A DNA stretch of 64,000 nucleotides from Beijerinckiaceae bacterium (GTDB lineage Bacteria > Pseudomonadota > Alphaproteobacteria > Rhizobiales > Beijerinckiaceae). A program made the position numbers and the translations under genes. Location of the stretch: positions 894 to 64,893 of the forward strand of contig JALORF010000001.1 in the NCBI GenBank assembly GCA_025459195.1. Direction: 5' to 3'. The notes beneath the pieces are model-generated. The model saw only the letters and a program-made list of their open reading frames with translations. It was not told the origin of the DNA and searched no databases. Positions 1-64,000 of the stretch are shown here, in pieces; positions within the stretch are counted from its first letter, which is position 1; each line of letters opens with the position of its first letter.

Positions 1-59
1 TGCCGTGTGCTTGAAGTGCTTGGCGACCACAGCTTGTGCGAGGCTGACCACAAAAGCGC

Positions 60-90
60 TTGACCCTGTAGTCGCTACAGGGTGTACAAC
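60..90 (+). promoter_or_regulatory. MerR-family (CadR/PbrR-type) promoter-operator
   Basis: TTGACC (60-65), 19-bp spacer, TACAAC (85-90); dyad CCCTGTAG-TCG-CTACAGGG at 64-82. The long spacer with an internal dyad is the MerR-promoter hallmark. Confidence 0.8.
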
Positions 91-130
91 GCGTCCAACA
101 CGAGTCGGAGAGCTTGGCGTGGCAGGCAAG

Positions 131-517
131 ATGGACGTTTGCGGAACGAATGCTCAGGCTGTAACGGTCGCTCCGGCCGGGTGCCATGCGCTGGGGATCG
201 CGCCAACGGTCATCGTCGGCATGTTCTTGATCGGGTTGATCGGCGGGTGCAAGTCGAGCTCGGTCACACTGCAAGCCGATGCGCTCGATTTTCCGGGAGA
301 CATCGCCAACAATGCCATTGCCTTGATCGCCGCGGACGACGGGCTCCCGCTGCTCGCGGTAGCGGCCTGTTTCACAAGCGTTGGAACATTCCTCGGCTTT
401 CCAGTCGTGTTGCTGATTGTCGACCACTCCGCCATCGTGCGTGAGGCGCAATACCTCAACCGACGGTTCCGCGCACCTTGCAACGATTATAAACAGAAGG
501 TGCAACGATGGCTGTGA
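131..517 (+). pseudogene. Degenerate, truncated CDF (CzcD-like) cation transporter
   Basis: GMFLIGLIGG..SSVTLQADALDFPGDIANNAIAL matches the CDF TM1-TM2 pattern (S.sLqADALDFlGDaaNY) with non-conservative changes; the C-terminal half is missing. Confidence 0.65.
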
Positions 518-948
518 CCGGGCATACATTGCCAAGGGGTCCTGTTTCGGGCATCACGCGATTTGTGTCGCTGCCGGATCTCCTTCATGCGTTGCTGCGC
601 CGGTGCGCTGTGCTGGTAATGTTACTTGCCACCTTAGCGCTAGCACCCGCAGCAATTGCTGGTTCGTTGGAAGCTGGAGCGGATTTGGCAAAAATTGCTG
701 CCGCTAGCTATGCGATCGATGCCGACGGTTGTGTCACCGAAGCAAGCTCCGCGTCTGCCGACACGCAACCGGCAAACCCTGAACATTGCCCTGCCTGTTG
801 TCTGCACCATCATGGCCCCATTGGTCAGATGGCCAACGCCCACGCCGTCGATGCTCTCCGGCTGACCCGATCGGCTTGGCACAGCTGGGAACCATCCGGG
901 CCGGCCGAAACCGCCCTGCCGCGTTTGATACGGCCGCCTCGAGTCTGA
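508..948 (+). CDS. CzcI/DUF2946-like Cys/His-rich leader protein (true start may be 565 or 619)
   Basis: Hydrophobic signal-like segment, HCPACCLHHH motif, Pro-rich C-terminus LPRLIRPPRV; 60 bp upstream of the TolC-like gene. Confidence 0.65.
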   Translation: MAVTGHTLPRGPVSGITRFVSLPDLLHALLRRCAVLVMLLATLALAPAAIAGSLEAGADLAKIAAASYAIDADGCVTEASSASADTQPANPEHCPACCLHHHGPIGQMANAHAVDALRLTRSAWHSWEPSGPAETALPRLIRPPRV

Positions 949-1008
949 CTGCCCGCCGCTTCGCCTCCGCGCGAAGCCTTGGTGCAGTTACACTGACGAG
1001 GTTTTTCC

Positions 1009-2277
1009 ATGTTGTTTTCCAGGCTGGGGCCCTTCGGGTCTGCCCGCGCAAGTGCCGTTGCGCTCGCTACCATTTTATCGTCGCCGGCCCTGTCTGCGCC
1101 GATGTTGACGCTCGATGATGCCGTTCTTGCCGCAGGCGGAACAGCACCTGCCAATGCTGCGGCGGCTGCCGGTGTTGAAGCCGCCGCAGCCGGGCGCACT
1201 GTCGCCGGTCTTCGCCCGAATCCTGTTTTTCAGGGACAGATAGAGAATATCATCGGCTCTGGCCCGTTCCGCGGGTTGCAGAGCGCTGAGACGACATTCG
1301 GGGTCGCCGTGCCGATAGAACTTGGCGGCAAGCGTGGCGCGCGGGTCGCTGTCGCAGGCGCGCAACTATCACGGGCACAGCTTCAGGCGGTGATCGCAGC
1401 GGCCGATGTGCGATTGGAGATCACACAGCTCTATGTCGAAGCCGTCGCTGCCGACCGCCGGCTTTTGACGGCCCGCGATCAGGCGCGGATCGCGGCCGAC
1501 GCGTTGCGCGGCGCCGGCGTGCGGGTCCGGGCAGGTCGGGCGTCGCCGTTGGAAGAGCAGCGGGCAGAGGTCGCGCGCATCAACGCCGATGCAAACGTCG
1601 AACGGCTGACGCATCTGGCAAAAGCCACGCGCACGAATTTGGCGCGGCGCATTGGACGGGAAGTCGATGGCCCGCTGGATGCGGGTTTTCTTGACCGGTT
1701 GCCGGCTGCGACATTCGGGCCAACCCAGCCGACGCCACTGGCAGGAACGCTCGCGCTGGCGGCGGCCGATGCCGATCTGGCGATCGCAGACGCAGGTATC
1801 CGGCTGGCCCGGGCCAACCGGGTGCCCGACCTCAATATCGGGCCGGCTGTGCGCCGTCTGGAAGCGACCAAGGACACCGCTGCCGTATTCGCCATCTCCA
1901 TTCCGATCCCGGTATTCAGCAACGGTCGGGCTGCGATTGCTCAGGCCAGCGCCGAGCGAAACCGGGTGGCAGCGGTACGACGTGTTACGGCGCTCGATGT
2001 CGGGCAGGCAATCACCAACGCAGAGGTCGCAGCGGCGAATGCTGCAATTTCGGCACGCGCCGCAGCCGGTCCGGCGCTCGCCGCGGCACAGGAAGCCGCA
2101 CGGATCGCGCGGATTGGCTATCGGGAAGGCAAATTCAGCCAGCTCGAGCTGCTTGATGCCGAACGGACGCTCGCCGAGACCCGCGTTGCCGCAATCGACG
2201 CTCTCGCAAACTATCAAATTGCCCGCGCCCGCTTCGAGCGGCTCAAAGCGCCGGCGCCTGACAAGCAGGGAAGTTAA
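1009..2277 (+). CDS. czcC: Outer-membrane factor of heavy-metal RND system 1
   Basis: Signal peptide, OEP repeats, C-terminal GYREGKFSQLELLDAERTL; first gene of a C-B-A triad. Confidence 0.9.
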   Translation: MLFSRLGPFGSARASAVALATILSSPALSAPMLTLDDAVLAAGGTAPANAAAAAGVEAAAAGRTVAGLRPNPVFQGQIENIIGSGPFRGLQSAETTFGVAVPIELGGKRGARVAVAGAQLSRAQLQAVIAAADVRLEITQLYVEAVAADRRLLTARDQARIAADALRGAGVRVRAGRASPLEEQRAEVARINADANVERLTHLAKATRTNLARRIGREVDGPLDAGFLDRLPAATFGPTQPTPLAGTLALAAADADLAIADAGIRLARANRVPDLNIGPAVRRLEATKDTAAVFAISIPIPVFSNGRAAIAQASAERNRVAAVRRVTALDVGQAITNAEVAAANAAISARAAAGPALAAAQEAARIARIGYREGKFSQLELLDAERTLAETRVAAIDALANYQIARARFERLKAPAPDKQGS

Positions 2278-2281
2278 AGCG

Positions 2282-3439
2282 ATGCCGATACTTAAGCCGC
2301 CGATGATGCTGCCACTTGCGCTTGCCCTTGTCCTCGCTGCCTGCGGTGGGTCGGGTGACACCGCCACCAATGTGGACAGCACCGTGCCGACAGCCGGCGA
2401 CAATCATTCCGACAACGGCAAAATCGTCCTCAGCGCCGATCAAATTGCTGCAGCAGGAATCCAGCTCGGGCGCCCGACGCTTGGCGGAGGTGGCACGATC
2501 GAACTGCCAGCGACCATCGAGGGCGATCCCCAAGGGACTCAGGTCGTTTCTGCAGCGATCGGCGGGCGTGTTGTGGCGCTCACGCGCAACCTCGGGCAAT
2601 CGGTCAGCCGGGGCCAGATCATCGCCGTAATCGAAAGCCGCGAAGCAGCGCAACTCCAGGGTGAGGTCGAAGCATCGCGTGCCCGGCTTGCGCTGGCCAA
2701 CTCCAACCTGGCGCGTGAGCAGCGGCTGTTTGCCGAGCGCGTCTCGGCCGAACAGGATCTGATCGCGGCACGCACGGCGGCAATCGAAGCCGGTATCGCG
2801 TATCAACAGGCGCAAAGCCAGGTTGCGGCGGCAGGCGGCGGCGGCGGCGGTCTGAACCGGCTCGGTATCGCTGCGCCGATTGCGGGCCAGATCATCGCGA
2901 GGCCGGTCACGCTCGGGCAGACGGTTGCGGCCGATGCCGAACTCTATCGTATCGCCAACCTCGGTCGCGTTTCACTGGCACTCAGCCTTCGGCCGCAGGA
3001 CGCCGGACGGGTCCGACCGGGCAACATCGTGACGGTGACGGCGCCGGGGCGGCGAGGAAGCGCGCGCGTCAGCTATGTGTCACCGGCGCTCGATCAGCAG
3101 ACTCGGCAAGTCCCCGTGATCGCGGCGCTCGACAACCGCAGCGGTATCTGGCGGGTCGGCGAGCCCGTGACTGCTTCAGTTCAGCTCAGCAGTATCGGCA
3201 GGGCCGACAAAGCCGCCGTGCTCGTGCCGACAACTGCAATCCAGACGATTGATGGCAAACCGGTAGTCTTCGTGCGCACGCCGACAGGCTTTCAACTGAC
3301 CCCGGTCACGCTTGGCGATGCCGCTGGCGCAACCATCATAGTTCGCTCGGGCCTGACCGGCCGCGAGCAGATCGCCACCATTGGCAGCTTCATCCTCAAA
3401 GCCGAGCTCGGCAAGGGTGAAGCGGCGCACGAGGATTGA
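2282..3439 (+). CDS. czcB: RND periplasmic adaptor (MFP), lipoprotein
   Basis: Lipobox LAACG, lipoyl/hairpin MFP pattern (IAAPIAGQI), C-terminus LKAELGKGEAAHED; ATG at 2282 inside ORF 1652..3439. Confidence 0.9.
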   Translation: MPILKPPMMLPLALALVLAACGGSGDTATNVDSTVPTAGDNHSDNGKIVLSADQIAAAGIQLGRPTLGGGGTIELPATIEGDPQGTQVVSAAIGGRVVALTRNLGQSVSRGQIIAVIESREAAQLQGEVEASRARLALANSNLAREQRLFAERVSAEQDLIAARTAAIEAGIAYQQAQSQVAAAGGGGGGLNRLGIAAPIAGQIIARPVTLGQTVAADAELYRIANLGRVSLALSLRPQDAGRVRPGNIVTVTAPGRRGSARVSYVSPALDQQTRQVPVIAALDNRSGIWRVGEPVTASVQLSSIGRADKAAVLVPTTAIQTIDGKPVVFVRTPTGFQLTPVTLGDAAGATIIVRSGLTGREQIATIGSFILKAELGKGEAAHED

Positions 3440-3443
3440 TGCC

Positions 3444-6400
3444 ATGATCGCTAGCATCGTTGTTTGGGCTGTCGAGAAGCGCTGGCTTGTTCTGCTGCTT
3501 ACCGCCATCGCCGCCGTCATTGGCGCATTTTCGCTTTCTCGGCTGCCGATCGACGCGGTGCCCGACATCACCAACAATCAGGTACAGATCAACGTCCGCG
3601 CGTCGGCGCTGTCGCCGGAATTGGTTGAAAAACAGGTGTCGTTCCCGATCGAAACCGCGCTCGCCGGCATTCCCGGCCTCGAATACACCCGCTCCCTTAG
3701 CCGCAACGGGTTTGCGCAAATAACGGCTGTTTTCGATGACTCGTCCGATATCTATTTCGCCCGCCAGCAGGTCGGCGAGCGCTTGCAAGGCGTCGCCGAC
3801 AGCCTTCCCGATGGGGTGTCCCCCGAGATGGGGCCGATCGCCACGGGGTTGGGCGAGGTCTATATGTGGACTGTGCGGCTCGATCACCGCGAAGATGACC
3901 GGCATCGTCCAGGCGAACCGGGACAACAGCCCGACGGCAGCTATATCACGCCCGAAGGCGAGCGACTAACCAGCGAGCAGGACAAGGCCACCTATCTTCG
4001 CACGGCGCAGGACTGGATCGTCACACCGCTGCTGAAAAACACGCCCGGTGTTGCCGGCGTCGATTCAATCGGCGGCTATTCCAAACAGTATCTGGTCATT
4101 CCCGACATACAGAAGCTGGCATCGCTCAAGATCACGCTTACCGAGCTTGGCACCGCGCTTGAGCGCAACAACACCAGTGTCGGAGGCGGCTTCGTCAATC
4201 GCAACGGTGAAGGGCTGGCGGTCCGGTCTGACGCGCTGGTGCGCAATGCCAGCGAGCTCGCTCGTACGGTGATCGCAACCCGACAAGGCGTGCCGATCAC
4301 GCTCGATCAGGTTGCAGCGGTGCAAAACGGGCAGGCAATCCGGATGGGCTCGGCGTCGGAAAATGGCAGCGAAGTGGTCGTTGGCACCGCAATCATGCGG
4401 ATCGGCCAGAACAGTCGCGACGTCGCCACTGCCGTTGCCAACCGGTTGGTAGAGATCAACGCGTCGTTGCCACCAGACGTGGTGGTGCAGCCAGTGCTTG
4501 ACCGCACTGCACTGGTCAATTCGACGATCCAGACGGTTGCAAAGAACCTGACCGAAGGTGCGCTCCTCGTCATCGTCGTCCTGTTCCTGTTGCTCGGCAA
4601 CTTCCGCGCTGCGCTGATCGCGGCCGCCGTCATCCCGATCACGATGATGGTCACCGGCTTCGGGATGCTGCGGTTGGGGGTATCGGCAAACCTGATGAGC
4701 CTGGGCGCGCTGGACTTTGGGCTGATCGTCGATGGCGCCGTAATCATTGTAGAAAATGCGTTGCGACGCCTTGCCGAACAGCAGCACCGCGAGGGCCGGC
4801 TGTTGACGACGCAGGAGCGACTTGCTGCGGTTGCCACCGCGGCCCGCGAGATGATCCGGCCTTCGGTTTACGGGCAGGCGATCATCATCCTCGTCTATGT
4901 CCCCTTGCTCACCCTGTCGGGGGTAGAGGGCAAGACATTCGTGCCGATGGCGCTCACGGTCATCATCGCGCTGCTTTTCGCCTTCGTGCTGTCGCTGACC
5001 TTCGTGCCGGCTGCTGTCGCGATCTGGCTATCGACCAAGGTCGAGGAAAAGGACGGCCGGATCATTGCCTGGTTGAAGGCGCGCTACGAACCGGGACTCG
5101 CAGGAGCGATGAAACGGCCGACGCTGACCGTCGGGGCAAGCCTCGGCAGTCTTGTCGTTGCAGCCATTGCCTTCGTGACGCTTGGGCAGGTGTTTCTGCC
5201 GCAACTCGACGAGGGCGATCTGCTCATCCAGGCACTGCGCATCCCGGCTACGTCGGTTCAGCAAAGCCAGGCGATGCAGGTTCCGATTGAGAAGATGGTG
5301 GCAAAACAGCCTGAGGTGCGGTTCGTGTTTTCAAAGACAGGGACCGCCGAACTGGCTTCGGACCCGATGCCGCCCAATGCGACGGATATGTTCGTCATCC
5401 TCAAGCCGCGCAATCAATGGCCTGATCCCCGGCTCGACAAGGCCGCGCTCATCGAGCGGCTCGAAACAAGGCTGCAGCAATTTCCTGGCAATGCCTACGA
5501 AATAACCCAGCCGATCCAGATGCGCTTCAACGAACTGATAGCCGGGGTGCGCGGTGACGTCGCAGTGAAAGTGTTCGGTGACGATTTCGCCGGCATGAAC
5601 CGCACGGCCGAGCAGATTGCCGCGATCTTGCGCCGCACCCAAGGGGCGGTCGACGTCAAAGTCGAACAGACGACGGGGCTTCCCATGCTCGACATCCGCG
5701 TAAATCGTGACTCAATGGCACGTGTGGGCGTCACCGCGCAGGATGTGCAGGACACCGTTACCGCAACGCTCGGCGGGCGCATATCGGGCGTGATTTTCGA
5801 AGGCGACCGACGCTTTCCCGTCGTCATCCGCTTGTCAGAAGCCGAGCGCGCCGACCTCGGGCTGCTGCAGCAGGTGCAGGTGCCGGTTGCTGGTGGCGGC
5901 TATGTGCCGCTGTCGAGCATCGCCTATATCGGCGTCGTCGATGGACCGAACCAGATCAGCCGCGAGAACGGCAAGCGCCGCGTCGTCGTCCAGGCGAATG
6001 TGCGCGGGCGCGATGTCGGCAGTGTCGTGGCAGACGCACAGGCTGCGATTGCAAAAGACGTTCGGTTGCCGGCCGGAACCTATCTCCAATGGGGCGGCCA
6101 GTTCGAAAACCTCGCATCTGCAACCGAGAGGCTGCAGCTCGTGATTCCGGCTTGCTTCATTCTGATCCTGCTGTTGCTTTATGGCGCCCTAGGGTCAGTT
6201 CGGGATGCTGCAATTGTTTTCACCGGCGTCCCATTTGCGCTAGTGGGCGGGGTGCTGCTGTTGTTCGGTCGCGGCATGGATTTCTCGGTCTCGGCCGCGG
6301 TGGGCTTCATCGCGCTCTCGGGCATCGCTGTACTGAATGGCCTAGTCATGGTCAGTTCAGTGCAGGACCTGATCCGTTCAGGCATGAACCGCGCCGAGGC

Positions 6401-6674
6401 AGCGCATACCGGCGCCGTCCAGCGGCTGCGCCCGGTTGTAATGACCGCGCTTGTCGCCAGTCTGGGGTTCGTGCCGATGGCATTTGCCAGCGGTGCCGGT
6501 GCGGAAGTGCAAAAGCCGCTGGCCACTGTGGTTATCGGCGGACTGATTTCGGCGACGCTGCTCACGCTGTTTGTGCTGCCGACGCTCTACGCCCGCTTTG
6601 GCCAGAAAAGCATCGCTCCGGGCGGGCCTTCGACCGAGACGATAAATGGCGATGTTCTGGGAGTGCCGGCATGA
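3444..6674 (+). CDS. czcA: Heavy-metal efflux RND permease (CzcA/CusA family)
   Basis: [52 protein letters not shown]; about 1076 aa. Confidence 0.95.
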   Translation: MIASIVVWAVEKRWLVLLLTAIAAVIGAFSLSRLPIDAVPDITNNQVQINVRASALSPELVEKQVSFPIETALAGIPGLEYTRSLSRNGFAQITAVFDDSSDIYFARQQVGERLQGVADSLPDGVSPEMGPIATGLGEVYMWTVRLDHREDDRHRPGEPGQQPDGSYITPEGERLTSEQDKATYLRTAQDWIVTPLLKNTPGVAGVDSIGGYSKQYLVIPDIQKLASLKITLTELGTALERNNTSVGGGFVNRNGEGLAVRSDALVRNASELARTVIATRQGVPITLDQVAAVQNGQAIRMGSASENGSEVVVGTAIMRIGQNSRDVATAVANRLVEINASLPPDVVVQPVLDRTALVNSTIQTVAKNLTEGALLVIVVLFLLLGNFRAALIAAAVIPITMMVTGFGMLRLGVSANLMSLGALDFGLIVDGAVIIVENALRRLAEQQHREGRLLTTQERLAAVATAAREMIRPSVYGQAIIILVYVPLLTLSGVEGKTFVPMALTVIIALLFAFVLSLTFVPAAVAIWLSTKVEEKDGRIIAWLKARYEPGLAGAMKRPTLTVGASLGSLVVAAIAFVTLGQVFLPQLDEGDLLIQALRIPATSVQQSQAMQVPIEKMVAKQPEVRFVFSKTGTAELASDPMPPNATDMFVILKPRNQWPDPRLDKAALIERLETRLQQFPGNAYEITQPIQMRFNELIAGVRGDVAVKVFGDDFAGMNRTAEQIAAILRRTQGAVDVKVEQTTGLPMLDIRVNRDSMARVGVTAQDVQDTVTATLGGRISGVIFEGDRRFPVVIRLSEAERADLGLLQQVQVPVAGGGYVPLSSIAYIGVVDGPNQISRENGKRRVVVQANVRGRDVGSVVADAQAAIAKDVRLPAGTYLQWGGQFENLASATERLQLVIPACFILILLLLYGALGSVRDAAIVFTGVPFALVGGVLLLFGRGMDFSVSAAVGFIALSGIAVLNGLVMVSSVQDLIRSGMNRAEAAHTGAVQRLRPVVMTALVASLGFVPMAFASGAGAEVQKPLATVVIGGLISATLLTLFVLPTLYARFGQKSIAPGGPSTETINGDVLGVPA

Positions 6675-7279
6675 ATGACCTGTCTGCAAGCAACGCGCTG
6701 AGAGAACGGCGTACACTCTGGACCGTGCTGGTGCTCAACGCAGCGCTTGCCGTAGGTTTTTTTGTATCGGGATGGAGCGCAGACTCAAGCGCGCTGATTG
6801 CCAACGGCGTCGACAATTTGTCGGATACCGCAGTCTATGGATTGAGCATCGTCGCAATGACCCGCGGAAACCATTGGAAAACCCGTGCGGCGATGGCATC
6901 GGGCGGAATGCTGCTGATTCTTGCAGTCGGCATCTTGTTCGATGTCGGACGGCGCTACATTGAAGGCAGTGAGCCGATCGGGCCGGCAATGATGATAATG
7001 GCGACAATTGCCGGCATCGTGAACTACATCTGCCTGCGGCTGCTTCGGCGCCTGGAACAACCCGACATTAACCTTCGCGCTGCCACGACCTTCAGTTACA
7101 ATGATTTCATTTCAAACGGCGGCATCCTGGTTGCCGGAGTGCTGGTGCTATGGTTGGGCAACAACTGGCCCGACCTCGTGACCGGCCTTGCGACCGCCAT
7201 CATCGCGATCAAAGGTGGTATCGAAATCCTTCGTGATGCGCGCGCCGAAATGAGGAATGACACGGACAAAGCATTATGA
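6671..7279 (+). CDS. CDF-family cation transporter (short form, no cytoplasmic C-terminal domain)
   Basis: SSALIANGVDNLSDTAVY and SYNDFISNGGILVAG, multiple TM helices; ATGA overlap with the czcA stop. Confidence 0.85.
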   Translation: MNDLSASNALRERRTLWTVLVLNAALAVGFFVSGWSADSSALIANGVDNLSDTAVYGLSIVAMTRGNHWKTRAAMASGGMLLILAVGILFDVGRRYIEGSEPIGPAMMIMATIAGIVNYICLRLLRRLEQPDINLRAATTFSYNDFISNGGILVAGVLVLWLGNNWPDLVTGLATAIIAIKGGIEILRDARAEMRNDTDKAL

Positions 7280-7508
7280 CCGGCAGGCGCATCTACGGCG
7301 AGCAGCAACTGCACTCGTTCGCGCCACTGCCTGTGGTGCAGGGCACGGCACCTCTGCATGGGCCCAAAAAACGCAGCAATCACCCCCCCAGCGGACACAG
7401 CACTGCGCCGTAGTGTTGGCAATCCTCGAAGAACTGACAGCCATCAGTCGGCAAGTTTGCCGTCGTTGTCCCGCTTATGCAGGGCATGTAGGTGTCGATC
7501 ACGGTTGA

Positions 7509-7793
7509 TCAGGCCCCTGCCGTGTAGGGCAGTAATTTGATCAGTTCGGCAAGTTTGGCGTCAACATCGATCTCGTCATCAGCCATTGCCGCTGTCTTTA
7601 CACAATGGCTGATGTGGCCCTTCAACAGCTCAGTTTCAACGGCCGACAGGGCGGCGCGCGCCGCGCGAAGCTGGGTGATGATGTCAATGCAATAGCGGTC
7701 ATTTTCCACCATTGCCGCGACGCCACGCACCTGTCCCTCGATACGCTTGAGCCGTCGCTCCAGACCGGCCTTGTCAAACGTGTAGCTGTGCAT
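7509..7793 (-). CDS. csoR: CsoR/RcnR-family metal-sensing repressor (start could be 7808)
   Basis: RRLKRIEGQVRGVAAMVENDRYCIDIITQL...HISHCV, with the Cys-His-Cys fingerprint; divergent from the Cu-ATPase. Confidence 0.9.
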   Translation of the reverse strand: MHSYTFDKAGLERRLKRIEGQVRGVAAMVENDRYCIDIITQLRAARAALSAVETELLKGHISHCVKTAAMADDEIDVDAKLAELIKLLPYTAGA

Positions 7794-7816
7794 CAACGGC
7801 CTTTCCATTGTCGCCA

Positions 7817-7837
7817 AAATACCCCATATGGGTATTT
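7817..7837. promoter_or_regulatory. CsoR-type operator
   Basis: Perfect inverted repeat AAATACCC-CATAT-GGGTATTT between divergent csoR and the Cu-ATPase. Confidence 0.7.
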
Positions 7838-7862
7838 GCGATAGAGCGTAAGGGATAATGGC

Positions 7863-10196
7863 ATGTCAAGCGCGGCGCAATCTCATGGCGCGGTAGCCCC
7901 AGTGGAAGCCAGCAGCCGCGATCCGGTTTGCGGCATGTCGGTCGATCCGCATACCACCAAGCACCATGCCGACCATGCCGGCCGAACCTTCCATTTCTGT
8001 TCCGCCGGGTGTCGCACGAAGTTTGTTGCCGACCCGGTGAAATATCTCTCGCCCGCCGACGCGGCGGTCCCGCAGGTCCCGGCTGGGAGCATCTACACCT
8101 GCCCGATGCACCCCGAAATCCGTCAGGTTGGCCCTGGTTCCTGCCCGATATGCGGCATGGCGCTGGAACCGGATGTCGCGACCGCCGATGATGGACCAAA
8201 CCCTGAGCTCATCGATTTCACCCGGCGTTTCTGGGTCGGTCTGGCGCTGACGTTGCCGCTGCTGGCCCTCGAAATGGGCGGGCATCTTTTTGGTATCGAC
8301 AAGCTGGTTCCGCGCCAGATGTCGAACTGGCTGCAACTGCTGCTGGCGACGCCGGTCGTGCTGTGGTCGGGCTGGCCGTTCTTTGATCGTGGCTGGCGAT
8401 CGATAGTCAGCCAGAACCTCAACATGTTCACTCTGATCGCCATTGGTACCGGCGTGGCGTGGAGCTACAGCGTCGTCGCCACGGTCTTTCCCGACAATTT
8501 TCCGGCCGCATTCCGGCAGGCCGACGGCGCGGTCGCGGTATATTTCGAGCCCGCTGCCATCATCGTCGTGCTGGTGCTGCTCGGCCAACTGCTCGAGCTG
8601 CGGGCGAGGGCCGCAACGGGCGGTGCTATTCGCGCCCTGCTGGACCTGGCGCCCAAGACAGCGCGGCTCGTTGGCGACGATGGTTCAGATCGTGAGGTGG
8701 CGCTCGACACCATCGTTGCCGGCGACCGCATGCGGGTGCGACCGGGCGAAGCGGTTCCGGTCGATGGCGTTGTGGAAGACGGCCGCACCGCAATCGATGA
8801 ATCGATGGTGACCGGTGAATCGATGCCGGTGACCAAAGCGGTCGGCGCGCGGGTTTCGGCGGGCACAATCAACCAGACCGGCGCTATCATCATCCGCGCG
8901 GAGAAGGTTGGCAGTGACACCATGCTGGCGCGCATCGTCCAGATGGTCGCCGAGGCGCAGCGCTCGCGCGCGCCGATCCAGCGCCTCGCCGACCGGGTTT
9001 CGGGGCTGTTCGTTCCTGCCGTCATCGTCGTCGCCGCCATGGCCTTTGCCGTCTGGGCACTGATCGGCCCGGAACCGCGTCTGGCCTTTGCGACGGTCGC
9101 CGCGGTTACGGTGCTGATCATTGCCTGCCCGTGTGCGCTGGGACTGGCGACGCCGATGTCGATCATGGTTGGCGTCGGGCGCGGCGCCCAGGCCGGGGTG
9201 CTGGTCAAGAATGCCGAAGCGCTGGAGCGCATGGAGAAGGTCGATACGATCGTCGTCGACAAGACCGGCACGCTCACCGAAGGCAAGCCCGCCGTAGCCG
9301 CCATTGAACCGGTGGGCGACATGCCGGCCGACGACCTGCTGCAACTGGTCGCGGCTGTCGAGCGATCGAGCCAGCATCCGCTGGGCGCAGCGATCGTCGC
9401 GGCGGCCGAAGCAAAGGGGTTGGCGATCGGCGAGGTGACGGATTTCGATGCGCCGACCGGCAAGGGCGTCATCGGCACGGTTGCTGGCAAGCAGGTGGCC
9501 ATCGGCAAGCCAGCGTGGCTGGCCGAGCTTGGTGCCGATGTCACCGGTCTTGCCGACGCCGCCGACCGGCATCGGCGGGACGGGGCGACAGCGGTGCTGG
9601 TCGTCATCGACGGCAAGGCGGCAGGGGTCATCGCAGTTGCCGATCCGGTGAAGGCCTCGACCGCCGAGGCGCTGGCAGCGCTACGCACTGCCGGCGTCAA
9701 GGTCATCATGCTGACGGGCGACAACCGCGTGACGGCGGAGGCAATCGCGCGCCGTCTCGGGATCACGGAAATCGAGGCCGATGTGCTGCCGGACCAGAAG
9801 GCCGCGGTCGTCGCGCGGTTGAAGGCGGCTGGCGCGGTGGTGGCGATGGCCGGTGATGGTGTCAACGATGCGCCGGCGCTTGCTGCCGCCGATGTTGGCA
9901 TCGCCATGGGCACCGGCACTGATGTAGCGATCGAAAGCGCGGGGGTGACGCTGCTGAAGGGCGATCTGAACGGGATCGTGCGCGCCCGGCGGCTGAGCCA
10001 GGCGACGATGCGCAACATCCGGCAGAATCTCGTGCTGGCATTTGTTTACAACCTTGCCGGCGTACCGATCGCTGCGGGGGTGCTGTACCCGTCGTTCGGC
10101 ATCCTGCTTTCGCCTGCAATTGCTGCAGCCGCGATGGTACTGTCGTCGGTGAGTGTCGTCGGCAATGCGCTGCGCCTGCGGCGGGTAGCGCTCTGA
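7863..10196 (+). CDS. copA: Copper-translocating P1B-type ATPase with YHS and heavy-metal-binding domains
   Basis: DPVCGM..FCSAGC (YHS), [31 protein letters not shown] and MxxSS. Confidence 0.95.
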
Positions 10197-10234
10197 TCGG
10201 CAGCGGAACCAACGCGCGTTGGCGCGGTCGCGCG

Positions 10235-10882
10235 TTGATCGGGCGCGGCTGGGCGTTGATGGATGCCAAGATCGGCGACAACCGTCCGCATCGTCACCTT
10301 GCGGTGCAGATCAGCCTTGGTGTCGATGGCCCGCTGACGGCATACCTTGCCGAACAGACCCTCACCAGTCGCTGCCTGATTATTGCCGCGCGGACGCTGC
10401 ACCGCCTCGCACCGCAAGGGCAGCGCGTTCGCTCGCTTTATGTCGAGCCGTACGGAGCGCTGGCGCGCAACCTCGGCGCGCGGGCGGCGGCAGCGGGCGG
10501 AGCGGTGGCAGATGATACGCTGATGGCGCTGATGATCGGCCACACACCATTGCTGCTGGACGATCTGCGCGCCGATGCGGTGACCATCGACCCGCGGGTG
10601 CTGGTGCAGAATTCCGGTTTGGCGGGATTGGCGTCAAGGCCGTCCAAGAGCCGATTGCGGGCCCTATGCCAGGCCGAGCTGGGTGCATCGCCCTCGCGGC
10701 TGCGCCAATGGCAGCGGCTGCAGGTTGCCATGCGGGCAATGTCACGCGGCGCTGGCATTGCCGAGGCCGCACTCGATGCAGGTTTTGCCGACCAGGCGCA
10801 TTTCACCCGGCTGCTGGTGCGCTGGTTCGGCATCACGCCGGGGCGCGGCCTTGCAGAGCTTGAAATCACGGTCACCGATTGA
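10235..10882 (+). CDS. AraC-family transcriptional regulator
   Basis: C-terminal IAEAALDAGFADQAHFTRLLVRWFGITP helix-turn-helix; N-terminal HRHLAVQ. Confidence 0.85.
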   Translation: MIGRGWALMDAKIGDNRPHRHLAVQISLGVDGPLTAYLAEQTLTSRCLIIAARTLHRLAPQGQRVRSLYVEPYGALARNLGARAAAAGGAVADDTLMALMIGHTPLLLDDLRADAVTIDPRVLVQNSGLAGLASRPSKSRLRALCQAELGASPSRLRQWQRLQVAMRAMSRGAGIAEAALDAGFADQAHFTRLLVRWFGITPGRGLAELEITVTD

Positions 10883-10952
10883 CAGGCGTTTCGTTCAAGA
10901 CCCCGCCACGGAATTTCGCGATTGTCAGCCTTCAGATGTGAGGGCGGCGACG

Positions 10953-11825
10953 ATGCGAATTCCCGACGTTTATCCACTTGAGGGCAGGCGGTTGTTGGCC
11001 ATCCTGTACGCGCCGGCATTCTGGCTGGGCTTCATCGGCGCAGCGCTGGTTTTGCAGCCTGTTGTCGGACCCATCGTCCTGCCGGCGCTTCTTGTGACAG
11101 CGATCGGCGTTTCGTCGCTTGCCGAGCGCCTGCTGCCCTACGAATCCGTCTGGAACCGCAGCCACGGCGACACGCTTCGTGACATTGCCCATGCACTGGT
11201 CAATGAAGGTTCGAAGGTCGTTGCTGTGCTGGCGATCCCGGTCGCCGCAGGACTGTTGCCGTGGCGCAGCCTTTGGCCCGACAGCCTGCCGTTGGCGCTC
11301 CAGTTGCTGCTGGCAATCCTGATGGCAGACGTCGGAATTACGCTCGTGCACTTCGCCAGCCACCGTGTCCGCTGGTTGTGGCGCTTCCATGCCGTTCACC
11401 ATTCGGTTGAGCGCCTGTATGGTTTCAATGGCCTGCTGAAGCATCCGCTGCATCAGGCGCTTGAAACGCTTGCCGGCACGTTGCCGCTGCTGCTTATCGG
11501 GATGCCGATGGACATCGGATGGTTGTTGGGCTTTGCTGTCTCGATCCAGCTGCTGCTTCAGCATTCCAACGTCGATATGGCGATTGGCCCTCTGGCGCGG
11601 ATGTGGGCGGTGGCGCCGGTGCACCGGCTTCATCATGTTGGCTCGGCAATCGCGGGCGATGTCAACTTCGGCCTGTTCACCTGCCTTGTCGATCATCTGC
11701 TCGGGACAGCGCGCCGTGACGGGCCGCGGGTCGGTGCGGGCATGATCGGTATCGAAGCTCGGCCGGATTTCCCGCGCGGCTATCTCGAGCAATTGCTGGA
11801 GCCGTTTCACGCCGATGATCGGTGA
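10953..11825 (+). CDS. Sterol desaturase / fatty-acid hydroxylase family membrane protein
   Basis: His boxes HFASH, FHAVHHS, HSN and HRLHH plus TM helices; ATG at 10953. Confidence 0.85.
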   Translation: MRIPDVYPLEGRRLLAILYAPAFWLGFIGAALVLQPVVGPIVLPALLVTAIGVSSLAERLLPYESVWNRSHGDTLRDIAHALVNEGSKVVAVLAIPVAAGLLPWRSLWPDSLPLALQLLLAILMADVGITLVHFASHRVRWLWRFHAVHHSVERLYGFNGLLKHPLHQALETLAGTLPLLLIGMPMDIGWLLGFAVSIQLLLQHSNVDMAIGPLARMWAVAPVHRLHHVGSAIAGDVNFGLFTCLVDHLLGTARRDGPRVGAGMIGIEARPDFPRGYLEQLLEPFHADDR

Positions 11826-12350
11826 TTTATCGCCCGTTGGCACCAAGTTTACGCCCTATTTGCGACCCGGAAAAGGGGCGAGCGTCGCCTGACGTTGGAC
11901 GGCGCCCATGGCGAACGCGACTTGTTCGGTGGCGAGTTAGACCTTGTTGCCTTCGAATGACGCCTGAACCGATATCCAGGGGCGCATGACATCGGTTGCC
12001 CGGCCTAAGCCCGCATGGAATCGAGGTGGCGTGCCTTGAGGGCGGGTTCGCTGTGTTGGCGATCTTTGGATGAATTTTGTTGCCACGCTGCGCTCGCGTC
12101 ATCAACACCTTGGAATGGATGCCAATTTTCTTTTCGAGAAAGTGCCTACTGCTCATACAGCAGATTGAGCGACGATTGTGCCAGCGCTGCCGGGTTGCAA
12201 CCTGCGTATCATGCGCGGTCCAGCGCCGGCACCAGCAGCCCAATGTCATTGCCGCCCCTGCTGCCTGTGCGGCTCCATTACACCACCACCATGGCCCCGC
12301 CAATGCAACGGCGATCATGTTCCCTGTTGCGCTTCAGAGAGGCGATCGTT

Positions 12351-12375
12351 ATGCGAATGAGAATGAGTCGCAATA
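12351..12375 (+). promoter_or_regulatory. Fur-like iron box upstream of the TonB receptor
   Basis: ATGCGAATGAGAATGAGTCGCAATA: GAATGA hexamer repeats with TGCGA..TCGCA inverted ends, about 17 bp before the ATG. Confidence 0.55.
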
Positions 12376-12391
12376 AAACAGAGGTCAACTG

Positions 12392-14668
12392 ATGTTCTCA
12401 AATATGAACGGCGTTGCTGCTGGTCGGCTATCTTTGATTGGCGCTGCGATGCTCGCCGGCCCGGCCATGGCATCGGACTCTGGCAACGAGGTCGCCCTCA
12501 ACCAAACCCGACCAGATGCCGAGATCATCGTCGTCGGAGATGCCATCCGCGCCGCTCAGATTGCTGGATCGGCGGCGCTGGTCAGCGAGGACGACCTGCG
12601 CCGTTCGCGCGTCTTCACCGTCAATGATGCGCTGCGCCAGGTTGCCGGAGTCTTCCCACGCGATGAGGAAGGTGCCGGGGCGCGCCCCAACATCGGCATC
12701 CGCGGGCTCAGTCCGATCCGCTCTACAAAAGTGCTGCTGCTCGAGGACGGCATCCCATTGAGCTATGCGCCCTATGGCGACAACGCGTCCTATTATCATC
12801 CGCCGATCGAACGCTTCAGCCGGATCGAGGTGCTGAAGGGCGCTTCCCAAGTGCGTTTCGGCCCGCAGACTATCGGCGGGGTGGTCAATTACATCACCCC
12901 CGATGTTCCCGGCAACTTCACCGCGCGTATCACCGGCAGCCTGGGCAACCGCGACACCTATAACCTCGACGGCATGATCGGGGGCCGGCTGATGGGCGGC
13001 GGTGTGCTCCTCCATGTCAACCAGAAGGCGACAGCAGGCAACCGCGACAACCAGAAGCTGCGCTTCACCGATATTTTCCTGAAGGCCGGCTGGGAATTCG
13101 GCCCCGACCATGGCCTGATCATCAAGGTCTCGCGCTTCCGCGAGAACAGCCAGGTCACCTATTCCGGGCTGAATCGCGCTGAGTTCGATGCGGCACCGCG
13201 CAGCAATCTATTCGTAAACGACGACTTTCAGGCCAGCCGCTGGAATGGCACGGTCTCGCATCGCTGGAACCTGTCATCGGCGGCGACTCTGCGTACGACC
13301 GCCTATTATCATTACTATAGCCGCGACTGGTGGCGCCAGTCGTCGAGCAGCGGTCAGCGCCCCAACGACGCCAGCGACCCGGCGTGCGGTGGCATGGCCA
13401 ATCTGCTGACGACCTGTGGCAACGAAGGCCGGCTGCGCAATTACGACACCTGGGGCGTCGAAAGCCGGCTTGCGATCGATCACGCTGCGCGGGGCTTCGG
13501 CGGCGAGACCGAAATCGGCATTCGCTTTCATGAGGAACGCCAACGCCGTCGCCAGTGGAATGGTGACACGCCGACCGCACGCACGCCCGGAACCGGCGTC
13601 AACGCCGGCGTGCGCGAAAACAACGCCCGCGACACTTCGGCGTTTTCAGCCTTTGTCCAGTCGCGGCTGGAATTTGGCCCGGTGGCGATCATCCCGGGGG
13701 TGCGCGGCGAGTTCATCCGCTTCGAGCGCCGCAACCTGCCCGTTGATATCCTCATTGCTGGCCGTCCGATCGGAAGCGTCTCCACGCCAAGCAGCGGTAA
13801 TCAGCGGCTCAACAAGGTGCTGCCGGGGCTTGGGGCAACCTGGACTCTGGCAGACGACGTAACGGTGTATGGCGGCATCCATCGCGGTTTCGCGCCGCCG
13901 CGGGTGGAGGACATCATCACCGCGACCGGTGGCTCGGTTGATCTTGGTGCCGAACTGAGCTGGAACTGGGAAGCCGGGCTGCGCGGCCGGATTTCGAAGG
14001 GCGTGCGCGGTGACGCGACCTTTTTCTTGATGGATTTTTCGAACCAGATTGTGGCGCAATCGGTCGCCGGCGGCATCGGCGCGACATTGACCTCGGCAGG
14101 ACGTACCCTCCATCGCGGGGGCGAACTTTCGTTCACCCTTTCGAGCCGCGACGCCGAATGGACTGCGCCCGACACCAATATCTTCGCCCGGCTCGCTGCT
14201 ACCTGGGTGGCCACGGCGCGCTACAACAGCACCCGCATCGCGACACCACCCTGCTTCGACGGCGCGGCAACGGGCACGCTCGTCGCCACCGGTGCCGGCT
14301 CCGTGCCGTGCGGCATGGCGCGCAATATCGCCGGTAACCGCCTGCCCTACAGCCCGGAATGGCTGGTGACCGGGGCTATCGGCGTGGAACATAAGGGCTT
14401 CACTGGTCAGGTCGAGGTCGTCGGTCAGTCAGCAATGTTCGCCGACGACGTCAACCTCATTCCCGTCACCCCCGACGGACAGCGCGGCCGCATCGGCGGT
14501 TGGGCGCAGGTCAACGCCACCGCCGCCTATGGCCCGCCCGGCGGCCGCTGGGAGGTATTCATTTCAGCCCGCAACCTGTTTGACCGGCTTTTTGTCGTCG
14601 ACCGCGCCCGCGGCGCCTTGCCGGGTCAGCCGCGTTTGATTCAAGGCGGCGTAACCTTCCGCTATTGA
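12392..14668 (+). CDS. TonB-dependent receptor, FecA-like
   Basis: Signal peptide, EIIVVG TonB-box-like segment, plug NIGIRG..LLLEDGIP..RIEVLKG, C-terminal GGVTFRY. Confidence 0.9.
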   Translation: MFSNMNGVAAGRLSLIGAAMLAGPAMASDSGNEVALNQTRPDAEIIVVGDAIRAAQIAGSAALVSEDDLRRSRVFTVNDALRQVAGVFPRDEEGAGARPNIGIRGLSPIRSTKVLLLEDGIPLSYAPYGDNASYYHPPIERFSRIEVLKGASQVRFGPQTIGGVVNYITPDVPGNFTARITGSLGNRDTYNLDGMIGGRLMGGGVLLHVNQKATAGNRDNQKLRFTDIFLKAGWEFGPDHGLIIKVSRFRENSQVTYSGLNRAEFDAAPRSNLFVNDDFQASRWNGTVSHRWNLSSAATLRTTAYYHYYSRDWWRQSSSSGQRPNDASDPACGGMANLLTTCGNEGRLRNYDTWGVESRLAIDHAARGFGGETEIGIRFHEERQRRRQWNGDTPTARTPGTGVNAGVRENNARDTSAFSAFVQSRLEFGPVAIIPGVRGEFIRFERRNLPVDILIAGRPIGSVSTPSSGNQRLNKVLPGLGATWTLADDVTVYGGIHRGFAPPRVEDIITATGGSVDLGAELSWNWEAGLRGRISKGVRGDATFFLMDFSNQIVAQSVAGGIGATLTSAGRTLHRGGELSFTLSSRDAEWTAPDTNIFARLAATWVATARYNSTRIATPPCFDGAATGTLVATGAGSVPCGMARNIAGNRLPYSPEWLVTGAIGVEHKGFTGQVEVVGQSAMFADDVNLIPVTPDGQRGRIGGWAQVNATAAYGPPGGRWEVFISARNLFDRLFVVDRARGALPGQPRLIQGGVTFRY

Positions 14669-14680
14669 TGGTCGGCGCTG

Positions 14681-15118
14681 TCAATGCCGGGCGAATATCG
14701 CAGGTTTGCCCGTGCCAAAGGCCACGACCGTGTAGTGATCGGCGGCCCGCCCCGGCACTTCCATGCCCGGCGAGCCGATTGGCATGCCCGGAACAGCGAG
14801 TCCGGTCACGCCGGCCGGGCGCTGCGCCAGCAGCCGCTTCATATCGGCTATCGGTACATGGCCCTCGAATGCCAGGCCGGCGATGAGCGCGGTGTGGCAC
14901 GATGCAAGTCCGGCGGGCATGCCGATGCGCTTGTGAATGGCGCCGCGATTGGCGTTGTCCACCACAGTCACAGCGCGGCCGAACTGTTTGGCCACCTGCG
15001 CCGCCCAGGCTTCGCAGCAGCCGCAGCCGGGATCACGGTGCATGACGATATCATTGGCAGCCATGGCCGGGGCTGCAACCAGGGCGAGAGCCAGGAGTAG
15101 TTTGTGCATCGCTGTCAT
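14681..15118 (-). CDS. DUF411 / CopG-like periplasmic metal-binding protein
   Basis: Signal peptide, then DPGCGCCEAW, LASCHTA, FEGHVP and GLAVPGMPIGSPGME. Confidence 0.9.
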   Translation of the reverse strand: MTAMHKLLLALALVAAPAMAANDIVMHRDPGCGCCEAWAAQVAKQFGRAVTVVDNANRGAIHKRIGMPAGLASCHTALIAGLAFEGHVPIADMKRLLAQRPAGVTGLAVPGMPIGSPGMEVPGRAADHYTVVAFGTGKPAIFARH

Positions 15119-15846
15119 CCTTTCACTGCAAAACGAACATTTCGCCGTCGCCGGATCGGCCAGCGCATCACCAGCAGCACCGTGCCGGCCAGACCCAGCA
15201 CCAGCCCGCCGATGGCAAAGGTCAACAACCACCACGTGTTGAAGTTATCGCGTTCCGTCCAATCCATGATGTGCAGGCCCCAGAAAAAGTCGAACAGGCG
15301 CCAGTTGGCGGTACGCACTGCGGCGATCTGCCCGGTATTGGCGGCCACGAAGACACTGGTGTGATCGGGATCGGGAAAGGCCACGCGCCACGCCGGCAAC
15401 GGGCCGCGATATTCGGGGCTGGCGGTCGTCACCCTCGACGCGGTCGGCGCGCCGCTGGCGGGGCCGATCCAGGCCTTGCGGACGATGGCCGCAGCCAGAC
15501 CGGCATCGACGGCAGGCAGCCGTGCACCGGTCACGGCATCAAACAGCGTGACGTCGCCGCCGCGGCTCACTTCAACGACGGCGCGGCCGTGCAGCATGCG
15601 CAAGGTGATGCGCTCGGCGCTCTTGCCATTCATGAAGCGCGCTGGATCGGACAGCGTGACACGGGCCGGCAGCAGCTCCACAGCCTTGCGATCGACCAGA
15701 TGATCGCCGTGGATTTCTTCGATTGGCCAGAAGCTCATCAGCGCGCCGCTGGCAAACCAGATCAGCAACTGCGCGCCGATGATCAGCGCCAACCATTTGT
15801 GCAGCCGGCTGGCGACAAGGTGAAAGCGCTGGCGGCGTGACGGCAA
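15115..15846 (-). CDS. PepSY-associated TM-helix membrane protein
   Basis: LHKWLALIIGAQLLIWFASG and DFFWGLHIMDW; TTG start; coupled to the DUF411 gene. Confidence 0.85.
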   Translation of the reverse strand: MPSRRQRFHLVASRLHKWLALIIGAQLLIWFASGALMSFWPIEEIHGDHLVDRKAVELLPARVTLSDPARFMNGKSAERITLRMLHGRAVVEVSRGGDVTLFDAVTGARLPAVDAGLAAAIVRKAWIGPASGAPTASRVTTASPEYRGPLPAWRVAFPDPDHTSVFVAANTGQIAAVRTANWRLFDFFWGLHIMDWTERDNFNTWWLLTFAIGGLVLGLAGTVLLVMRWPIRRRRNVRFAVKG

Positions 15847-15885
15847 GATCGGCTCCCTGAGCGGAGAATGAGCAGCGGTATGTGC

Positions 15886-17157
15886 CTAGAACCAGGCGCG
15901 AATGCCAGCAACGACATGAAGAAAGCTGGGGCTTTCGCCAGCTGCCCTGGCGAAGCGGGCGCTATCGCCGACCTTGCTGACCCATTCGACGCCAACATAC
16001 GGCGCGAATTCTCGGCGCACTTCATAGCGCAACCGCATCCCCAGCTCGATGTCGGTCACGCCTGCACCACTGCCAAGTTCGGGAATGCGCTGCGCCGAAA
16101 AATTGATCTCGCCGCGCGGCTGCAGGATCAAACGCTGGGTAACGCGTTGATCGTAGAAACCCTCGGCCCGCGCCGTCACTTCGCCTTTGTTCGACAGGAA
16201 GATCGAGCCAACCGTCCGGAACCAGTAGGGTGCCAGGCCTTCGATGCTGGCCACGGCAAAGGTGCGCTGCGGGTTAGGTCGAATATCTTGGCGCACACCG
16301 ACCTGCCAATTCCACCATGGATCAAAGGCCCGCGAATAGAGCGCCTGCACCTCTGCCTTTTCCGTGACGCCGCGGATGTCGCCTTCGCCTTCTGTCCTGA
16401 CGACGAGCCGGTTCACATCGCCACCGAACCAGCCCTCGCCTTCCCAGCGATAGCCATCCGCGCCTTTGCGGGCGACATATTCGGCGATGTTGAACAGGAT
16501 GAAGCTGCTCTGGAAATTGCCATGTTCGTCGCGCAGCTGCTGCCGCGACGGTGCCTGCACAGCGGCTCCCCAAATGGCATCGGCAGCGTGATCGGTTGGT
16601 GGCGATGGGGCCGGGGTCGTACCGATCTCCTCGGCAGGCACCGCAGCCATTCCCTGCATTGCGCCCATATTGTGCCCGGCGTGCGGATCAGCGGCGGGTG
16701 TTGCCGGGGCCGCAGGGGCCATCCCCGGCATCGCGCCCATATTGTGCCCGGCGTGCGGATCAACAGCTGGCGCTGCCGGGGCCGCAGGGACCATTCCCGG
16801 CATTGCGCCCATGTTGTGCCCGGCGTGCGGATCAGCAGTGGATGCTGCCGGGGCCGCAGGGGCCATCCCCGGCATCGCGCCCATGTTGTGCCCGGCGTGC
16901 GGATCAACAGCTGGCGCTGCCGGGGCCGCAGGGGCCATTCCCGGCATCGCGCCCATTTCATGACCGGCGTGCGGGTCGGCCGCCGGCTTGGCTTTGGGCG
17001 CGCCTGCCGGCTTTGGCAGTGGCTTGGGCTTCGCAGCGGCTGGCTTGGGCGCAGCGGGCTTTGCTTGAGGCATGGCCATGCCGGGCATCATGGACGGCTG
17101 CGCTGCGACTTGCGCTGCGAGGCTTGCGGCGAGGGCGACGATCAGAAAGGCCTTCAT
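15886..17157 (-). CDS. copB: Copper resistance outer-membrane protein B
   Basis: Met/His-rich N-terminal region followed by a CopB barrel (WEGEGWFGGDVNRL..EFAPYVGVEW..GIRAWF); 4-bp overlap with the multicopper oxidase. Confidence 0.92.
   Translation of the reverse strand: MKAFLIVALAASLAAQVAAQPSMMPGMAMPQAKPAAPKPAAAKPKPLPKPAGAPKAKPAADPHAGHEMGAMPGMAPAAPAAPAVDPHAGHNMGAMPGMAPAAPAASTADPHAGHNMGAMPGMVPAAPAAPAVDPHAGHNMGAMPGMAPAAPATPAADPHAGHNMGAMQGMAAVPAEEIGTTPAPSPPTDHAADAIWGAAVQAPSRQQLRDEHGNFQSSFILFNIAEYVARKGADGYRWEGEGWFGGDVNRLVVRTEGEGDIRGVTEKAEVQALYSRAFDPWWNWQVGVRQDIRPNPQRTFAVASIEGLAPYWFRTVGSIFLSNKGEVTARAEGFYDQRVTQRLILQPRGEINFSAQRIPELGSGAGVTDIELGMRLRYEVRREFAPYVGVEWVSKVGDSARFARAAGESPSFLHVVAGIRAWF
16650..16980 (-). 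repeat. 72-bp tandem repeat x5 inside copB (DPHAGHNMGAMPGMAPAAPAAPAV)
   Basis: The gcgcccat(a/g)ttgtgcccggcgtgcggatc core recurs at about 16661, 16733, 16805, 16877 and 16949. Confidence 0.95.
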
Positions 17158-18992
17158 GCCGCATCCTCGTCCTTGCGCACGGTCACGACACGGAACATCC
17201 CGGCATGCATGTGCAGCAACATGTGGCAATGGAAAGCCCAGTCACCCAGCGCATCGGCGGTCAGATCGAACGCCACCTTGGCGCCCGGCAGCACATTGAC
17301 GGTATGCTTGACCGGGCGATTGCCCTTTTCACCTGTCACCAGCTCGAAGAAGTGACCGTGGATATGGATCGGGTGCGGCATCATCGTGTCATTGATCAGG
17401 TTGACGCGCACGCGCTCGTTGTAGCGGAAGGCGATCGGATCGGCACCCTCGCTGAACTTCACGCCATCGAACGACCACATGTAACGTTCCATGTTGGCGG
17501 TGAGGTGAATATCAATTTCGCGCGAGGGGTTGCGCGGATCGGGATTGGGATCGAGCGAGCGCAACTGGCTGTAGGTCAGCACCCGGTGCGGTTCGTTCTC
17601 GAGGCCGGTGGGGCGTTCGCCGGTGCGGTCCATCGGCATCGGCGCCAGCGTTGCAACGCCGGGGCCCATCTTGACCTGCGGCGCAACCGAAGGATCGAGC
17701 ATCTTCATCGATCCCATATCGTGACTCATGCCGGCCATGGCGCCGCCGCTCATGTCCATCTTGCTGTGATCCATGCCGGCCATGGGAGCGCCGGCCGGCT
17801 CAGCAGCGGTACTCCCCGCAGGCATCGCCATTCCCGGCATTTTGCTGTGGTCCATGCCAGCCATGGCGCCGCCGCCGCTCATGTCCATCTCGCCCATGCC
17901 CATGTCTTTCATGGTCAGCAGCGGCCGCTTGCGCAGCGCCGGCACCGGGCCGATCATGCCCATGCGCGGCGCCAGCGTGGCCCGCACAAGGCCGGAACGG
18001 TCGATGCCCTCGGCGATAAAGCCATAGGCCTTGTCCTCGGTCGGGCGAACGACGATGTCATAGGTTTCGGCCACGCCGATCTGGAACTCGTCGGTTTCCA
18101 CCGGCTGGACATTGTTACCGTCGGTGCCGACGACAGTCATGGCCAAGCCGGGGATGCGCACGTTGAAATTGGTCATCGCAGCGGCATTGACGATGCGCAG
18201 CCGCACCCGCTCGCCCGGCTTGAACAGGCCGGTCCAGTTTTCATCGGGGCCGTGTCCGTTGACAAGATAGGTGTAGATCGCGCCGGTGGAATCCGAAATG
18301 TCGGTCGGGTCCATGCGCATCTGGCCCCACATCCGCCGTTCGGCCGCCGACTGGTCCTTGCCGGCGAGCAGACCACCCAGTGTCTGCTTCTGGAAATTGA
18401 AGTTGCCGCCGTTCTGCTTCAGCTTCTTGTAAACCGTGTGTGGATGCACGAAGCTCCAGTCGCTGAGCACGATGACATGCTCGCGGTCGAACCCGACGGG
18501 ATCGGCACCGGCCGGATCGATGACGATCGAGCCATAGTGGCCCATCGCTTCCTGAAGGCCCGAATGGCTGTGATACCAATAGGTGCCTGCCTGACGGATC
18601 GGGAACTCGTACACAAACGTCTGACCTGGCTTGATACCCGGAAAGCTGACGCCGGGCACACCATCATATTGAAACGGCAGCAGCAACCCGTGCCAGTGGA
18701 TCGAGGTGTCTTCCGCCAGCGTGTTGGTCACCGACAGCCGGACGTTCTGGCCTTCTTTCAACCGGATGAACGGGCCGGGAACGCTGCCATTGATGGCAAT
18801 GGCGTGGCCGGTGCGGCCGCCGACCGTGAAGGGGGCATGGCCGATACTAAGCCTGATATCCTCGCCCGACAGCACGTCGCTCGCGGCATTGAGGCCAGCG
18901 CTGCCACTGCGCGCCCAAGCCGGCACCGCCAGCGCGCCACTGACAAGTGATGCAGCGCGCAGAAAGCCGCGGCGAGACGTGAGAAGGGTCAT
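17154..18992 (-). CDS. copA: Copper-resistance multicopper oxidase (CopA/PcoA type), Tat-exported
   Basis: SRRGFLR Tat motif; HWHG, WYHSH, HPIHIHGH and HCHMLLH copper motifs; Met-rich insert. Confidence 0.96.
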   Translation of the reverse strand: MTLLTSRRGFLRAASLVSGALAVPAWARSGSAGLNAASDVLSGEDIRLSIGHAPFTVGGRTGHAIAINGSVPGPFIRLKEGQNVRLSVTNTLAEDTSIHWHGLLLPFQYDGVPGVSFPGIKPGQTFVYEFPIRQAGTYWYHSHSGLQEAMGHYGSIVIDPAGADPVGFDREHVIVLSDWSFVHPHTVYKKLKQNGGNFNFQKQTLGGLLAGKDQSAAERRMWGQMRMDPTDISDSTGAIYTYLVNGHGPDENWTGLFKPGERVRLRIVNAAAMTNFNVRIPGLAMTVVGTDGNNVQPVETDEFQIGVAETYDIVVRPTEDKAYGFIAEGIDRSGLVRATLAPRMGMIGPVPALRKRPLLTMKDMGMGEMDMSGGGAMAGMDHSKMPGMAMPAGSTAAEPAGAPMAGMDHSKMDMSGGAMAGMSHDMGSMKMLDPSVAPQVKMGPGVATLAPMPMDRTGERPTGLENEPHRVLTYSQLRSLDPNPDPRNPSREIDIHLTANMERYMWSFDGVKFSEGADPIAFRYNERVRVNLINDTMMPHPIHIHGHFFELVTGEKGNRPVKHTVNVLPGAKVAFDLTADALGDWAFHCHMLLHMHAGMFRVVTVRKDEDAA

Positions 18993-19037
18993 GGTTATTC
19001 CTGAAATTTCAAGATTGGGCAGACGTTACATAGGGTG

Positions 19038-19064
19038 ATACGCAGTCTGCCGAGCCGGCCCTCA
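19038..19064 (-). promoter_or_regulatory. ECF-sigma (CnrH-like) promoter for copA-copB
   Basis: Minus strand TGAGGG-N16-CGTAT; same architecture as the two sites at 20392-20456. Confidence 0.75.
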
Positions 19065-19640
19065 AGATTTGGGCTGCGACACTTCAGCCGTGCCGGCGAG
19101 CGCCTTGCGGGCGCGGTAAACACGCACTTCAACGGCCTTCTCGCTGATCCCCAGCACCGCTGCGGCCTCCGCCTGGGACAGGCCTTCGATGGCAGTCAGG
19201 ATAAGGGGCTCCTTCAGATTGGCCGGCAGTGCTGCAATGGCACGCGTTACCCGGGCGAGAGCGCGGGCATCATCGATGGCTACCTCAGGGGCTACGTCCG
19301 GCTCGGCAATCTCGCTGGCTGCATCCAGCGGCAGTGCAAAGCGCAGCACGCGCCTGACCAGCCGCCGCCGCCCCCAGTCGCGGCATTTGTTGAGTGCGAT
19401 GCGGTTGATCCAGTATCGAAAAGGCCGACCGCGGTCATAGCGCTCGATGGCCGCAAAGGCCGCGACGAAACATTCCTGCACCACATCCAGCGCTTCGTCG
19501 GCGTCGCCGATGTGGCTGCGCACCAGGCGGAACACCGGTTCACGGTGACGCCGCATCAGTTCGCTGAACGCCGCCTGGCGCCCGGCCAGCGCCAGCACAG
19601 CGAGTTCACTGTCAGCGCAGTCGGTGAGCGGCATTGTCAC
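19062..19640 (-). CDS. ECF RNA polymerase sigma factor (CnrH/NccH-like)
   Basis: Region 2 (DEALDVVQECF..YWINRIALNKCRD) and region 4 (GLSQAEAAAVLGISEKAVEVRVYRARK). Confidence 0.9.
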   Translation of the reverse strand: MTMPLTDCADSELAVLALAGRQAAFSELMRRHREPVFRLVRSHIGDADEALDVVQECFVAAFAAIERYDRGRPFRYWINRIALNKCRDWGRRRLVRRVLRFALPLDAASEIAEPDVAPEVAIDDARALARVTRAIAALPANLKEPLILTAIEGLSQAEAAAVLGISEKAVEVRVYRARKALAGTAEVSQPKS

Positions 19641-19647
19641 CGCGGCA

Positions 19648-20088
19648 TCATTCGCTCGGGGCTGTCAGCGCCTTGACTGCCGCTGCATCGAACCGGCGCG
19701 CCTGCTCCGGCCGCAGCACGCTGCGCACCCGGAACACATGCTGCAACGTCTCCTTCTGGAGTTCTCCCATCGCCTGATGTGATCGGTCTACTGCCGCCTG
19801 CACGCCGGGACCGTAGCCGTGCTCGGCGGTAATGGCCCGCGCCAGGCGAGCATTGTCGGCGCGCAATTCTTGCTCAAGCGCCTGCTTGCGCGCGGCAAAC
19901 TGCTGTTCCAGTGCTCCAATCTGCACACGCTGCGCGGCATCGAGTTCAAGTCTCTCATGCAGGATTGCATGTAGCTCAGTCTCGGGCGGTGCCAGCCGGG
20001 TGACCAGCGCACGCCCCGCAAACACACCGCCCACCGCCGCGATAAATGCCACCGCAGCAACGATGGCCAGTCGGCCGACATTGCTCAT
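19648..20088 (-). CDS. Periplasmic heavy-metal sensor (CnrX/NccX-like)
   Basis: One N-terminal TM helix, ELHAILH, then EH..DRSHQAMGELQKETLQHV helical domain; lies between the anti-sigma and sigma genes. Confidence 0.85.
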   Translation of the reverse strand: MSNVGRLAIVAAVAFIAAVGGVFAGRALVTRLAPPETELHAILHERLELDAAQRVQIGALEQQFAARKQALEQELRADNARLARAITAEHGYGPGVQAAVDRSHQAMGELQKETLQHVFRVRSVLRPEQARRFDAAAVKALTAPSE

Positions 20089-20363
20089 CCGACGCTGGCC
20101 AACAGGGTTGAGGGCGCCAGCTCCGAACCAGCAAACAACGGTGAACCCGGTGCAGCGACCACCGACCCACCCGGCAGCACTGTGGTGCCCATGCCGACAC
20201 CGAGCGCCAGCAGAGCTGCCAGACTGAGTGCGGTTCGGCTGCTGAGTGCGAGCGCGCTGCGCTCGGCATCGATGCCCGCCATCACAACAGTTTCAAGTGT
20301 CGCCAGCCGGGCCGGCACCGGCAGCGACCGCAAGCGCAAAAATGCTCCGTCGAGGTCATCCAT
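20085..20363 (-). CDS. Single-pass anti-sigma factor (CnrY/NccY-like)
   Basis: 92 aa with a cytoplasmic N-terminus, one TM helix and a C-terminal ELAPSTLL; Y-X-H gene order. Confidence 0.7.
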   Translation of the reverse strand: MDDLDGAFLRLRSLPVPARLATLETVVMAGIDAERSALALSSRTALSLAALLALGVGMGTTVLPGGSVVAAPGSPLFAGSELAPSTLLASVG

Positions 20364-20391
20364 TTTCTTCACTCCCAACCAACTTCTCGCC

Positions 20392-20418
20392 ATACGCGCG
20401 CCGGCCGTGCGGCCCTCA
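20392..20418 (-). promoter_or_regulatory. ECF-sigma promoter for the anti-sigma/sensor/sigma operon
   Basis: Minus strand TGAGGG-ccgcacggccggcgcg-CGTAT (16-bp spacer). Confidence 0.75.
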
Positions 20419-20429
20419 CCAGGAAAATT

Positions 20430-20456
20430 TGAGGGGGAGGCTTGCGGCATGCGTAA
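20430..20456 (+). promoter_or_regulatory. ECF-sigma promoter for copCD
   Basis: TGAGGG-ggaggcttgcggcatg-CGTAA (16-bp spacer), about 28 bp before the copC start. Confidence 0.75.
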
Positions 20457-20484
20457 GTGCGATTGAATAACCTGGAGACGTTTG

Positions 20485-20871
20485 ATGAAGACCATATACA
20501 ATCTGCTTGCAACCGTCCTGCTTCTGGCGCTCGGCGCCTCTGGCCCTGCGATGGCCCATGCCAAGCTTGTTTCTTCCACGCCCGCCGCGAACGGAACTGT
20601 CGACAAGCCGGGCAAGGTCGTTCTGGTTTTCAGCGAAAAGCTGATGGCAAAGTTCGCTGGCGCCGAACTCGTGATGACCAGCATGCCGGGCATGGCGGAC
20701 CATCAGCCGATGAAGATCACCGGTTTCACCACGGCGATGAGCGCCGATGGCAAGACGATGACCCTTTTGATGAAGCGCGCGCTGGCCAGCGGGACCTATG
20801 AAGTGAAGTGGTTCGCCGGCGGCGCCGATGCTCACCGGATGGAAGGCAGCTTCCCCTTCACTGTCAAATAA
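20485..20871 (+). CDS. copC: Periplasmic copper-binding protein CopC
   Basis: Signal peptide ending AMA, mature N-terminal HAKLVSSTP, Met motif MTSMPGM, and DAHRMEG. Confidence 0.93.
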   Translation: MKTIYNLLATVLLLALGASGPAMAHAKLVSSTPAANGTVDKPGKVVLVFSEKLMAKFAGAELVMTSMPGMADHQPMKITGFTTAMSADGKTMTLLMKRALASGTYEVKWFAGGADAHRMEGSFPFTVK

Positions 20872-21801
20872 ATGCCATTGGAATATCTGACCATCACTGT
20901 CAGGTTTGCATCATATGCAACCCTGACAGTCTTGTTCGGCTGGCCCCTCTTTGCGGTTTACGCGCTTCCCGCGGGCCTCCCCGCAGGGATTCCATCACGC
21001 CGCGTGCTTGCGCTGCTGGCGCTTGCTGCGGCGGTCTTCTCAGTGGCAGGCATTGTCGCCATGGCAGCGACAATGGCCGGCTCTGCGTTCAGCGCGGTCG
21101 ATAGCGCAACCATCGATGCGATGATCTTCGAAACGCCGATGGGGTCTGCGTGGCAAGTGCGAATGGCAGCTTTGGCGCTGTTGTTGGCGACCCTCCTGTT
21201 CGGCGATTTGCAACACCGCCCGTCTCGTCTTTTGGTCAGCGCCTTCGCCGCGACGGCATTGGCGTCACTGGCCTGGACTGGTCATGGTGCCGCCGGTGAG
21301 GGTAATGCCGGCTGGCTGCAGCTTGGGGCCGATGTCACACATCTGTTTGCCGCAGGCGCGTGGGTCGGGGCTCTGGCAGCTCTGCTGCAGCTGCTGGGGC
21401 GGCGTGCGATCGATGCCACGCCCGCTGTGATGGTCGTCGCGCATCAGGCGCTGGATCGCTTTGCCATTGCCGGAACGATCATTGTTGCCCTTCTTGCCGG
21501 TACCGGGCTTGTAAGCGTCTGGATGCTGGTCGGACCCGATCATGTCTTCGATCTGCTTGACAGCGAGTATGGACGGTTCCTGGTTGCCAAGTTGCTGCTG
21601 TTCGCAGCCATGCTTGGCCTCGCCGCCAGCAATCGCTTTCGCCTGACCCCCGCTCTGGGGCGTCAGATTGGTAGCGGTGTCGAGCCTGCAGCGGCTTTTG
21701 CAGCGCTCCGCCGAAGCATCTTTGCCGAGGCAGCGCTGGCCGCAGGGATCATGGCAGCGGTTGCGTGGTTGGGAACGCTCGCACCTCCAATGGTCATGTA
21801 G
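20872..21801 (+). CDS. copD: Inner-membrane copper protein CopD
   Basis: Multi-TM; LAWTGHGAAGEG, HLFAAGAWVGAL, YGRFLVAKLLL and NRFRLTP. Confidence 0.92.
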   Translation: MPLEYLTITVRFASYATLTVLFGWPLFAVYALPAGLPAGIPSRRVLALLALAAAVFSVAGIVAMAATMAGSAFSAVDSATIDAMIFETPMGSAWQVRMAALALLLATLLFGDLQHRPSRLLVSAFAATALASLAWTGHGAAGEGNAGWLQLGADVTHLFAAGAWVGALAALLQLLGRRAIDATPAVMVVAHQALDRFAIAGTIIVALLAGTGLVSVWMLVGPDHVFDLLDSEYGRFLVAKLLLFAAMLGLAASNRFRLTPALGRQIGSGVEPAAAFAALRRSIFAEAALAAGIMAAVAWLGTLAPPMVM

Positions 21802-21884
21802 CACAGTTGCGGGATCCGCCTTAAGCTGTCGCTGATCGAATGGACATCGACCGGCACAACAAAGCAAAACTGACGGAGAGATAC

Positions 21885-22358
21885 ATGATTGGCAGATTTG
21901 GGATTGTTGCAGCGGCAACATCATTGGCTGTGTTGGCCTCAGCACCCGTGCAAGCACAAGCCGCTGGGGATGCTGAAAAGAGTGCCGCTGTCCGCGCGGT
22001 GCTGGCACAATATCGCGCTGCGATTGAGAGCAAGGACCTCAAATCAACGCCCGATTTGTTCGCAGCCGACTCGCAAGTGTTCGAGTCAGGCGGCAGCGAA
22101 GGCAGCTACGCGAACTACATGGCGCATCACCTCGGTCCCGAGCTGGCTGAATTCAAGTCATTCAAATTTTCAGACTACAAGACTGACGTCAAATTTGAGG
22201 GGCCGGTCGCGATTTCGGTGGAAACCTATCGCTACGTCATCGAGCTGAAAAAAGGTGCGCCTGTGGAACGAAGGGGCGTGCAAACGGGGGTACTGCGGCA
22301 GTTGGATGGCAAATGGCAAATCGTCAGCTTGCACAGTTCTTCCCGCAAGCCAAAGTGA
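21885..22358 (+). CDS. Secreted SnoaL/NTF2-like (DUF4440-like) protein
   Basis: Signal peptide (AQA), FESGGSEGSYANYMAHHLGPEL, C-terminal WQIVSLHSSSR. Confidence 0.75.
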   Translation: MIGRFGIVAAATSLAVLASAPVQAQAAGDAEKSAAVRAVLAQYRAAIESKDLKSTPDLFAADSQVFESGGSEGSYANYMAHHLGPELAEFKSFKFSDYKTDVKFEGPVAISVETYRYVIELKKGAPVERRGVQTGVLRQLDGKWQIVSLHSSSRKPK

Positions 22359-23644
22359 GTAATGCCGGTGTGCCTGCCCCGATTGATCTGCTGCAGCTGA
22401 CCATCGAACGCTGGCGCGACGATCCAGCTGCAACCTATAAAAACTGGTTCCTGTGGGACCAGCGCATCAAAAATTTTCGTTCGATCCGCCGGGGCATCGA
22501 GCAGGTTGTTGCCGAGATCGAAACCGGCAACTTTGGCGTCGCTTATCGCGGCTCCTCGCTTGAGACGGTTGTCCATTCCATCGCCGAGCAGCGCCAGATC
22601 TTCAAGGGTGCCGACCACGCCTTCTTGTGGAAGCCCAAGCTGCGCATTCCGGACATCTACGAGAGCCCGGAAAACCAGCGGGCCTTCGGGCGCCTGCTGG
22701 CCCGGTGTTGCGGCTGCAACGAGGAGACAGAAATCCTTGCGGCGATCCGGACAATCGATGCACTGGCCATCAAGGGTCTGGGGCCCGCGGTTGCCAACCT
22801 CTTGTACTTCTTGCACCCGACCCATGTTGCGCCGTTCAACACAGCAATCGTCAATGGATATAATGCAGTCACCGGCGCCAAGGCCAGGCTTGGATCCTGG
22901 CCGCATTATCTGGCCCTGCGCGATGGTGTGCGCGAACTCAACCAACGTTACAGGCATCTGTTTTCAAATGATCTTGGCGCGGTCGGCGGCTTTTTGTTCG
23001 ATGTGGGATCGGGACGCTACCCGGCGCCGGTCGCCGGCGCGACTAGCGCAGGTGACTGGATCGCCCGCCTTGATGCCGCGAAACAAGAAGCCCTGCGCAG
23101 TGCCAAACCGGGCACTGGTGGTGCCGAGATCGATCGTAGACATTCCGAGGTGCAGGCGTGGCTCCGGGATCTTGGCCGTGCGCTCGGCTATGATGTCTGG
23201 ATGGCCGCCAATGATCGCGGCCGCTTGCACGATGGTGTGCCGCTTGGAACGGGGTGCCTCGAACGGCTTCCGGTTGCCATTGAGACCGCTCCGGGCGCTG
23301 ACATGATCCGATTGATTGACGTCCTCTGGCTGGAGAGTTCGGGCCGGGTGACGGCGGCTTTCGAAGTCGAGCACTCGACGTCAATCTACTCGGGCATCGT
23401 TCGCATGCTCGACCTGGCCCTTTCCGCCAGCGAGTTCCAGACACGGGCAGGTTTGTTCCTCGTTGCACCCGACAAGCGCGAGGCCGAGGTGCGGGCACAG
23501 CTGATGCGACCGGCGTTCAGCCGTGTCGCTCACCTTGACGTCCGTTACCTGCCATATGGTGAATTGGAACAAAATCGCCATTCAATCGCGCGTTTTGGCT
23601 CTGGTCTGAAGGGCATTGAAGCGATCGCGAGGCGGTTGTTCTGA
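22355..23644 (+). CDS. Restriction-endonuclease-like protein: N-terminal HhH-like domain plus C-terminal PD-(D/E)xK-like nuclease
   Basis: IKGLGPAVANLLYF resembles an HhH motif; RLIDVLW..AAFEVEHSTSIYSG resembles a nuclease core; GTG start overlaps the upstream stop. Confidence 0.65.
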   Translation: MSNAGVPAPIDLLQLTIERWRDDPAATYKNWFLWDQRIKNFRSIRRGIEQVVAEIETGNFGVAYRGSSLETVVHSIAEQRQIFKGADHAFLWKPKLRIPDIYESPENQRAFGRLLARCCGCNEETEILAAIRTIDALAIKGLGPAVANLLYFLHPTHVAPFNTAIVNGYNAVTGAKARLGSWPHYLALRDGVRELNQRYRHLFSNDLGAVGGFLFDVGSGRYPAPVAGATSAGDWIARLDAAKQEALRSAKPGTGGAEIDRRHSEVQAWLRDLGRALGYDVWMAANDRGRLHDGVPLGTGCLERLPVAIETAPGADMIRLIDVLWLESSGRVTAAFEVEHSTSIYSGIVRMLDLALSASEFQTRAGLFLVAPDKREAEVRAQLMRPAFSRVAHLDVRYLPYGELEQNRHSIARFGSGLKGIEAIARRLF

Positions 23645-23853
23645 CTGTTAGGGCTTAGCTCACCAGTCGATACAGTGCGGCATCGTCAACTTCGCGGCCG
23701 ATATGCGCATCAAGGATCTGATGTTCGGTAATCGGATGATCAATGTATGGCCCATCAGTTGTCGTGTAAGCGTTCGCCGCAGCCTACGGCTGCGTTTCAA
23801 AGGCAGCAGCCCAAGCCCAATCGGTCATTTTGGGGAGCAAATCCAATCTCGGA

Positions 23854-24180
23854 TCAACGTGGCCCGCCAATGATGATTGCGGCCCCGACGAGGCATACTG
23901 CGCCGCCCAGCAGATCCCATCGATCTGGCCGCAGGTCCTCCACCAGCCACAACCAAGTCAGCGACCCGACGATGTAGATGCCACCATAAGCTGCATACGT
24001 TCGGCCCGCGGCGACGGTATCAACCCGTGTCAGCAGCAAGGCAAACATCATCAGCGACGCTACGCCGGGAACGAGCCACCAGATCGGCTTGCCAAGCCGC
24101 AACCACGCCCAGAACGCAAAGCAACCAGCGATCTCCGCGATGGCAGCGCTGGCGTATAAAGCAAGAGTCGCAAGGTTCAT
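23854..24180 (-). CDS. ynfA: YnfA-family small membrane protein
   Basis: [38 protein letters not shown]. Confidence 0.93.
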
Positions 24181-24608
24181 GCGCCACCGTCAACACGTTG
24201 CGTCAGCGCCGCAATAAGCGGGCAGACTGCGCTGTCGCCGTCATCGCAAGCCTTCACTGTGGATGCGAGAACATGCTCCATCCGACGCAGGTCCGCGATG
24301 CGACTGCGAACATCTTGCAAATGCTTTGCGGCCATCGATTTCGCCTCGGCGCATGAGGTGACACCGCCGATCTCCAGCCGGAGCAATGCCTTTACTTCCT
24401 TGATGGCGAACCCGAGCTCGCGCGACCGGCATACGAACCGCAGGCGCGCGACGTCGGCAGGTGTGTAGGTCCGGTAACGCCCGCGACGCGAAGGCTTTGG
24501 TAGCAGACCGATCCGTTCATAATAGCGGATGGTCTCAATATGGCAGCCAGTCTGGCGGGAGAGGTCACCTATGGGAAAGACATCGACTTGCACGATCACC
24601 GTCCGCAA
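24177..24608 (-). CDS. MerR-family regulator with Hg-sensor-like Cys arrangement
   Basis: [24 protein letters not shown]; Cys in SCAE, ACDDG and VCPLI; divergent from merT. Confidence 0.9.
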
Positions 24609-24617
24609 AAAAGCCGC

Positions 24618-24648
24618 TTGAGTCTGTAGTTGCTACAGACAGTAAGGA
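24618..24648 (+). promoter_or_regulatory. MerR promoter-operator for merT
   Basis: TTGAGT, 19-bp spacer, TAAGGA; dyad GTCTGTAG-TTG-CTACAGAC at 24622-24640. Confidence 0.8.
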
Positions 24649-24677
24649 ACAGCAGAATCATTCTCAAGGATACTGCC

Positions 24678-25058
24678 ATGTCAGACCCTATTGCAGACGT
24701 GCCGCCAACTGAACGCTCCGGCGTGGAACGCGGGGCAGCTCTCTTTACAGGGGCTGGCATCGCGGCGGCGTTTGGCCTCGCTTCGTGCTGCGCGCTGCCA
24801 ATGACGTTGGCGACAATGGGCGTTGGATCAGCGTGGTTGGGAAGTGTCGGGATACTGGCTGCTCCGTACCGATCTGTCCTCACCGGAATCGGGGCGGTCA
24901 GCCTGATCGGGGGCGCAGTTCTGCTCTGGCGCCAGCAACGCGCCGCAACGACCTGTGGGCCTGCCGGGCCGTGCACACCTGGGTATGTGCGCTTTTTAAC
25001 GCTTGTCGGCCTCATGCTCGGAACGGTGCTGCTGTGGGCTGGATACACATATGCCTGA
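24678..25058 (+). CDS. merT: MerT-family metal transporter
   Basis: ASCCALP in TM1, APYR, loop Cys pair TCGPAGPC, three TM helices. Confidence 0.85.
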   Translation: MSDPIADVPPTERSGVERGAALFTGAGIAAAFGLASCCALPMTLATMGVGSAWLGSVGILAAPYRSVLTGIGAVSLIGGAVLLWRQQRAATTCGPAGPCTPGYVRFLTLVGLMLGTVLLWAGYTYA

Positions 25059-25275
25059 AAGCAAAGCCGTCCTCGAATCCGTCCTGACCTGTCCGATCTG
25101 CAAGAAGGCAAAGACCGAGACAATGCCCACTGATGCTTGCCAATTCTATTATGAATGCACTGGTTGCGGGGCTTTGCTACGGCCATTGAGGGGCCACTGC
25201 TGCGTATACTGCTCGTTTGGAAGCATACCATGCCCTCCGATCCAGATCGAAGGCTCCGGCGGCGGCTGCGCGTAA
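25051..25275 (+). CDS. GDCCVxC-domain small Cys-rich protein
   Basis: LTCPIC..ETMPTDACQFYYECTGCG..LRPLRGHCCVYCSFGSIPCPPIQ. Confidence 0.88.
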   Translation: MPESKAVLESVLTCPICKKAKTETMPTDACQFYYECTGCGALLRPLRGHCCVYCSFGSIPCPPIQIEGSGGGCA

Positions 25276-25724
25276 ACCGGGAACACTGTCATCCAGCGAC
25301 TTGGCTGTCGCTTGTTGCCAATTCCATTCAATCCTACCGAAACCTCCGTCCCAAGCTCTGGGTGTCAGACGGCGGGCAAAGGTGAAGGGCCTCGCTTCGT
25401 TCCCACCGTTTGCTCCATTTGACACGGATTCAAAGAAGCTCGAAGCTAGCTAGTGTTGCGGCTCCGTTCTGTGTGCCCGGTCACGCCACTTCTGCACCAA
25501 TTAGGGCTGATGCCATGGCAACGAGACGGCCTCTTCAAGATTTCGACATTCCGATGCGTCGCTCGGCATTCGCAGCCATTCGGAGGTGCCGGCGTGGCTC
25601 CGCGCGCTCGGCTGTGATGTCCCACGCAACATTGACGACCGATGCAAGCGTCGATCTGAGGTAGAGCGCGAGCGCCGCGTCGAACATTGCTTTCGAAAAT
25701 CGCGCGTGCGGAGCCCAAGGCCGT

Positions 25725-26096
25725 TCAAGGCCGCGGTCCTTCCGCGCGCAGCTCGACCAGGTCATTCTTGCTGGGTGACCCGCTAATCACCGTTGCCTGT
25801 GCGAAATGCTCGTCGAACACCTCGGTCAGCCGGATGCGCCCGATGTTTTGCAGCCGCCATGCCGTGCTACCCTTCGCGCCGATGCCCGTATTCGTCACGC
25901 GCGTGACCAACAATTCCTGGCCGATCTTGGCGCCGTCGCTACGCCCGACGCACACCGTTATGGCACCGTTGTCGTTCGCCACAATAGTGCCGCGCATAAT
26001 TCGGTGCCAGAGTCCTTGAGCATTGGAAACCGACGGCAGAGCAATCATTGCTCCGACAAGGGTTGTCATCATCAAAGTCTTGCCAGAAATCGTCAT
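25725..26096 (-). CDS. Secreted beta-rich hypothetical protein (FlgT C-terminal-like)
   Basis: Signal peptide, MRGTIV..VCVGRSDGAKIGQEL..EVFDEHFAQATVISG; same strand as the copper-storage gene. Confidence 0.7.
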   Translation of the reverse strand: MTISGKTLMMTTLVGAMIALPSVSNAQGLWHRIMRGTIVANDNGAITVCVGRSDGAKIGQELLVTRVTNTGIGAKGSTAWRLQNIGRIRLTEVFDEHFAQATVISGSPSKNDLVELRAEGPRP

Positions 26097-26158
26097 GTCT
26101 CACTCTCCATCCGGAAGAAGTTCCCACGGCGCGGCACAAGCCGCGCCGTGGGAGCGGA

Positions 26159-26494
26159 TCAATGGTGATGATGCGCGGCCATTTCGCTGCAGGAAGCTTG
26201 GCACCGGCGGCAAGCCTCGGCGCATTGCTGCATAACTGCATCGTCCGGAAACGCTTCACATGCTTCCGCGCAGCGCCGACACGCCTCAGCGCATACGCCG
26301 CAATGGGCCGTGTGGAGCGGCGATAGTCGGGTCATCAGATCAGCGCTGAGCGCGCACATTTGCGCACAGTCGAGAATAGCGTTGATTTGATGATGTGCGA
26401 CATGCGTGCCACCTTTCTTCAGACAGTACTCAAGCGTCTCGACACAGACCCGGTGGCAGGTCGTGCACAGTTCAACACAGTGTTTCATGTTCAT
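26159..26494 (-). CDS. Four-helix-bundle copper storage protein (Csp/DUF326), cytosolic type
   Basis: 111 aa with 16 Cys in CxxC/CxxxC spacing, C-terminal HHHH, no signal peptide. Confidence 0.9.
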   Translation of the reverse strand: MNMKHCVELCTTCHRVCVETLEYCLKKGGTHVAHHQINAILDCAQMCALSADLMTRLSPLHTAHCGVCAEACRRCAEACEAFPDDAVMQQCAEACRRCQASCSEMAAHHHH

Positions 26495-26509
26495 GCTACT
26501 CGCCTTTGT

Positions 26510-26941
26510 TTATCGCCGGTCACTGTCGGCGGGGTGGCGATGCAGGCCGGACAGGTGTGCCAGAATCGGACATTCGCTGACCGCAGCATCGGGAGGACAA
26601 TCGTCGGCAAGACGGGAAAGAGCCTCGGCAATGGCGTGAAGATCGCGGATTTGCGTGTCGAGAGCGGCTATACGCGCCCGCGTCACCGTTAGAACAGCCG
26701 CAGCGCGCGCATTGTCGTCCGCTCGCAGCGCAAGGAGCTGCCGGATATCATCAAGCGGAAAACCAAGAGATTTGGCCCGTCGGATGAAACGCAGCCGTTC
26801 GATATCTGCCGTCCCGTAACTCCGATAGCCGGCCCGGGTCCTTGACGGCGGAGCCAGCAGTCCGAGACGTTCGTAGTAACGTACCGTATCGGTCCGCACT
26901 TCGGCAGCCTTTGCCAGTTTGCCAATTCCAATCACTACCAT
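26510..26941 (-). CDS. MerR-family heavy-metal regulator (CueR-like two-Cys loop)
   Basis: IGKLAKAAEVRTDTVRYYERLGLL; CPPDAAVSEC loop; no Cys at the start of the dimer helix. Confidence 0.9.
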   Translation of the reverse strand: MVVIGIGKLAKAAEVRTDTVRYYERLGLLAPPSRTRAGYRSYGTADIERLRFIRRAKSLGFPLDDIRQLLALRADDNARAAAVLTVTRARIAALDTQIRDLHAIAEALSRLADDCPPDAAVSECPILAHLSGLHRHPADSDRR

Positions 26942-26961
26942 CGAATCACCTCCGGCACGAG

Positions 26962-26992
26962 GTTTGCACCTTTGACCACGATCCAAGGTCAA
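26962..26992 (-). promoter_or_regulatory. MerR-type operator/promoter upstream of the regulator-csp operon
   Basis: Minus strand TTGACC followed by the imperfect dyad ACCTTGGA-N6-TCAAAGGT; also TTGACC-N9-GGTCAA. The -10 element is weak. Confidence 0.55.
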
Positions 26993-27001
26993 GCCATTTG
27001 T

Positions 27002-27238
27002 TCATCTCCTGCCGTCTGCTCCATCCGACGCGGCTTCAAAGAAGTTGGAAGCCTGCTGTTTTGCCGCGTCCGCGGTGCGAGTCAGATAGCGCCACTTCTG
27101 CACAGTCGCCGGACAGATGCGATGACGACGAGCCTGCGTCCTGATGTTGTCGTCATTCGGGCGCATCGCCAGATTTAGGGCCTGTTGAATCCATGCCGCA
27201 TCATTGCCAGTAGCTGTTCCCGCCACGCTGACGGTCAA
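27002..27238 (-). pseudogene. Possible helix-turn-helix remnant (transposase-like)
   Basis: NIRTQARRHRICPATVQKWR resembles an IS N-terminal HTH; no catalytic domain. Confidence 0.3.
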
Positions 27239-27327
27239 TCATTTTACGACGATGCAGGATCAAACATCTGAAGGACGCAGCCTTGGGAAATGCTGATGCG
27301 GTTTACCAAATCTCGCCGGACAAGTGT

Positions 27328-28617
27328 TCATTTGGTAGCGGTCGCTGCTGCCAGTGTCTGGATTGCCGCTGCCAGCTTGTCCACGTCGACCGTGCTGGTG
27401 AACAGCGAAGGCGTTGCGCGAATACAGGTGCCGCCGGAAAGACCGATCCGGTGCACAGTCATGATGCCAAAGCGGTTCAGAAGCACATCGGTTAGCGCGA
27501 TGTTGGCCGCCGGGGTCGTTTGTCCATGCAGCCGGAACGATGTGGTCGCACCATAGAGGGATGGATCATCGGGCAGCAGCACCTCCACGCCAGGAATGCT
27601 GCGTACCTGCGACACCCAGCGGTTTCGCAGGAACTGAAGACGTCCGATTTTGGCGCCGCGGTCAATGGTTGCTTGAAAATCCAGTGCGGCCGGTACCGTC
27701 AATTGTGGGGCAAAGTCGACTGTTCCCTGATGAACCTTTGCCTGCACGTCTTCCGGCCCGGCGTCCGGGAGCTCAGGGGCAGGCGCAATTGCAGAAGCCA
27801 TACCCTTGCGAACCCAGATAGCAGCCACCCCAAGCGGTGCACCCACCCACTTGTGGAAGTTGAGACCCACGAAGTCGGCGCCAAAATCTGGTATCCTAAA
27901 CGGAATCTGGTAGAAGCTCTGCGCGCAATCAACGATGGCCTGCGCTCCGTGGGCCTTTACGAGCGGCACGATTTCGCTGACTGGCAAAACAAGGCCGTTG
28001 CGATGGCTCATGTGCGTGAGCAGCACCAGTTTCAAACGGGGTGCGCGGGCAAACGCCTCGCGATAGGCTTCAATCAGGTTCGCGCGAGTCATCTGCGCAG
28101 GCAGGTTGATCTTGATGGCCTGTGCGCCGCGTGCAGCAGCCAGCGATCGCATTGCACCCTGCGTGGTCTCGTAATCGGTATCAGCAAAAAGGATCTGATC
28201 ACCGGCACCAACATCGCGATATTGCATGATAAGTGCCGTCAATCCTTCGGCAGCATTGCGACACCAGCCCACTTCTTCGGGCAGCACGCCCATCGCCTCT
28301 GCCGCCCGCTCCTTCGCGCGCGCCTGATCGGCAATCATGGCGCGCCGCGCATACCAGCTGTTGTCGCGGTTCAGCCGCGCGACCTGCTCCCTGTGCGCCG
28401 CTGCTACCGGCTCAGCCATGCTGCCCCAGTACGCATTTTCCAGCTGAACGATTTCGCGCGTGACAGGATAAAGAGCGGCAATCTTGGCCCATCTGGCCTC
28501 GTCGGACGGACTGTGAGCCGCAACAGCCTGACTCGTTACAGCGCTTTCAGCCACACCCGCCCCGTACAGAACGGTGGTTGCACCCAGGATAGCGGTGCGG
28601 CGGGTCACTTCTGTCAT
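27328..28617 (-). CDS. Class V PLP-dependent enzyme (isopenicillin-N-epimerase/EgtE-like) with a Tat-like signal
   Basis: LENAYWG, VDCAQS, NFHKWVGAP (PLP Lys); N-terminal TRRTAILG. Confidence 0.88.
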   Translation of the reverse strand: MTEVTRRTAILGATTVLYGAGVAESAVTSQAVAAHSPSDEARWAKIAALYPVTREIVQLENAYWGSMAEPVAAAHREQVARLNRDNSWYARRAMIADQARAKERAAEAMGVLPEEVGWCRNAAEGLTALIMQYRDVGAGDQILFADTDYETTQGAMRSLAAARGAQAIKINLPAQMTRANLIEAYREAFARAPRLKLVLLTHMSHRNGLVLPVSEIVPLVKAHGAQAIVDCAQSFYQIPFRIPDFGADFVGLNFHKWVGAPLGVAAIWVRKGMASAIAPAPELPDAGPEDVQAKVHQGTVDFAPQLTVPAALDFQATIDRGAKIGRLQFLRNRWVSQVRSIPGVEVLLPDDPSLYGATTSFRLHGQTTPAANIALTDVLLNRFGIMTVHRIGLSGGTCIRATPSLFTSTVDVDKLAAAIQTLAAATATK

Positions 28618-28809
28618 GATCGTTCCTTATGCGGCATTTTCATTCTGCCCTCTCTCGCAGTCACAACTGCCATTATACCACTTTTGCATGATAAACAGCT
28701 TATTTCGCATTTGATGTAAACCTTACCTTCGCACAACCTCCGCCATCAAGGGCCAGCTTTAACGGGCTGCGGCAATCACGGTGCAACCGCGATCAAGGGG
28801 ACGGGGGAA

Positions 28810-31320
28810 ATGAGGAAATTTTCGAAAACGATGGAAACGGGAGCACTCAGGTCAGTGTCTGCGACGGCACTTTGGGCGGCGCTGCTCTACTCCGGTACCG
28901 CTTTTGCGCAGGAACAGGCGGCGTCCGACAAGGATGCGGCCCAGTCCGACCAGATGATCATTGTGACGGGCACCCGCCGTGAAGGTGTGACTGCCCTTGA
29001 GTCGGCCAGGCCAGTGGACATCATTTCGGCCGAAGTGCTCACGAGGCAGGGCGCTTCGAACCTGAACGATGCCCTGCGCAACGCTGTCCCCTCGCTCAAC
29101 GTTCAGCAGTTCGTCGCGCAGGACGGCTCGGCCTTCATCCGCCCGTTCAGCTTGCGCGGGCTGCCGCCGGATCAGACACTGGTGCTGCTGAACAACAAGC
29201 GCCGTCACCGTTCGGCGCTGGTGCAGATCACCAACCAGCCGCTGGCCGCTGGTGCGCAGGGCCCTGACCTTTCCAGCATCCCGACCATCGCCATCAAAAG
29301 CATCGAAGTGCTGCGCGATGGTGCCGCAGCGCAATATGGATCGGATGCCATCGCCGGCGTGATCAACTTTCGCCTGAAGGACGGTTCGGATGGGCTGACG
29401 ATGAGCGCCCGTTATGGCCAATTCTATGAAGGCGACGGCGAAGATGTCACGCTCGCCGCCAATGCTGGCTTTAAGCTGGCGGAAGGCTTCATCAACCTCA
29501 GCGGTGAGTATGTCCGCGCCAAGCCGACGTCGCGCGGGGCCCAGCGCCCTGATGCGCAGGCCCTGATCAATGCCGGGAACACGGCGGTGCCGGTGCCGGC
29601 GCAGCGCTGGGGCAATGTCAACACCGAGGCCGCACGCTTCCTGCTGAATGCCGAGATGCCAGCATCCGACACCGCCACCGTCTATCTTTTCGGCAATTAT
29701 GCGTGGAGCACGGGCGATACCGAATTCTTCTATCGCAATCCCGTTACCCGCACCGATATCTTCCGCAGTGTGCCACTGACCAACCAGCCCGGCGGCCGGC
29801 GATTCAACTTCAACACGCAGTTTCCCGGCGGCTTCACGCCGATTTTCGGCACCGATATCGAAGACCTAAGCATCGCCGGCGGCGTGCGCGGCGAGCTTGG
29901 CGATATCCGCTATGATCTCAGCGCCATCGCGGCGCAGAACCGGGTGCGCTACAATCTGCGCAACACGGTCAACCCATCGCTTGGCCCCCAGTCGCCAACC
30001 CGGTTCAATGCCGGCAAGGTGACCCAGCGTGAAACCCAGTTCCACGCCGACTTTGTTTACCCGCTCGAGATCGGTCTGGCCGAACCGCTCAATGTCGCCT
30101 TCGGCGCCGAGTATCGCCGCGAGGCGTTCGAGATCACAGCCGGCGATGTCGCTTCCTATATTGCCGGACCGTTCGCGCGCGTCCTTGATCCGGACAACAA
30201 CAATCTGCCGATCGGTCTGGCGGTTGGGTCCTCTGGCTTCCCCGGCTACGCGCCGTCGTCTGCCGGCAGTTGGGCGCGCTCCAACTGGGCAGCCTATGTC
30301 GATGTCGAAGGTGACCTGGCCGACGGCCTGAACCTCGGTGTCGCCGGCCGGTTCGAGGATTTCTCTGACTTTGGCAGCACCTTCAACTGGAAGGTGTCCG
30401 GCCGCTATGAGTTGACCGACTGGATGGCTATTCGCGCATCCTACAGCACCGGCTTCCGTGCACCGACGCCCGGCCAGGCAAATATCTCCGATGTGGCCAC
30501 CAACATCGATTTGGTCACCGGCGGGCTGCTGCTCACCACGACGCGACCGCCCACCGACCCTGTTTCGCAATTCTATGGTGCGCAGCCCCTGAACCGGGAG
30601 AAATCCAAGAACGTCGCGGCCGGCGTGGTGTTCGACATTCCTGGCGGCTGGGTGCTGACCGCGGATTATTTCAACATCAAGGTTGATGACCGCATCGCGT
30701 TGACGTCGCGCATACCGATTACGGCTGCTGACCGGATCGCCATGGCGGCACGCGGGATCGATCCCGGCGATGTGCAGACGGTGCGCTTCTTCGGCAATTA
30801 CTTCGATTCGCGCACCCAGGGTTTCGATATCGTGTTCTCGAAGAACTGGCGGCTGGGCGGGGACACCAGCCTCGGCGTGAACGCTTCGCTCAACTACACC
30901 AAGAACGAAGTCGGCAACGTGCGTGATGCGCGCGCGGTGGACCGCGAACGCCGGATCGAAATCAACGCCTTCAACCCGCAGTGGCGGGGCAGCATTACAG
31001 GGACGCTTGAGTCGGGTAATTTCACCGGACTGCTGCGCGCCAGCTATTTCGGCAAATGGACCGATGCCGTTGCCAATGCGGTGCCCACCGTCAATGCCTT
31101 CGACCAGACGTTCGGCGCCAAGGTGCTTGTCGATCTGGAAATTGGCTATGATGTCACCAAAACGATCAATGTCGCGGTCGGTGCCAACAATGTGTTCGAC
31201 GTCTATCCAGACCGCGACCGGCGTCCCGGGCAGCAGAACAACGGCATCATCTATCCGCAGTTCTCGCCCTTCGGGTTCAGCGGCGGCTTCTGGTATCTGC
31301 GGGCGAACGTGAAATTCTGA
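28810..31320 (+). CDS. TonB-dependent receptor
   Basis: Signal peptide (AFA), MIIVTGTR, plug IEVLRDGAAAQYGSDAIAGVIN, C-terminal YLRANVKF. Confidence 0.93.
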   Translation: MRKFSKTMETGALRSVSATALWAALLYSGTAFAQEQAASDKDAAQSDQMIIVTGTRREGVTALESARPVDIISAEVLTRQGASNLNDALRNAVPSLNVQQFVAQDGSAFIRPFSLRGLPPDQTLVLLNNKRRHRSALVQITNQPLAAGAQGPDLSSIPTIAIKSIEVLRDGAAAQYGSDAIAGVINFRLKDGSDGLTMSARYGQFYEGDGEDVTLAANAGFKLAEGFINLSGEYVRAKPTSRGAQRPDAQALINAGNTAVPVPAQRWGNVNTEAARFLLNAEMPASDTATVYLFGNYAWSTGDTEFFYRNPVTRTDIFRSVPLTNQPGGRRFNFNTQFPGGFTPIFGTDIEDLSIAGGVRGELGDIRYDLSAIAAQNRVRYNLRNTVNPSLGPQSPTRFNAGKVTQRETQFHADFVYPLEIGLAEPLNVAFGAEYRREAFEITAGDVASYIAGPFARVLDPDNNNLPIGLAVGSSGFPGYAPSSAGSWARSNWAAYVDVEGDLADGLNLGVAGRFEDFSDFGSTFNWKVSGRYELTDWMAIRASYSTGFRAPTPGQANISDVATNIDLVTGGLLLTTTRPPTDPVSQFYGAQPLNREKSKNVAAGVVFDIPGGWVLTADYFNIKVDDRIALTSRIPITAADRIAMAARGIDPGDVQTVRFFGNYFDSRTQGFDIVFSKNWRLGGDTSLGVNASLNYTKNEVGNVRDARAVDRERRIEINAFNPQWRGSITGTLESGNFTGLLRASYFGKWTDAVANAVPTVNAFDQTFGAKVLVDLEIGYDVTKTINVAVGANNVFDVYPDRDRRPGQQNNGIIYPQFSPFGFSGGFWYLRANVKF

Positions 31321-31346
31321 TCCAGCCGGCCTGACGGAGACCCAGG

Positions 31347-31814
31347 GTGACCAGCTTGATCCCGCAGCGCCTTGCCGAACTGGGCATCGCCATGCCGCAC
31401 GTGCCGCCAGCGGTGGCCAATTATGTGCCGTTCACACGGCTGGGCAGGCTTGTCACCATTTCCGGGCAATTGCCGCGCAGCGATGACGGCCTGATTACTG
31501 GCGTGCTGGGCAACGGCACGTCGATTGATCGCGGTGTTCTTGCGGCGCGGCAATGCGCAGTGGCCGTTCTTGCCGTCCTGAACGAGGCTCTCGAAGGCGA
31601 TGCCGAGCGGCTTGCCGGCTGTGTGCAGCTGTGCGGCTACGTTCAGTCAGCGCCGGGTTTTACCGAACATTCCACCGTGCTGAACGGCGCGTCCGATCTG
31701 GTGGCCGCGGTACTGGGTGATCGCGGACGCCACGCTCGCACTGCCGTTGGCGTGGCCAGCCTGCCGTTCGGCGTGGCAGTGGAAGTCAGCGCCCAGTTCA
31801 GGCTTCTCGGGTAG
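31347..31814 (+). CDS. RidA/YjgF-family protein
   Basis: VANYVP, ISGQLP, NGASDL..GRHARTAVGVASLP..AVEV. Confidence 0.9.
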   Translation: MTSLIPQRLAELGIAMPHVPPAVANYVPFTRLGRLVTISGQLPRSDDGLITGVLGNGTSIDRGVLAARQCAVAVLAVLNEALEGDAERLAGCVQLCGYVQSAPGFTEHSTVLNGASDLVAAVLGDRGRHARTAVGVASLPFGVAVEVSAQFRLLG

Positions 31815-31824
31815 CGCGCCGCCC

Positions 31825-32760
31825 TCAAGCCGGTCCGGTCACTGCGCCAAACCGCGATTCACAGGCTTTCTGCAGGCTGTCGCGTTCCACTTCGAGGATT
31901 TTCAGCAGATCTTCCAGCAGCCGCGACCGGCCGCGGTGCGGCGGCAGGATCATCAAGGCCCGGAAGGTAATGGCCGGCTCGAACGGACGCGCCACCAGAC
32001 CACGCGTTTCGAATTCGCTCGCGACGAAGGATACGGCGTTGGTCAGCCCGATGCCGGCACCTTCGGCCACCAGCTGGCACACGCTGGCGCCGAACTGGGT
32101 TTCCACCACCACCTTGGGTTGCGCCCCCATCAGGCGCAGGGCGGCATCGAGCTGCTTGCGCGCGGTATCGTCTGGCGAAAGCGACACCAGTGGCACACCA
32201 TCAAGATCGATCGGCGTCACCGTCTTCAGCTGCGCCAGCGGATGGTCAGCGGGCATGACGCAGACCCCGCGGGTGGCCAGAAAAGGCTCGGCCACCACGT
32301 TGGTGGTATCGATTTCGTCCGCACACAGGCCGATGTCGTGCGTGCCGCTGGCCACCAGATTGCGCACCATACTGGAATTGGCGATCTCGAATGTAACGGT
32401 GACGCCGGGGTGACGTTCGATGAACAATGTGATCACGCGCGGGATCAGTGACAGGCCAAGGGCGGCCGATGTGGCGATCCGCAGCGATCCGGTGCCCACC
32501 GACCGGATGCGCGCCACCGCCTGCTTCAGGCGATCGAGACCGACATAGGTATCGACAATCTCCTGATAGAGAAGCTCTGCCTCCGGGGTCGGGATCAGGC
32601 GCGGGCCCTGGCGTTCGAACAGCTTCAGCCGGGTCACATCTTCCAGTCGCTTGAGGGAACGGCTGATGGCCGGCTGCGACACGCCCAGAAGTTCGGCGCC
32701 GCGCGTGGTCGATCCGGTGCGCATGACGGCATTGAAGGCTTCGATGAGGCTGAGATTCAT
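31825..32760 (-). CDS. LysR-family regulator
   Basis: AFNAVMRTGSTTRGAELLGVSQPAISRSLKRLE..LFER; divergent from metC. Confidence 0.93.
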   Translation of the reverse strand: MNLSLIEAFNAVMRTGSTTRGAELLGVSQPAISRSLKRLEDVTRLKLFERQGPRLIPTPEAELLYQEIVDTYVGLDRLKQAVARIRSVGTGSLRIATSAALGLSLIPRVITLFIERHPGVTVTFEIANSSMVRNLVASGTHDIGLCADEIDTTNVVAEPFLATRGVCVMPADHPLAQLKTVTPIDLDGVPLVSLSPDDTARKQLDAALRLMGAQPKVVVETQFGASVCQLVAEGAGIGLTNAVSFVASEFETRGLVARPFEPAITFRALMILPPHRGRSRLLEDLLKILEVERDSLQKACESRFGAVTGPA

Positions 32761-32854
32761 GGCGTCCAGTATAACCGAAACGCATAATGATGCGCCATAC
32801 TTGGATTTGAAACGACCCGGATGCACGCCTAGCGTGCCGGCCAAGGAGAAGGGC

Positions 32855-34042
32855 ATGCACGACGATACGAAATGCCTTAAGATAAAAGCGCCGCAGGGCA
32901 GCTTCGCCAGCCTGTCGGTACCCGTTTATCGCGCGTCCACTGTCGTGTTCGGCAGCGTGGCGGCCTACCAGAACCGCCGCGCGGCCATGTATGATGGCTA
33001 TTCATATGGCCTGTATGGCACGCCCACCAGCCGCGCGCTGGAACATGCAATTGCTGGCCTGGAAGGCGCCAGCCGGGCGCTGGTGGTATCGTCAGGCTTT
33101 GCCGCCATCACGCTTGTCACGCTGGCATTGTCGAAGTCCGGCAGCCGCGTCCTGTTTCCCGACAATGTCTATGACACGGTGCGCCCTTTCGCCGAGAATC
33201 TGCTTGCCCGCTATGGCGTGACGCCGGTCTATTATGATCCGCTGATCGGCAGCGGTATCGCCGGCCTGCTTGGCCCGGATGTGTCGCTGGTGTGGCTTGA
33301 ATCGCCGGGCTCGATGACGCTGGAAGTGCAGGACATGCCAGCGATTGCTGCGGCATGCTGCGCGCAGGGCATCCGCACGGCGGCCGATAATACCTATGCC
33401 ACAGCGCTGCGCTGCAAGCCGCTTGACCTCGGCGTTGATGTTTCCGTCTGCGCGGTGTCGAAATATGTCTCAGGCCATTCCGATGTGGTGATGGGTTCGA
33501 TCGCGCTGCGCGATGAAGCGCTATTCCGTCAGTTGAAGGACAATGCCCGCATGTTGGGCCAAGGAGTATCGGCCGACGAGGCCAGCCTGGTGCTGCGCGG
33601 ACTGGAGACCATGGCTGTGCGGCTGGAGCGCATCGAGCGCACCGCCCTGTCCCTGCTGGCCATGCTGAACGCGCACCCGGCAGTGCGGGAAGTGCGGCAC
33701 CCGGCCTTGCCCGGCAACCCCGGCCATGCCGAATGGACACGGGATTTTTCGGGATCGACCGGCCTCATCACGCTGTTCCTCGAACCGTGGACGCGCCCGG
33801 TGCTGGCGCAGGCGGTGGAAGCGATGGACCAGTTCGCCATCGGCGCCAGCTGGGGCGGCACCAAAAGCGTGGTTGCCGTGCTCGACGCGCCGCCGCTGCG
33901 CACTGCCACACCATCTCCGCATGATGGACCTGTCGTGCGGCTTAGCATCGGCCTCGAGCATCCGGACGATCTTGCGCACAGCATTGCAAGGGGTTTCGAC
34001 ATTTTGACGTCGGCGCAGGCGTCGCTGGCCGTGGCCACATGA
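32855..34042 (+). CDS. metC: Cystathionine beta-lyase (trans-sulfuration PLP family)
   Basis: PVYRASTVVF, YGLYGTPT, LESPGS, DNTY, SKYVSGHSDVVMG, IGASWGG, RLSIGLE. Confidence 0.88.
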   Translation: MHDDTKCLKIKAPQGSFASLSVPVYRASTVVFGSVAAYQNRRAAMYDGYSYGLYGTPTSRALEHAIAGLEGASRALVVSSGFAAITLVTLALSKSGSRVLFPDNVYDTVRPFAENLLARYGVTPVYYDPLIGSGIAGLLGPDVSLVWLESPGSMTLEVQDMPAIAAACCAQGIRTAADNTYATALRCKPLDLGVDVSVCAVSKYVSGHSDVVMGSIALRDEALFRQLKDNARMLGQGVSADEASLVLRGLETMAVRLERIERTALSLLAMLNAHPAVREVRHPALPGNPGHAEWTRDFSGSTGLITLFLEPWTRPVLAQAVEAMDQFAIGASWGGTKSVVAVLDAPPLRTATPSPHDGPVVRLSIGLEHPDDLAHSIARGFDILTSAQASLAVAT

Positions 34043-34055
34043 TCGGGAGGGAAGC

Positions 34056-35093
34056 ATGATCCACCGGAGCACCAGAGGCACCCTGATTGCACTCATGCTG
34101 GCGACCAGCCTTGCCGGTTGCTCGGGCGGCAGCGCCAAAAAGGCAAGTCTGGTCGAAAAGATCAAGACGCGCGGCACGCTGGTCTGCTCCGGCAGCCAGG
34201 GCGTGCCAGGCCTGTCCCGCCCCGATGAAAAGGGCGTATGGCGCGGCTTTGACAGCGATATCTGCCGGGCCATCGCCGCGGCAATCCTTGGCGACGCCAG
34301 CAAGGTGCGCTTCGTGCCGCTCAATGCAGCACAGCGCCTGCCCGCAGTGCAGACCGGCGAGATCGACGTGCTGTCGCGCACCTCCACGCTCACCTTTTCG
34401 CGTGACATGGCGATCCGCTTCGTCACCAACACGCTTTATGATGGCGATGTCATCATTACCCGCAAGGTCGACGGCATCGATACGCCAGCCGGACTGAATG
34501 GCCGCACCATCTGCATGCAGGGTGGCGGCAGCCTGGTGGAAGGCGCCCTTGACGAGATCGAGGAATCCAACAGGATCAAGATGAAGCGGGTGTATTTCGA
34601 TTCCACCATCACAGCGCGGGATACATATTTCGCTGGCCGCTGCGATGCCTATGTCACCGATGGTCTTGCCGCCCAGAACCAGATTGCCACCGTGGCGCGC
34701 AATCCGGCCGATCACGCCATGATGCGCGCCGGCACCGCCGTGGAACCCAACGGCATCGCTATCCCGCGCGGCGATGACCGCATGTTCGATGTCGCGCGCT
34801 GGACGTTCAATGTGCTGTTGTGGGCTGAACAGAACGGCATCAACCAGGCCAATGTCGATCAGATGGCCAAATCCGGCAACAGCGGCGTGCGCCGCGTGCT
34901 GGGCGGCGATCCCAGTTTCGGCCGCGCCATGGGCCTGAAGCCTGACTGGGCCTATCAGGTGATCAAGCAGGTCGGCAATTATCAGGAGATCTGGGACCGG
35001 AACCTGGGGGAAGGCACACCGATTAAGGCCGATCGAAGCTACAACAAGCTCTATGCCAACGGCGGCCTGATGTTCCCGCTGCCATGGGATTGA
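34056..35093 (+). CDS. aapJ: Amino-acid ABC transporter substrate-binding lipoprotein
   Basis: Lipobox LAGC, GFDSDICRAIAAA, GEIDVLSR, VIKQVGNYQEI. Confidence 0.88.
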   Translation: MIHRSTRGTLIALMLATSLAGCSGGSAKKASLVEKIKTRGTLVCSGSQGVPGLSRPDEKGVWRGFDSDICRAIAAAILGDASKVRFVPLNAAQRLPAVQTGEIDVLSRTSTLTFSRDMAIRFVTNTLYDGDVIITRKVDGIDTPAGLNGRTICMQGGGSLVEGALDEIEESNRIKMKRVYFDSTITARDTYFAGRCDAYVTDGLAAQNQIATVARNPADHAMMRAGTAVEPNGIAIPRGDDRMFDVARWTFNVLLWAEQNGINQANVDQMAKSGNSGVRRVLGGDPSFGRAMGLKPDWAYQVIKQVGNYQEIWDRNLGEGTPIKADRSYNKLYANGGLMFPLPWD

Positions 35094-35124
35094 GCCGGCC
35101 ACGCCGCACGGCAGGAACGCGCCC

Positions 35125-36252
35125 ATGACCCGCGCCAAGCGCAATCTTGTGTATCAGGCTCTTGTACTGCTGCTCAGCTTCGCAGCGGTGGCGCTGGTGG
35201 GCGCGACGGCGGCGGCCAATCTGGAAAGCCGTGGGATCGAGCTGGGGCTGGAATTCCTCGGCGACCGGGCCGGGTTTGCGCTGTCGGAAACTTGGCTGCC
35301 CTATTCGCCCGACGACAGCAATCTGTGGGCGCTGCTGGTCGGGGTCGGCAACACGCTGATGGTCACCTTGCTGGTGGCCGTTCTGTCAACGGCCATAGGC
35401 GCAGGGCTGGGCATATTGCGGATCAGCGACAATCCGCTGTCGGGCGGGTTCGCGCGCGCCTGGGTGGAATTTTCGCGCAACACGCCGCCCATTCTGCTGC
35501 TGCTGTTCCTCTACAGCCTGTTGGGCCATGCGCTGCCGGTGGACAGGGCTGTCAGCCTCGGGGCCGGCATTCACCTCTCGCTGCGCGGGCTGGCCGTTCC
35601 GGCGCTTGATCTGGGCGGACAGGGGCACTGGCTGCTGCTGGCGCTGCTCGGCGGCCTTGCCGGCCTGTTTTTCGTGGGCCGTGCCGCCCGTTCCCGCCAG
35701 CAGCAAACCGGCATAAGGCCGCCCTGGCAGGCCATCAGCGCCGGAGTGCTGGCCGCGCTACTGGCCGGCTGGCTGCTGGGGCCGGGGCCGGGGGTGCAGC
35801 TGGACCTGCCGGTCGCCAACGGGCCCGATCTCAGCGGCGGTCTCATCCTGACGCCGGAGTTTTTCACTCTCATTGTCGGGCTGTCAGTCTATACCTCGGG
35901 TTTCATCGCTGAAATCGTGCGCACCGGCCTGCAATCAATCACGCTTGGCCAGTGGGAAGCCGCCTCTGCCCTGGGCCTCAGCCGCGGGCAGACGCTGCGG
36001 CTGGTGATCGTTCCGCAGATGCTGCGGGTCATCATTCCGCCGATGACCAGCCAATATGTGAACATCGTGAAAAACTCGACCCTGGTGATCGCCATTGGCT
36101 ACGCCGATTTCATGGTGACAGCCGGCACCATGATCAACAAGACCAGCAGGGCGGTCGAAGGCACACTGATCATCATCGCGGTCTATCTGCTCATCAACCT
36201 GGCGCTGGCGGCGGTGATGAACCACCTCAACCGCTCGTTCGAAAGGGCATGA
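35125..36252 (+). CDS. aapQ: Amino-acid ABC transporter permease
   Basis: GNTLMV, RNTPPIL, AEIVRTGLQSITLGQWEAASALGL (EAA loop). Confidence 0.88.
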   Translation: MTRAKRNLVYQALVLLLSFAAVALVGATAAANLESRGIELGLEFLGDRAGFALSETWLPYSPDDSNLWALLVGVGNTLMVTLLVAVLSTAIGAGLGILRISDNPLSGGFARAWVEFSRNTPPILLLLFLYSLLGHALPVDRAVSLGAGIHLSLRGLAVPALDLGGQGHWLLLALLGGLAGLFFVGRAARSRQQQTGIRPPWQAISAGVLAALLAGWLLGPGPGVQLDLPVANGPDLSGGLILTPEFFTLIVGLSVYTSGFIAEIVRTGLQSITLGQWEAASALGLSRGQTLRLVIVPQMLRVIIPPMTSQYVNIVKNSTLVIAIGYADFMVTAGTMINKTSRAVEGTLIIIAVYLLINLALAAVMNHLNRSFERA

Positions 36253-37325
36253 CGATGGCTACAACCGCCATGCCTGGCAGAGGCCGCGCCACAGGCCTGG
36301 CGCGCAGCCTGTTCGGCAGCCCGCTCAACTTTGCCGTCACCGCCGGCTTTGCGCTGCTGCTCTGGGCAACGCTGCCGTTCGTCGTGCGCTGGGCCATCCT
36401 CGATGCCGCCTTCCTCCCGGCTGTGCCTGAAACCTGCCGGGCGGCCGGCGGCGCCTGCTGGAGCTTCATCATCGCCAAGCACAGCCAGATCCTGTTCGGC
36501 ATCTACCCCTATGATGAACGCTGGCGGCCGATGATCGTGTGTCTGCTGCTGCTCGGCCTGCTGATCCATTCGGTGCGGCCGCAGGCCTGGCGGCCGTCGC
36601 TGGCGATCTGGTGGCTGGGTGCCCTGGCGGCATCCTGGCTGCTGCTGGCCGGCGGCATGTTTGGCCTGATCGAGGTGACAGCCGATAAATGGGGCGGCTT
36701 GCCGGTCACGCTGATCCTCACCGTGGTGGCCATCGGTTTCGGCTTCCCGACCGGTGTGCTGCTGGCGCTGGCCCGGCGCTCTTCTACCCTGCCGGTGATC
36801 AGGCTGCTGGCAACGCTGTTCATCGAGGTGACGCGCGCCCTGCCACTGCTCAGCATCCTCTTCATCGCCTCGATCATGCTGCCGCTGCTGGTGCCGGAAG
36901 CCTTCCTGCCCGACAAGTTCATGCGCGCCCTGATTGCGCTCTATCTGTTCGCATCGGCCTATATGGCCGAAGTTGTGCGGGGCGGCCTGCAGGCACTGCC
37001 GCGCGGACAGGATGAAGCGGCCGACGCACTGGGCCTGAACTACTGGCAAAAACAGCGCCTGATTATCCTGCCGCAGGCCGTGGCACTGGTTATCCCGGCG
37101 CTGACCAACACGGTGATTGTCATGATCAAGAACACCAGCCTTGTCCTGGTAGTTGGGCTGTTTGATTTGATCAGCTCGGGCAAGGCGGCACTGGCTGATC
37201 CGGAATGGCGTTCCCCCTCGGTTGAAGTCTATCTGTTCATCACTGCCATCTATTTTGTGCTCTGCTTCGGCTTCAGCCGGTTTGCCGACAGCCTGGAGCG
37301 CCGCGCCAAAGGGCCTGCCACATGA
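36249..37325 (+). CDS. aapM: Amino-acid ABC transporter permease
   Basis: [38 protein letters not shown]. Confidence 0.88.
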
Positions 37326-38086
37326 CTGTCGCCGCCACCATCACGCCAGCGCCCGGCCAGCCGGCCATCACCATGACAGGCGTGACCAAGAATTATGGCA
37401 GCTTCCAGGCCCTGCGTGGTGTTGATCTTGCGGTCGCGCGCGGCGAGCGGATTGTTATTTGCGGCCCGTCGGGTTCGGGCAAGTCAACGCTCATCCGCTG
37501 CATCAACCAGCTGGAACAGCATGAAGGCGGCCGGATTGTTGTCAACGGTGTCGAGGTCGGGCCGGAGCCGAAGCAGCTTGAAGCGATCCGCACACAGGTC
37601 GGCATGGTGTTCCAGAGCTTCAACCTGTTCCCACACCTGACGATTCTCGAAAACTGCATCCTCGGCCCGACATGGGTAAAGAAGTTGCCGCGTGCCGAGG
37701 CCGAGGCCAAGGCCATGGCGCTGCTGGAACGAGTGAAGATCCCCGATCAGGCGCACAAGCGGCCGGGCCAGCTGTCGGGCGGCCAGCAACAACGGGTGGC
37801 CATAGCACGGGCGCTCTGCATGGAACCCAGCATCATGCTGTTCGACGAGCCGACGTCGGCACTTGACCCGGAGATGGTCAAGGAAGTGCTGGACGTCATG
37901 CTCGAACTGGCCGGCGATGGTATGACCATGCTGGTTGTCACCCACGAAATGGGTTTCGCCCGTCAGGCCGCCGACCGGGTGATCTTCATGGATCAGGGAC
38001 AGATCATCGAGCAGGCGACGCCGCAGAGCTTCTTCGCCAATCCGCAGCACGAGCGCGCGCGGCTGTTCCTCAGCCAGATACTCTGA
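37322..38086 (+). CDS. aapP: Amino-acid ABC transporter ATP-binding protein
   Basis: [35 protein letters not shown]. Confidence 0.93.
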
Positions 38087-38175
38087 TGATGGGCTGGGGT
38101 GGTCGCATTCGCCGGCTGGAATTGTACCGCAAGCCTGCCTTGAACAAGGACCGCTTTGTCCATAAGAGCGATGGC

Positions 38176-38538
38176 GTGCGTCGCATGCTCTGCCTGATTC
38201 TGGCCGCTGTGCTCATGCTGTCTCACGGCAGCATGGCGGCGGCTGTGCCACATTTGCATGCCGCAGTTGACAGCGATCATCATGGCGCAAGCAGCGATGA
38301 TCATCATGCAATTGATGCGCAAATGACGGATGCAGATAGTGGCGGGAGCCAGTCAGGGGACCGTTCGGGCGACGGTCAGGACGTGGCAGCTCATGTGCAT
38401 CTCGTAGCTGGCCTGAGCCGCGTGGTGGCGACCACCGAACAGCCACTCCTCTCTCGCGAGGTAGTGCCGATCTCGCTTGCAATGCGACAGCTTGCCTCCC
38501 GGGCCGTCGCGCCACTGCTGGAGCCCCCTGCCCTCTGA
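38176..38538 (+). CDS. CzcI-like His/Asp-rich leader protein
   Basis: Signal-like N-terminus, PHLHAAVDSDHHGASSDDHH, HVH, C-terminal PLLEPPAL; 56 bp before the TolC-like gene. Confidence 0.7.
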   Translation: MRRMLCLILAAVLMLSHGSMAAAVPHLHAAVDSDHHGASSDDHHAIDAQMTDADSGGSQSGDRSGDGQDVAAHVHLVAGLSRVVATTEQPLLSREVVPISLAMRQLASRAVAPLLEPPAL

Positions 38539-38594
38539 TCCGAGCCCGAAGTGCGGCGCTTGTCGCTGCATGGTGACGATCAGGGAGTAATTGC

Positions 38595-39836
38595 ATGACA
38601 TTGGGATACTGCGTCTCCGCAAGGGCGATGCTGGCTGCCATGGTGACCGTCGCAGCGCCGGCTGTGGCTGAAACCTTGACTCTGGAATCCGCCATTGCGC
38701 GGGCGCTGGCAGCGACACCGCAGCAGGCAGCAGCCGCCGCCAGGCTCAATACGCTTCGCGCTGCCCGCGCCGTAGCTGACACACGCCCGGCGGGATCGGT
38801 CGAGGTGCTGGGTGAAAATTTCGGCTTTGGCGGCCGCGACCTCAACCGCCAGATCCAGATCGGTGCCACTTATAATCGGCCGATCGAGCGCGGCGGCAAA
38901 CGCAGTGCCCGCATCGCTGTGGCCGAAGGCGACATGGCGGTGGCGGCCGCCGAAGCGCTGGTGCAGCGCCTCGACCTCGCCCAGCGGGTGCAGCGCCTAC
39001 ATGTGGAGGTGCAGGCCGCAGAAGCGATGATTGCGCTGGCACGGGAGCGGGTGACGCTCGCCAATCAGGTTGTAAGGGATGCGACGCGGCGGGTGGCGGC
39101 GGCGCGTGATCCGCTGTTTGTCGGCAGCCAGGCCCGCACGCGGCTGGCTGAGGCGCAGGTCGAACTGGAAATGGCCGAGCACGCCCGGGACGCAGCGCTC
39201 GCGCGGTTGACCGCGCTGTGGGGCAGCAGCCCGGCAGGCCTTGCGGTTGCGGCGCAGAATTTTTTGAACGTGGCGGAAGTAGCCGATGGTACCGCAGCAG
39301 CAGCGGCTGATCAGGCGGTATTTGCCGCGCGGCAGCAGCGTGCAGCTGCCAACGAGGCGCTGCAGCGAGCCAATGGCCGCACCGATCCTGTGTGGACTCT
39401 CGGGCCCCGCTACATCGGCACCGGCGATGCCGCACTGGTGGCGGGCATGAAGCTGCCTTTCGGCAACCGCGCCCTCAACCGCGCCAATGCTGATCGCGCC
39501 CGTGCCGAAGCCCGTCAGGTGGACGCCGAAGCCGCAGTCGCCGATTTCGAGCGCCGCCAGCAGATTTTGCTCGCTGCTGAACTGGTGAACGAGTCGGCTC
39601 ATGAAGTGGATGCGATCCGCGACAAGGTGGTACCGATAGCCCAGCGCGCGCTCACCGAAGTGCGTGCCGGCTACAACCGCGGTGGCTTTACCTTTCTCGA
39701 TGTCGCCACGGCGGCAACGGCATTGCACGAAGCGCGGGTGCGGATGCTGCGCGCCGCCGCCCGCCACCATGATGCCAGGGCCACGCTCGACCGTCTCACC
39801 GGGCGCTTCGCCCCGCTTGTCCAGGATGCTCAATGA
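38595..39836 (+). CDS. czcC: Outer-membrane factor of heavy-metal RND system 2
   Basis: Signal peptide, OEP repeats, GYNRGGFTFLDV. Confidence 0.88.
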   Translation: MTLGYCVSARAMLAAMVTVAAPAVAETLTLESAIARALAATPQQAAAAARLNTLRAARAVADTRPAGSVEVLGENFGFGGRDLNRQIQIGATYNRPIERGGKRSARIAVAEGDMAVAAAEALVQRLDLAQRVQRLHVEVQAAEAMIALARERVTLANQVVRDATRRVAAARDPLFVGSQARTRLAEAQVELEMAEHARDAALARLTALWGSSPAGLAVAAQNFLNVAEVADGTAAAAADQAVFAARQQRAAANEALQRANGRTDPVWTLGPRYIGTGDAALVAGMKLPFGNRALNRANADRARAEARQVDAEAAVADFERRQQILLAAELVNESAHEVDAIRDKVVPIAQRALTEVRAGYNRGGFTFLDVATAATALHEARVRMLRAAARHHDARATLDRLTGRFAPLVQDAQ

Positions 39837-41080
39837 TGCGCAATCATACCCTTGTCCTGTGTGCCGTGCTCTCGTTGCCGCTGGTTGCGTGCGGACAGAC
39901 CAGCAGCAGTCCGGAACCGGAAGCCGCCGAAACGGCCGCCGCAGATTATGAACGCGGTCCGCACAACGGCCGCATGCTGCGCGATGGTGATTTTGCGCTG
40001 GAGATCACGGTGTTCGAAGACGGCATTCCGCCCGAATATCGGCTTTACGCCTATTTGGCCGGCAAACCGCTGGCATCGCATGATGTGGCAGCCAGCGTGA
40101 CCATCCAGCGGCTGGATGGGGAGATCACGACCTTCAGCTTCCGCCCCGAACAGGATTATCTGCGCGGCAGCACGATATTGGCAGAACCGCACAGCTTCGA
40201 TGTGACCGCCAGCGCCAGCCATGCCGGCAAGCAACATCGCTGGCGGTTCGCATCTTACGAAGGGCGCACCACAATTGCGCCCGAAGCCGCCAGGGCAGGC
40301 GGCCTTGGACTCGCAGTGGCCGGGCCGGTCGACATTGCCGAGACCTTGGACGTAAACGGCCGCATCGAGCTCGACCCGGCGGCCCGCGCCGAGGTGGGTG
40401 CCAAATACCCCGGCCCGGTCGTGGCCGTGTATCGGAGCGTGGGGGACCGCGTAGCGCGCGGTGCATTACTGGCGCGGGTGGAAAGCAGCTATTCGCTGCA
40501 AACCTATGCCATACATGCGCCAATAGCCGGCGTTGTGGTCGAACGCGCCACCAATGTCGGCGGTGTCGCGGGCACGGATCCGCTTTTCGTCATCGCCGAT
40601 CCTGCACGACTGGTGGCCAGCTTCCCGCTGTTTTCGCGCGATCTTGAGCGGGTGCGGCCGGGCCAGCCCATCCAGATCAAGGCGCTTGACGGGGATCGCA
40701 GCCAATCCGGCACCATCCGCGATTTCCTGCCGCTTGCCGATATCGCCACCCAGAGCGTGACGGCACGCGTCAGCCTCACAACCGCCGGCGCTAACGCGCT
40801 GTGGCGGCCGGGGATGGCGGTGCGCGGCGTGGTGACCGTGGATCGCCGGCGTGTGCCGCTGGCGGTGCGCACCGAGGCCATCCAGCAGTATCGTGATTTT
40901 CGCGTGGTCTTCGCCAAGGTGGGCAACACCTATGAAGTGCGCATGCTGGAGCTGGGCAAAGAAGGACCGGAATGGACCGAGGTGCTCGGCGGTCTGAAGC
41001 CCGGCACCACCTATGCAGCAAAAAATAGCTATCTCATCAAGGCCGACGTCGAGAAATCCGGCGCGAGCCACGACCATTAA
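39833..41080 (+). CDS. czcB: RND periplasmic adaptor with an extra N-terminal domain
   Basis: Lipobox LVAC, ERGPHNGRML..EPHSF domain, IHAPIAGVV, C-terminal KSGASHDH. Confidence 0.9.
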   Translation: MMRNHTLVLCAVLSLPLVACGQTSSSPEPEAAETAAADYERGPHNGRMLRDGDFALEITVFEDGIPPEYRLYAYLAGKPLASHDVAASVTIQRLDGEITTFSFRPEQDYLRGSTILAEPHSFDVTASASHAGKQHRWRFASYEGRTTIAPEAARAGGLGLAVAGPVDIAETLDVNGRIELDPAARAEVGAKYPGPVVAVYRSVGDRVARGALLARVESSYSLQTYAIHAPIAGVVVERATNVGGVAGTDPLFVIADPARLVASFPLFSRDLERVRPGQPIQIKALDGDRSQSGTIRDFLPLADIATQSVTARVSLTTAGANALWRPGMAVRGVVTVDRRRVPLAVRTEAIQQYRDFRVVFAKVGNTYEVRMLELGKEGPEWTEVLGGLKPGTTYAAKNSYLIKADVEKSGASHDH

Positions 41081-41088
41081 GGGATTGA

Positions 41089-44226
<3,138 letters not shown>

Positions 44227-44235
44227 GGAGGCAAG

Positions 44236-44586
44236 ATGCTGCAATTCCTGATCAAGGCGGCGCTGTCAGGCGTGATCGTGGCCATCGTTGCCACAGTCGC
44301 CCGCCGTTACCCCGGCTTCGGCGCGCTCGTGGCCTCGCTGCCGTTGGTCTCGCTGCTCGGCATGATCTGGCTGTGGCAGGACACGCATGACCCGGCCATC
44401 ATGGCCGTCCACGCCCGCGCCACCTTCTGGTTCGTCCTGCCATCACTCCCGATGTTCCTGCTCATTCCGGCGCTGCTGGATCGCGGCTGGTCATTTTGGC
44501 TGGCGCTGCTGACAGGCTGCCTGCTCACCATCCTGCTCTATCTGGGCATGACCTGGGCCGCAGCGCGCTTCGGGCTGCGGCTGTGA
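44236..44586 (+). CDS. DUF3147-like membrane protein
   Basis: IKAALSGVIVA..GALVASLPLVS..TFWFVLPSLPMF; 9 bp after czcA-2. Confidence 0.8.
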   Translation: MLQFLIKAALSGVIVAIVATVARRYPGFGALVASLPLVSLLGMIWLWQDTHDPAIMAVHARATFWFVLPSLPMFLLIPALLDRGWSFWLALLTGCLLTILLYLGMTWAAARFGLRL

Positions 44587-45600
44587 TCTGGCTCGAACGG
44601 CGCAACCGGCCGTTGCGGCGCCGGGCAATTGCAGTTCCAGCTTTGCACCGTCCCGCCATATGAGCCTGCCACCGGCACGTTCCATGATCGTGCCGGCAAT
44701 CGCCAGCCCCAGCCCGGATCCGTTGGACCGTTCGCCCTTGGCAAAACGTTCCTGCATGCGGTCCCGTTCCAGCTCGGCTACCCCCGGGCCTTCATCGGCA
44801 ACACTTATGGTCAGGCCATGATTGCTGGCGGCAAGGGTGATGGTGACCACACCAAGCCCATGGTGCAAGGCATTGCTCACAAGGTTGCGCAGGGCTTCGT
44901 CAAGGTCGGGCGCCATGACATGGGCCGCGACTTCCGCCTCGACCACAATGGACCTGCGCAACCGGTCGGCGAGGGGCAGAAATTCTGCCACGACCGCGCG
45001 GCACAGACGGGCGGCGTCGATCAAGGGGACATTGGTCAAGGCCGGGCGGGCAGCATCGAGCCGGGCCAATGCCAGCAACTGGCTGATCGCCCGCTGCATC
45101 CTGTCGAGATCGGCGGAAAGGCCGGCAAGGTCCATCGCGCCGCCTTCTCGCGTCTGGTCAAGGCGCAGCCTGGCAGTGGCCAGCGGCGTGCGCAGGGCGT
45201 GGGCGGCATCAGCGGCCAGTCGGCGCTCGTTCAGATAGGCTGCTGCAAGCCGGTCGAGCGCCTGATTTGTCGCCAGCACAAACGGCTGGACCTCCTGCGG
45301 CAGCCCGCCCGGATCAAGCCGTACATCCGGCTCATCCGGCCCAATGTGCTGCAACTGCTGAACCGCCTCCGACAGCGGGCGCAGGCTCCAGCCTGCCACC
45401 AAGACGCCCGCCCATGGCGCGATTACGGCAAAGGGCAGCAGCACCAGCAGCAGTTCGGCATATTCGACATGGGCGGGATCGAGTGTGTCACCGGCTTCGA
45501 TTTCCTTGAGTTCGATGGCGACAAAACCCAGCGTGACGATAGCCGCCACCAGGATAATGGCCCCGATCGACAGGCCGATACGGCGACGAAGCGAGCTCAT
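44491..45600 (-). CDS. Sensor histidine kinase
   Basis: Two TM helices, HAMP, H-box AAHALRTPLA, NLVSNA, DEGPG, GSGLGL. Confidence 0.92.
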   Translation of the reverse strand: MSSLRRRIGLSIGAIILVAAIVTLGFVAIELKEIEAGDTLDPAHVEYAELLLVLLPFAVIAPWAGVLVAGWSLRPLSEAVQQLQHIGPDEPDVRLDPGGLPQEVQPFVLATNQALDRLAAAYLNERRLAADAAHALRTPLATARLRLDQTREGGAMDLAGLSADLDRMQRAISQLLALARLDAARPALTNVPLIDAARLCRAVVAEFLPLADRLRRSIVVEAEVAAHVMAPDLDEALRNLVSNALHHGLGVVTITLAASNHGLTISVADEGPGVAELERDRMQERFAKGERSNGSGLGLAIAGTIMERAGGRLIWRDGAKLELQLPGAATAGCAVRARSQPQPEARCGPGHAQIEQDGEQAACQQRQPK

Positions 45601-46268
45601 GACGGCGGCGCTGGCAGCACCAGTCGCCAGCCGATGCCGCGGCGATTTTCGATCAGATAGCCGCCGGGTGCCAGCCGCCGACGCAGGCGGGAAACGATGG
45701 CTTCCAAGGCATTGGGGCTGAACGCTTCATCCAGCGTGTAGAGCCGATCCTGCACCACATCGCGGATCACGACTGCGGGCATCACCTCCAGCAGCAGCCG
45801 CAGCAGCGCAAATTCGCGGCGGCCAAGATCGAGCGGCTCCGGCCCGAGCCAGGCTTGCTGGGCACCGGTGTCCAGCCGAAGTGTGCCGTGGGTCAGAACG
45901 GGCGGTTGCCGCTGGCCGGGGCGCCGCAGCAGGGCGCGCAACCGTGCGGAAACCTCGTCGAGATCATAGGGTTTGACGAGGTAGTCATCGGCGCCGGCGT
46001 CCAGCCCGGCGATGCGATCGTCCAGTTCGCCATAGGCTGTCGCCACCAGCGCCGGCACGCCATGCCGCGCCAGCATCGGCAGCAGGGTCAGGCCTTCACC
46101 ATCGGGCAGACGGCGATCGACAATGGCAACATCAAATCGCGCCACCCCCAGACAATCATGGGCTGCCGCCAGCGTGGCAACAGCATCGACAGCGAAGCCC
46201 CGCCGCCGCAGGCCATTTGCCGCCAGCACGCGCAGGTCCGTCTCGTCCTCGACCAGCAGGATATGCAT
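45597..46268 (-). CDS. OmpR-family response regulator
   Basis: ILLVEDE, IVDRRLPDGEG, GADDYLVKP, winged helix NRRGIGW. Confidence 0.93.
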   Translation of the reverse strand: MHILLVEDETDLRVLAANGLRRRGFAVDAVATLAAAHDCLGVARFDVAIVDRRLPDGEGLTLLPMLARHGVPALVATAYGELDDRIAGLDAGADDYLVKPYDLDEVSARLRALLRRPGQRQPPVLTHGTLRLDTGAQQAWLGPEPLDLGRREFALLRLLLEVMPAVVIRDVVQDRLYTLDEAFSPNALEAIVSRLRRRLAPGGYLIENRRGIGWRLVLPAPPS

Positions 46269-46308
46269 CAGGGCCCTGATAACAGGCGGCACCGGCGGCG
46301 CCCAGAGC

Positions 46309-46324
46309 GTCAGGGTCGCGTCAG
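46309..46324. promoter_or_regulatory. Putative OmpR-family direct-repeat site
   Basis: GTCAG-N6-GTCAG (11-bp period) between the divergent regulator and RND-3. Confidence 0.45.
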
Positions 46325-46346
46325 CCTTCCCTGCTAGTGGAGACGC

Positions 46347-47339
46347 ATGGGATTTCAGACCTCGTTCTCGCAATTCATGCTGCTCGGCACATTCGGTTTG
46401 TCGGCGTGCAGCCCGGCGCCGGCCGCCAAGCCGCAGTCGCCTGCCAAGGTCGAGGCAATCGGGCACGAAACCGAACTGATGCAGCTGACATTGACGCCGG
46501 ACGCGGTGCAGCGCCTCGGCTTGGCAACGCAGGCCGTGCGCATGGCAGCCGGCGCAACCCTGTCGCGGACGGTGCCGGGCGAGATTGTGGCAGCCCCGCG
46601 CGCTGGCGGCTTGCCGGTGGCTGCGGGAAGCGATCTGGCGGCACTGGCCGGGCTGCAGGCCCGCGCCGATGCCGATGTGTCGCGCAGCATGGCCGATCTG
46701 AAACTGGCGCAGGCCAATCTGAACCGCGCCGCCAGCCTCGTGGAAGCCGAAGCCGGCAGCATCCGCGCCCGCGATGAAGCCACTCAGCAGGTTGCTGCAG
46801 CCAGAGCGGCGATGGCCGCAGCGACCCGTCAGCGACAGGCACTGGGCCAGGCCGTGGCCGGCTTGGGCGATGGCGGCACCTTATGGGTGCGCGCACAGGT
46901 GCCGGGCGCCGATCTGGGGCGGATCAACCGTGCTGCCGCCGTGCAGATCAGGCCGGTTGGCAGCAATATCAGCATCATGGCAAGGCCCGTGCGCGGGCCG
47001 GCGACGGCCACACCGGGCGCTGCCAGCGTCGATCTCTATTTTGCGCCGGCCGGCCGGGCCGGCTTGCGTCTGGGGGAGCGCGTGCTGGTCGATCTGGCCG
47101 AGGCGGGCAGCGGCAGGGCCGTAGCGCTGGATGTGCCGGCCGCCGCGATCCTCACCGATATCAACGGCGGCGAGTGGGTCTATGTCGAAACCGCGCCGCG
47201 CCGCTATGAACGGCGGCGGGTGGAAGTAGCCCGCATCACGGCGGGCCGGGCCATGCTGGCCAGAGGTCTGACAGGCCGTGAACGGGTGGTGACCGCCGGC
47301 GCTGCCGAACTGTTCGGCACCGAATTCGGCACCAAGTGA
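46347..47339 (+). CDS. RND periplasmic adaptor (system 3), lipoprotein
   Basis: Lipobox LSAC; C-terminal VPAAAI..VVTAGAAELFG. Confidence 0.88.
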   Translation: MGFQTSFSQFMLLGTFGLSACSPAPAAKPQSPAKVEAIGHETELMQLTLTPDAVQRLGLATQAVRMAAGATLSRTVPGEIVAAPRAGGLPVAAGSDLAALAGLQARADADVSRSMADLKLAQANLNRAASLVEAEAGSIRARDEATQQVAAARAAMAAATRQRQALGQAVAGLGDGGTLWVRAQVPGADLGRINRAAAVQIRPVGSNISIMARPVRGPATATPGAASVDLYFAPAGRAGLRLGERVLVDLAEAGSGRAVALDVPAAAILTDINGGEWVYVETAPRRYERRRVEVARITAGRAMLARGLTGRERVVTAGAAELFGTEFGTK

Positions 47340-50300
47340 TGCTGGCGGCGCTGATCGGATCGTCGCTGCGCCAGCGGGCACTGGTGTTGGCGCTGGCGCT
47401 GGTGCTCACCGTGCTCGGCGTGCGCGCCGCGCTGAATGCCCAGTTCGACGTGTTTCCTGAATTCGCCCCGCCCATTGTGGAGGTGCAGACCGAAGCGCCG
47501 GGGCTGGCCACCGAGGATGTCGAGGCGCTGGTGACGGTGCCCATCGAGACAGCGGTGAACGGCGTGCCGGGCCTGGCCACGCTGCGATCGAAATCCGTGC
47601 TCGGCCTGTCGTCGGTGGTGCTGGTGCTGGACCGCGCTGCCGATCCGATCCGCACCCGGCAGATGGTGCAGGAACGATTGGCGACCGTCACACCAAGATT
47701 GCCGGTGGCGGTGCGGCCGCCGGTGATGCTGGCGCCGTTGTCGGCCACCAGCCGGGCGATGAAGATCGGCCTGTGGTCCGACCGTCTTGACCAGATGACG
47801 ATGACCGAGATGGCACGCTGGACGATCCGCCCGCGCCTGATGGCGGTGCCGGGCGTGGCCAATGTCGCCATGTGGGGCGCGCGTGACCGGCAGTTGCAGG
47901 TGCTGGTCGATCCGGCGCGGCTGGCGGCAGCCGGGGTAACGGTAGCCGATGTGCAGCGGGCGGCGGGCGATGCCGTGGTGATTGCCGGCGGCGGTTTTGT
48001 GGACAGTGCCAACCAGCGGCTGGCGGTGCGGCAGGTGGTTGGTGTGACATCGGCCAGCGATCTGGCCGGCGCCGTGATCCGCAGTGTCGCCAGCGCGCCC
48101 GTGCGCATTGGCGACGTGGCCCAGGTCACCGAAGGCTTTGCCCAGCCGATCGGCAACGCGATCATCAACGGCCGCCCCGGCCTGCTGCTGATCGTGGAAA
48201 AACAGCTGGGGGCCAACACGCTGGAGGTGACGCGCGGCGTGGACAAGGCGCTGGCGGAACTGCGCCCTGGCCTGAAAGGCCTGAACGTCGATGGCAGCAT
48301 CTTCCGGCCCGCCACCTTCATCGAACGCGCGCTGGCCAATCTCGCTGAGGCGATGTGGATCGGCATCACACTGGTGGCAGCGGTGCTGATCCTGTTCACG
48401 CGCAACTGGCGCACCGCGCTGATCAGCATGACCGCAATCCCCTTGTCGCTGGTCGGCGCAGTGCTGGTGCTGACCGCCTTTGGGGTTGGCATGAACACCA
48501 TGGTGTTTGCCGGGCTGGTGATCGCATTGGGCGAGATCGTCGATGATGCCATCATCGACGTCGAAAACATCGGCCGGCGACTTCGGCTGGAAGCGGCGCG
48601 TGAACAGCCGCGCCCGGCGCTGGCCGTGGTGCTGGCCGCCAGCCTGGAGGTGCGCAGCGCCGTGGTGTTCGCCAGCGCCATCGTCATGCTGGTGTTTTTG
48701 CCGGTGTTTTTCCTGGGCGGCGTGTCGGGCAGTTTCTTCCGCCCGCTGGCCACGGCCTATATCGCCGCCATCGGCGCATCGCTGCTGGTGGCGCTCACCG
48801 TCACGCCGGCGATGTGCCTGCTGCTGCTGCCCGGTGCCGCCGAACGGGCGGAGCCGCGATGGGTGGTGGGTTTGCGGCGGCGCTATGGCCGTCTGCTGGC
48901 GGGCCTCGCGCCGCGCAGCGGCATCGCCATCGCCGTGGTGGCCGGCGGCATATTGCTGTCCGTCGCCGGCATCGGGCTGCTGCGTCAGCAGTTCCTGCCG
49001 GATTTCCGCGAAACCGATTTCCTGATGCACTTCGTCGAAAAGCCCGGCACAGGCATCGACGCGATGGACCGGATCACCATCCGCGCCTCCAGGGAACTCA
49101 CCGCGATCCCCGGTGTGCGCAATTTCGGCTCGCACATCGGCCGGGCCGAACAGGGCGATGAGGTCTATGGCCCCAACTTTACCGAACTGTGGATCAGTCT
49201 GGATGAAAGCGCCGATTACGACGCCACGGTGAAGCGCGTCGAAACCGCCATCGCCGGTTATCCCGGCCTGCAGCGCGATGTGCTCACCTATCTGCGAGAG
49301 CGCATCAAGGAAGTGCTCACCGGCGCCGGCGCCACCGTCGTGGTTCGGCTCTACGGGCCCGATCTGGCGCAGCTGCGCAGCCTGGCCGAACATGTGCGCG
49401 CCGGGCTGGACGGCACCGACGGCATCAAGGATCTGAAGGTGGAGCAGCAGAGCCTGATTCCGCAAATCCAGGTCATGCCGCGCCCTGATGCGCTGGCGCT
49501 GGCCGGCGTGACGGCCGGCGATGTGCGCCGGACGGCGGCCACGCTGATTGGCGGCACGCGGGTGGGCGAAATCTATCGCGACCAGAAAAGCTTTGAAGTG
49601 GCGGTTTGGGCCGTGCCGGCTGTGCGCAGCGATCTGGGTGCGCTCAGGCGGCTGATCGTGCCGGGGCCGGCGCCGGCCCCCGGCCAGGCAGGATCGGTGC
49701 TGCGTCTGGGCGATCTGGCGCGGGTGGCCGTGGTGCCGGCCGCCAACGAGATCAAGCGCGAAGCCGGGTCGCGCCGCATCGACGTAACGATGAATATCAC
49801 CGACGGTGCCGATCTGGGTAGCGTCGCGCAGGCAGTGGAAGCCAGGGTGCAGGCGATGGCCATGCCCGCCGGATATTATCCGCAGTTCCTGGGTGAATGG
49901 CAGGCCCTGCAGGAATCGCAGCGGCAGCTGGGCCTGCTCTCGCTGGCTTGCCTCGTCGGCATATTGTTCCTTGTGTGGCTGGAATTCCGGTCGGGCCGCA
50001 TCGTTGGCCTGGTCGCGCTCAGCCTGCCGTTTGCGCTGGTCGGCGGGGTCGTCGCCGCGGCGCTGGGCGGCGGGGTGCTGTCGATGGGGGCGCTGGTCGG
50101 CTTTGTCACCGTGCTCGGCATCTCGGCGCGCAACGGCATCATGCTCTTGAGCCATTTCCGCCATCTGGAGTACGATGAAGGCGAGGCGTTCGGCTTCCCA
50201 CTGGTGCAGCGCGGCGCTGCCGAGCGGCTGGTGCCGATCCTGATGACGGCGGGCACGGCGGCGCTGGCCCTGCTGCCGCTGGTGGTGCGCGGCAATGTGC

Positions 50301-50425
50301 CTGGGCATGAGATCGAATATCCGATGGCGCTGGTCATCCTGGGCGGCTTGTTCAGTTCCACCATGCTCAACCTGCTGTGGATGCCCGCACTCTACCTGCG
50401 GTTCGGCAAGGAGCAGCGGCCATGA
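47336..50425 (+). CDS. RND permease (system 3), CusA/CzcA-related
   Basis: FDVFPEFAPPIVEVQTEAPG, GEIVDDAIIDVEN, RLVPILMTA. Confidence 0.92.
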   Translation: MMLAALIGSSLRQRALVLALALVLTVLGVRAALNAQFDVFPEFAPPIVEVQTEAPGLATEDVEALVTVPIETAVNGVPGLATLRSKSVLGLSSVVLVLDRAADPIRTRQMVQERLATVTPRLPVAVRPPVMLAPLSATSRAMKIGLWSDRLDQMTMTEMARWTIRPRLMAVPGVANVAMWGARDRQLQVLVDPARLAAAGVTVADVQRAAGDAVVIAGGGFVDSANQRLAVRQVVGVTSASDLAGAVIRSVASAPVRIGDVAQVTEGFAQPIGNAIINGRPGLLLIVEKQLGANTLEVTRGVDKALAELRPGLKGLNVDGSIFRPATFIERALANLAEAMWIGITLVAAVLILFTRNWRTALISMTAIPLSLVGAVLVLTAFGVGMNTMVFAGLVIALGEIVDDAIIDVENIGRRLRLEAAREQPRPALAVVLAASLEVRSAVVFASAIVMLVFLPVFFLGGVSGSFFRPLATAYIAAIGASLLVALTVTPAMCLLLLPGAAERAEPRWVVGLRRRYGRLLAGLAPRSGIAIAVVAGGILLSVAGIGLLRQQFLPDFRETDFLMHFVEKPGTGIDAMDRITIRASRELTAIPGVRNFGSHIGRAEQGDEVYGPNFTELWISLDESADYDATVKRVETAIAGYPGLQRDVLTYLRERIKEVLTGAGATVVVRLYGPDLAQLRSLAEHVRAGLDGTDGIKDLKVEQQSLIPQIQVMPRPDALALAGVTAGDVRRTAATLIGGTRVGEIYRDQKSFEVAVWAVPAVRSDLGALRRLIVPGPAPAPGQAGSVLRLGDLARVAVVPAANEIKREAGSRRIDVTMNITDGADLGSVAQAVEARVQAMAMPAGYYPQFLGEWQALQESQRQLGLLSLACLVGILFLVWLEFRSGRIVGLVALSLPFALVGGVVAAALGGGVLSMGALVGFVTVLGISARNGIMLLSHFRHLEYDEGEAFGFPLVQRGAAERLVPILMTAGTAALALLPLVVRGNVPGHEIEYPMALVILGGLFSSTMLNLLWMPALYLRFGKEQRP

Positions 50426-51765
50426 AGCGCGCCCTGCTAATGGGCGTGCTGCTGGCCGGCTGCATGGCCAAGCCGCCACCAAACGCCGCGCCGCCTCCAC
50501 CACAGGCCGCCAAGGGCGCCTTCATCGGTGCGCCGGATGCTGCGCCCGTCGCGGTCGAATGGTGGCGGCTCTATGGCGACGACGCCCTCAACGATCATGT
50601 CGCCCGCGCGCTGGCCGCCAACCGCGACCTGCGGGTGGCGCTCGCCACCCTGGATGCGGCGCGCGCCAATGCCCGGCTGGCCGGTGCCAACCGCACGCCG
50701 GACGTCATGCTGGAAAGCGGCGCCAGCCCGGCCACGCGCGCCGCAAACCAGCCGAGCACCAGCGCCGTGCCGACGTCCGGCTATGAACTCGGGCTGACGG
50801 CGGCCTGGGAAATCGATTTGTTCGGCCGGCTGCGCAATCAGTCCTCGGCTGCCAGCGCCGATGCCGAGGCGGCGGCGGCTGCCCGCGACGGCGTAAGGCT
50901 TGCGGTCGTGGCCGATACAGTGGCCGCCTATCTCGATCTGTGCTGGGCCGGCGAACTGGCCGGCATCGCCGCGAATCAGATCGAGCAGCAGCGCCGGCAG
51001 GTCGAAACCGTATCGCATCAGCTGCGGGTTGGCGAAGTGTCGCCGCTCGAACTCGCCCAGTCGCGTCAGCTGCTGGGCCGACTGGAAGCCGGCTTGCCGA
51101 TATTCGCGGCCGATGCCCAGCGTGCGCGCTATCTGCTCGCCAATCTGCAAGGCTTGCCGCCAGCCGATGCAGGGCGGTTCCAGTGTCGCCGCCCGCCAGC
51201 CATTGCCGGGTCGCTGCCGGTGGGCGATGGTCCCGGCCTGCTGGCACGGCGGCCCGACATCCGCGAGGCCGAGCGGCGGCTCGCTGCCGCCGGCGCGCGC
51301 GTGAAGGTCGCCACAGCCGAGATGTATCCGCGTGTCAGCCTCGGCGCGTCGGGCGGCCTGATCGCCGGCGCGCTGGACGCGTTCATCACCCCGCTGATCA
51401 GCTGGTCGTTCATCAACCCCGCCCGCATCAAGGCCCGGATCGCGCTGGCCAAGGCCAATCAGGAAGGCGCTCTGGCACAATATGATGCCACCTGGCTGCG
51501 AGCCTTGCGGGAGGTGGAAAGCGCCCTGGCCGATCTGGATGCCGAACGCCGCGCCAACCAGTCGCTGACGGCGGCCGTCACCGACGCCCGATCTGCCGCC
51601 CGCCGCGCGCAAGCGCGCGTCACGATCGGCGATGCGGGCCCACTGCTGGCGCTCGACGCCCGCCGCACCGCTTTTGACACCGAACTGCAGGCAGGCCTTT
51701 CGGCCCGGCGCCTTGCTCAGCGCCATGTGTTTCTCCACCGCAGCATCGGTGGCGGGTGGCAGTAG
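50422..51765 (+). CDS. RND outer-membrane lipoprotein (NodT/OprM type)
   Basis: Lipobox LAGC, WWRLYGD, WEIDLFG, RRPDIREAE, C-terminal GGGWQ. Confidence 0.92.
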   Translation: MKRALLMGVLLAGCMAKPPPNAAPPPPQAAKGAFIGAPDAAPVAVEWWRLYGDDALNDHVARALAANRDLRVALATLDAARANARLAGANRTPDVMLESGASPATRAANQPSTSAVPTSGYELGLTAAWEIDLFGRLRNQSSAASADAEAAAAARDGVRLAVVADTVAAYLDLCWAGELAGIAANQIEQQRRQVETVSHQLRVGEVSPLELAQSRQLLGRLEAGLPIFAADAQRARYLLANLQGLPPADAGRFQCRRPPAIAGSLPVGDGPGLLARRPDIREAERRLAAAGARVKVATAEMYPRVSLGASGGLIAGALDAFITPLISWSFINPARIKARIALAKANQEGALAQYDATWLRALREVESALADLDAERRANQSLTAAVTDARSAARRAQARVTIGDAGPLLALDARRTAFDTELQAGLSARRLAQRHVFLHRSIGGGWQ

Positions 51766-51832
51766 GTGCCGCGTCAAGCCGCAGGTGCCGGACGGCCCAA
51801 TCACGGAGTTGATGAACGGGCCTGCGAGAATT

Positions 51833-52018
51833 TCACCATCTTGGGCGTTGTTGACGGTCGTCGTCATCAAGCGCCTCACGCCGAACGCTGAGCTCAACGC
51901 GTCCGTCACCGATTGGAACGAGTTTGCTGTCGCTGACCGCTACGCCCTGCCGGCAGCACCAGGCGTCGGCAGCTAATCGGCTCTCGAATTCACCGATGCG
52001 ATCCCACGTAAATCCCAT
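51833..52018 (-). CDS. Small hypothetical protein downstream of the relaxase (61 aa)
   Basis: GGAGG RBS 8 nt before the ATG, 14 bp after the relaxase stop; MGFTWDRIGEFESRLAADAWC. Confidence 0.55.
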   Translation of the reverse strand: MGFTWDRIGEFESRLAADAWCCRQGVAVSDSKLVPIGDGRVELSVRREALDDDDRQQRPRW

Positions 52019-52032
52019 GTCGTCGTCCTCCC

Positions 52033-55014
52033 TCACAATCCAAAATCCAGCTGCCGTTCCGGCGGCTGCTTGACCTTGCTGTCGGCCGGTTCCGGCCGAG
52101 GTGCCGAAGAGGGTGGTGCTGACCGATCGCCGCTCCTCTCTGCGCGCTTTGCTGCCCCAATGCCGCCGCGCTCGAACCGAGGCATAGCCACCTCGCCGAT
52201 CGTTTCCAGCGCAGCAGTCTTGTCGCCGGTGTTGCGCTCGATCTGGCGGGCAATGCGGCTGCTGTCGTCGACGATCAGTTTGAGTTCGTCGCGCACGCGG
52301 GTGATATTGACCAGGAACAGCCGTTGGTTGCTGAGGTTCTTTTCGGCCGAGTCCATCACGGCGATGGCGCGATCGGCGGTCATCCCCTGCGCCATATGGG
52401 CGTTGAGCGCGTAACCGAGATCGAGCCGTTCCAGCATCGGGTCGCGAGCCGGCAGCGCTACGACCATCTTTGTGGAGGTTTCCACCGTGACCCTTTGCGC
52501 AGAGATATTCAGCACTTTGGCCCGGTCCGCATTGATCAGGCCGCGATCGCGGTCGGTGTCGGTCCATCGGATGGTGTCGCCTTCGTGCAACCGCAGCTCC
52601 TTGCGGTCGCTGATGCGCACCGTGTTCTCGTCCCGGTTGGTGGCGAGCTTCGATGGCCGGAACTTGTGATCCTGCCCTCGCTCGTCCTTCAGCGTCACTA
52701 CCCCTTTCGTTGTGTCGACCCCCGCCACCACGTATCGCCCGGCCGCGATGCCCTGGCTAGGAAGGTCGCGCTGCAGCTCGACAATGAGTTCGGGCCGGTA
52801 GCTGTGGAGATAACGCTCCTCCTCCCGCGTCGTCACCACCTTGGTCAGCACGGTCAGCTTCGCCGAATGTGCCGACAGCGTTCCTTCGTCGCGCAGACCG
52901 GCCTGGATGCCCGCGTTGAGCGCGTCACGGATGGCACGACCGGAAGCCAGCAACATCGTTGCATCTCGCTGGTCAGGCGACCGGGAAAGCCACTGCGCCA
53001 CTGCCAGCTTTACCCCTTGTCCCGGCGCATCGGCGGTGAACGGCCGCAGAGCGGCCAGCGCATCGGCCGGTCGATAATCGTTGGCCGCCGCTGCCGCCAT
53101 CATGAGCTCCGGCGCACGGGCCCGCAGGTTGACGTTCATCTTCGTGGTGTCGATGCCGGCGGCCTGCAGAAGCTCAAACGGCTTGCCGGCATCAACCGCG
53201 CCCAGCTGGCGCTTGTCGCCAACGAACGCGAGGCGCCCGACATCGAGCCGTTCAGCGAGCCGGGCGAGCAGCAGCGCCTTATCGTTGGCCATCATCGAGC
53301 TTTCATCGACAAGGATGATGCTGCCGCGGAACATGCCACGTGCCATCGCGAGCCTGTCCGCGCTGACCCGTTCGCCGAGCAGCCATTTGTGTGAGCGGAT
53401 GAACCGGTCGATGGTCATCGAAGCGATGCCGGTATCGCGCTCCAGCATCCGCACCAGCGTGTTCTGTGGCCCCAGCCCAAGCAGGTTGCGCCCTTCCGCG
53501 CGCGCCACCGAAGCCACTGCCGCAAGCGCCGAGCTTTTGCCGGCCCCTGCCACCCCCTGCACGGCCACCACCCGGTCCGGGCTGGCGAGGATCAGCCGGC
53601 CGGCGCTTTCCTGGCCGGGGTTGAGCGCAAAGCCCTGCCCTTCACGCGCGGCCTCCTGCAGGCGCTGCCCGGCTACCTGCGGGTCCGCAATCACCGGGCT
53701 CACACCGCCGCGCCCGTTGCGGGCGATCTCGAGCAGCTTCTGTTCGGTGGTGATGGCGCCCGGTGTGGTCAGCATCTCCGGTCGGCTGGTGCCGCGCACC
53801 AGCTGACCGGCGCGGATGAGGCGAGTGATGCCGCGCTCGACCTGGTCGACAGCGATCGGCAGGCCGAGATCGAGGGCCGTCTTGAGGATGCGGTTCCCGT
53901 CGAACGCTGCTTCGCGTTCGGACAGCGATCGCACTGCCGATGCGATGGCACGCGCCGCGGCGACCTCGTCCGCCGTTATTCCCAAGGTGGACTTGGGCAT
54001 CAGCGGGTCGCGCTCTTGGGTGCCGACGCGCTCAGCGATCAGCGCCACCGCACGCGCCAGTCCCTCGCGGGCGCTGCCAGCGATGCCGGTGATCACCGCC
54101 CAGACATCGCGCGCGCCTTCGGCCCGGCCACGAGCCGCCTCGACCATCTCGCGCAGGCGGCCAGCGTCGGGCCCGGCGCGCTGCTGCCATTCGGCGCGCA
54201 GGGCATCACGGTCCTCGACCTTCTCCTTGCGCACTCTTGTCTTCAGCGTCACCGCATCGCGGGTTTTGTCGTTCTGGTGGGTGAGGGTGGCGAAGGCATC
54301 GAGGATCTCCTCGCGCCGGCTAGAGAATTTCATCACCGTCTCGCGGTCGATGCCGGTGATCTCGAACTGGCCATGCTTGCCGGTCAATTCTATGGCATAG
54401 CCGAGACGCTCCACCGCTGTGCGCAGATAGGCGTGATAGATCGAGCCCAGCACGGTGCTATTCTGCCAGAGCCTGTCGTTGAGCAGCGCCCGCCACTTGC
54501 CATCGAGACCGCGCGTCGCGTTGGCGATGACGGCATGGACATGGGCCTGGGGATCCTTATTTCGGTTTGTATCGTGGCTGAACAGGGCGGCGACCAGGTT
54601 GCCAGTCTTGACTGTCACCATCTCGCCCCCGCGGTTCTGCATCCGGGTTTCCGCGAGGTTCTTCTCGGCCCAGGCGATCGTCGCTCGCGCTGCCGCCTCG
54701 TTCGCGGCCAGCAGCCGTTCGTCGCCGCCGATATAGGCAAGGAGCGAGAGGCTTTTCGGAGCCGAAAACGTCAAATCCATTCCCGGCCGGTGCTTGCCAC
54801 CCGGGCCGGGCCGCAAAACGCTGCCGTCTGGCAGCTTGCCCTCAAGCACGGCGGCAAAATCAATGAGATTTACGTTGCCACTGAGGCCAAGCTCGGCTGC
54901 TCCCTGCCCTGACCATTGGCTGGCGTCTGCGGCCGCATCGGCAGCGTAATAGTTGTCCTTTGCATAGTAGCTCGCCGCCTGGCCCGCGCTGCTTAGTGAA
55001 GCGGCGGACAACAT
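52033..55014 (-). CDS. trwC: MOB-F relaxase-helicase
   Basis: N-terminal YYAKDNYY, DLTFSAPKS, HDTNRNKDPQAHVHAV (3H motif); helicase QGVAGAGKS, VDESSM, HMAQGMT. Confidence 0.95.
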   Translation of the reverse strand: MLSAASLSSAGQAASYYAKDNYYAADAAADASQWSGQGAAELGLSGNVNLIDFAAVLEGKLPDGSVLRPGPGGKHRPGMDLTFSAPKSLSLLAYIGGDERLLAANEAAARATIAWAEKNLAETRMQNRGGEMVTVKTGNLVAALFSHDTNRNKDPQAHVHAVIANATRGLDGKWRALLNDRLWQNSTVLGSIYHAYLRTAVERLGYAIELTGKHGQFEITGIDRETVMKFSSRREEILDAFATLTHQNDKTRDAVTLKTRVRKEKVEDRDALRAEWQQRAGPDAGRLREMVEAARGRAEGARDVWAVITGIAGSAREGLARAVALIAERVGTQERDPLMPKSTLGITADEVAAARAIASAVRSLSEREAAFDGNRILKTALDLGLPIAVDQVERGITRLIRAGQLVRGTSRPEMLTTPGAITTEQKLLEIARNGRGGVSPVIADPQVAGQRLQEAAREGQGFALNPGQESAGRLILASPDRVVAVQGVAGAGKSSALAAVASVARAEGRNLLGLGPQNTLVRMLERDTGIASMTIDRFIRSHKWLLGERVSADRLAMARGMFRGSIILVDESSMMANDKALLLARLAERLDVGRLAFVGDKRQLGAVDAGKPFELLQAAGIDTTKMNVNLRARAPELMMAAAAANDYRPADALAALRPFTADAPGQGVKLAVAQWLSRSPDQRDATMLLASGRAIRDALNAGIQAGLRDEGTLSAHSAKLTVLTKVVTTREEERYLHSYRPELIVELQRDLPSQGIAAGRYVVAGVDTTKGVVTLKDERGQDHKFRPSKLATNRDENTVRISDRKELRLHEGDTIRWTDTDRDRGLINADRAKVLNISAQRVTVETSTKMVVALPARDPMLERLDLGYALNAHMAQGMTADRAIAVMDSAEKNLSNQRLFLVNITRVRDELKLIVDDSSRIARQIERNTGDKTAALETIGEVAMPRFERGGIGAAKRAERSGDRSAPPSSAPRPEPADSKVKQPPERQLDFGL

Positions 55015-55016
55015 GA

Positions 55017-57476
55017 TTACCACCCAAAGTCATCGCGACCTCTGTCGCGCGTGAAGTTCTGTCGGGCCTCGGTAAGCGTGAGATCATCGGCTTGTTCAGT
55101 TGCCGCGGGCGGTGCCGGCCCGGCAACGATATTGAGTTCGACGCCCTCGATCCGGATGGCTTTTTCCGGGAGCAGTTCGCCGGTCTCGGGATCATGGGGG
55201 ACCTCCTTCCGGCCCAGAGACGTGCCTCGCGCCGCGGCCACCCGCACCGGCTTCATTGCATCCCTCGGCGATGTTTGTTCGGCTTGGGTATTGGCAGCTA
55301 TGGGTGGTGTTTTGGGATGGGACGCGGAATCGGATGGACCTACCAGTCCGGCATCGCGCGCAACAGTGTTGAGAGCCCTATCGGCGACATTCTTGAGCTG
55401 CGCTGCAATATCGGGTTGCAACCCGCCGGCCCCCGTGGCGTTGGACCGCGGGTGCTCCGCAGCGGCACCGCTTGCAGAAGCCGCCGCATCTCCATCTGCG
55501 CCATCCGGCGTCGCAGCGCCACTACCACCGGTCGCTTCCGGGCTGCCACCTTCAGCGTCCACCAACGGCAGGAACATCGGTACCGCCACCGTCTGTTCTG
55601 CCGGTGGTGCCGGTGCTGGCGGCGTGACACCATCGGCCGGGGCAATGTCGGTTCCGGGCCGGGGCATGAACGGCGCGGCGCAGTTCCTGCGGGCCTTGAA
55701 CCTCAGCCGGATGCTGCCCGCCGGCAGGTCCTGCGGGAAAACCAGCCAGCCTTCCAGATCGCGCATCTTCATGATCTGGTCGGGCATGACCAGCGGTTCG
55801 GTCTGGCGCTTGTTGGTCAGCGTGACGGCGTCGCGGACATTGGCATAACCATAGCTCAGGCCCTGTTCCATCTGCTGCCATTCGGACTGGCCGATCTGCT
55901 GCGAACACCATTGCGCTGAGGCATAGTCGGGGGTGGCGAGGATGATCTTGGTGCGTGCCAGGCTCGCGAGCGTGTCCGCGATCTTCTCGCCATAGGTCTC
56001 ACGCAGCTTGGAGATGGTATGGACGCCCAGCAGGAAGGCACCGCCGAAGTTGCGCGCGGTCTGCATGCCCTTCTCGATCGCCGGCAGCCGGTGCAGGGCG
56101 CCGAGCTCGTCGAACAGGAACCACAGGCGGATATTGTGCGGGCTGGTTGGCAGCGCCATCATACTGTTGATGGCGGTGTCGAGCCAAAGAGTGAGGAGGA
56201 TGCGCACCGTCGGCAGATCAACATAGCGGGCGCCCACAAAGAGGATCGAACCATCTGGCTGATCTTCCTGCACCCATCGCTTGACCGAGAACGCCGCGCC
56301 TTCGGTTGGCAGCGTCTGCAACGCCGCCGCATTGGTGTTCAGGGTGGAACGGATCGATTCGGCCATGCGCGCCGCTTCGGGATCGGTCAGTGGCGCGGCG
56401 ATGGTGTTCTGGACGAGCCGGTTCACCGCCGGCAGCGCCGCGGTCATGATATAGTCATGCAGCGCCTGGTTGCTAGTCAGTCCCATCTGCTTGAGACGCA
56501 GACAGCCCTCGACCAACAGGGTGCGCGCAGCGATCACCCAGAAAGGTTCGGCAGTTCCACCGTCGTTGGGCACGAGGGCCTCGGCAGCTGCCGTGAATTC
56601 CGAACGGGTTTCGCAATCAGCAAAGATTGACCAGGCCGGACAGCGGGCATCCAACGAGTTGAGGATGATGTCGCGGCTGGGATCGTAGTAGCTCTGTATG
56701 AAGCTGCCAGTCAGGTCGAAGATCACCGCTTTGCCGTGGCGCTCACGAATCTGATCGACAAGCTCCTTGATCGCCGTGGACTTACCGGATCCGGTCGTGC
56801 CGATAGCGAAGGTGTGGGTCTGTTCACCATGCCATGGATAGGGGATACCGGCGATAGTGTAGGGCAGATAGACGTCAGCCTGGGCCAGTTCATGGCGCCG
56901 TGCGAACAGTGAATGCCAGCGCCACAAGGAGCCGAATTTCGCCTCCAGTTCCGCAGCCAGTTGGCTGTCGCCCTGGGCAGCATTGAACTCCTCGACCATC
57001 ACTTTTAGTTCTTTGCCGGAGCACAGCGATGCACCTCGTAGATGCTCCCGGCGCACGACACGCCGACCGATACGGTTGGCCGCGATGGTATAGAGCAGGC
57101 ACAGCGGCAGCCCGCCAAACAGCGTGACATAAAATGCACCCCAGATGCTGCCGGTGAACCGCTGCCAAGCGGCGATCACCGACGGGATGCTGTCGACATA
57201 GCGCACCGGTACCATGACCGTGTGGTTGCCGGCATCGAGGACGGCGACCAGCTTGTCGGGCGAAAGCCGGACATAGCCCCAGATAGCGGCATAGACCTTC
57301 ATCAGGCACCGATACCAGTCGCCCTCCCCCATGCCTGTCCACCAGTTGATGGCAAGCATGATCAGGAACAGCGCCGATAGTCCCCACATCATGGGCTTGA
57401 GGCCGGCGACGAACATCAGTCCGAAAGTCTCGAGCACCTGCGCACCGCGGGTGAAATGTCCGCGATCAGTGCGCAT
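55017..57476 (-). CDS. trwB: Type IV coupling protein (TrwB/TraD family) with a long low-complexity C-terminal tail
   Basis: Two TM helices, GTTGSGKS, LFDELGAL, EQGLSYG. Confidence 0.93.
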   Translation of the reverse strand: MRTDRGHFTRGAQVLETFGLMFVAGLKPMMWGLSALFLIMLAINWWTGMGEGDWYRCLMKVYAAIWGYVRLSPDKLVAVLDAGNHTVMVPVRYVDSIPSVIAAWQRFTGSIWGAFYVTLFGGLPLCLLYTIAANRIGRRVVRREHLRGASLCSGKELKVMVEEFNAAQGDSQLAAELEAKFGSLWRWHSLFARRHELAQADVYLPYTIAGIPYPWHGEQTHTFAIGTTGSGKSTAIKELVDQIRERHGKAVIFDLTGSFIQSYYDPSRDIILNSLDARCPAWSIFADCETRSEFTAAAEALVPNDGGTAEPFWVIAARTLLVEGCLRLKQMGLTSNQALHDYIMTAALPAVNRLVQNTIAAPLTDPEAARMAESIRSTLNTNAAALQTLPTEGAAFSVKRWVQEDQPDGSILFVGARYVDLPTVRILLTLWLDTAINSMMALPTSPHNIRLWFLFDELGALHRLPAIEKGMQTARNFGGAFLLGVHTISKLRETYGEKIADTLASLARTKIILATPDYASAQWCSQQIGQSEWQQMEQGLSYGYANVRDAVTLTNKRQTEPLVMPDQIMKMRDLEGWLVFPQDLPAGSIRLRFKARRNCAAPFMPRPGTDIAPADGVTPPAPAPPAEQTVAVPMFLPLVDAEGGSPEATGGSGAATPDGADGDAAASASGAAAEHPRSNATGAGGLQPDIAAQLKNVADRALNTVARDAGLVGPSDSASHPKTPPIAANTQAEQTSPRDAMKPVRVAAARGTSLGRKEVPHDPETGELLPEKAIRIEGVELNIVAGPAPPAATEQADDLTLTEARQNFTRDRGRDDFGW

Positions 57477-57759
57477 CGCGAGTCCTCCCAAGCCGGCGTT
57501 CCCGCGCTTCCTTGGCCGCCTCGAAAGCCGCCGGGCTGGCGCTGAACTTGAGGAGCGCATCGACACCGATGGCAATGTGCAGGACGAGCTGTTCACTGCT
57601 CATCCCCGGCACAGATCCAGCCCGGTATCGCGCCAGTTCCTGGTCAGCGAGTTCCTTCAGGATAAAGCTCACCGGCAACTTGCGCGCGAGTGCAATGCGC
57701 TGGAAATGCGCATGGACGTCAGGTTCAAGGTAGACGGTTGTTTTGCGAAGATTTCCCAT
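57466..57759 (-). CDS. Relaxosome accessory ribbon-helix-helix protein (TrwA-like position)
   Basis: RKTTVYLEPDVHAHFQRIALARKLPVSFILKELA has an RHH pattern; first gene of the transfer operon next to oriT. Confidence 0.7.
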   Translation of the reverse strand: MGNLRKTTVYLEPDVHAHFQRIALARKLPVSFILKELADQELARYRAGSVPGMSSEQLVLHIAIGVDALLKFSASPAAFEAAKEARERRLGRTRDAH

Positions 57760-57889
57760 TGCCAGCACCTCGTCGGGCACGGCACTCCGCAAACTCAGAA
57801 ATAGATTATCACAGAGCGCGCTGCCTGCAAACAGGATCGCGACGCTGATAAATCTCAAAAATGAAAACAAATGGTTAGATACATTCTGG

Positions 57890-58040
57890 GTACTACATTG
57901 CCGAAAGGGCACGATTTGCGGCGTGCCGCCGCACTCACCCTGCCGCTTTGCGCCGTCCAAAAAAGAGGCCACAATCAATATCTTGTGCAGAATTCTCCGG
58001 CAGCAAAGCTGCGTAGGGTGTGACAAATTCTGCATTCGCC
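57890..58040 (+). other. Origin of transfer (oriT), predicted nic at 58021/58022
   Basis: GCAGC-AAA-GCTGC hairpin running into TGCGTAGGGTGT, matching the F-family nic consensus TGCGTnnnGTGT; AT-rich, with further inverted repeats at 57917-57933 and 57986-57994/58026-58034. Confidence 0.75.
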
Positions 58041-58177
58041 TGCCGCTCTGATGTGCTGTGATCGCGGTGATGGGCCGGCGGGGAAATGCGTGCCGGAACC
58101 GCGCGCGCGAGGGCGCGAACGCCGCAGACCGGCCCGAGCGCCAGCGCTAAGGCGGTGCAGGGCAATGAGCTCTCAGC

Positions 58178-58204
58178 AAAAAAAGGGGAGCTTTGCAGCT
58201 CCCC
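58178..58204 (-). terminator. Intrinsic terminator
   Basis: Minus strand GGGGAGCT-GCAA-AGCTCCCC followed by T7. Confidence 0.85.
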
Positions 58205-58235
58205 TGGTGCCGTGATGACGGGTGTATGTTGAGGC

Positions 58236-58457
58236 TCAATAGAGCCCTGACATGCGGCCTGGTGCGGTGTGGCAGATGCGGTCGATGAGTGCCTGCTCCA
58301 TCGGCCCGATATCGCCTTCGTCGATGACCTCGTAGCTGCCATCATCGAGGCCGATGACGTGATTATCGAAGGCCGATGTGCGGGTGCGTTCATAGGCGCG
58401 GGCAAGGGCTGCTTCAAACGCAGCAGCGCGTGCGGTTGCGGTGATCATATTGTCCAT
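58236..58457 (-). CDS. Small hypothetical leading-region protein (73 aa)
   Basis: AAGGAG RBS, coherent acidic ORF ending just before the terminator. Confidence 0.6.
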   Translation of the reverse strand: MDNMITATARAAAFEAALARAYERTRTSAFDNHVIGLDDGSYEVIDEGDIGPMEQALIDRICHTAPGRMSGLY

Positions 58458-58504
58458 GGCGAAGCTCCTTTCCGATCGTCGCTCGTGCGACAGGGCAGCG
58501 CGGG

Positions 58505-58701
58505 ACGGAGGCGTGAGGCAGGGGTCAGGGATCGCGCCTCGGCGCGACCGCGCAGCGGCGACGGGGGAAACGATTTTTGCGGGCAGGAGCCGGGTCGCAG
58601 CACCGGCTATGCAGGAATGGAACCGAGCCCGGATCGGCCCGGTTCCTGCCCGCAAAAATGGTGGGGCCCGGTCGTCCTTGAGGCCTGCCTCACGCCTCCG
58701 T
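58505..58701. repeat. Nested long inverted repeats (Frpo/ssi-like single-strand structure)
   Basis: Perfect 18-bp IR at 58505-58522/58684-58701 enclosing a 21-bp IR with one mismatch at 58573-58593/58639-58659. Confidence 0.85.
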
Positions 58702-58917
58702 CATGCTGGGAGGCCAGCTGAAAAGGCGTGGGTTGAACAGGCCTTGTCGTCGCGCCCCAGGCGTCAGTCGCAGCGCCGCTGAACCTTCACAAGCCGGGCG
58801 CGCGCTGGCTCCACGCTGCTGCTCGCCCGTGCGCAGATCAGATACTTGCCCGTCGCAAGTTCTGGTGGCAGTCTTAGCGCTGGTCCAAAGTCCGATCCTG
58901 ATCGGAAGGGACTTTTT

Positions 58918-59253
58918 ATGCCTACACGTAAGTTCCAGGGTCTGGCAGCGCTGCTGCAGATCGATGCCGAGCGCGATGCGCTTGAGGTGCGCGCCAGGGC
59001 TGCGCGAACAGCGGCGGCATCCGAACTGGGCGACGCCGTGCTCGACGCCGTCGGGCCGGCGTTTGCGCCAAGCCAAATTGCCGAGTTGCTGCGGGCAGCC
59101 CAGCGGCTCGGGTTTACCGAAGCCATGGCGTTGATGGGCGCCGCACTGCCAGCACACAAGGACAACAACAGCCGTGACGGAACAGCCGGCAATCGCCGGA
59201 GCATAAGCGCAGAAAAACATGCCGCCACCGGAGCTGATCATGCCGCCCCTTGA
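58918..59253 (+). CDS. Small helical plasmid protein (DUF6437-like)
   Basis: ALLQIDAERDALE..AAASELGDAVL..SQIAELLRAAQRLG; GGAAGGGA upstream. Family assignment from memory. Confidence 0.55.
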   Translation: MPTRKFQGLAALLQIDAERDALEVRARAARTAAASELGDAVLDAVGPAFAPSQIAELLRAAQRLGFTEAMALMGAALPAHKDNNSRDGTAGNRRSISAEKHAATGADHAAP

Positions 59254-59479
59254 GCGCGGCGACATGGTCACGCTTCGGTTCGGGGATGTGCTCGCCGATC
59301 CAGCCGCAAGCGACTGGCTCAAGGCCGCGCTGGCGGCCGCCGTGGCGCGCGATCCGGTCGATGCGGCGCATGATGCCAGCGTTCTCCATGATCTTCTCGA
59401 TGCGCGCTGTGCGCAGCTGCTGGCGCTGGATCAGGGCAATGCAGACCAGCCTTCCCTGCCTTTCAGCAGCGCAGTCTGA
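59240..59479 (+). CDS. Small conserved-looking hypothetical protein
   Basis: DVLADPAASDWLKAALAAAVARDPVDAAHDASVL; overlaps the upstream ORF end. Confidence 0.6.
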   Translation: MPPLERGDMVTLRFGDVLADPAASDWLKAALAAAVARDPVDAAHDASVLHDLLDARCAQLLALDQGNADQPSLPFSSAV

Positions 59480-59637
59480 CGAGCATATGATTGCGTAGAA
59501 CATCGGCCCGCGCACCCCTTCGGCGGGCGATGCGAAGGATGATCGGGGAGAAGGAAACCGGGCCGCGCCTCAGCGCGTGGCGGTTGATTCGAACCGCGGA
59601 GTTGCGCGAGTGCGCGGAGATATTGAGCCGTGTCGCA

Positions 59638-60003
59638 TCAGCTTGCAGGCGGGGCGATGTGATCCAGCCGCTGCTCGAGCCTGGTCCCAACCATCATCCA
59701 GCGCTGTGGCGCGATGGCGCGGGCCCAGTCGGTGAAGCTGGGGATATGGCCCAGATCCTCGCGGACATGGTCCTCGCCGATCAGGCGGACAGGGACGGCG
59801 CGGCCATCGCTGTTCGTGATAGTCGTGCCGAATACCGCCTCAGCCAAAAAAATGCCTTCGGCATGGTGGCGCAGTGCCCGGTGTCGGAAGTCGGCGTGAT
59901 GGGCCTTGGACTCATCAAACCAGTCGTGGATCGGCTGATAGTCGGCGGCAACACCGCCATAGCGGCGTACGCTGGCCAGCGCATGGTGATAGCAGTGGGC
60001 CAT
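59638..60003 (-). CDS. DUF6915-like His-rich protein
   Basis: MAHCYHHALASVRRYGG..IHDWFDESK..RHRALRHHAEGIF..GEDHVREDLG. Confidence 0.8.
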   Translation of the reverse strand: MAHCYHHALASVRRYGGVAADYQPIHDWFDESKAHHADFRHRALRHHAEGIFLAEAVFGTTITNSDGRAVPVRLIGEDHVREDLGHIPSFTDWARAIAPQRWMMVGTRLEQRLDHIAPPAS

Positions 60004-60006
60004 GGC

Positions 60007-60513
60007 TCAGAACTCGGCGTGGTCATAGCTGACCGACTTGGTGCCATGGATCAGGGTGATCCTGGCCTCCGCCACGCAAAAGCTGACAGTGCCGGTGGCG
60101 CCGTCATTGTTCTCCCACCCGGCAAAACGGCATTCGATAACGTCAAGCGCGAACGCCTCGATGGCATCGGACAACGCTAGCTCCTGCTCGTTGACATTGG
60201 TGCCATTCCAGTTGGTCGACTGCAGTGTGATCATGGCCGACGGTAGTTCGATAGCGCAGTTGTTCGAGCCGAGACAGCGCAGCTCTTCGATGCCGCCGCT
60301 GTCACCTTCGCCATAATAAGTGACCTCGATCTCGACGATGCCGGCAGAAGCCAGCACCGGAAAGAGCCGTGCTTTGTTGATGGCGATGCACGCTTCGAGC
60401 GTGCGGGACTGCTGCGCCATCTCGGCAAGAATCTGTTCAACTGCGATCGGGACCGCGTTCGACACGGGCGGCGTTACAGGCGAGGCGGCGGGTTCTTCGG
60501 GCAGGGTGGACAT
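60007..60513 (-). CDS. DUF6878-like acidic protein
   Basis: INKARLF..YYGEGDSGGIE..GWENNDGATG; 3 bp from the DUF6915-like start. Confidence 0.75.
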   Translation of the reverse strand: MSTLPEEPAASPVTPPVSNAVPIAVEQILAEMAQQSRTLEACIAINKARLFPVLASAGIVEIEVTYYGEGDSGGIEELRCLGSNNCAIELPSAMITLQSTNWNGTNVNEQELALSDAIEAFALDVIECRFAGWENNDGATGTVSFCVAEARITLIHGTKSVSYDHAEF

Positions 60514-60764
60514 GGTCGGTCTCCAGCGAGCCTGATTGCTCACCCGGCATCAGCCCCCTCCCCTTTCCATGGACGGTTGCGTTGCATTGCACCCATCATT
60601 GTGAGCGCAGGATTTACGACGCGCCAAACAACGCCAATGGGCGATATGATAGGATCATTTGCTTCGACCCCAATCAAGCCGCAATCAGCCACGCATCATC
60701 GTCGGGATCCGGTCACATTTTGGCATGGCGCAGACACAGGGTGCGGTGGGGATCATGAGCGCCC

Positions 60765-61445
60765 TTATGCTGGCACCACGGGTCTGGCTGCCGGTTCAGC
60801 TACCCAGCGCATTCCACGCGGCAGCGTGGCGTGCGAGATCATGTCGATGCGGAACCAGTCTGCAGCAAAGCCGCACACATCGTCGAACGGGATGCCCGGC
60901 GGAGGCCTGGCCTGGCCGCCGCGCATATCGAGCGTCAGCTGGCCGTCGAAGGTGACGCTGTGGCCGGAGCCCCAGAGATAGTCGATGATGCCGATCTGGA
61001 AGCGGCCGCGGACGCTGATCGCAGCATAGGGCGGGGAGGGAAGGCGGAAATCGTCGTGCACGCACCCGGCGATCGCGAGATGGCCGCCATAACTGGCATT
61101 GTCGAACAACTCGACGAGCTGCGTGTCGCTGAGCAACGGGGGCTGGCTCTTGCTGGCCTTGACACGAAGTGCGCGCCAACTGCTGGCATGCTCATGGCGA
61201 TGCCGCCACGGGCCGGTGTTCCTGATATCGGGGCGGCGGTCGGTTGGGCGGATGCCAGTGCGGGTTTCAACAAGGTCGAGGAAATGCCCCTTGGAGACGT
61301 TCAGGAAGGTGAGCGTCCGTGCCAGTGCGCTATTGGGCAGAACATGGGCCAGCCCGAAACATGGCGCGCTGGCTTCGAGGCGATCATCCTCAATGTTCAT
61401 GAACTGAGGCAGACAAGTCAGGATGGCGATTTCGCGGCGCGGCAT
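60765..61445 (-). CDS. Hypothetical leading-region protein (226 aa)
   Basis: GGAGA RBS; LVELFDNASYGGHLAI..GIIDYLWGSGH; same orientation as its neighbours. Confidence 0.6.
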   Translation of the reverse strand: MPRREIAILTCLPQFMNIEDDRLEASAPCFGLAHVLPNSALARTLTFLNVSKGHFLDLVETRTGIRPTDRRPDIRNTGPWRHRHEHASSWRALRVKASKSQPPLLSDTQLVELFDNASYGGHLAIAGCVHDDFRLPSPPYAAISVRGRFQIGIIDYLWGSGHSVTFDGQLTLDMRGGQARPPPGIPFDDVCGFAADWFRIDMISHATLPRGMRWVAEPAARPVVPA

Positions 61446-61585
61446 GGCGTGTCTCCGATTGTACGGCCAGCTCGTCTGGCCTGCCCCGGCTCCGCTTCCT
61501 CCCCTCCAGCCGGACAAATGAAAAGCCGCCCGGCGGCAGCGTCCGGGCGACTCTGTGTATGCCAATACGACTTTGCTGCTCGTCG

Positions 61586-61882
61586 TCAGCGCGGGAACAG
61601 GATCGCTTCGTAGTCCTGCGCGCCGTTCAGGATATGGAGGATCATCACCCGGTCCGCCTCGACCTGATAGAAGATGAGATAATTGCCGTGAACCCGGCGT
61701 CGGACATTGTGCGCGGCATAGCGCGGAACGACCGGGAAGCGTTCGGGGAATGTCGCAAGCCCGACGCAGCCATCACGCAATTCGGCGATAAAGCTGGTGG
61801 CGCGTTCCGGATTGTCGCGTGCAATATAGTCGCCGATTGCTTCAAGGTCGCGCTCCGCCTCCTCGGTCAAAACAACGATCAT
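61586..61882 (-). CDS. parE: Type II toxin, RelE/ParE family
   Basis: LTEEAERDLEAIGDYIARDNPERA..RRRVHGNYLIFY..ILHILNGAQD. Confidence 0.88.
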   Translation of the reverse strand: MIVVLTEEAERDLEAIGDYIARDNPERATSFIAELRDGCVGLATFPERFPVVPRYAAHNVRRRVHGNYLIFYQVEADRVMILHILNGAQDYEAILFPR

Positions 61883-61889
61883 GCGATCA

Positions 61890-62147
61890 TCATTCAGAAG
61901 TGCGGGCCATTGTGCGGTACTTGGCGTCCAACCTGTCGAATACGTCAACTGCAGGCGTGATGCGCGCGGCGCCGGCGTCGGCGAGGCTCCGGCCGATCGA
62001 CGCGTCAAGCGCTGCGAGCCTCGTCTCCCTGTCCTGGATCAGTCGCACGCCTTCCCGCAGAATTTCGCTTTTCGAGTTGTAGCGACCGGTTGCCACCAGG
62101 TGCGCTACATAGGCCTCCAGCCGCTCGCCAAGGTCAGCACTGATCAT
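61890..62147 (-). CDS. parD: Type II antitoxin, ParD family (RHH)
   Basis: ADLGERLEAYVAHLVATGRYNSKSEILREGVRL; directly upstream of the toxin. Confidence 0.9.
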   Translation of the reverse strand: MISADLGERLEAYVAHLVATGRYNSKSEILREGVRLIQDRETRLAALDASIGRSLADAGAARITPAVDVFDRLDAKYRTMARTSE

Positions 62148-62230
62148 GTGATGTCTCCTCTTCGGCAATTGTAGACGCTTATCAACTGTTATCAAGACTG
62201 CCGGACTGAAGCAGATCAATCGATGGAAAT

Positions 62231-62258
62231 CTGCCCCGGCGCCGCAGCGCCGGGGCAG
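62231..62258 (-). terminator. Hairpin after ssb (putative terminator)
   Basis: CTGCCCCGGCGC-CGCA-GCGCCGGGGCAG, a 12-bp stem with only a short T tract. Confidence 0.6.
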
Positions 62259-62266
62259 AAAGCGGC

Positions 62267-62650
62267 TCAGAACGGAACTTCTTCATCGCCCGAGCCGGCA
62301 CCGTCGGCGGCGGCGCTGCCGGTGGGTGCCTTGCTGAGGAACTCGACCTCGCTGGCATAGATGTCGACGCCGTAGCGGGTCTGCCCAGCCTGATCAGTCC
62401 ACTTGCTGTAGTGGAGCCGGCCTTGAACAGAGACCTTCATGCCTTTGCGGACGTATTGGGCGATGGTTTTGCCCAGCCCGCTGAAGGCGGTGATACGATG
62501 CCATTCGGTCTGTTCGACGAGATCGCCGGCATCGTTTCGGTAGCGGCGTGAGGTGGCGACCGAGAAGCTGGTGATGATGGTGCCGCCCTGGGCGTTGCGG
62601 CTTTCGGGGTCGGCGCCGACATTCCCGACAAGAATGACGATATTGGTCAT
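62267..62650 (-). CDS. ssb: Single-stranded DNA-binding protein
   Basis: NIVILVGNVGADPE, TEWHRI, KGMKVSVQGRL, acidic tail DEEVPF. Confidence 0.95.
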   Translation of the reverse strand: MTNIVILVGNVGADPESRNAQGGTIITSFSVATSRRYRNDAGDLVEQTEWHRITAFSGLGKTIAQYVRKGMKVSVQGRLHYSKWTDQAGQTRYGVDIYASEVEFLSKAPTGSAAADGAGSGDEEVPF

Positions 62651-62671
62651 GGGACTGCTCCTGTTCTGGTG

Positions 62672-62829
62672 CGCCGGGACCATCCCGGCGACGGCTGACG
62701 ATGGGAGACGCAGCGGGGATGCCAGACACCGAGCAGGGCGAGGGAAACCCCGGCGGCGGGGAGTGGTGCGGGCCGCCGGTCCCCCGGCCTGCCGGAGAGG
62801 ACCGGCAACACGGCCCCGCCGGCGGGGTT
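62672..62829. repeat. Nested inverted repeats upstream of ssb
   Basis: 16-bp IR with one mismatch at 62746-62761/62814-62829 enclosing a GCCGGTCC/GGACCGGC pair; extra hairpin at 62672-62690. Confidence 0.7.
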
Positions 62830-62850
62830 GTCGGGCAACCGCGCAGTGGC

Positions 62851-63310
62851 TCAGACAGGCCGGTCGCTGGGTGCGTTCTGGAGCTCGAACAGACTGGTCC
62901 TGACCATCCATCGTGTATCGGGCATATGTGGCCGCCAGCCCGATTGCGGCCTGGACCGGGAGTGACACAGCCCAAGCAGGTTCACACTGGTCACGACCGC
63001 CTCACCGAGCGCTTCGATGCCATAGGCCACAAGCCGGGTAGTCGTGGCATCAACCGTCTGGCCCGTGGCAAGGGCCATATAGCGCACGATCCCTGCCAGC
63101 ACGGCAACGAACAGGCCGAATAAGTTGGCGCGCAGCAGCGTGACAGCAGGCTGGCCGGACGCTTCCTCGGTGGTTGTCGGGTTGCCGTAGCGGAGTTCCT
63201 CGACGGGTAACGTGACCAGCCATACCAGTGACCGAGAATGACGAGGCCCGGTTCGGGCCACCGCAGCCAGCAGCGTCTGCAGCCGGTGAAGAACGACGTG
63301 CCATGGTCAT
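62851..63310 (-). pseudogene. Possible frameshifted hydrophobic ORF
   Basis: The ATG at 63310 (coupled to the upstream stop) is out of frame with the hydrophobic frame 62851..63261 (LFGLFVAVLAGIVRYMAL). Confidence 0.3.
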
Positions 63311-63732
63311 TCCTCTCCAAGGAAGCGGAGCAGCTCGTCGGTCGTGTCGAAGCCGCGGACAATCGGACGACTGATGCAGACTCTGCTGCCCACCGGGATC
63401 CAGCGGATCAAGGCCAGCAAATCGTCGGTGCTGACAGTTGCCGGGCCATCATCCTCGCGACCGGAATCGCCGATCAGCACGCCGCGCCCCGCGAAGGTTC
63501 GCCCGTCAAGCTCGAAGTAAGCCTGCTCGCTCTTCAGAAAGCCTTCATCATCGACGACCAGCAGATGGTTGGCTGGTGTATTGACCATGGTGATGTCGAA
63601 ACAGGTGACCGGCGTGCTATGCAGGCCGTCGGGCGAAGTGCCGGACAGGAGGCGATAGTAATCCTTGTAACCGGCAAGCTTGCTGGTGGCGACTATCGTC
63701 TGTATCCACGGATCGATCAGGATGACGCGCAT
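63307..63732 (-). CDS. DUF3846-like protein
   Basis: MRVILIDP..LVVDDEGFLK..FAGRGVLIG; GGAGA RBS. Family assignment from memory. Confidence 0.65.
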   Translation of the reverse strand: MRVILIDPWIQTIVATSKLAGYKDYYRLLSGTSPDGLHSTPVTCFDITMVNTPANHLLVVDDEGFLKSEQAYFELDGRTFAGRGVLIGDSGREDDGPATVSTDDLLALIRWIPVGSRVCISRPIVRGFDTTDELLRFLGEE

Positions 63733-63812
63733 GGGGGTTCTCCATTCGCCCGACCATCGGGCATCCCTGCCTGGTCGCCTCCACTCTCATCGGCGGCCCT
63801 GACCGCTGAAGG

Positions 63813-64000
63813 TCAGCACCGTTCGGTGCGTGGGCATGCGGCGCTTCCCGCAACGGCCGCCACTGTGTGATCGGCCGGATCGAGGGTGAACAGACGGTCG
63901 AAGATATCGATGTCCCGGCGGGCAAGGAGGCCACGGTTGTCAGGGACCGTTTGAAGCGCGTCGCTGACAAACATGGCCACTGCAATCGGGATGTCACCGG
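63813..64000 (-). CDS. C-terminal part of an ORF running off the window edge
   Basis: Open frame GDIPIAVAMFVSDAL..RRDIDIFDRLFTLDP.. to TGA at 63813-63815. Confidence 0.4.
   Translation of the reverse strand, partial: GDIPIAVAMFVSDALQTVPDNRGLLARRDIDIFDRLFTLDPADHTVAAVAGSAACPRTERC

Follow-up and report, generated by a model that had tools for sequence, protein, structure and literature searches.

The genes Y, X and H, which lie between copA and copC in the window (the whole 64-kb stretch of DNA that was analysed), probably form a transmembrane switch of the CnrYXH type (group ECF291) that controls a regulon for copper detoxification and not a Ni/Co efflux pump. A first-pass annotation had proposed a CnrYXH-like cascade wired to copper genes, and comparison with the known systems, CnrYXH from plasmid pMOL28 of Cupriavidus metallidurans CH34 and NccYXH of strain 31A, agrees with this: the Y–X–H order, the four-helix sensor fold and its ligands are shared, and in cnr, as in the window, one promoter precedes Y and another directly follows H. 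What differs is the cargo, viz. copAB with PepSY and DUF411 genes plus a divergent copCD here, compared to the Ni/Co RND pump genes cnrCBA or nccCBA, and presumably also the effector, copper instead of Ni/Co. The window also has a third, divergent candidate promoter, that of copCD, which is absent from the cnr plan. The features of the locus are collected in Table 1.

Table 1. Genes and candidate promoters of the copper locus, in window coordinates.
Feature	Position	Strand	Product or motif	Remarks
DUF411 gene	14681..15109	-	DUF411 (CopG-like) periplasmic protein	PF04214; CxCC motif; start refined; last gene of unit
PepSY_TM gene	15115..15846	-	PepSY_TM membrane protein	PF03929; start codon uncertain; many relatives have one at the same place
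copB	15886..17157	-	Outer-membrane copper resistance protein	PF05275, E 1.3e-80; start refined
copA	17154..18992	-	Periplasmic multicopper oxidase	TIGR01480, 818 bits; three Cu-oxidase domains
pA	19038..19064	-	TGAGGG-N16-CGTAT, predicted promoter for copAB-PepSY-DUF411	21.4 bits; motif here in 71/80 loci
H	19062..19634	-	ECF sigma factor, CnrH group (ECF20/ECF291)	Sigma70_r2 and r4_2 domains; alternative GTG start at 19640
X	19648..20088	-	Membrane-anchored periplasmic metal sensor, CnrX fold	PF13801
Y	20085..20363	-	Single-pass membrane protein of 92 aa, putative anti-sigma factor	
pY	20392..20418	-	TGAGGG-N16-CGTAT, predicted promoter for the Y-X-H operon	Motif here in 79/80 loci
pC	20430..20456	+	TGAGGG-N16-CGTAA, predicted promoter for copCD	24.0 bits; motif here in 62/80 loci
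copC	20485..20871	+	Periplasmic copper-binding protein	NF033814, 109.5 bits
copD	20872..21801	+	Inner-membrane copper protein	NF033808, 271 bits

The gene calls bear out the order anti-sigma factor, sensor and ECF sigma factor that had been read from the DNA, with the anti-sigma role of Y staying putative. The stop codon of Y overlaps the start of X (ATGA), and the start of copB likewise overlaps the stop of copA. By its gene content the regulon is one of copper handling; the copA product has a Tat signal and contains an insert rich in Met and His, and that of copB carries five DPHAGH(N/E)MGAM repeats.

Judged by sequence comparison, H is a homologue of CnrH. Its best match in the PDB is CnrH itself (4cxf, E 4.2e-32), the next match following at 1e-20, and in BLASTP the two proteins are 42% identical over 186 aa (E 6e-37), with the helix-turn-helix of sigma region 4, which includes the recognition helix, well conserved; the CnrH-like sigma factor of the first reading thus has CnrH as its best solved relative. 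The protein has 190 aa, ends right after region 4.2 and contains three scattered cysteines and no CxC motif.

Y has a cytoplasmic N-terminus of ~40 aa, one membrane span and a periplasmic tail of ~30 aa with a near-invariant LAPSTLL. Its AF2 model consists of a helix at residues 2–12, a second at 18–62 that extends into the span, and a third, in the tail, at 85–89; the published description of CnrY (PMC6851896) likewise has a pair of N-terminal helices, then a membrane span and a tail. Among 80 related loci, mostly from Sphingomonadales, which served as the comparison set, Y was found in 68, with 61 distinct sequences in which L82, P84, L87 and L88 are invariant. Y resembles CnrY in size (92 vs 95 aa), topology and position directly before X, but there is no detectable sequence similarity: Y has no Pfam or NCBIfam match, no CnrY chain came up when the PDB was searched with a profile from 28 Y sequences, and hhalign of Y against CnrY, translated from pMOL28, gave a 15-residue N-terminal match only, at 0.8% probability. 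A pattern common to the C-terminal tails of Y and CnrY, SPFG...LL.G, is a likeness by eye and was given no weight. Y is the putative anti-sigma factor of H.

Exactly three matches to TGAGGG-N16-CGTA(T/A) occur in the 64-kb window, at pA, pY and pC. In shuffled versions of the window the mean was 0.02, and none of 100 shuffles reached three; the shorter core GAGGG-N16-CGTA finds the same three sites only, where 0.22 would be expected. The threefold motif upstream of copAB-PepSY-DUF411, the YXH operon and copCD was therefore recovered as first described, and the scan for further GAGGG-N16-CGTA sites that had been suggested, run here on the whole 3.2-Mb bin, returned only these three (reversed control, 0). 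With a weight matrix built from the related loci, the three sites rank 1–3 in the bin at 24.0, 21.4 and 16.0 bits, followed by matches elsewhere at 15.1, 14.1 and 13.6 bits, which have mismatches in the core.

These sites are, by sequence, of the CnrH/ECF291 promoter type. The cnr promoters on pMOL28, as read here, are AAGGG-N17-CGTATAA and GAGGG-N17-CGTATAG, i.e. (G/A)AGGG-N17-CGTATA, so that the boxes (G/A)AGGG and CGTAT are shared while the spacer, as counted here, is 16 nt in the window and 17 nt in cnr. The ECF Hub motif for ECF291 given in Table 4 of PMC13492112 is the reverse complement of TGAGGG...GCGTAT. For cnrY and cnrC, transcription start sites have been published at 23–24 nt ahead of the genes (PMC9045368); in our reading of pMOL28 these fall 9–10 nt after CGTA, and by comparison with cnrYp and cnrCp transcription of copCD is predicted to start near 20464–20465. 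At pC, 29 nt separate CGTA from the copC start codon, with a GGAG ribosome-binding site 7 nt before the ATG at 20485. The distance is again 29 nt at pY, which is the mode across loci (32 nt in cnrY), and 46 nt at pA, whose position after H and before the structural genes is analogous to that of cnrCp. The TGA of pA doubles as the stop codon of the sigma factor gene, and in most loci the -35 box overlaps the end of that gene. Between the divergent -35 boxes of pY and pC the gap is 11 bp.

This gene layout is common in sphingomonads. H is present in all 80 loci of the comparison set, copA lies downstream in 70 and a divergent copC in 69, and the motif recurs at the three positions with the frequencies given in Table 1. 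The only conserved bases are tGAGGG and tGCGTAt; the sequence between these two boxes drifts, its length being fixed at 16 nt. Further genes preceded by the motif in the relatives are nearly all copper-related, and include genes for DUF411, for a His/Met-rich DUF305-like protein and for a second CopC, besides those for a DUF2231-like protein and a four-helix protein rich in Cys. The DUF411 gene has a motif site of its own in 14 relatives, and close relatives have a fourth site downstream of copD, where none was found in the window. In one complete sphingomonad chromosome the strict matches are the three locus sites only, and YXH modules amid copper genes with motif sites were also seen in Aurantiacibacter, Sphingorhabdus, Asticcacaulis and Caulobacter. 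Cultured, non-pathogenic carriers are Sphingobium sp. SYK-6, with the module on plasmid NC_015974, Novosphingobium sp. PP1Y and Sandarakinorhabdus glacialis.

The sensor X is, by the same kind of evidence, a homologue of CnrX. Its best relatives are NccX and CnrX, matched with E values in the range of 1e-18 to 1e-19 (3.5e-19 among them); identity to CnrX is ~40%. The model of X shows a TM helix at 3–31 and four further helices, and the periplasmic domain covers residues ~35–146. In a Foldseek search with this model the top 15 matches were all CnrX or NccX, of which the 14 CnrX matches had TM scores of 0.78–0.86; sequence and predicted fold thus both uphold the CnrX/NccX-like periplasmic sensor of the first-pass annotation. 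Residues H40, H44, E61 and H117 correspond to the CnrX ligands His42, His46, Glu63 and His119 and are invariant in 68/68 relatives. In CnrX this His3-Glu site binds any of Ni, Co, Zn and Cu, and it therefore does not reveal which metal X senses. At position 123 CnrX has a methionine, a ligand whose recruitment triggers the response and which is needed for the response to Ni/Co. Val121 stands in its place in X, and relatives have Met (58/68) or Leu (10/68), so the trigger mechanism may differ from that of CnrX. A second difference concerns CnrX positions 106 and 109, which are H104 and M107 in X: His and Met occupy them in all copper-linked sensors examined, compared to Glu and Ala in the two Ni/Co-type sensors examined, i.e. 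CnrX and a Ralstonia RND-linked sensor. In the sigma tree the type of cargo switches on a single branch, so that this link between cargo and HxxM has no independent replicates.

Considering the metal that is sensed, both the content of the regulon and the clade-specific HxxM signature suggest copper. The same wiring could in principle serve a different signal, with X reporting Ni, Co, Zn or general periplasmic metal or envelope stress and the cop genes forming part of a broader response. The identity of the ligands H42, H46, E63 and H119 (CnrX numbering) to those of a Ni/Co sensor speaks for this, as does PF13801, a family which also spans Spy/CpxP/ZraP-like stress proteins, and proteins of that kind are among the weak fold matches of X. 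However, nearly every gene preceded by the motif, in the window and in its relatives, is copper-specific, the His106/Met109 pair sets the copper-linked sensors apart from CnrX and the Ralstonia protein, and X itself lacks the methionine that CnrX needs in order to respond to Ni/Co; a signal other than copper is therefore considered unlikely.

In Gram-negative bacteria, the sensing of periplasmic copper is usually ascribed to two-component systems of the CopRS/CusRS type. What CopRS, PcoRS and CusRS have in common with the module described here is the presumed response to periplasmic copper and a set of targets comprising genes for multicopper oxidase, CopB, CopC and CopD; the difference is that they work by phosphorylation, whereas release of a sigma factor from its anti-sigma factor is proposed here, and no histidine kinase or response regulator is encoded at the locus. 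The earlier suggestion that the YXH module replaces CopRS fits with the finding that in none of five sphingomonad genomes carrying the module does a kinase of the CopS/CusS family exceed the NCBIfam cut-off (TIGR01386), the model staying below cut-off throughout the bin too. The regulator chiefly responsible for the copper response of copAB and copCD might nevertheless be one of the MerR/CueR type or an unrecognised two-component system, leaving the ECF module as a booster or fine-tuner. Candidates for such a role are three CueR-like MerR genes on the contig, one of them inside the window at 26510–26992, and a two-component pair adjoining an RND pump at 44.5–46.5 kb. Against them stand, besides the lack of a CopS-family kinase above cut-off in the five carrier genomes, the upstream regions of copA, copC and Y, in which no sigma-70-like promoter or terminator was found, and the two ECF boxes as the sole conserved upstream elements across the 80 loci, and we judge control by another main regulator to be distinctly improbable. 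That H makes no use of the three sites, which would then be a conserved repeat, an operator bound by some other protein or promoters for another ECF sigma factor, is very improbable: the link between H and the sites comes from sequence comparison, and ECF291-like start sites are still regulated in a strain free of CnrH (PMC13492112), but the motif always accompanies YXH genes and clusters at YXH loci genome-wide, has the geometry of ECF promoters (two boxes at a constant spacing of 16 nt, suitably placed and oriented relative to the start codons) and matches experimentally mapped CnrH promoters, with the sigma-4 helix-turn-helix conserved between H and CnrH.

Under the preferred reading, a copper-responsive switch of the CnrYXH type, the periplasmic tail of Y would touch the dimeric sensor X, and periplasmic copper would bind X at the His3-Glu site, at the His104-x-x-Met107 pair, or at both. 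Binding would alter the contact between X and Y such that H is freed, and RNA polymerase with H would then initiate at the three GAGGG-N16-CGTA promoters. Transcription from pA would yield copA-copB-PepSY-DUF411 and that from pC copCD, while pY would provide more Y, X and H together with read-through into copA; no terminator was found between H and copA. The positive feedback that this implies, i.e. the autoregulation already suggested by the first reading, gains support from the motif site before Y. The release mechanism, like the start sites at the three promoters, is put forward as a prediction.

Other ECF sigma factors which turn on copper-handling genes are CorE of Myxococcus xanthus (ECF44) and the CarQ/CarR system. 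CorE works without an anti-sigma factor and detects copper in the cytoplasm, by means of a CxC motif together with a C-terminal extension rich in Cys (PMC6851896); H, in contrast, has neither extension nor CxC, is co-encoded with Y and X, and is served by a separate periplasmic sensor. In Acinetobacter baumannii, the SigAb-AabA-AabB system comprises a copper-stimulated ECF sigma factor and a short anti-sigma factor predicted to wrap the sigma factor as CnrY does; the direct regulon of SigAb contains no cop genes, and metal genes are under indirect control (PMC12153292). There the sigma factor gene comes first, followed by those for the anti-sigma factor and a second small protein, with no CnrX-type sensor, unlike the Y–X–H arrangement. 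The literature that was searched contained no account of cop genes under the control of a system of the CnrYXH type.

The contig that carries the locus is probably mis-binned, being sphingomonad-like inside a Bosea-like bin. Counts over the whole bin consequently say little about the true host, and the absence of sensor X from 300 genomes of the bin's own order reflects that the bin is not sphingomonad and gives no figure for prevalence.

As a broader reading, which we offer tentatively and hold somewhat short of even confidence, proteins with the CnrX fold may be mainly periplasmic copper sensors with an additional His-x-x-Met at positions 106 and 109, which, partnered by an ECF291 sigma factor and an anti-sigma factor of the Y type, would run cop regulons across the alphaproteobacteria. 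In place of CopRS, they would make up a third class of copper-responsive ECF signalling, one that spans the membrane, and the Ni/Co sensor CnrX would be a derived outlier, dependent on Met123 after the loss of HxxM. CorE and CarQ, the copper-responsive ECF sigma factors known so far, act in a different way from such a module. With the CnrX fold and first-shell ligands coupled to a different output, and probably to a different metal, the module provides a natural experiment in metal selectivity, for which CnrX positions 106, 109 and 123 are the obvious candidates. Its compact regulon, probably orthogonal sigma factor and short, well-defined promoters could also make it a copper-responsive expression module or biosensor. 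Relatives of the module occur in 535 stretches among 185,579 GTDB species genomes and on 81 plasmids, 40 of them typed as conjugative, and with such a spread it may serve sphingomonads and some Caulobacterales as their main copper switch.

The gene identities, the Y-X-H order (putative anti-sigma factor, periplasmic sensor, ECF sigma factor) and the flanking cop units were as the first-pass annotation had described them, and a partner-switching cascade like CnrYXH, the Ni/Co sigma switch of Cupriavidus metallidurans, is the best-supported model for this locus. In such a cascade, Y would keep H at the membrane until metal on X changed the contact between X and Y and H was released. H would then fire three predicted promoters: pY, giving feedback on the Y-X-H operon and read-through into copA, together with pA and pC, ahead of the copAB-PepSY-DUF411 unit and copCD. 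No terminator was found between H and copA.

Features of the sigma module, the surrounding metal island and the pMOL28 cnr region
Feature	Position	Strand	Comment
Y, 92-aa membrane protein	20085-20363	-	
X, sensor	19648-20088	-	PF13801
H, ECF sigma factor	19062-19634	-	
CopA, CopB, PepSY_TM protein, DUF411 protein	downstream of H	-	
CopC, CopD	divergent from Y-X-H	+	
TGAGGG-N16-CGTAW	19038-19064	-	faces copA unit (pA)
TGAGGG-N16-CGTAW	20392-20418	-	faces Y-X-H operon (pY)
TGAGGG-N16-CGTAW	20430-20456	+	faces copCD (pC)
Metal-island features	7863-10196	+	
Metal-island features	26510-26992	-	
Metal-island features	44491-50425		
cnr promoters in pMOL28 (L096)	453-478 and 1827-1852		

The closest solved structure to H is CnrH (4cxf; E 4e-32, with the runner-up at 1e-20), and H shares 42% identity with the pMOL28 CnrH, the sigma-4 helix-turn-helix and sigma-2 being especially conserved. 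The closest solved relatives of X are NccX and CnrX (E 3.5e-19 to 4e-18). Its AlphaFold model (pLDDT 77) consists of a membrane helix and then four helices, and the top 15 Foldseek matches are all CnrX or NccX, the 14 CnrX ones with TM 0.78-0.86 and rmsd 2.1-3.4 Å. Y had no family match in Pfam and NCBIfam searches, and a profile of 28 Y orthologues did not retrieve CnrY, which Y resembles in length (92 versus 95 aa) and in its position directly ahead of X. CnrY is described as a 45-aa cytoplasmic domain folded into two helices, followed by one membrane span, with its C-terminus seated in the CnrX dimer (PMC6851896); the predicted architecture of Y fits this description, with a helix over residues 2-12, a second over 18-62 that enters the membrane span and, in the tail, a short one on LAPSTLL, a stretch near-invariant among orthologues.

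Typical copper-binding low-complexity regions are present in two products of the copA unit, namely five near-identical DPHAGH(N/E)MGAMPGM repeats in the N-terminal part of CopB (16500-17090, minus strand) and a Met/His-rich MDHSKM insert in CopA. Elsewhere, the metal island encodes a P-type ATPase whose domains include YHS and HMBD, along with MerR/CueR-like regulators and two TonB-dependent receptors; a two-component pair there adjoins an RND pump.

Among the 90% clusters the sensor has 657 relatives, sphingomonads wherever a taxon is named. When each GTDB species was scanned through one genome, 535 stretches proved to encode a sensor relative, and the best 80 of these loci, some of them cut by contig ends, were compared in detail: H lies downstream in all 80, copA comes next in 70, copC is divergent in 69 and a recognisable Y is present in 68. 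Copies of the module also occur on 81 plasmids; 40 of these are classed as conjugative. In Hephaestia caeni (contigs C2 and C3 of G303), the strict motif sites fall into three distinct clusters, which suggests several paralogous YXH-cop loci. In deeper lineages, where sigma identity to the window is only 40-49%, the modules of Aurantiacibacter, Sphingorhabdus, Asticcacaulis and Caulobacter sit amid copper genes (copAB, copper-binding proteins, CopC, DUF411, DUF2231) and have motif sites; those of Asticcacaulis and Caulobacter also have RND efflux pump genes, with metal specificity not assigned. The Ralstonia and Cupriavidus modules, in contrast, have RND pumps downstream instead of copper genes. 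On the sigma tree, these two RND-linked sequences, both betaproteobacterial, group together on one long branch with all copper-linked ones on the other side, a single split that amounts to a single cargo change, without independent replication or a direction of change.

Considering which metal is sensed, the first rival explanation is that the signal is something other than copper. The four first-shell ligands of the sensor are invariant in all sequences compared, and H40, H44, E61 and H117 of X align with the CnrX ligands His42, His46, Glu63 and His119. In CnrX, recruitment of Met123 by Ni or Co triggers the response (PMC6851896). This position is Val in the window, and Met in 58 and Leu in 10 of 68 relatives; since Met is replaced in some, signalling in the sphingomonad clade cannot strictly need it. 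His106 and Met109 (CnrX numbering; H104 and M107 in the window) occur in all 68 sphingomonad sensors and likewise in those of Aurantiacibacter, Sphingorhabdus, Caulobacter and Asticcacaulis, so in every copper-linked sensor examined, and position 92 is His in most copper-linked sensors, whereas the residues in CnrX and the Ralstonia sensor are Glu106, Ala109 and Pro92. Across the wider family (105 near-full-length representatives of 50% clusters), most sequences have His/Met at 106/109, and Glu/Ala is seen in 2 of 107 alignment rows, CnrX itself and one other. Judged by these residues, the studied Ni/Co sensor CnrX looks like an outlier of its family. His-x-x-Met is a frequent motif of periplasmic copper proteins, and in the model of X the His/Met pair lies within helix 3, some 10-13 residues ahead of His117. 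What the regulon contains, together with the HxxM signature, favours copper as the ligand over another signal.

It had been proposed that the module replaces CopRS. The bin is without a CopS/CusS-family kinase above the NCBIfam cut-off; it is, however, weak evidence as to the real host. Its bulk proteins fall into clusters with those of a Bosea sp. MAG, the sensor is absent from all 300 genomes sampled from its order, the window sigma, CopA and one outer-membrane protein cluster at ≥90% identity with proteins from Sphingomonadales bacterium 28-64-96, on a contig of 640 kb, and the window's contig (C108) is an outlier in both tetranucleotide usage and GC content (63.5% versus 65.7% GC; PC1 z = 3.4). 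On these grounds, C108 is probably foreign to the organism forming the bin, either mis-binned or recently transferred. Contigs C216, C137 and C109 are named alongside it as regards mis-binning. Sphingobium faniae and a MAG labelled Xanthobacteraceae (L029, L030) match in gene layout and in the sequences of their four motif sites, and a locus closely related to that of the window (L011) lies in a MAG labelled Pseudomonadales; these are further cases of transfer or mis-binning of the island. The CopRS and motif tests were repeated in five module-carrying sphingomonad genomes, and in none of them did a CopS-family kinase pass the cut-off, consistent with replacement of CopRS. The strict 26-nt motif occurs 3-10 times in each, mostly clustered at YXH loci, and a complete sphingomonad chromosome (G301) has no strict match besides the three at the locus. 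A second rival would make the module mainly auxiliary beside MerR-type regulators.

The three exact TGAGGG-N16-CGTA(T/A) sites reported in the first-pass annotation were confirmed by pattern count: three matches in the window against a mean of 0.02 in 100 dinucleotide-preserving shuffles, none of which reached three. The shorter core GAGGG-N16-CGTA picks out the identical three sites (0.22 expected), and the further scan which that annotation proposed found none beyond these in the 3.2-Mb bin (reversed control, 0). Scored with a weight matrix derived from related loci, they take ranks 1-3 across the bin, at 24.0, 21.4 and 16.0 bits. Each is oriented toward its unit, with CGTA-to-start-codon gaps of 29 nt (Y), 29 nt (copC) and 46 nt (copA), Shine-Dalgarno-like sequences precede all three start codons, and no sigma-70-like promoter was found in the three upstream regions. 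The TGA of the pA site doubles as the sigma gene's stop codon, and in most loci the pA -35 box overlaps the sigma gene end. Of the best 80 loci, 79 have GAGGG-N16-CGTA ahead of Y, 62 have it ahead of copC and 71 have it between H and copA, and the CGTA-to-Y-start distance has a mode of 29 nt. Only tGAGGG and tGCGTAt are conserved; spacers and flanks drift (50-65 distinct sequences per site class), the signature, as read from these alignments, of a two-box promoter. Extra sites precede DUF411 (14 loci), a His/Met-rich DUF305-like gene (8) and a second CopC (4), and other motif-preceded genes in relatives encode a small protein rich in Met and His, a four-helix protein rich in Cys and a DUF2231-like protein. 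Relatives have a fourth, sometimes a fifth, site (e.g. L015:12719-12743, L004:6259-6283, L073:7187-7211); the window has three only.

A last rival, that another factor uses the three sites, has to be set against their likeness to the cnr promoters of pMOL28, where cnrYp reads AAGGG-N17-CGTATAA and cnrCp GAGGG-N17-CGTATAG. Both boxes are shared, although the window spacer is one base shorter (N16 versus N17), and so is the operon plan, with one promoter ahead of Y and another directly after H; the match follows from this reading of cnrYp and cnrCp and from the published start sites. CnrH-dependent transcription has been mapped to start 23-24 nt ahead of cnrY and cnrC (PMC9045368), hence 9-10 nt past CGTA, and by analogy start sites in the window are predicted at about 20464-20465 (pC), 20383-20384 (pY) and 19029-19030 (pA). 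The ECF Hub consensus for ECF291, as quoted in PMC13492112 Table 4 (-35 ATACGC, -10 CCCTCA), is the exact reverse complement of TGAGGG...GCGTAT, so that the family motif is the window motif listed in a non-functional orientation; the functional order at cnrYp and cnrCp is GAGGG (-35)...CGTAT (-10). Promoter assignments using the orientation printed in that table may therefore be off.

ECF291 is linked to a metal efflux pump in the ECF classification, and a 2019 review names only CnrH (Ni/Co), CarQ and CorE (both Cu) as ECF sigmas that an excess of Ni, Co or Cu activates; the literature searched yielded no account of cop genes under a CnrYXH-type system. The regulatory machinery and the promoter type are already known, and what is new is a different output, a sensor with a diagnostic signature and, probably, a different effector.

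Follow-up and report, generated by a model that had tools for sequence, protein, structure and literature searches.

A CopL-family gene in a Beijerinckiaceae copper cluster encodes a predicted glycosylase-like fold joined to a nuclease-like domain

The window analysed here, a 64,000-nt stretch of a contig from a Beijerinckiaceae bacterium, carries an open reading frame on the plus strand that ends at position 23644 and can begin either at an ATG (22313) or at a GTG (22355). Both the frame and its translation, as given in an earlier note on this DNA, were reproduced. A homologue with 85% identity to the product (P0003) is also 429 amino acids long, which favours the GTG as the start. This codon overlaps by 4 nt the TGA of an upstream SnoaL/DUF4440-like open reading frame of 172 codons (21840-22358), itself separated by 38 nt from copD (20872-21801); copD in turn follows copC (20482-20871) with a gap of 0 nt. 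Around this run (Table 1) lie copA, a gene for an ECF sigma factor with a Metal_resist protein, and MerR/MerT genes, and the same contig carries genes for a P1B-type ATPase, CopB and a DUF411 protein. Scanning the flanks of the gene for promoters and terminators returned nothing in excess of the expectation from shuffled sequence.

Table 1. Features of the copper-linked gene and of its product. Coordinates are those of the window; residues are counted from the GTG.
Feature	Coordinates	Strand	Basis or remark
copL-family gene	22355..23644	+	429 aa from GTG; alternative ATG 22313 gives 443 aa
copC, copD and SnoaL/DUF4440-like gene, operon-like run with copL	20482..22358	+	Pfam CopC, CopD, SnoaL_3/DUF4440
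N-terminal all-alpha domain, residues 1-225, predicted HhH-GPD-glycosylase-like fold, specific to CopL	22355..23029	+	AlphaFold2 and Foldseek
Helix-hairpin-helix motif IKGLGPAVANLLYFL, residues 139-153	22769..22813	+	only segment paired by hhalign with the Nth/MutY hairpin GVGRKTAN
N162-T163 in PFNTAIV, segment of the HhH-GPD catalytic Asp (xVDTHxxR)	22838..22843	+	invariant in alignments
Variable Ala/Gly/Pro-rich linker with helix, residues 226-258	23030..23128	+	poorly conserved, gapped; pLDDT 40 around 251-258
C-terminal NmeDI_C-type PD-(D/E)xK nuclease-like domain, residues 259-429	23129..23641	+	PADLOC, Pfam, model
Putative metal-binding/catalytic residues D322 (IDVLW) and E337-V-E339 (FEVEH)	23318..23371	+	PD-(D/E)xK pattern

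The product aligns with CopL (Rmet_6120) from the cop1 cluster of Cupriavidus metallidurans plasmid pMOL30 at 62% identity (262 of 423 residues), collinearly over the full length and without large gaps. The reference gene was recognised by its position in a pMOL30-type plasmid, between copO (DUF2933)/copF and copQ/copH/copE, which is the place of copL in cop1 (PMC9045368, PMC11647585). Alignments of 9 to 81 diverse CopL members define a set of invariant motifs, WKPKLRIPDIYE, IKGLGP..N..YF..P..N, IDV.W, FEVE[HK]STSIYSG and APD.RE, all of which are found in the window protein. The two motifs quoted in the earlier note, IKGLGPAVANLLYFLHP..PFNTAI (residues 139-165) and IDVLW..AFEVEHSTSIYSG (residues 321-347), are indeed present and fall in the blocks where conservation within the family is highest. 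More than 7000 homologues bear the Pfam domain PF27126 (NmeDI_C). Judged by these sequence comparisons, the gene almost surely belongs to the copL family, of which it is an ordinary further member, and it is called copL below. Unrelated proteins of Xanthomonas and Staphylococcus also bear the name CopL.

The window protein and its pMOL30 counterpart have the same two domains and motifs, and each gene sits inside a copper-resistance cluster near copCD and P1B-ATPase genes. Their arrangement differs, however: in the window, copL is co-directional with the copC-copD-DUF4440 run and overlaps its end, whereas in pMOL30 it is divergent from copO-copF-copG-copJ. In C. metallidurans, the promoter region between copL and copOFGJ is divergent and common to both, and copL is listed with the cop genes that respond to a metal mix (PMC11647585). 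It is one of two cop1 genes showing no induction upon acute (10 min) exposure to copper (PMC7563307), and its protein was not detected in proteomes (PMC11647595).

CopL is a two-domain protein with a predicted cytoplasmic location. The N-terminal domain was modelled with AlphaFold2 from an 81-sequence alignment, yielding 11 helices with a pLDDT of 91.1 and a pTM of 0.87; this model supersedes the corresponding part of a first, full-length one. When it was compared with the PDB by Foldseek, the top 14 matches were all HhH-GPD glycosylases. The best of them, MjOgg (3knt), has a probability of 0.99 and TM scores of 0.49/0.54, but an E value of 0.095 and an rmsd of 7.8 Å; SsOgg (3fhg) and MutY come next. 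The assignment is one of predicted structure, at a Foldseek E value of about 0.1 and a TM score of about 0.5, and at that level, that of the fold, the comparison leans towards the helix-hairpin-helix-like domain proposed in the earlier note. Membership of the HhH-GPD sequence family (PF00730) is not claimed, since the window protein has no Pfam match at E values up to 1 and alignment of the domain by hhalign to 23 Nth and MutY domains from alphaproteobacterial genomes was not significant, the hairpin alone being aligned (23 columns, P = 0.016, probability 2.8%). NCBIfam and PHROG scans of the window protein likewise returned no family; the same three collections gave nothing on nine diverse CopL members, the local Pfam release being older than PF27126, and PDB sequence and profile searches produced only chance matches (e.g., to coiled-coil viral spike segments).

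Within the hairpin, K140, G141, Y151 and F152 are invariant among 81 diverse sequences. The segment GLGPAVAN of CopL corresponds to GVGRKTAN of the glycosylases, with Ala145 occupying the position of the Lys. Where Nth and MutY from the same genomes carry VDTH or VDGN, with the catalytic Asp some 20 residues beyond the hairpin, CopL has N162-T163, a correspondence drawn by eye and ambiguous by one or two residues; no Asp or Glu occurs anywhere between residues 149 and 181 of the window protein. CopL differs from MjOgg, SsOgg and MutY, its only consistent structural matches, in having no acidic residue at the catalytic Asp, no lyase Lys and no Fe-S cluster motif, and in possessing an invariant polar set of its own (E70, Q79, H88, K93, K95, R97, E103, K140, N162, T163 and D206). 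Because the acidic residue is missing from the catalytic place, the domain as modelled is most likely a reader of DNA or of a base rather than a glycosylase that excises one.

The two domains were described in the earlier note as joined by an Ala/Gly linker. There is an Ala/Gly/Pro-rich stretch at about residues 224-258, of low confidence in the model, but it is broken by a predicted helix.

The nuclease-like core placed by the same note at the C-terminus stands. Residues 258-406 match positions 173-322 of the 351-position REase_II profile of PADLOC (PDLC03534) with an E value of 7.7e-12, and the domain carries a precomputed PF27126 label. In the first full-length AlphaFold model, built from 38 close homologues and of mediocre confidence (pLDDT 74.5), this part of the protein has an alpha/beta core; the Foldseek matches to the model were weak (YaeQ, XisH, EndoMS and restriction endonuclease-like folds, all with E > 0.1). 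Among nine sequences with 34-63% identity, D322 and E339 are invariant and E337 is missing solely from one (P0170). The same acidic pattern occurs in L110, a relative with an NmeDI_C domain and an unrelated N-terminal domain; our guess by eye that the latter is EVE/PUA-like was dropped as it has no Pfam match. The acidic residues of the nuclease domain are intact, and we infer a catalytic role for them from their conservation.

By sequence, the nuclease-like domain is a homologue of the C-terminal half of R.NmeDI, a type II restriction endonuclease from Neisseria meningitidis that recognises RCCGGY and cuts on both sides of its site (PMC2095814). The cuts of NmeDI fall 12/7 nt from the site. 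The homology covers about 150 residues. The N-terminal halves of the two proteins are unrelated, their lengths differ (351 aa for NmeDI, about 420-430 aa for CopL) and, whereas the NmeDI gene overlaps that of its C5-methyltransferase, copL has no such companion. In agreement with the earlier note, we detected no DNA methyltransferase gene in the window. Profile searches of the host genome, which is 96.7% complete, gave no match to PF00145, PF02384 or PF02086; the only DNA methyltransferase family matched was PF01555, on another contig (C86), and this enzyme is probably of the CcrM type. Protection in trans by a CcrM-type methyltransferase (GANTC) was ruled out, the CopL family being found also in Firmicutes, Actinobacteria, Bacteroidota and Betaproteobacteria. 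The host genome contains 15,940 unprotected RCCGGY sites and no C5-methyltransferase, which argues indirectly against CopL having the specificity of NmeDI in this host. The earlier note had also considered that orthologues might always be paired with a methyltransferase, and the opposite was observed: none adjoins any homologue examined. The stronger support for this comes from about 25 Pfam-labelled or annotated contexts, all devoid of a neighbouring methyltransferase; a motif screen of 94 loci, a rough one aimed at C5 and beta-class enzymes, detected none either. That CopL is not a restriction-modification enzyme can be stated with great confidence.

To characterize the genomic setting of the family, loci from 80 species were compared. 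A copper-type gene lies within 10 kb of copL in 45 of them, against a background of 3.6%, a figure that overstates the number of independent associations inasmuch as horizontally related loci are not independent. At least two copper-type genes are present in 28 of 52 long loci. The nearest one is less than 1 kb away in 25 loci, and the partners vary (CopD, P1B-ATPase, DUF305, DUF411, multicopper oxidase). For roughly one third to one half of the homologues, no copper gene could be recognised inside this 10-kb range. Copper-linked loci include those of Enterococcus, Listeria, Streptomyces, Hymenobacter and cyanobacterial plasmids; the link is kept by homologues with as little as 41-47% identity in Enterococcus and Listeria (in a copY/P1B-ATPase/multicopper oxidase cluster), Hymenobacter, Brasilonema, Nitrospiraceae and Acidobacteriota. 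Altogether, CopL accompanies copper-resistance genes in at least a dozen bacterial phyla, both Gram-negative and Gram-positive. A DUF4440 homologue occurs near copL in 13 of the 80 loci, with varying distance and orientation, and was rejected as a fixed partner.

Within the copper loci compared, CopL is better conserved (about 70% identity) than CopC (46%), CopD (43%) or the multicopper oxidase CopA (59%); between phyla, its identity ranges from 62% to 73%. We consider it likely that CopL is functionally tied to copper resistance and does not merely hitch-hike with it. The proposal of the earlier note that the gene is a candidate for defence is not supported, given its kinship with copL of the pMOL30 cop cluster, its copper or heavy-metal context in many phyla, its conservation above that of its copper neighbours and the fact that, among defence models, generic REase_II alone matches the window protein. 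Restriction, or phage defence of the ordinary kind, is probably not the function of CopL.

Our best guess is a copper-linked role that is exerted on DNA. On balance, CopL would be a two-domain, DNA-acting accessory protein of copper and heavy-metal clusters, a reading that we hold with only modest confidence. In such a scheme, the N-terminal domain would target CopL to a feature of DNA, which may be a base that is damaged or altered, or else a structure; the NmeDI-type domain would then cut the DNA nearby, and targeted cutting would form part of the response of the cell to copper stress. This mechanism, a nuclease directed by a lesion or a structure, is possible, although we would give it somewhat less than an even chance. 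Processing of metal-induced DNA lesions, one of the activities suggested in the earlier note, fits the genomic context. Copper is reportedly not among the main causes of oxidative damage to DNA within E. coli cells, which weakens an account of CopL in terms of simple repair of copper lesions. A more specific version makes CopL a DNA enzyme of a novel type, namely a lesion-dependent restriction-like nuclease. In it, a former glycosylase of the HhH-GPD fold, having lost the chemistry of base excision, would now read either copper-bound DNA or a lesion or adduct specific to copper, and would direct an NmeDI-type cut nearby; this is speculative and rather doubtful. If it were true, bacteria of more than 10 phyla would share a conserved DNA-processing component of copper resistance that has so far escaped notice, one present also on the copper plasmids of Enterococcus and Listeria. 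The gene copL was named some twenty years ago in pMOL30 cop1, the best-studied copper-resistance cluster. The fusion of a putative reader to a nuclease-like domain, the lack of a methyltransferase and the association with copper genes at a higher conservation than theirs together turn its role into a testable question, namely whether copper resistance includes a dedicated DNA-targeting enzyme.

We regard as unlikely the alternative of a modification-dependent, type IV-like nuclease that acts in restriction or against phages and merely hitch-hikes in mobile metal islands, its N-terminal domain reading a modified foreign base and its NmeDI-type domain cutting. The architectural logic is indeed that of type IV enzymes: a putative reader of DNA or of a base, a PD-(D/E)xK cleavage module and a solitary gene with no methyltransferase. 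The NmeDI_C domain also behaves as a module, being joined to another N-terminal domain in the solitary protein L110. The copL-family gene is a rare accessory one that has spread horizontally and is often plasmid-borne, one acidobacterial context includes toxin-antitoxin-like neighbours, and one Hymenobacter copy adjoins another annotated restriction endonuclease. However, the reader fold of CopL is outside those known in type IV enzymes, and the level of identity between phyla, above that of the neighbouring resistance genes, is far higher than is usual for defence nucleases. The neighbours, moreover, are copper genes that differ in kind and arrangement and occur in Gram-negative as well as Gram-positive phyla; no defence islands were observed near CopL, and PHROG matches are lacking.

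It also seems improbable that CopL is a DNA-binding regulator or a copper sensor, modulating cop expression without cutting. Here the hairpin and the nuclease fold would serve to bind DNA, or the protein would bind metal through Cys118, Cys121 and Cys301 of the proteobacterial subgroup. In some families, PD-(D/E)xK folds have been co-opted to bind DNA. At least 90% of 81 sequences retain C118, and C121 and C301 do not vary within the group with 62-85% identity, but these last two are not conserved in the second CopL subfamily. The divergent promoter region with copOFGJ and the low abundance of the protein would suit a regulator, as would the description of C. metallidurans CopL as a "cys-rich cytosolic protein" (PMC7563307). 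Such a role is at odds with the invariance of D322 and E339 and with the FEVE[HK]STSIYSG block, whose conservation resembles that of an active nuclease; furthermore, the copper clusters near CopL already have regulators of their own (CopRS, MerR/CueR, CopY and CsoR).

Even less probable is a selfish or maintenance function, in which CopL would be a nuclease serving the mobile elements that confer metal resistance, through post-segregational killing, exclusion of competing DNA or recombination and excision. Conjugative or mobilisable plasmids account for 124 of 184 matching records, and some copies adjoin Tn3-type transposase, integrase or IS genes. The weak structural matches to the XisH excision factor point in the same direction, and a validated, copper-induced antisense transcript within C. 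metallidurans copL (PMC7563307) could be what restrains the nuclease. Yet the position of copL relative to element ends, integrases and repeats is inconstant, chromosomal copies without mobile genes exist and there is no conserved antitoxin-like partner; the association is specifically with copper genes, not with mobile elements in general.

Lastly, an ordinary type II restriction endonuclease whose methyltransferase is encoded elsewhere in the genome, as the NCBI and JGI names "type II restriction endonuclease/enzyme" and the homology to R.NmeDI would imply, is close to refuted by the restriction of that match to the C-terminal half of NmeDI, by the methyltransferase content and RCCGGY sites of the host genome and by the methyltransferase-free neighbourhoods of the homologues; the database label is almost certainly wrong for the relatives of CopL. 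In farm and food settings, Enterococcus faecium and Listeria monocytogenes harbour copper-resistance plasmids with members of the family, so that the role of CopL bears on the persistence of these plasmids.

The 429-aa product of the frame that starts at the GTG is a member of the CopL family. A tblastn search found this family on 184 plasmids. On a Cupriavidus metallidurans plasmid ("a sedimentation pond in a zinc factory") a 421-aa homologue lies in a run of copC, copD, cytochrome c, DUF411, P-type ATPase, DUF2933, the homologue itself, a small ORF, CzcE-like and CopE. This is the published order of the cop1 cluster (copC-D-I-(J)-G-F-O / copL / copQ-H-E), with the homologue in the position of copL, Rmet_6120 (PMC9045368, PMC11647585). 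Across 423 residues the window protein shares 62% identity with C. metallidurans CopL; its identity to an Enterococcus faecium plasmid homologue is 41%. In the C. metallidurans literature, CopL is described only as a "cys-rich cytosolic protein"; copL is not induced by acute copper and contains a copper-induced antisense transcript (PMC7563307). The gene is counted among the cop genes that respond to a mixture of metals (PMC11647585), and the protein was undetected in proteomes (PMC11647595). The family is already named, and the window contributes one more member in a new arrangement: unlike in pMOL30, copL is appended to a copC-copD-DUF4440 run.

Within this run, copD follows copC without a gap and is separated by 38 nt from the 172-aa ORF, whose TGA is overlapped by the copL GTG. 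With the GTG start, the earlier note's description of translational coupling to the cop operon is thus correct; an 85%-identity homologue, also 429 aa, starts at the equivalent place. The two motifs quoted in the earlier note were found at residues 139-165 and 321-347, within the family's most conserved blocks. The neighbourhood is a metal island. Pfam matches in the window include an ECF sigma factor together with a Metal_resist protein, ynfA-merR, merT, another MerR and a DUF326 Cys-rich protein; P1B-ATPase, CopB and a DUF411 protein lie further along the contig. At 23854-25275 the ynfA-merR pair is divergent from merT and a small Cys-rich ORF (Pfam), and merA was not found near these genes. 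A 799-aa ORF antisense to copA (16551-18950, plus strand) is most likely a high-GC shadow frame rather than a gene.

Features of the copL locus (window positions)
Feature	Position	Strand	Basis
copL-family ORF	22313 (ATG) or 22355 (GTG) to 23644	+	open frame
SnoaL_3/DUF4440 ORF, 172 aa	21840-22358	+	Pfam
copD	20872-21801	+	Pfam
copC	20482-20871	+	Pfam
copA, multicopper oxidase	17154-18992	-	metal island around copL

The window protein had no match in local copies of Pfam, NCBIfam and PHROGs. It matches the PADLOC REase_II model PDLC03534 (E = 7.7e-12) at residues 258-406 only (profile positions 173-322 of 351); homology to NmeDI is therefore confined to the C-terminal halves, the N-terminal halves being non-homologous. 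A large protein search returned more than 7000 relatives, all with the newer Pfam family PF27126 (NmeDI_C) and many labelled "type II restriction endonuclease". R.NmeDI, a type II enzyme of 351 aa, cuts DNA on each side of its recognition sequence, RCCGGY; the genes for this enzyme and for its C5-methyltransferase overlap (PMC2095814). D322 (IDVLW) and E339 (FEVE[HK]) of the CopL C-domain are invariant, with E337 almost invariant too; this pattern is that of a predicted PD-(D/E)xK site whose third position is taken by Glu. A nuclease-like C-terminal fold, guessed from the sequence, is borne out by this homology and these residues. A solitary protein of ~400-460 aa from an alphaproteobacterium (locus L110, 3923-5305; genome G011, contig C76) has these motifs too; its NmeDI_C-like C-terminal domain is 37% identical to CopL residues 252-391 (E = 2.8e-20). 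Since its N-domain is unrelated to that of CopL, the nuclease domain is a portable module. The L110 N-domain has no Pfam match and no methyltransferase lies nearby; the protein may represent a separate orphan nuclease family using the same cleavage module.

A full-length AlphaFold model built on close homologues was mediocre (pLDDT 74.5), with weak Foldseek matches of the N-half to MutY and of the C-half to YaeQ, XisH, EndoMS and REase-like folds. Residues 1-234 were then modelled with 81 sequences spanning 44-86% identity as input; this second model was confident (pLDDT 91.1, pTM 0.87, eleven helices), and its top 14 PDB matches were HhH-GPD DNA glycosylases in every case. M. jannaschii Ogg matched with probability 0.99 (TM 0.49/0.54), S. 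solfataricus Ogg with 0.75 and many MutY entries with 0.3-0.57. E-values were only ~0.1-1, and in hhalign against Nth/MutY the hairpin alone aligned (23 columns, P = 0.016, probability 2.8%). Accordingly, the HhH-like fold guessed in the earlier note is moderately supported as a predicted HhH-GPD-like fold, and membership of the HhH-GPD family is unsupported. HhH-GPD enzymes carry their catalytic Asp within xVDTHxxR or xVDGNxxR, whereas the CopL segment is the invariant PFNTAIVxGY; residues 149-181 of the window protein include no acidic residue, and Ala145 stands where bifunctional enzymes have Lys. The polar residues invariant in the 81 sequences (E70, Q79, H88, K93, K95, R97, E103, K140, N162, T163 and D206) suggest a specific pocket, for binding or catalysis, that differs in kind from that of HhH-GPD enzymes. 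This domain was found only in CopL-length proteins. The confident model with its HhH-GPD-like matches and the missing Asp are new here.

In CopL, a glycosylase-like HhH domain without the glycosylase Asp is joined to a nuclease domain of the NmeDI type that retains its acidic residues. We propose that the N-domain would target a feature of DNA, either a structure or a base that is damaged or altered, and that the C-domain would cleave nearby under copper stress. Processing of metal-induced lesions, a secondary suggestion of the earlier note, is compatible with the copper context. A DNA-binding regulator or copper sensor would work through C118/C121/C301, in a protein that keeps its nuclease residues; we regard this as unlikely.

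Copper-type neighbours were sought by tblastn with 34 metal-resistance proteins from the window and four reference loci. At least one such gene lay within 10 kb of CopL in 45 of 80 species loci, of which those related by horizontal transfer are not independent; among loci of at least 15 kb, 35/52 had at least one and 28/52 at least two. By the same method, 3.6% of host-genome positions are equally close to a copper-type gene. The nearest one was less than 1 kb away in 25 loci and varied (CopD, P1B-ATPase, DUF305, DUF411 or multicopper oxidase). Distant homologues show the link too: on Enterococcus and Listeria plasmids the neighbours are two DUF2933 genes, lgt, copY, P1B-ATPase, HMA and multicopper oxidase; a 47%-identical homologue adjoins DUF305, MerR and an ATPase; the Nitrospiraceae gene directly follows a P-type ATPase; and that of Acidobacteriota is divergent from DUF2933, as in pMOL30. 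The link extends to Hymenobacter, Brasilonema and Streptomyces plasmids. Copies in Pleomorphomonas, Bifidobacterium, Clostridium, Pseudarthrobacter and one acidobacterial context have no metal neighbours. Because partners, arrangements and phyla vary, the association argues for a functional tie, not one hitch-hiking event. CopL is a conserved accessory of copper clusters.

The small DUF2933 gene (copO in pMOL30) recurs beside CopL (loci L107, 6268-7967; L144, 6486-8269; L108; L109), divergent from it in Cupriavidus and an acidobacterial genome and in two copies just downstream in the Enterococcus and Listeria plasmids; the pair may form a conserved sub-module. On the Hymenobacter sp. 5317J-9 plasmid (L147, 7273-8469), a 398-aa "restriction endonuclease" gene lies directly downstream of the CopL homologue, in a cluster with P-type ATPase, cupredoxin-domain protein and DUF305 genes.

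The gene is rare yet very widely spread, occurring in 2/400 sampled genomes of the class, 5/300 of the family and at least 585 of 185,579 species genomes. Proteins of 62-73% identity occur in Alpha-, Beta- and Gammaproteobacteria, Myxococcota, Gemmatimonadota, Deinococcota, Acidobacteriota and Planctomycetota; a second subfamily (41-50%) occurs in Bacillota, Actinomycetota, Bacteroidota, Cyanobacteriota, Chloroflexota and Nitrospirota. Two copies per genome were seen in Sphingobium rhizovicinum (one contig), an alphaproteobacterial MAG and a Gemmatimonadota MAG (L031/L036; L074/L077; L080/L092). In loci with cop genes, mean identity to the window's copies is 70% for CopL, 46% for CopC, 43% for CopD and 59% for multicopper oxidase. 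This better conservation reflects strong purifying selection, unusual among restriction or defence nucleases. Both this comparison and the copper association measured against background are new. The headline of a defence gene gives way to a copper-cluster accessory of the CopL family, and a type IV-like defence nuclease hitch-hiking within metal islands, orphan though the gene is, seems improbable. Its presence on plasmids would suit a maintenance or selfish nuclease of mobile elements, which, set against the association with copper genes, is less probable still.

That no DNA methyltransferase accompanies the gene was confirmed beyond the window. None occurs among Pfam-labelled or annotated neighbours of homologues in ~25 distinct contexts, nor in a crude motif screen of 94 CopL loci, which recovered the host genome's own CcrM-like gene. 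A single copL occurs in the host genome (3.23 Mb in 253 contigs; 96.7% complete). PF00145, PF02384 and PF02086 matched nothing there, and PF01555 matched once, on another contig. It contains 15,940 RCCGGY sites; therefore the window protein cannot act as NmeDI does. The gene stands outside any restriction-modification pair, and a true type II enzyme, as relatives are labelled, is nearly excluded. The crude screen also surfaced a 211-aa ORF with a DPPY motif on contig C161. In the host genome CAGCTG and CTAG have O/E of 0.18 and 0.19, and the HindIII site AAGCTT is extremely depleted (30 observed versus ~889 expected, O/E 0.034), which suggests exposure of the host to a HindIII-type restriction system.

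Follow-up and report, generated by a model that had tools for sequence, protein, structure and literature searches.

The aapJQMP genes reportedly encode the general L-amino-acid permease of Rhizobium leguminosarum, and metC is said to lie adjacent to them. E. coli LysR (b2839) is the diaminopimelate-responsive activator of lysA. E. coli MetC is annotated as a lyase, a desulfhydrase and an alanine racemase, and enzymes of the MetC family are promiscuous. PvdN (PDB 5I90) is a Tat-exported, periplasmic enzyme of pyoverdine tailoring. The substrates described for the binding proteins AapJ, BztA and YhdW are Glu, Gln, Asp and Asn, or L-amino acids broadly (bioRxiv 10.64898/2026.05.04.722672). Rid genes are found in clusters with cystathionine beta-lyase (Niehaus et al. 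2015, PMC4433059). Proteins of the Rid1 subfamily, which include PA0814 and ACIAD3089, show 2-aminoacrylate deaminase activity in vitro and can rescue ridA mutants on serine or cysteine (PMC5619798), and a physiological substrate is known for none of them (PMC4433059, PMC5619798).

The locus described here lies in a 64,000-nucleotide stretch of a Beijerinckiaceae bacterium contig (the window). We confirmed the content, order and orientation of the nine genes that a sequence-only reading had placed at 27328-38086. The gene for a class V PLP enzyme (PLP5, 27328-28617) is on the minus strand. It is followed on the plus strand by the genes for a TonB-dependent outer-membrane receptor (28810-31320) and a Rid protein (31347-31814), the latter beginning 26 nt past the receptor gene. 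The lysR gene (31825-32760, minus strand) is convergent with rid and divergent from metC (32855-34042, plus strand), and aapJ (34056-35093) starts 13 nt after metC in the same direction, with aapQ (35125-36252), aapM (36255-37325) and aapP (37322-38086) behind it, all on the plus strand. The aapM start comes after the aapQ stop, and the aapP start overlaps the aapM stop. We set the lysR start at 32760, as in its orthologues; the longest open reading frame extends to 32856, and its HTH begins at residue 36. Translation of metC begins at the ATG at 32855 rather than at the TTG at 32651. The metal genes named on both sides were also found, with copB, the multicopper oxidase gene copA, copD and MerR-type regulators on the left and an OEP-MFP-RND efflux operon on the right.

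We compared the neighbourhoods of 80 receptor loci, covering up to 10 kb per side and less where contigs were short. The core unit comprises eight genes (28.7-38.1 kb), in which TonB receptor-Rid1 converges on LysR and LysR diverges from MetC-AapJQMP. At least 12 Sphingomonadales and Phenylobacterium genomes share this order. Loci L071 and L073-L082 keep it at a receptor identity of 60-88%, with hosts that include Erythrobacter, Novosphingobium, Sphingorhabdus, Sphingomonadales MAGs and Phenylobacterium; the genes of the block are rearranged in L083, where all lie on one strand. Receptor orthologues of 54-57% identity (L084-L087 and L118) still accompany a divergent LysR and MetC pair whose MetC belongs to a different clade, and among the loci with annotated neighbours an APC amino-acid permease stands in place of Aap in L085 and L087. 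Receptor orthologues at 54-88% identity were invariably found with LysR and MetC. The description of the locus as a self-contained island is supported for the receptor-rid and metC-aapJQMP operons, which are conserved together across two orders, and is not supported for the class V PLP gene, which is no conserved member.

One alternative is that receptor-Rid, LysR-MetC-Aap and the PLP enzyme are independent cargo of mobile elements, placed side by side by chance. PLP5 was missing from the fetched sequence of all 80 receptor loci, as this alternative would have it. No insertion scar in the form of flanking repeats was found around the island, and near-identical DNA is absent from the plasmid collection PLSDB, where only the ATPase gene matched, at 71-82%; both results were counted on the same side. 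Two of these ATPase matches, H10 and H3, were rejected as relatives of the cluster, being unrelated ABC systems without metC. The arrangement exceeds chance, since other genomes repeat the block with its gene order kept. Chance juxtaposition is already contradicted for the eight core genes by their conservation across two orders and by an operator, unique in the genome, that is common to both operons; as an account of the whole locus we consider it highly improbable.

Operator 1 (28675-28714, plus strand) consists of ATA[AC]C-N6-GCAT, a T-N11-A dyad, then N19 and ATTTGA; the receptor ATG is 96 nt downstream of it and the PLP5 ATG is 58 nt away. Operator 2 (32771-32810, plus strand) has the identical architecture, with ATTTGA again placed 19 nt beyond the T-N11-A box; the lysR ATG is 11 nt away from it and the metC ATG is 45 nt downstream. 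The composite pattern has two matches in the window against none expected, a count that is partly circular because the pattern was derived from these two sites. In the 3.2-Mb genome it has exactly two matches, against none in a reversed control. The independent part of this evidence is its conservation across species: both promoters carry the operator at kept positions in L076-L082, and one-mismatch forms of operator 1 occur in L071 and L073-L075. The pattern had no match in 60 other receptor loci (1.1 Mb) or in 13 paralogue loci, and alignments of the partial clusters (L084-L087 and L118) revealed conserved blocks with no clear common motif. Because the operator is unique to these two promoters in the genome and occupies the same spots in orthologous loci, the receptor-rid and metC-aapJQMP operons look like one regulon. 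This agrees with the earlier view that the two belong together.

The domains of the regulator (HTH_1 and LysR_substrate), its divergent target and the T-N11-A box identify it as a probable LysR-type protein of the E. coli LysR subfamily. It scored 231.3 bits against NF008239, below the equivalog cut-off of 288, with the next best model at 118, and is 36% identical to b2839 over its full length. Like E. coli LysR, it is divergent from its target and has a T-N11-A box beside its own start. Unlike E. coli LysR, it has two target promoters, neither of them that of lysA, and its score falls short of the equivalog level. By analogy, a thia-analogue of diaminopimelate could be its effector, which is only a guess.

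The four tightly packed genes downstream of metC would, from their domains, encode an importer of the AapJQMP/BztABCD/YhdWXYZ type. The best PDB match of AapJ (SBP_bac_3; 345 aa) is 4Z9N, at 258 bits, a Brucella protein named as BztA/AapJ (bioRxiv 10.64898/2026.05.04.722672), and its lipobox LAGC predicts a lipoprotein. AapQ (BPD_transp_1 and HEQRo_perm_3TM; 375 aa) and AapM (BPD_transp_1, 77.6 bits; 357 aa) are long ABC permeases of the AapQ and AapM types, and AapP (254 aa) matches ABC_tran at 133 bits and a GlnQ-like model at 308 bits.

MetC matches PF01053 at 280 bits and the structures of E. coli and Klebsiella MetC at about 245-250 bits; its scores against PRK07050 (407.5 bits) and TIGR01324 (336.2 bits) are below the cut-offs of 500 and 365.9. 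It retains Y56, G86, Y111, D185, K210, S339, W340 and R372, and we found in it the PLP lysine, catalytic residues and substrate residues of E. coli MetC. In a tree it falls in a separate clade (support 100/99) with the signature L58, Y59, F87, P116 and R238. Arg238 is typical of accessory MetC clades and may bind a distal carboxylate. The enzyme is predicted to be an accessory beta C-S lyase of the cystathionine beta-lyase family.

In the family, the chromosomal metC normally diverges from aapJQMP and has no LysR, a pairing that 18 of the 22 housekeeping metC loci show, as do G104 and G140. Like the metC-aap linkage of R. leguminosarum and the chromosomal pair of Sphingomonadaceae, the island places a MetC lyase beside a four-part Aap importer whose permeases are long and whose binding protein has about 345 aa. 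Unlike in these, the island metC is co-directional with aapJQMP and has its own divergent LysR and operator, its product belongs to the separate MetC clade, and the unit is joined to a TonB receptor-Rid1 operon and lies among metal genes on a conjugative element. As for a MetC acting only as a housekeeping lyase, which the sequence-only reading had named as fatal to its case, the gene is an accessory paralogue and not the usual chromosomal metC of the family. The genome carries MetY-type direct sulfhydrylation genes, so the island MetC is not needed for methionine synthesis. The usual chromosomal metC is missing from the assembly of this genome, so the island gene may also cover its job.

The receptor appears, from a plug (77.7 bits) and a 22-strand barrel (123.2 bits) behind a signal peptide, to be a TonB-dependent receptor of an uncharacterised subfamily. 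It has a TonB-box-like segment and reached the cut-off of no NCBIfam model. The cluster-linked receptors share no Cys, His or Met that would set them apart from others, which argues against an OprC-like copper site; H133, the sole Cys, His or Met conserved among them, is also kept in 80% of unrelated receptors. The match to the CU-motif model was weak (18 bits against 700). An OprC/NosA-type copper receptor was rejected, since the conserved Cys/Met/His metal site is absent.

The Rid protein, with PF14588 (54.6 bits, cut-off 35) and PF01042 matches, is a predicted cytoplasmic imine/enamine deaminase of the Rid1 subfamily. Its best PDB matches are 3D01 (128 bits) and the Rid1 proteins PA0814 and ACIAD3089, and the Arg of its HARTAV motif aligns with their catalytic Arg (RidA Arg105 equivalent). 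Against TIGR00004, the model of archetypal RidA, it scored 24.9 bits, below the cut-off of 106.25. Because it belongs to this arginine-bearing subfamily, the proposed quenching of 2-aminoacrylate is chemically plausible (PMC5619798; PMC4433059). As in known clusters of Rid with cystathionine beta-lyase, an arginine-bearing Rid is found beside a PLP enzyme predicted to form 2-aminoacrylate. Unlike in those clusters, Rid1 follows a receptor gene and is tied to MetC through the common operator.

Taken together, we lean towards the view that the core (28675-38086) is a LysR-controlled two-operon regulon for amino-acid-like uptake and MetC lysis that has spread horizontally. The receptor would take an amino-acid-like compound through the outer membrane, and the lipoprotein AapJ-type binding protein with AapQMP would deliver it to the cytoplasm. 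There, beta-elimination by the accessory MetC would yield a thiol or sulfane product and 2-aminoacrylate, and Rid1 would hydrolyse 2-aminoacrylate/iminopropionate to pyruvate and ammonia, sparing other PLP enzymes. LysR would bind the T-N11-A box before both operons and its own gene, with the substrate or a product as inducer. The substrates are probably sulfur-containing diamino-dicarboxylic acids, the thia-analogues of diaminopimelate (cystine, cystathionine, lanthionine and djenkolate). The module would then be an accessory derivative, horizontally spread, of the alphaproteobacterial chromosomal metC/aapJQMP, carried here on a conjugative element among copper genes. The D-amino acids and ergothioneine that had been suggested as substrates are unsupported, and both routes were rejected because no dehydrogenase, oxidase or ergothionase gene is found in or beside the conserved block of the annotated loci.

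A plainer explanation is that the locus serves ordinary Aap/Bzt-type uptake of polar or general amino acids for nitrogen and carbon nutrition, with peptides or amino acids entering through the receptor, MetC and Rid inherited from a metC/aap ancestor, and no specific sulfur substrate. The chromosomal pairing of metC with a divergent aapJQMP is the rule in the family, and the ligands known for AapJ, BztA and YhdW are polar or broad, not sulfur-specific (bioRxiv 10.64898/2026.05.04.722672). An aspartate ammonia-lyase gene after aapP in the Sphingorhabdus group likewise points to plain Asp/Asn catabolism, and aspA follows aapP in L074, L076 and L077. However, the receptor keeps its LysR and MetC even where an APC permease replaces Aap and the MetC is of another clade, which makes MetC the constant partner instead of the ABC system. 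Two further AapJ systems exist in the genome, and the dedicated regulator and operator, together with the distinct active-site signature of MetC, argue for a specific substrate. We therefore regard ordinary uptake as unlikely.

PLP5 was considered separately from the regulon of uptake and MetC lysis. It has a class V fold (PF00266, 90 bits) and a twin-arginine signal (TRRTAILG), and the Tat motif is also present in its relatives. Among NCBIfam models it matches PvdN best, in a full-length alignment that scores 70.7 bits (cut-off 650); against the SufS model it scored 69.7 bits (cut-off 475). In two features, the twin-arginine signal and the class V fold, it is like PvdN; its matches to PvdN 5I90 and to the cystine C-S lyase C-DES (PDB 1ELQ) are weak, at 40-46 bits. 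PvdN itself was rejected as its identity, the score being far below the equivalog cut-off and pyoverdine genes being absent nearby. A cysteine desulfurase (SufS/IscS/NifS) was rejected as well, since the score is below the cut-off and the persulfide-forming Cys is missing by alignment: the Cys of GTHC(A) in the SufS-like 4W91 aligns with a residue other than Cys.

Neighbourhoods of PLP5 relatives were taken from a metagenome scan. Unlike PvdN, its closest relatives (64-80%) sit in copA-copB operons, two of them (L173 and L174) behind an exact CnrH-type ECF promoter motif. No close relative was found in 400 genomes of the order. An ECF promoter before PLP5 in the window was rejected, the only match there (28628-28653) having two mismatches, with 18 such matches expected by chance. 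More distant relatives (37-45%) directly follow a TonB receptor in five of nine plasmid records. The membership of PLP5 in the regulon is uncertain. It is not conserved with the block, and its close kin are copper-operon genes, but distant members of both families often come as a receptor followed by a PLP enzyme, so that the periplasmic processing proposed earlier may still have a place.

About half of the accessory loci have copper or heavy-metal genes at a distance of up to 10 kb. As copper markers we took the multicopper oxidase CopA, CopB, CopD, Cu P-type ATPase, CopL and MerR/CueR-like regulators. They occur at 10 kb or less from the full cluster in L076, L077, L079 and L081/L082, near the partial clusters L084, L087 and L118, and near the truncated loci L070 and L126, with a copper-gene arrangement that varies between loci. 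Seven of the 13 more distant LysR-MetC-AapJ paralogue loci adjoin a Cu/heavy-metal ATPase, MerR or RND efflux gene. Among the controls, metal markers were found in 1 of 60 other receptor loci (RND matches only), at 0 of 22 housekeeping metC loci and at 0 of 13 loci of distant PLP5. Accessory modules of this kind are thus associated with copper islands.

These frequencies, near half of the cluster loci and rare or absent in controls, are what would be seen if the module, possibly joined by the periplasmic PLP enzyme, were a device against metal stress, in which an imported sulfur amino acid such as cystine gives sulfide, persulfide or thiol that sequesters copper, or refills pools of cysteine, methionine and glutathione depleted by copper. 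The PLP5 family points the same way, being itself a neighbour of copA-copB, with the ECF motif in L173 and L174. Against this, copper markers are absent within 10 kb in about half of the cluster loci (L074/75, L078, L080, L083 and L085), and the receptor has no conserved metal-ligand motif. Because the regulon has its own LysR and operator, and a scan of its loci for ECF promoter motifs only showed none immediately before its genes, copper induction is not indicated. Co-carriage on the same islands could also explain the link, since the cluster loci are interrelated and often on mobile elements, with TrbC in L085. A literature search found no paper on the cluster, on a link between MetC and copper, or on a PvdN-like enzyme in copper operons, and no published description of such a role. 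We consider a metal-stress device doubtful. The metal link, offered at first as a speculation, is now a recurrent genomic association, and precipitation by sulfide or any other mechanism is unsupported.

A broader form of the same idea, which we hold only tentatively and think rather improbable, is that copper islands of Sphingomonadales and Caulobacterales carry a sulfur amino-acid PLP companion, in which the regulon and the Tat-exported PLP5 make a thiol, persulfide or sulfide that buffers copper or repairs the sulfur starvation that copper induces. In relatives, PLP5 sits behind the motif of the copper-associated ECF sigma factor of the island. If this were true, cystine-like compounds would be imported and converted in both the periplasm and the cytoplasm.

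The regulon links a Rid1 protein by a common operator to one MetC-type lyase and an uptake route, and would thereby give Rid1 a concrete source of 2-aminoacrylate. It would also place an uncharacterised subfamily of TonB receptors with amino-acid-type substrates. Since copper and heavy-metal islands repeatedly contain accessory MetC modules and, separately, a Tat-exported PLP enzyme, our findings suggest that metal resistance in freshwater and plumbing alphaproteobacteria has the handling of sulfur amino acids as a selected companion.

We found all nine genes of the sequence-only reading in the window, in the order and orientation that it had claimed. The class V PLP enzyme (PLP5; 27328-28617, minus strand) carries a twin-arginine signal. 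It is followed by a TonB-dependent receptor with a signal peptide (28810-31320, plus strand), a Rid protein (31347-31814, plus strand), a LysR-type regulator (31825-32760, minus strand), a MetC-type enzyme (32855-34042, plus strand), and AapJ, AapQ, AapM and AapP (34056-38086, plus strand), with a lipobox in AapJ. The corrected starts of metC (ATG at 32855) and lysR (32760) both match the orthologues and leave a divergent intergenic region of 94 nt. The claimed location between metal genes also holds: copB, the multicopper oxidase gene copA, copD and MerR-type regulators form the left flank, and an OEP-MFP-RND operon the right. The window makes up most of a 66-kb contig in a sphingomonad assembly of 3.2 Mb.

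To collect related loci, genome contigs were searched with the window's receptor, giving 80 loci. The full block of eight genes, from the receptor to AapP, occurs in the same order in Erythrobacter, Novosphingobium, Sphingorhabdus, Sphingomonadales MAGs and five Phenylobacterium genomes, with receptor identities of 60-88%; one more Phenylobacterium genome has the cluster genes rearranged on a single strand. Five partial clusters (L084-L087, L118) encode receptor orthologues of 54-57% identity next to LysR<>MetC, and their MetC belongs to a different clade from that of the window. In the two with annotated neighbours (L085, L087), an APC amino-acid permease takes the place of the ABC system, while the receptor is still found with LysR<>MetC. 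Thus, the constant partners are the receptor, LysR, MetC and some amino-acid transporter.

Several neighbouring genes were also observed. The receptor-LysR-MetC unit of Sphingomonas sp. IC-11 (L085, 14914-17441 and 19385-20617) continues into a threonine-synthase-like PLP enzyme and the permease, and lies on a mobile element, since an F-type TrbC conjugation gene adjoins it. An aspartate ammonia-lyase gene (model score 599 bits, above the cut-off) follows aapP in Sphingorhabdus-group clusters (L074, 19012-20673; also L076, L077) and is found near the partial cluster of L118; neither the window nor Phenylobacterium has it. The window's copper region contains a second, FecA-like TonB receptor (12392-14668); in L074 and L075, a 42-43% relative of it is encoded immediately upstream of the cluster. 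In a Phenylobacterium MAG (L079, 9337-9804), the gene immediately upstream of the receptor gene, and co-directional with it, encodes a 42% relative of the small secreted protein (25725-26096) in the window's MerR-Csp operon, and neither protein had a Pfam match.

Aligning the lysR-metC intergenic regions, and likewise the sequences in front of the receptor gene, revealed a composite site common to both promoters, ATA[AC]C-N6-GCAT followed 18-19 nt on by ATTTGA. Its first part reads as a T-N11-A dyad, the kind of site bound by LysR-type regulators. The predicted operators lie upstream of the receptor (28675-28714) and between lysR and metC (32771-32810). These are the only two matches in the window, where shuffles predict none, and the window count is partly circular because the pattern was derived from these sites; the whole genome also holds exactly two matches, and the reversed control none. 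Independent evidence comes from loci diverged to 60%, in which both promoters keep the operator: L076-L082 have it at the same two positions, and L071 and L073-L075 have one-mismatch variants upstream of the receptor. There were no matches in 60 other receptor loci (1.1 Mb), 13 paralogue loci or the partial clusters. Because the operator is shared and conserved, the receptor-Rid and metC-aap operons look like a single, self-contained regulon, presumably under the control of the LysR protein whose gene lies between them.

This LysR scores 231 bits to the E. coli LysR model versus 118 for the next regulator model, and full-length comparison with b2839 gives 36% identity. Diaminopimelate is the compound sensed by E. 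coli LysR; lanthionine, cystathionine and cystine, all substrates of MetC, are its thia-analogues, and such an analogue as effector might serve as a lead, no more. The binding protein is of the AapJ/BztA/YhdW type, for which the known ligands are L-amino acids, polar or general (bioRxiv 10.64898/2026.05.04.722672). The Rid protein belongs to the Rid1 subfamily, with 3D01, PA0814 and ACIAD3089 (the latter two Rid1) as best structural relatives, and keeps the catalytic arginine. Members of this subfamily deaminate 2-aminoacrylate, and they can rescue a ridA mutant on serine or cysteine (PMC5619798). For the receptor, we found neither an informative characterised relative nor a conserved metal-ligand motif.

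The MetC-type enzyme keeps all core catalytic residues and scores about 245-250 bits against the E. coli and Klebsiella MetC structures. Its scores against the NCBIfam models lie below the equivalog cut-offs. Nearly every family genome has a usual MetC about 40% identical to it, divergent to the chromosomal aapJQMP in 18/22 loci, without LysR, receptor or Rid. A minority carry a second MetC (44-51% identical) in the order LysR<>MetC-AapJ, which QMP may or may not follow. The cluster-type MetC falls in a clade of its own (support 100/99), grouped with most of these paralogues. No MetC above 51% identity was found among 150 sampled family genomes, so its distribution is rare and patchy, across two orders. 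Positions 58, 59 and 238 (E. coli numbering) set the accessory clades apart from the usual MetC; the Arg that these clades have at 238 could hold a distal carboxylate.

This separate clade and arrangement mark the MetC as an accessory paralogue of the usual one, and speak against a purely housekeeping role as cystathionine lyase, the alternative raised with the original claim. In the window's own assembly (96.7% complete), the usual metC is missing, and the island copy may still substitute for it. In congeners (G104, L164; G140, L165), the usual metC is divergent to aapJQMP; the corresponding contig of the window's genome (C120, L163) keeps aapJ, aapQ and aapM, and tblastn found neither metC nor aapP there. 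An assembly gap may explain this, or else the genes may have been lost, with the island copy compensating. The genome also has MetY-type direct sulfhydrylation genes, so methionine synthesis does not depend on MetC.

PLP5 had been counted as an island member, and here the evidence is divided. It is absent from the fetched sequence around all 80 receptor loci (up to 10 kb per side, less in the closest relatives, which have short contigs), and its closest relatives (64-80% identity), a family of Tat-exported class V PLP enzymes, are immediate neighbours of copA-copB (multicopper oxidase and CopB) in five metagenome contigs (L171, L173, L174, L175, L192). Judged by this, it goes with the copper genes to its left. 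An exact TGAGGG-N15-GCGTA motif accompanies the gene in L173 and L174; three exact copies occur among the window's copper genes (19039, 20393, 20430), and PLP5 itself has only a two-mismatch version, at chance level. A literature search found no paper on a periplasmic PLP enzyme in copper operons. PLP5 has no SufS catalytic cysteine and falls far below the PvdN model cut-off.

On the other side, a PLP5 relative (37-45%) directly follows a TonB receptor, after 3-160 nt, in 5/9 plasmid records: Novosphingobium PP1Y (L220), Asticcacaulis AND118 (L218) and DW145 (L221), Pseudoalteromonas TAC125 pMEGA (L219) and Blastomonas RAC04 (L222). Four of these receptors are 38-40% relatives of the window's, and three of the annotated plasmid PLP genes keep a Tat signal. 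This two-gene module recurs on plasmids of alpha- and gammaproteobacteria; on pMEGA, it stands alone among plasmid maintenance genes. The pairing indicates that the two families cooperate elsewhere, and periplasmic processing may take place in the window.

Copper markers were found no more than 10 kb away from the full cluster in L076, L077, L079 and L081/L082, from partial clusters L084, L087 and L118, and from truncated loci L070 and L126, in varying arrangements. Of the 13 LysR<>MetC-AapJ paralogue loci, seven have a Cu/heavy-metal ATPase, MerR or RND efflux gene next to them. As controls, metal markers occurred at 1/60 other receptor loci (RND matches only), 0/22 housekeeping metC loci and 0/13 distant PLP5 loci; the loci are mutually related and often mobile, so these counts are not independent. 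The link to metal islands, first offered as speculation, is real as a genomic pattern, and its mechanism stays speculative. The regulon brings a regulator of its own, and in the scanned loci none of its genes has an ECF promoter motif immediately in front. Direct participation in metal defence is no more likely than co-carriage or an indirect physiological benefit.

The alphaproteobacterial metC/aap pair is already known, as are clusters that join Rid genes to cystathionine beta-lyase genes (PMC4433059), and the cluster is a variant combining both. Taken together, the receptor-to-lyase core of the original interpretation stands as one conserved unit, and the PLP enzyme, a copper-island gene that may take part, is not a conserved member of it. 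Judged from its gene content and operators, this core appears to be a self-regulated eight-gene regulon that takes up an amino-acid-like compound and cleaves it with a MetC-type lyase; the most plausible candidate is a sulfur diamino acid.

Follow-up and report, generated by a model that had tools for sequence, protein, structure and literature searches.

Promoters that act on single-stranded DNA (ssDNA) explain how plasmid anti-defence and establishment genes are expressed before the second strand is made. Three classes are known, class 1 (Frpo1 and Frpo2, ssi1–3), class 2 (ssp2, at ardA/klcA) and class 3 (M.EcoGIX), all of them on IncF and IncI enterobacterial plasmids (PMC9849209, PMC11541004, PMC12672017, PMC13478746). 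The ssp2 elements of F and pESBL, which lie upstream of ardB/klcA and ardA, have been validated by others (PMC12672017; PMC13478746). Primer RNA is made by Frpo in vitro, and a delay of complementary-strand synthesis by ssp2 has been reported (PMC12672017; PMC13478746, which cites Fraikin et al.). In one recent study the ssDNA promoters worked poorly in Sinorhizobium, and tuning to the host sigma factor was suggested (PMC12672017). Until now the device has been demonstrated only on plasmids of the E. coli type; the family described here, from the Alphaproteobacteria, is large.

We analysed a stretch of 64,000 nucleotides (the window) from contig JALORF010000001.1 of a Beijerinckiaceae bacterium, in which the sequence and a repeat search revealed a nested hairpin at positions 58504–58702, in the intergenic gap between p73 (minus strand) and a DUF6437 gene (plus strand) (Table 1). 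Only one copy of the element is present in the 3.2-Mb assembly from which it comes. Its outer stem pairs 58504–58522 with 58684–58702 of the plus strand over 19 bp with no mismatch, and resumes past a 2x2 internal loop with TCAGGGA (58525–58531) opposite TCCTTGA (58675–58681), one G-T pair included; the core of the inner stem pairs 58573–58594 with 58638–58659 over 22 bp, again with one G-T pair. An earlier note on this DNA had described a nested stem-loop of about 200 nt with stems of 18 and 21 bp, non-coding, 48 bp from the first leading-region gene and about 500 bp from nic, and apart from the slightly longer stems this description stands: the element is intergenic, with 47 nt between the p73 ATG and the base of the stem, and 483 nt separate it from the nick-like motif on the same (plus) strand. 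Folded as ssDNA, the plus strand reaches -84.9 kcal/mol compared with -52.6 +/- 3.2 for shuffled sequences (z = -10.0), and the minus strand gives a z of -9.3. The inner hairpin may be an A/T tract that resembles an UP element, with a possible UP-like role.

Table 1. Coordinates of the element, its proposed promoter signals and the neighbouring genes (positions in the window)
Feature	Position	Strand	Remarks
TrwC relaxase	52033–55023	-	left of element
TrwB coupling protein	55017–57596	-	left of element
oriT nick region	58000–58022	+	inverted repeat GCAGC/GCTGC, then GTAGGGTGT followed by G; predicted nick between these, after 58021
Intrinsic terminator	58184–58205	-	closes one-gene unit before oriT; 9-bp stem, then seven-T run
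p73 (73-aa gene)	58236–58457	-	first leading-region gene; ATG at 58457; ribosome site AGGAG at 58465–58469; predicted promoter target
Predicted transcription start	58491–58496	-	about 12 nt past stem base; 5' UTR about 34–39 nt; placed from the -10 position
Outer stem, 5' arm	58504–58531	+	proposed template strand of rebuilt promoter
hp1 and hp2 (small conserved hairpins)	58532–58547, 58548–58558	+	branch off template arm just upstream of -35
Inner long hairpin	58559–58674	+	base CGATTTTT / AAAAATGG conserved; apex variable, expanded
Outer stem, 3' arm	58675–58702	+	proposed non-template strand; holds -35 TTGAGG and 18-nt spacer
-35 TTGAGG	58678–58683	+	in 3' arm; 18-nt spacer to -10
-10 CATGCT	58702–58707	+	A-11 is 58703, T-7 is 58707; unpaired from A-11 on
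Discriminator GGGA	58708–58711	+	directly after -10
DUF6437 gene	58918–59253	+	216 nt right of element; faced by hexamers in dsDNA
ssb	62267–62650	-	right of element; true start 62650

The nick region, which we take to resemble the nick sites of R388 and F, fixes the orientation of the locus. Because the plus strand carries the relaxase nick motif it is the transferred strand, entering 5' to 3' rightwards, and genes that are to be readable from the entering strand must be on the minus strand. The TrwABC genes are further left, and a small minus-strand ORF is found beside those for TrwC and TrwB. Homologues of p73 occupy the equivalent position in 14 other loci (34–52% identity over the matched 40–48 residues), and no Pfam or NCBIfam family was matched by p73. 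These proteins of 73–74 aa share the motif ..ERRALHSFFDQHVIED..GY.A.DEGDY, and their genes are always the first past oriT in TrwABC-type sphingomonad and erythrobacter plasmids. By its position p73 is a candidate for the earliest-expressed establishment protein.

Searching a plasmid collection by blastn with the window element or intergenic region returned just two partial matches, both sphingomonad. Folding of these, together with a few genome matches, revealed a nested architecture identical in kind to that of the window element, and a pattern scan for the conserved left core recovered the family in 120 loci across the Alphaproteobacteria. There are two forms, a long form with the inner hairpin, homologous to the window element, and a short form without it. 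A covariance model built from 37 hand-checked long-form copies finds 81 distinct copies in the fetched loci, with one copy in the window, and has matches in 6 of the 150 alphaproteobacterial families sampled. The hosts include sphingomonads, Erythrobacteraceae, Rhizobiaceae, Acetobacteraceae and others, and the carriers are Ti plasmids, rhizobial symbiosis plasmids, and sphingomonad metal-resistance and degradative plasmids; one rhizobial copy alone matches 701 plasmid records, 509 of them typed as conjugative and with pTiC58 and pSymA among them. Our literature search found no paper that describes this family.

Pairing is strongly conserved within the family. In the MAFFT alignment 97.1% of cells are paired, compared with 81.0% after shuffling (none of 500 shuffles attained the observed value) and 36–50% when the partners are slid; 18 pairs have changed on both sides, covering 217 cells, and the covariation score is 0.409 as against at most 0.088. 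The two small hairpins hp1 and hp2 (helices 3 and 4) are 98% paired across the family, with a CG/GC swap in hp2 in eight sequences, and helix 6, of the inner hairpin, is 99.7% paired, with five pairs changed on both sides. The sequences of hp1 and hp2 (GATCGC..GCGACC and CCGS..SCGG) are themselves near-invariant throughout the family, short forms included. The outer stem is hypervariable in sequence while keeping its pairing, a pattern incompatible with a protein operator and explicable only by pairing within the strand. Moreover, G-T pairs outnumber A-C pairs by 122 to 2 in the family stems, as expected if the plus strand folds; its complement, and any minus-sense RNA, would not. On this comparative evidence the hairpin structure is selected, and it is the plus strand, the one transferred, on which a stable fold has been kept. 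The two computational checks proposed earlier, folding of the plus strand as ssDNA and covariation analysis, thus both gave positive results, the compensatory changes being abundant across sphingomonad, erythrobacter, rhizobial and acetobacter plasmids.

The most conserved features of the family are the -35 and -10 signals. A-11 and T-7 are each kept in 79 of 81 copies, while the three bases between them vary freely. Sigma takes hold of these same two bases in single-stranded non-template DNA, and the optimal discriminator is GGGA, the sequence that follows in the window. Position -12 is C or T in 77 of the 81 copies, G-5 and G-4 are kept in 65 each, and A-3 is found in 53. Upstream, TCCTTGA of the 3' arm is invariant, and the -35 element is TTGACG (35 copies) or TTGAGG (33 copies) in 68 of 81. 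Among the 75 copies with a recognisable -35, 47 have a spacer of 17 or 18 nt (29 and 18 copies, respectively); a spacer of 15 nt, present in 17 of 81 copies, counts against a promoter. The signature in the window is CATGCTGGGA, and other examples from the family are CAGAATGGGA, CATAATGGGA and TGGTACAATGGGA. In minimum-energy folds of the individual copies, -12 is paired in 81% and -11 in 20%, and in these models the hairpin ends between -12 and -11, where the open complex begins.

The hairpin rebuilds a -35 and -10 at sigma-70 spacing, oriented with the transferred strand as template for the downstream gene. A scan of 57901–64000 for -35/-10 pairs whose spacer is paired to upstream sequence identifies the element as the sole site, with none on the other strand, and a conventional sigma-70 promoter scan of both strands of the gap found nothing that scores. 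The earlier note had considered that -35 and -10 hexamers were not obvious in the stems, but both are there, TTGAGG within the 3' arm and the -10 at the base of the stem. CATGCT is a poor -10 by consensus and the window hexamers match at only 7 of 12 positions, which would make for a weak promoter in the duplex state. No -10 is present on the minus strand at the mirror position in the family alignment.

If the 3' arm serves as non-template strand, RNA polymerase would read the 5' arm and then the 5' flank, and the RNA would run leftwards in the minus sense. A minus-strand gene with an AGGAG-type ribosome site begins 33–47 nt past the stem base in 80 of the 86 copies that could be assessed. Genes in the flanks were identified by a search for ribosome sites and start codons with clustering by homology, as ORF calling based on GC3 is unreliable for short plasmid genes. 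The downstream genes belong to many unrelated families, including p73, 45–57-aa coiled-coil proteins, families of 109–125 aa and 160–184 aa, YAcAr/SLOG, DUF3846 and a zinc-ribbon protein, and most have no Pfam or NCBIfam match. Since unrelated genes stand at a fixed distance from it, the element behaves as a portable cassette.

The position in the leading region, on the transferred strand, is shared by other family members. The order TrwC-TrwB-(oriT)-p73-element is found in ten sphingomonad and erythrobacter loci, in six of which ssb lies beyond; the TrwB proteins of the ten are 40–48% identical to that of the window, so these are distinct plasmids. In ten other loci an inverted repeat with the nick motif TGCGTAnGGTGTG is present on the folding strand 600–1000 nt to the left of the element. 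In pTiC58 the folding strand carries an RSF1010-like nick core (an inverted repeat, then TAATTGCGCCCTT) 4.6 kb upstream of the element, which precedes a 56-aa gene within a run of minus-strand DUF736 and ArdC genes. All copies are co-oriented within each of the 16 loci that have two or three of them. In an Aurantiacibacter plasmid, which is rearranged, the relaxase does not adjoin the element.

Alternatively, the same hexamers could form a conventional duplex promoter that serves the DUF6437 gene on the right, with the inverted repeats as upstream regulatory DNA such as an operator. The sequence TTGAGG-N18-CATGCT does read rightwards on the plus strand, and DUF6437-type genes with the sense of the transferred strand lie 150–216 nt beyond the element on its right-hand side, both in the window and in eight related loci (L032, L056, L069, L100, L109, L119, L134 and L146), with an HU gene in four rhizobial loci. 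We nonetheless regard this explanation as improbable. The spacer is free in sequence but covaries with a segment 150 nt upstream, whereas an operator would conserve sequence and not complementarity; the fixed spacing of 33–47 nt is to the leftward gene and not to the rightward one; and the right-hand neighbour is mostly on the minus strand (DUF736 in 17 loci, ssb in six), such that a rightward transcript would be antisense to it. The match of the hexamers to consensus, noted above, also counts against it. Some rightward activity of the hexamers may occur, as a secondary matter, once the DNA is double-stranded.

The fold could alternatively belong to a structured RNA, as had been suggested for this hairpin before: a small RNA, a cis-antisense RNA to the p73 leader, or a leader of the DUF6437 gene, transcribed rightwards so that the plus sense folds. 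It would fold with pairs compatible with G-U, and the best match of the window element in Rfam 15 is to the C4 antisense RNA, on the minus strand, with 24.3 bits against a gathering score of 45 (E = 0.14); for a rhizobial copy it is to Ms_AS-8, with 19.7 bits against 48. Neither element matches any Rfam family at the gathering score, and we rejected the C4 identity as a sub-threshold, chance match to a hairpin. Further, the sole conserved promoter is inside the 3' arm, and RNA made from it would lack the structure. On the left, each lineage has its own coding gene and no plus-strand promoter is conserved, there is no terminator past the stem, and an RNA offers no explanation for invariant A-11, T-7 and GG exactly at the stem end. 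A structured RNA is accordingly improbable.

A second nested hairpin of the window, at 62672–62855 upstream of ssb, folds with a z-score of -4 and has a similar layout, with TTGTCG (62828–62833), an 18-nt spacer, a stem end at C62852 and then AGACAGG, and it has A and not T at -7. It was considered as a member of the family and was rejected by the covariance model.

The short forms have the core GGTCAAGGATCGC..GCGACC..hairpin..TCCTTGAC, with an outer stem that covaries and no inner hairpin. They were found in loci L036, L041, L051, L065, L066, L086, L090, L121, L130 and L136 (Albimonas) and in other Rhodobacterales loci; the stem is followed by nAnnCT in those outside Albimonas and by GCTCAGGCAT in the Albimonas copies. 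In the chromosomes of Albimonas and other Rhodobacterales they are multi-copy and often sit between convergent genes, which is REP-like and a context that misfits a role specific to conjugation. They also give some colour to the view, in part anticipated by the earlier note, that the element itself has no promoter function and is a MITE- or REP-like palindromic repeat, either selfish or neutral. However, its genome carries a single copy of the window element, which stands at a set position with respect to a gene start and to oriT, and the promoter bases are conserved. The family copies are not scattered in the manner of a MITE; those found together at one locus are invariably co-oriented, and with a single genomic copy and co-orientation in 16 multi-copy loci we rejected a MITE identity for the long form. 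That the element is merely a repeat is hardly credible.

Our preferred reading, to which we give a probability of about three in four, is that the element is a fork-junction ssDNA promoter and a member of an undescribed alphaproteobacterial class. As best read from the sequence, it would drive p73, and most likely it would be a promoter only while the incoming DNA is single-stranded in the new host. In the proposed mechanism, nicking at about 58021 would allow the plus strand to enter the recipient with its 5' end first, whereupon 58504–58702 would fold and the outer stem would rebuild a duplex with the -35 TTGAGG and the 18-bp spacer. The stem stops at -12, and CATGCT and GGGA would thus be left as a permanently open, single-stranded fork. 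A host RNA polymerase with a sigma-70-type factor would bind this pre-melted promoter, using the 5' arm and 5' flank as template, with initiation from the fork assumed to proceed without a downstream duplex. Transcription leftwards toward oriT would give a short mRNA from about 58492 through p73 to the terminator. Synthesis of the second strand would remove the hairpin and should switch the promoter off, and it is in this sense that activity is predicted to depend on the single-stranded state.

Several features lie outside this mechanism. The promoter model does not explain hp1 and hp2, the inner hairpin or a conserved motif in the 3' flank. This last, (C/G)TGAGC(A/C)G, is single-stranded, lies about 8–12 nt past the discriminator and is conserved across the long-form copies (alignment columns 240–250); the window version, GCTGAAAAG at 58715–58725, matches it only weakly. 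The very stable branched fold and the two invariant small hairpins exceed what a promoter needs, and this could be taken to favour a replication role on the incoming strand, either as a single-strand initiation site at which RNA polymerase or primase makes a primer, or as a roadblock that delays second-strand synthesis. Precedents are the Frpo primer RNA made in vitro and the delay reported for ssp2 (PMC12672017; PMC13478746). We think it improbable that either is the main function of the element. A primer made here could be extended for only about 480 nt toward the 5' end, no primase-type recognition motif was identified, and the constant distance to a start codon with a strong ribosome site, seen in the 80 of 86 copies, favours an mRNA. 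A replication role is compatible with a promoter as an added function, and RNA polymerase may synthesise a primer at the element, as it does for Frpo.

The earlier note had proposed a promoter or primase site, and, more specifically, a Frpo-like single-strand promoter with high GC, perhaps of a divergent class proper to the Alphaproteobacteria. The promoter half gains from the sigma-70 signals, and we found nothing that specifically favours the primase half. The divergent class is supported, in so far as folding, covariation and promoter signals can speak for it.

One extension of the ssDNA promoter, which we consider possible but unlikely, is that it represents a distinct kind, in which the hairpin supplies only the duplex of -35 and spacer and a terminal single-stranded fork of -10 and discriminator makes melting unnecessary, and in which the same hexamers would in addition switch their target. 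On ssDNA they would serve p73 to the left, and on double-stranded DNA the gene on the right, which is DUF6437 in the window and HU on some rhizobial plasmids, with two genes expressed in temporal order.

If an ssDNA promoter is the correct reading, a conserved alphaproteobacterial class would extend the ssDNA-promoter principle to another major plasmid world. A model of sequence and structure would then mark the transferred strand and leading region in unannotated plasmids, and would flag uncharacterised first-expressed genes (p73, the 45–57-aa coiled-coil proteins, YAcAr/SLOG and DUF3846 among them) as candidates for anti-defence or establishment functions. A fork-junction layout in which only A-11, T-7 and a G-rich discriminator are conserved would also be a natural test case for the reading of single-stranded -10 DNA by sigma.

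Among known systems, ssp2 resembles the element in being a hairpin rich in GC that lies in the leading region on the transferred strand, with -35 and -10 on the 3' arm in the direction from loop to base, a -10 that is partly unpaired, and a downstream gene on the opposite strand just past the stem base. In our own fold of F ssp2, the 3' arm carries TTGCAT-N16-TAAGAT, whose TAA falls within an internal loop. The -10 of ssp2 is thus in an internal bubble with a stem of about 20 bp below it, whereas the stem of the element ends at -12 in a terminal fork, and the family differs further in its branched fold with two extra small hairpins and in its alphaproteobacterial hosts. The two do not have significant sequence homology, as the covariance model scores 6.2 bits (E = 0.45) at the F ssp2 site. 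This non-significant match, at 4490–4585 (minus strand) of the plasmid F locus L151, is the model's only one in the F leading region, and it falls on ssp2 upstream of an antirestriction gene.

The Frpo1 and Frpo2 elements of F and ssi1–3 of ColIb-P9 likewise are in the leading region, have a fold specific to the transferred strand, occur as several co-oriented copies per leading region, lie upstream of ssb-type or establishment genes, and share the principle of a promoter rebuilt by intrastrand pairing (Masai and Arai 1997; PMC9849209). The Frpo hairpin is about 320 nt, compared with 140–200 nt in the present family, and no match to the covariance model falls on Frpo1 or Frpo2 of the F leading region. 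In our own folds of F Frpo1 and Frpo2 no convincing hexamers could be placed.

Two further comparisons concern how RNA polymerase reads such structures. The single-strand origins of rolling-circle plasmids of the ssoA and ssoU types are folded ssDNA in which RNA polymerase reads -35/-10-like sequences in the stem, as proposed for the element; they differ in that they give a short lagging-strand primer on small rolling-circle plasmids and have no gene at a fixed distance. Fork-junction templates used in vitro are laboratory constructs, duplex to -12 and with a single-stranded non-template strand from -11. The family has its boundary between duplex and single strand at the same place, -12/-11, in about 80% of copies, and the bases that sigma reads in single-stranded form, A-11, T-7 and the G-rich discriminator, are the ones the family conserves, so that the element would be a natural fork-junction template.
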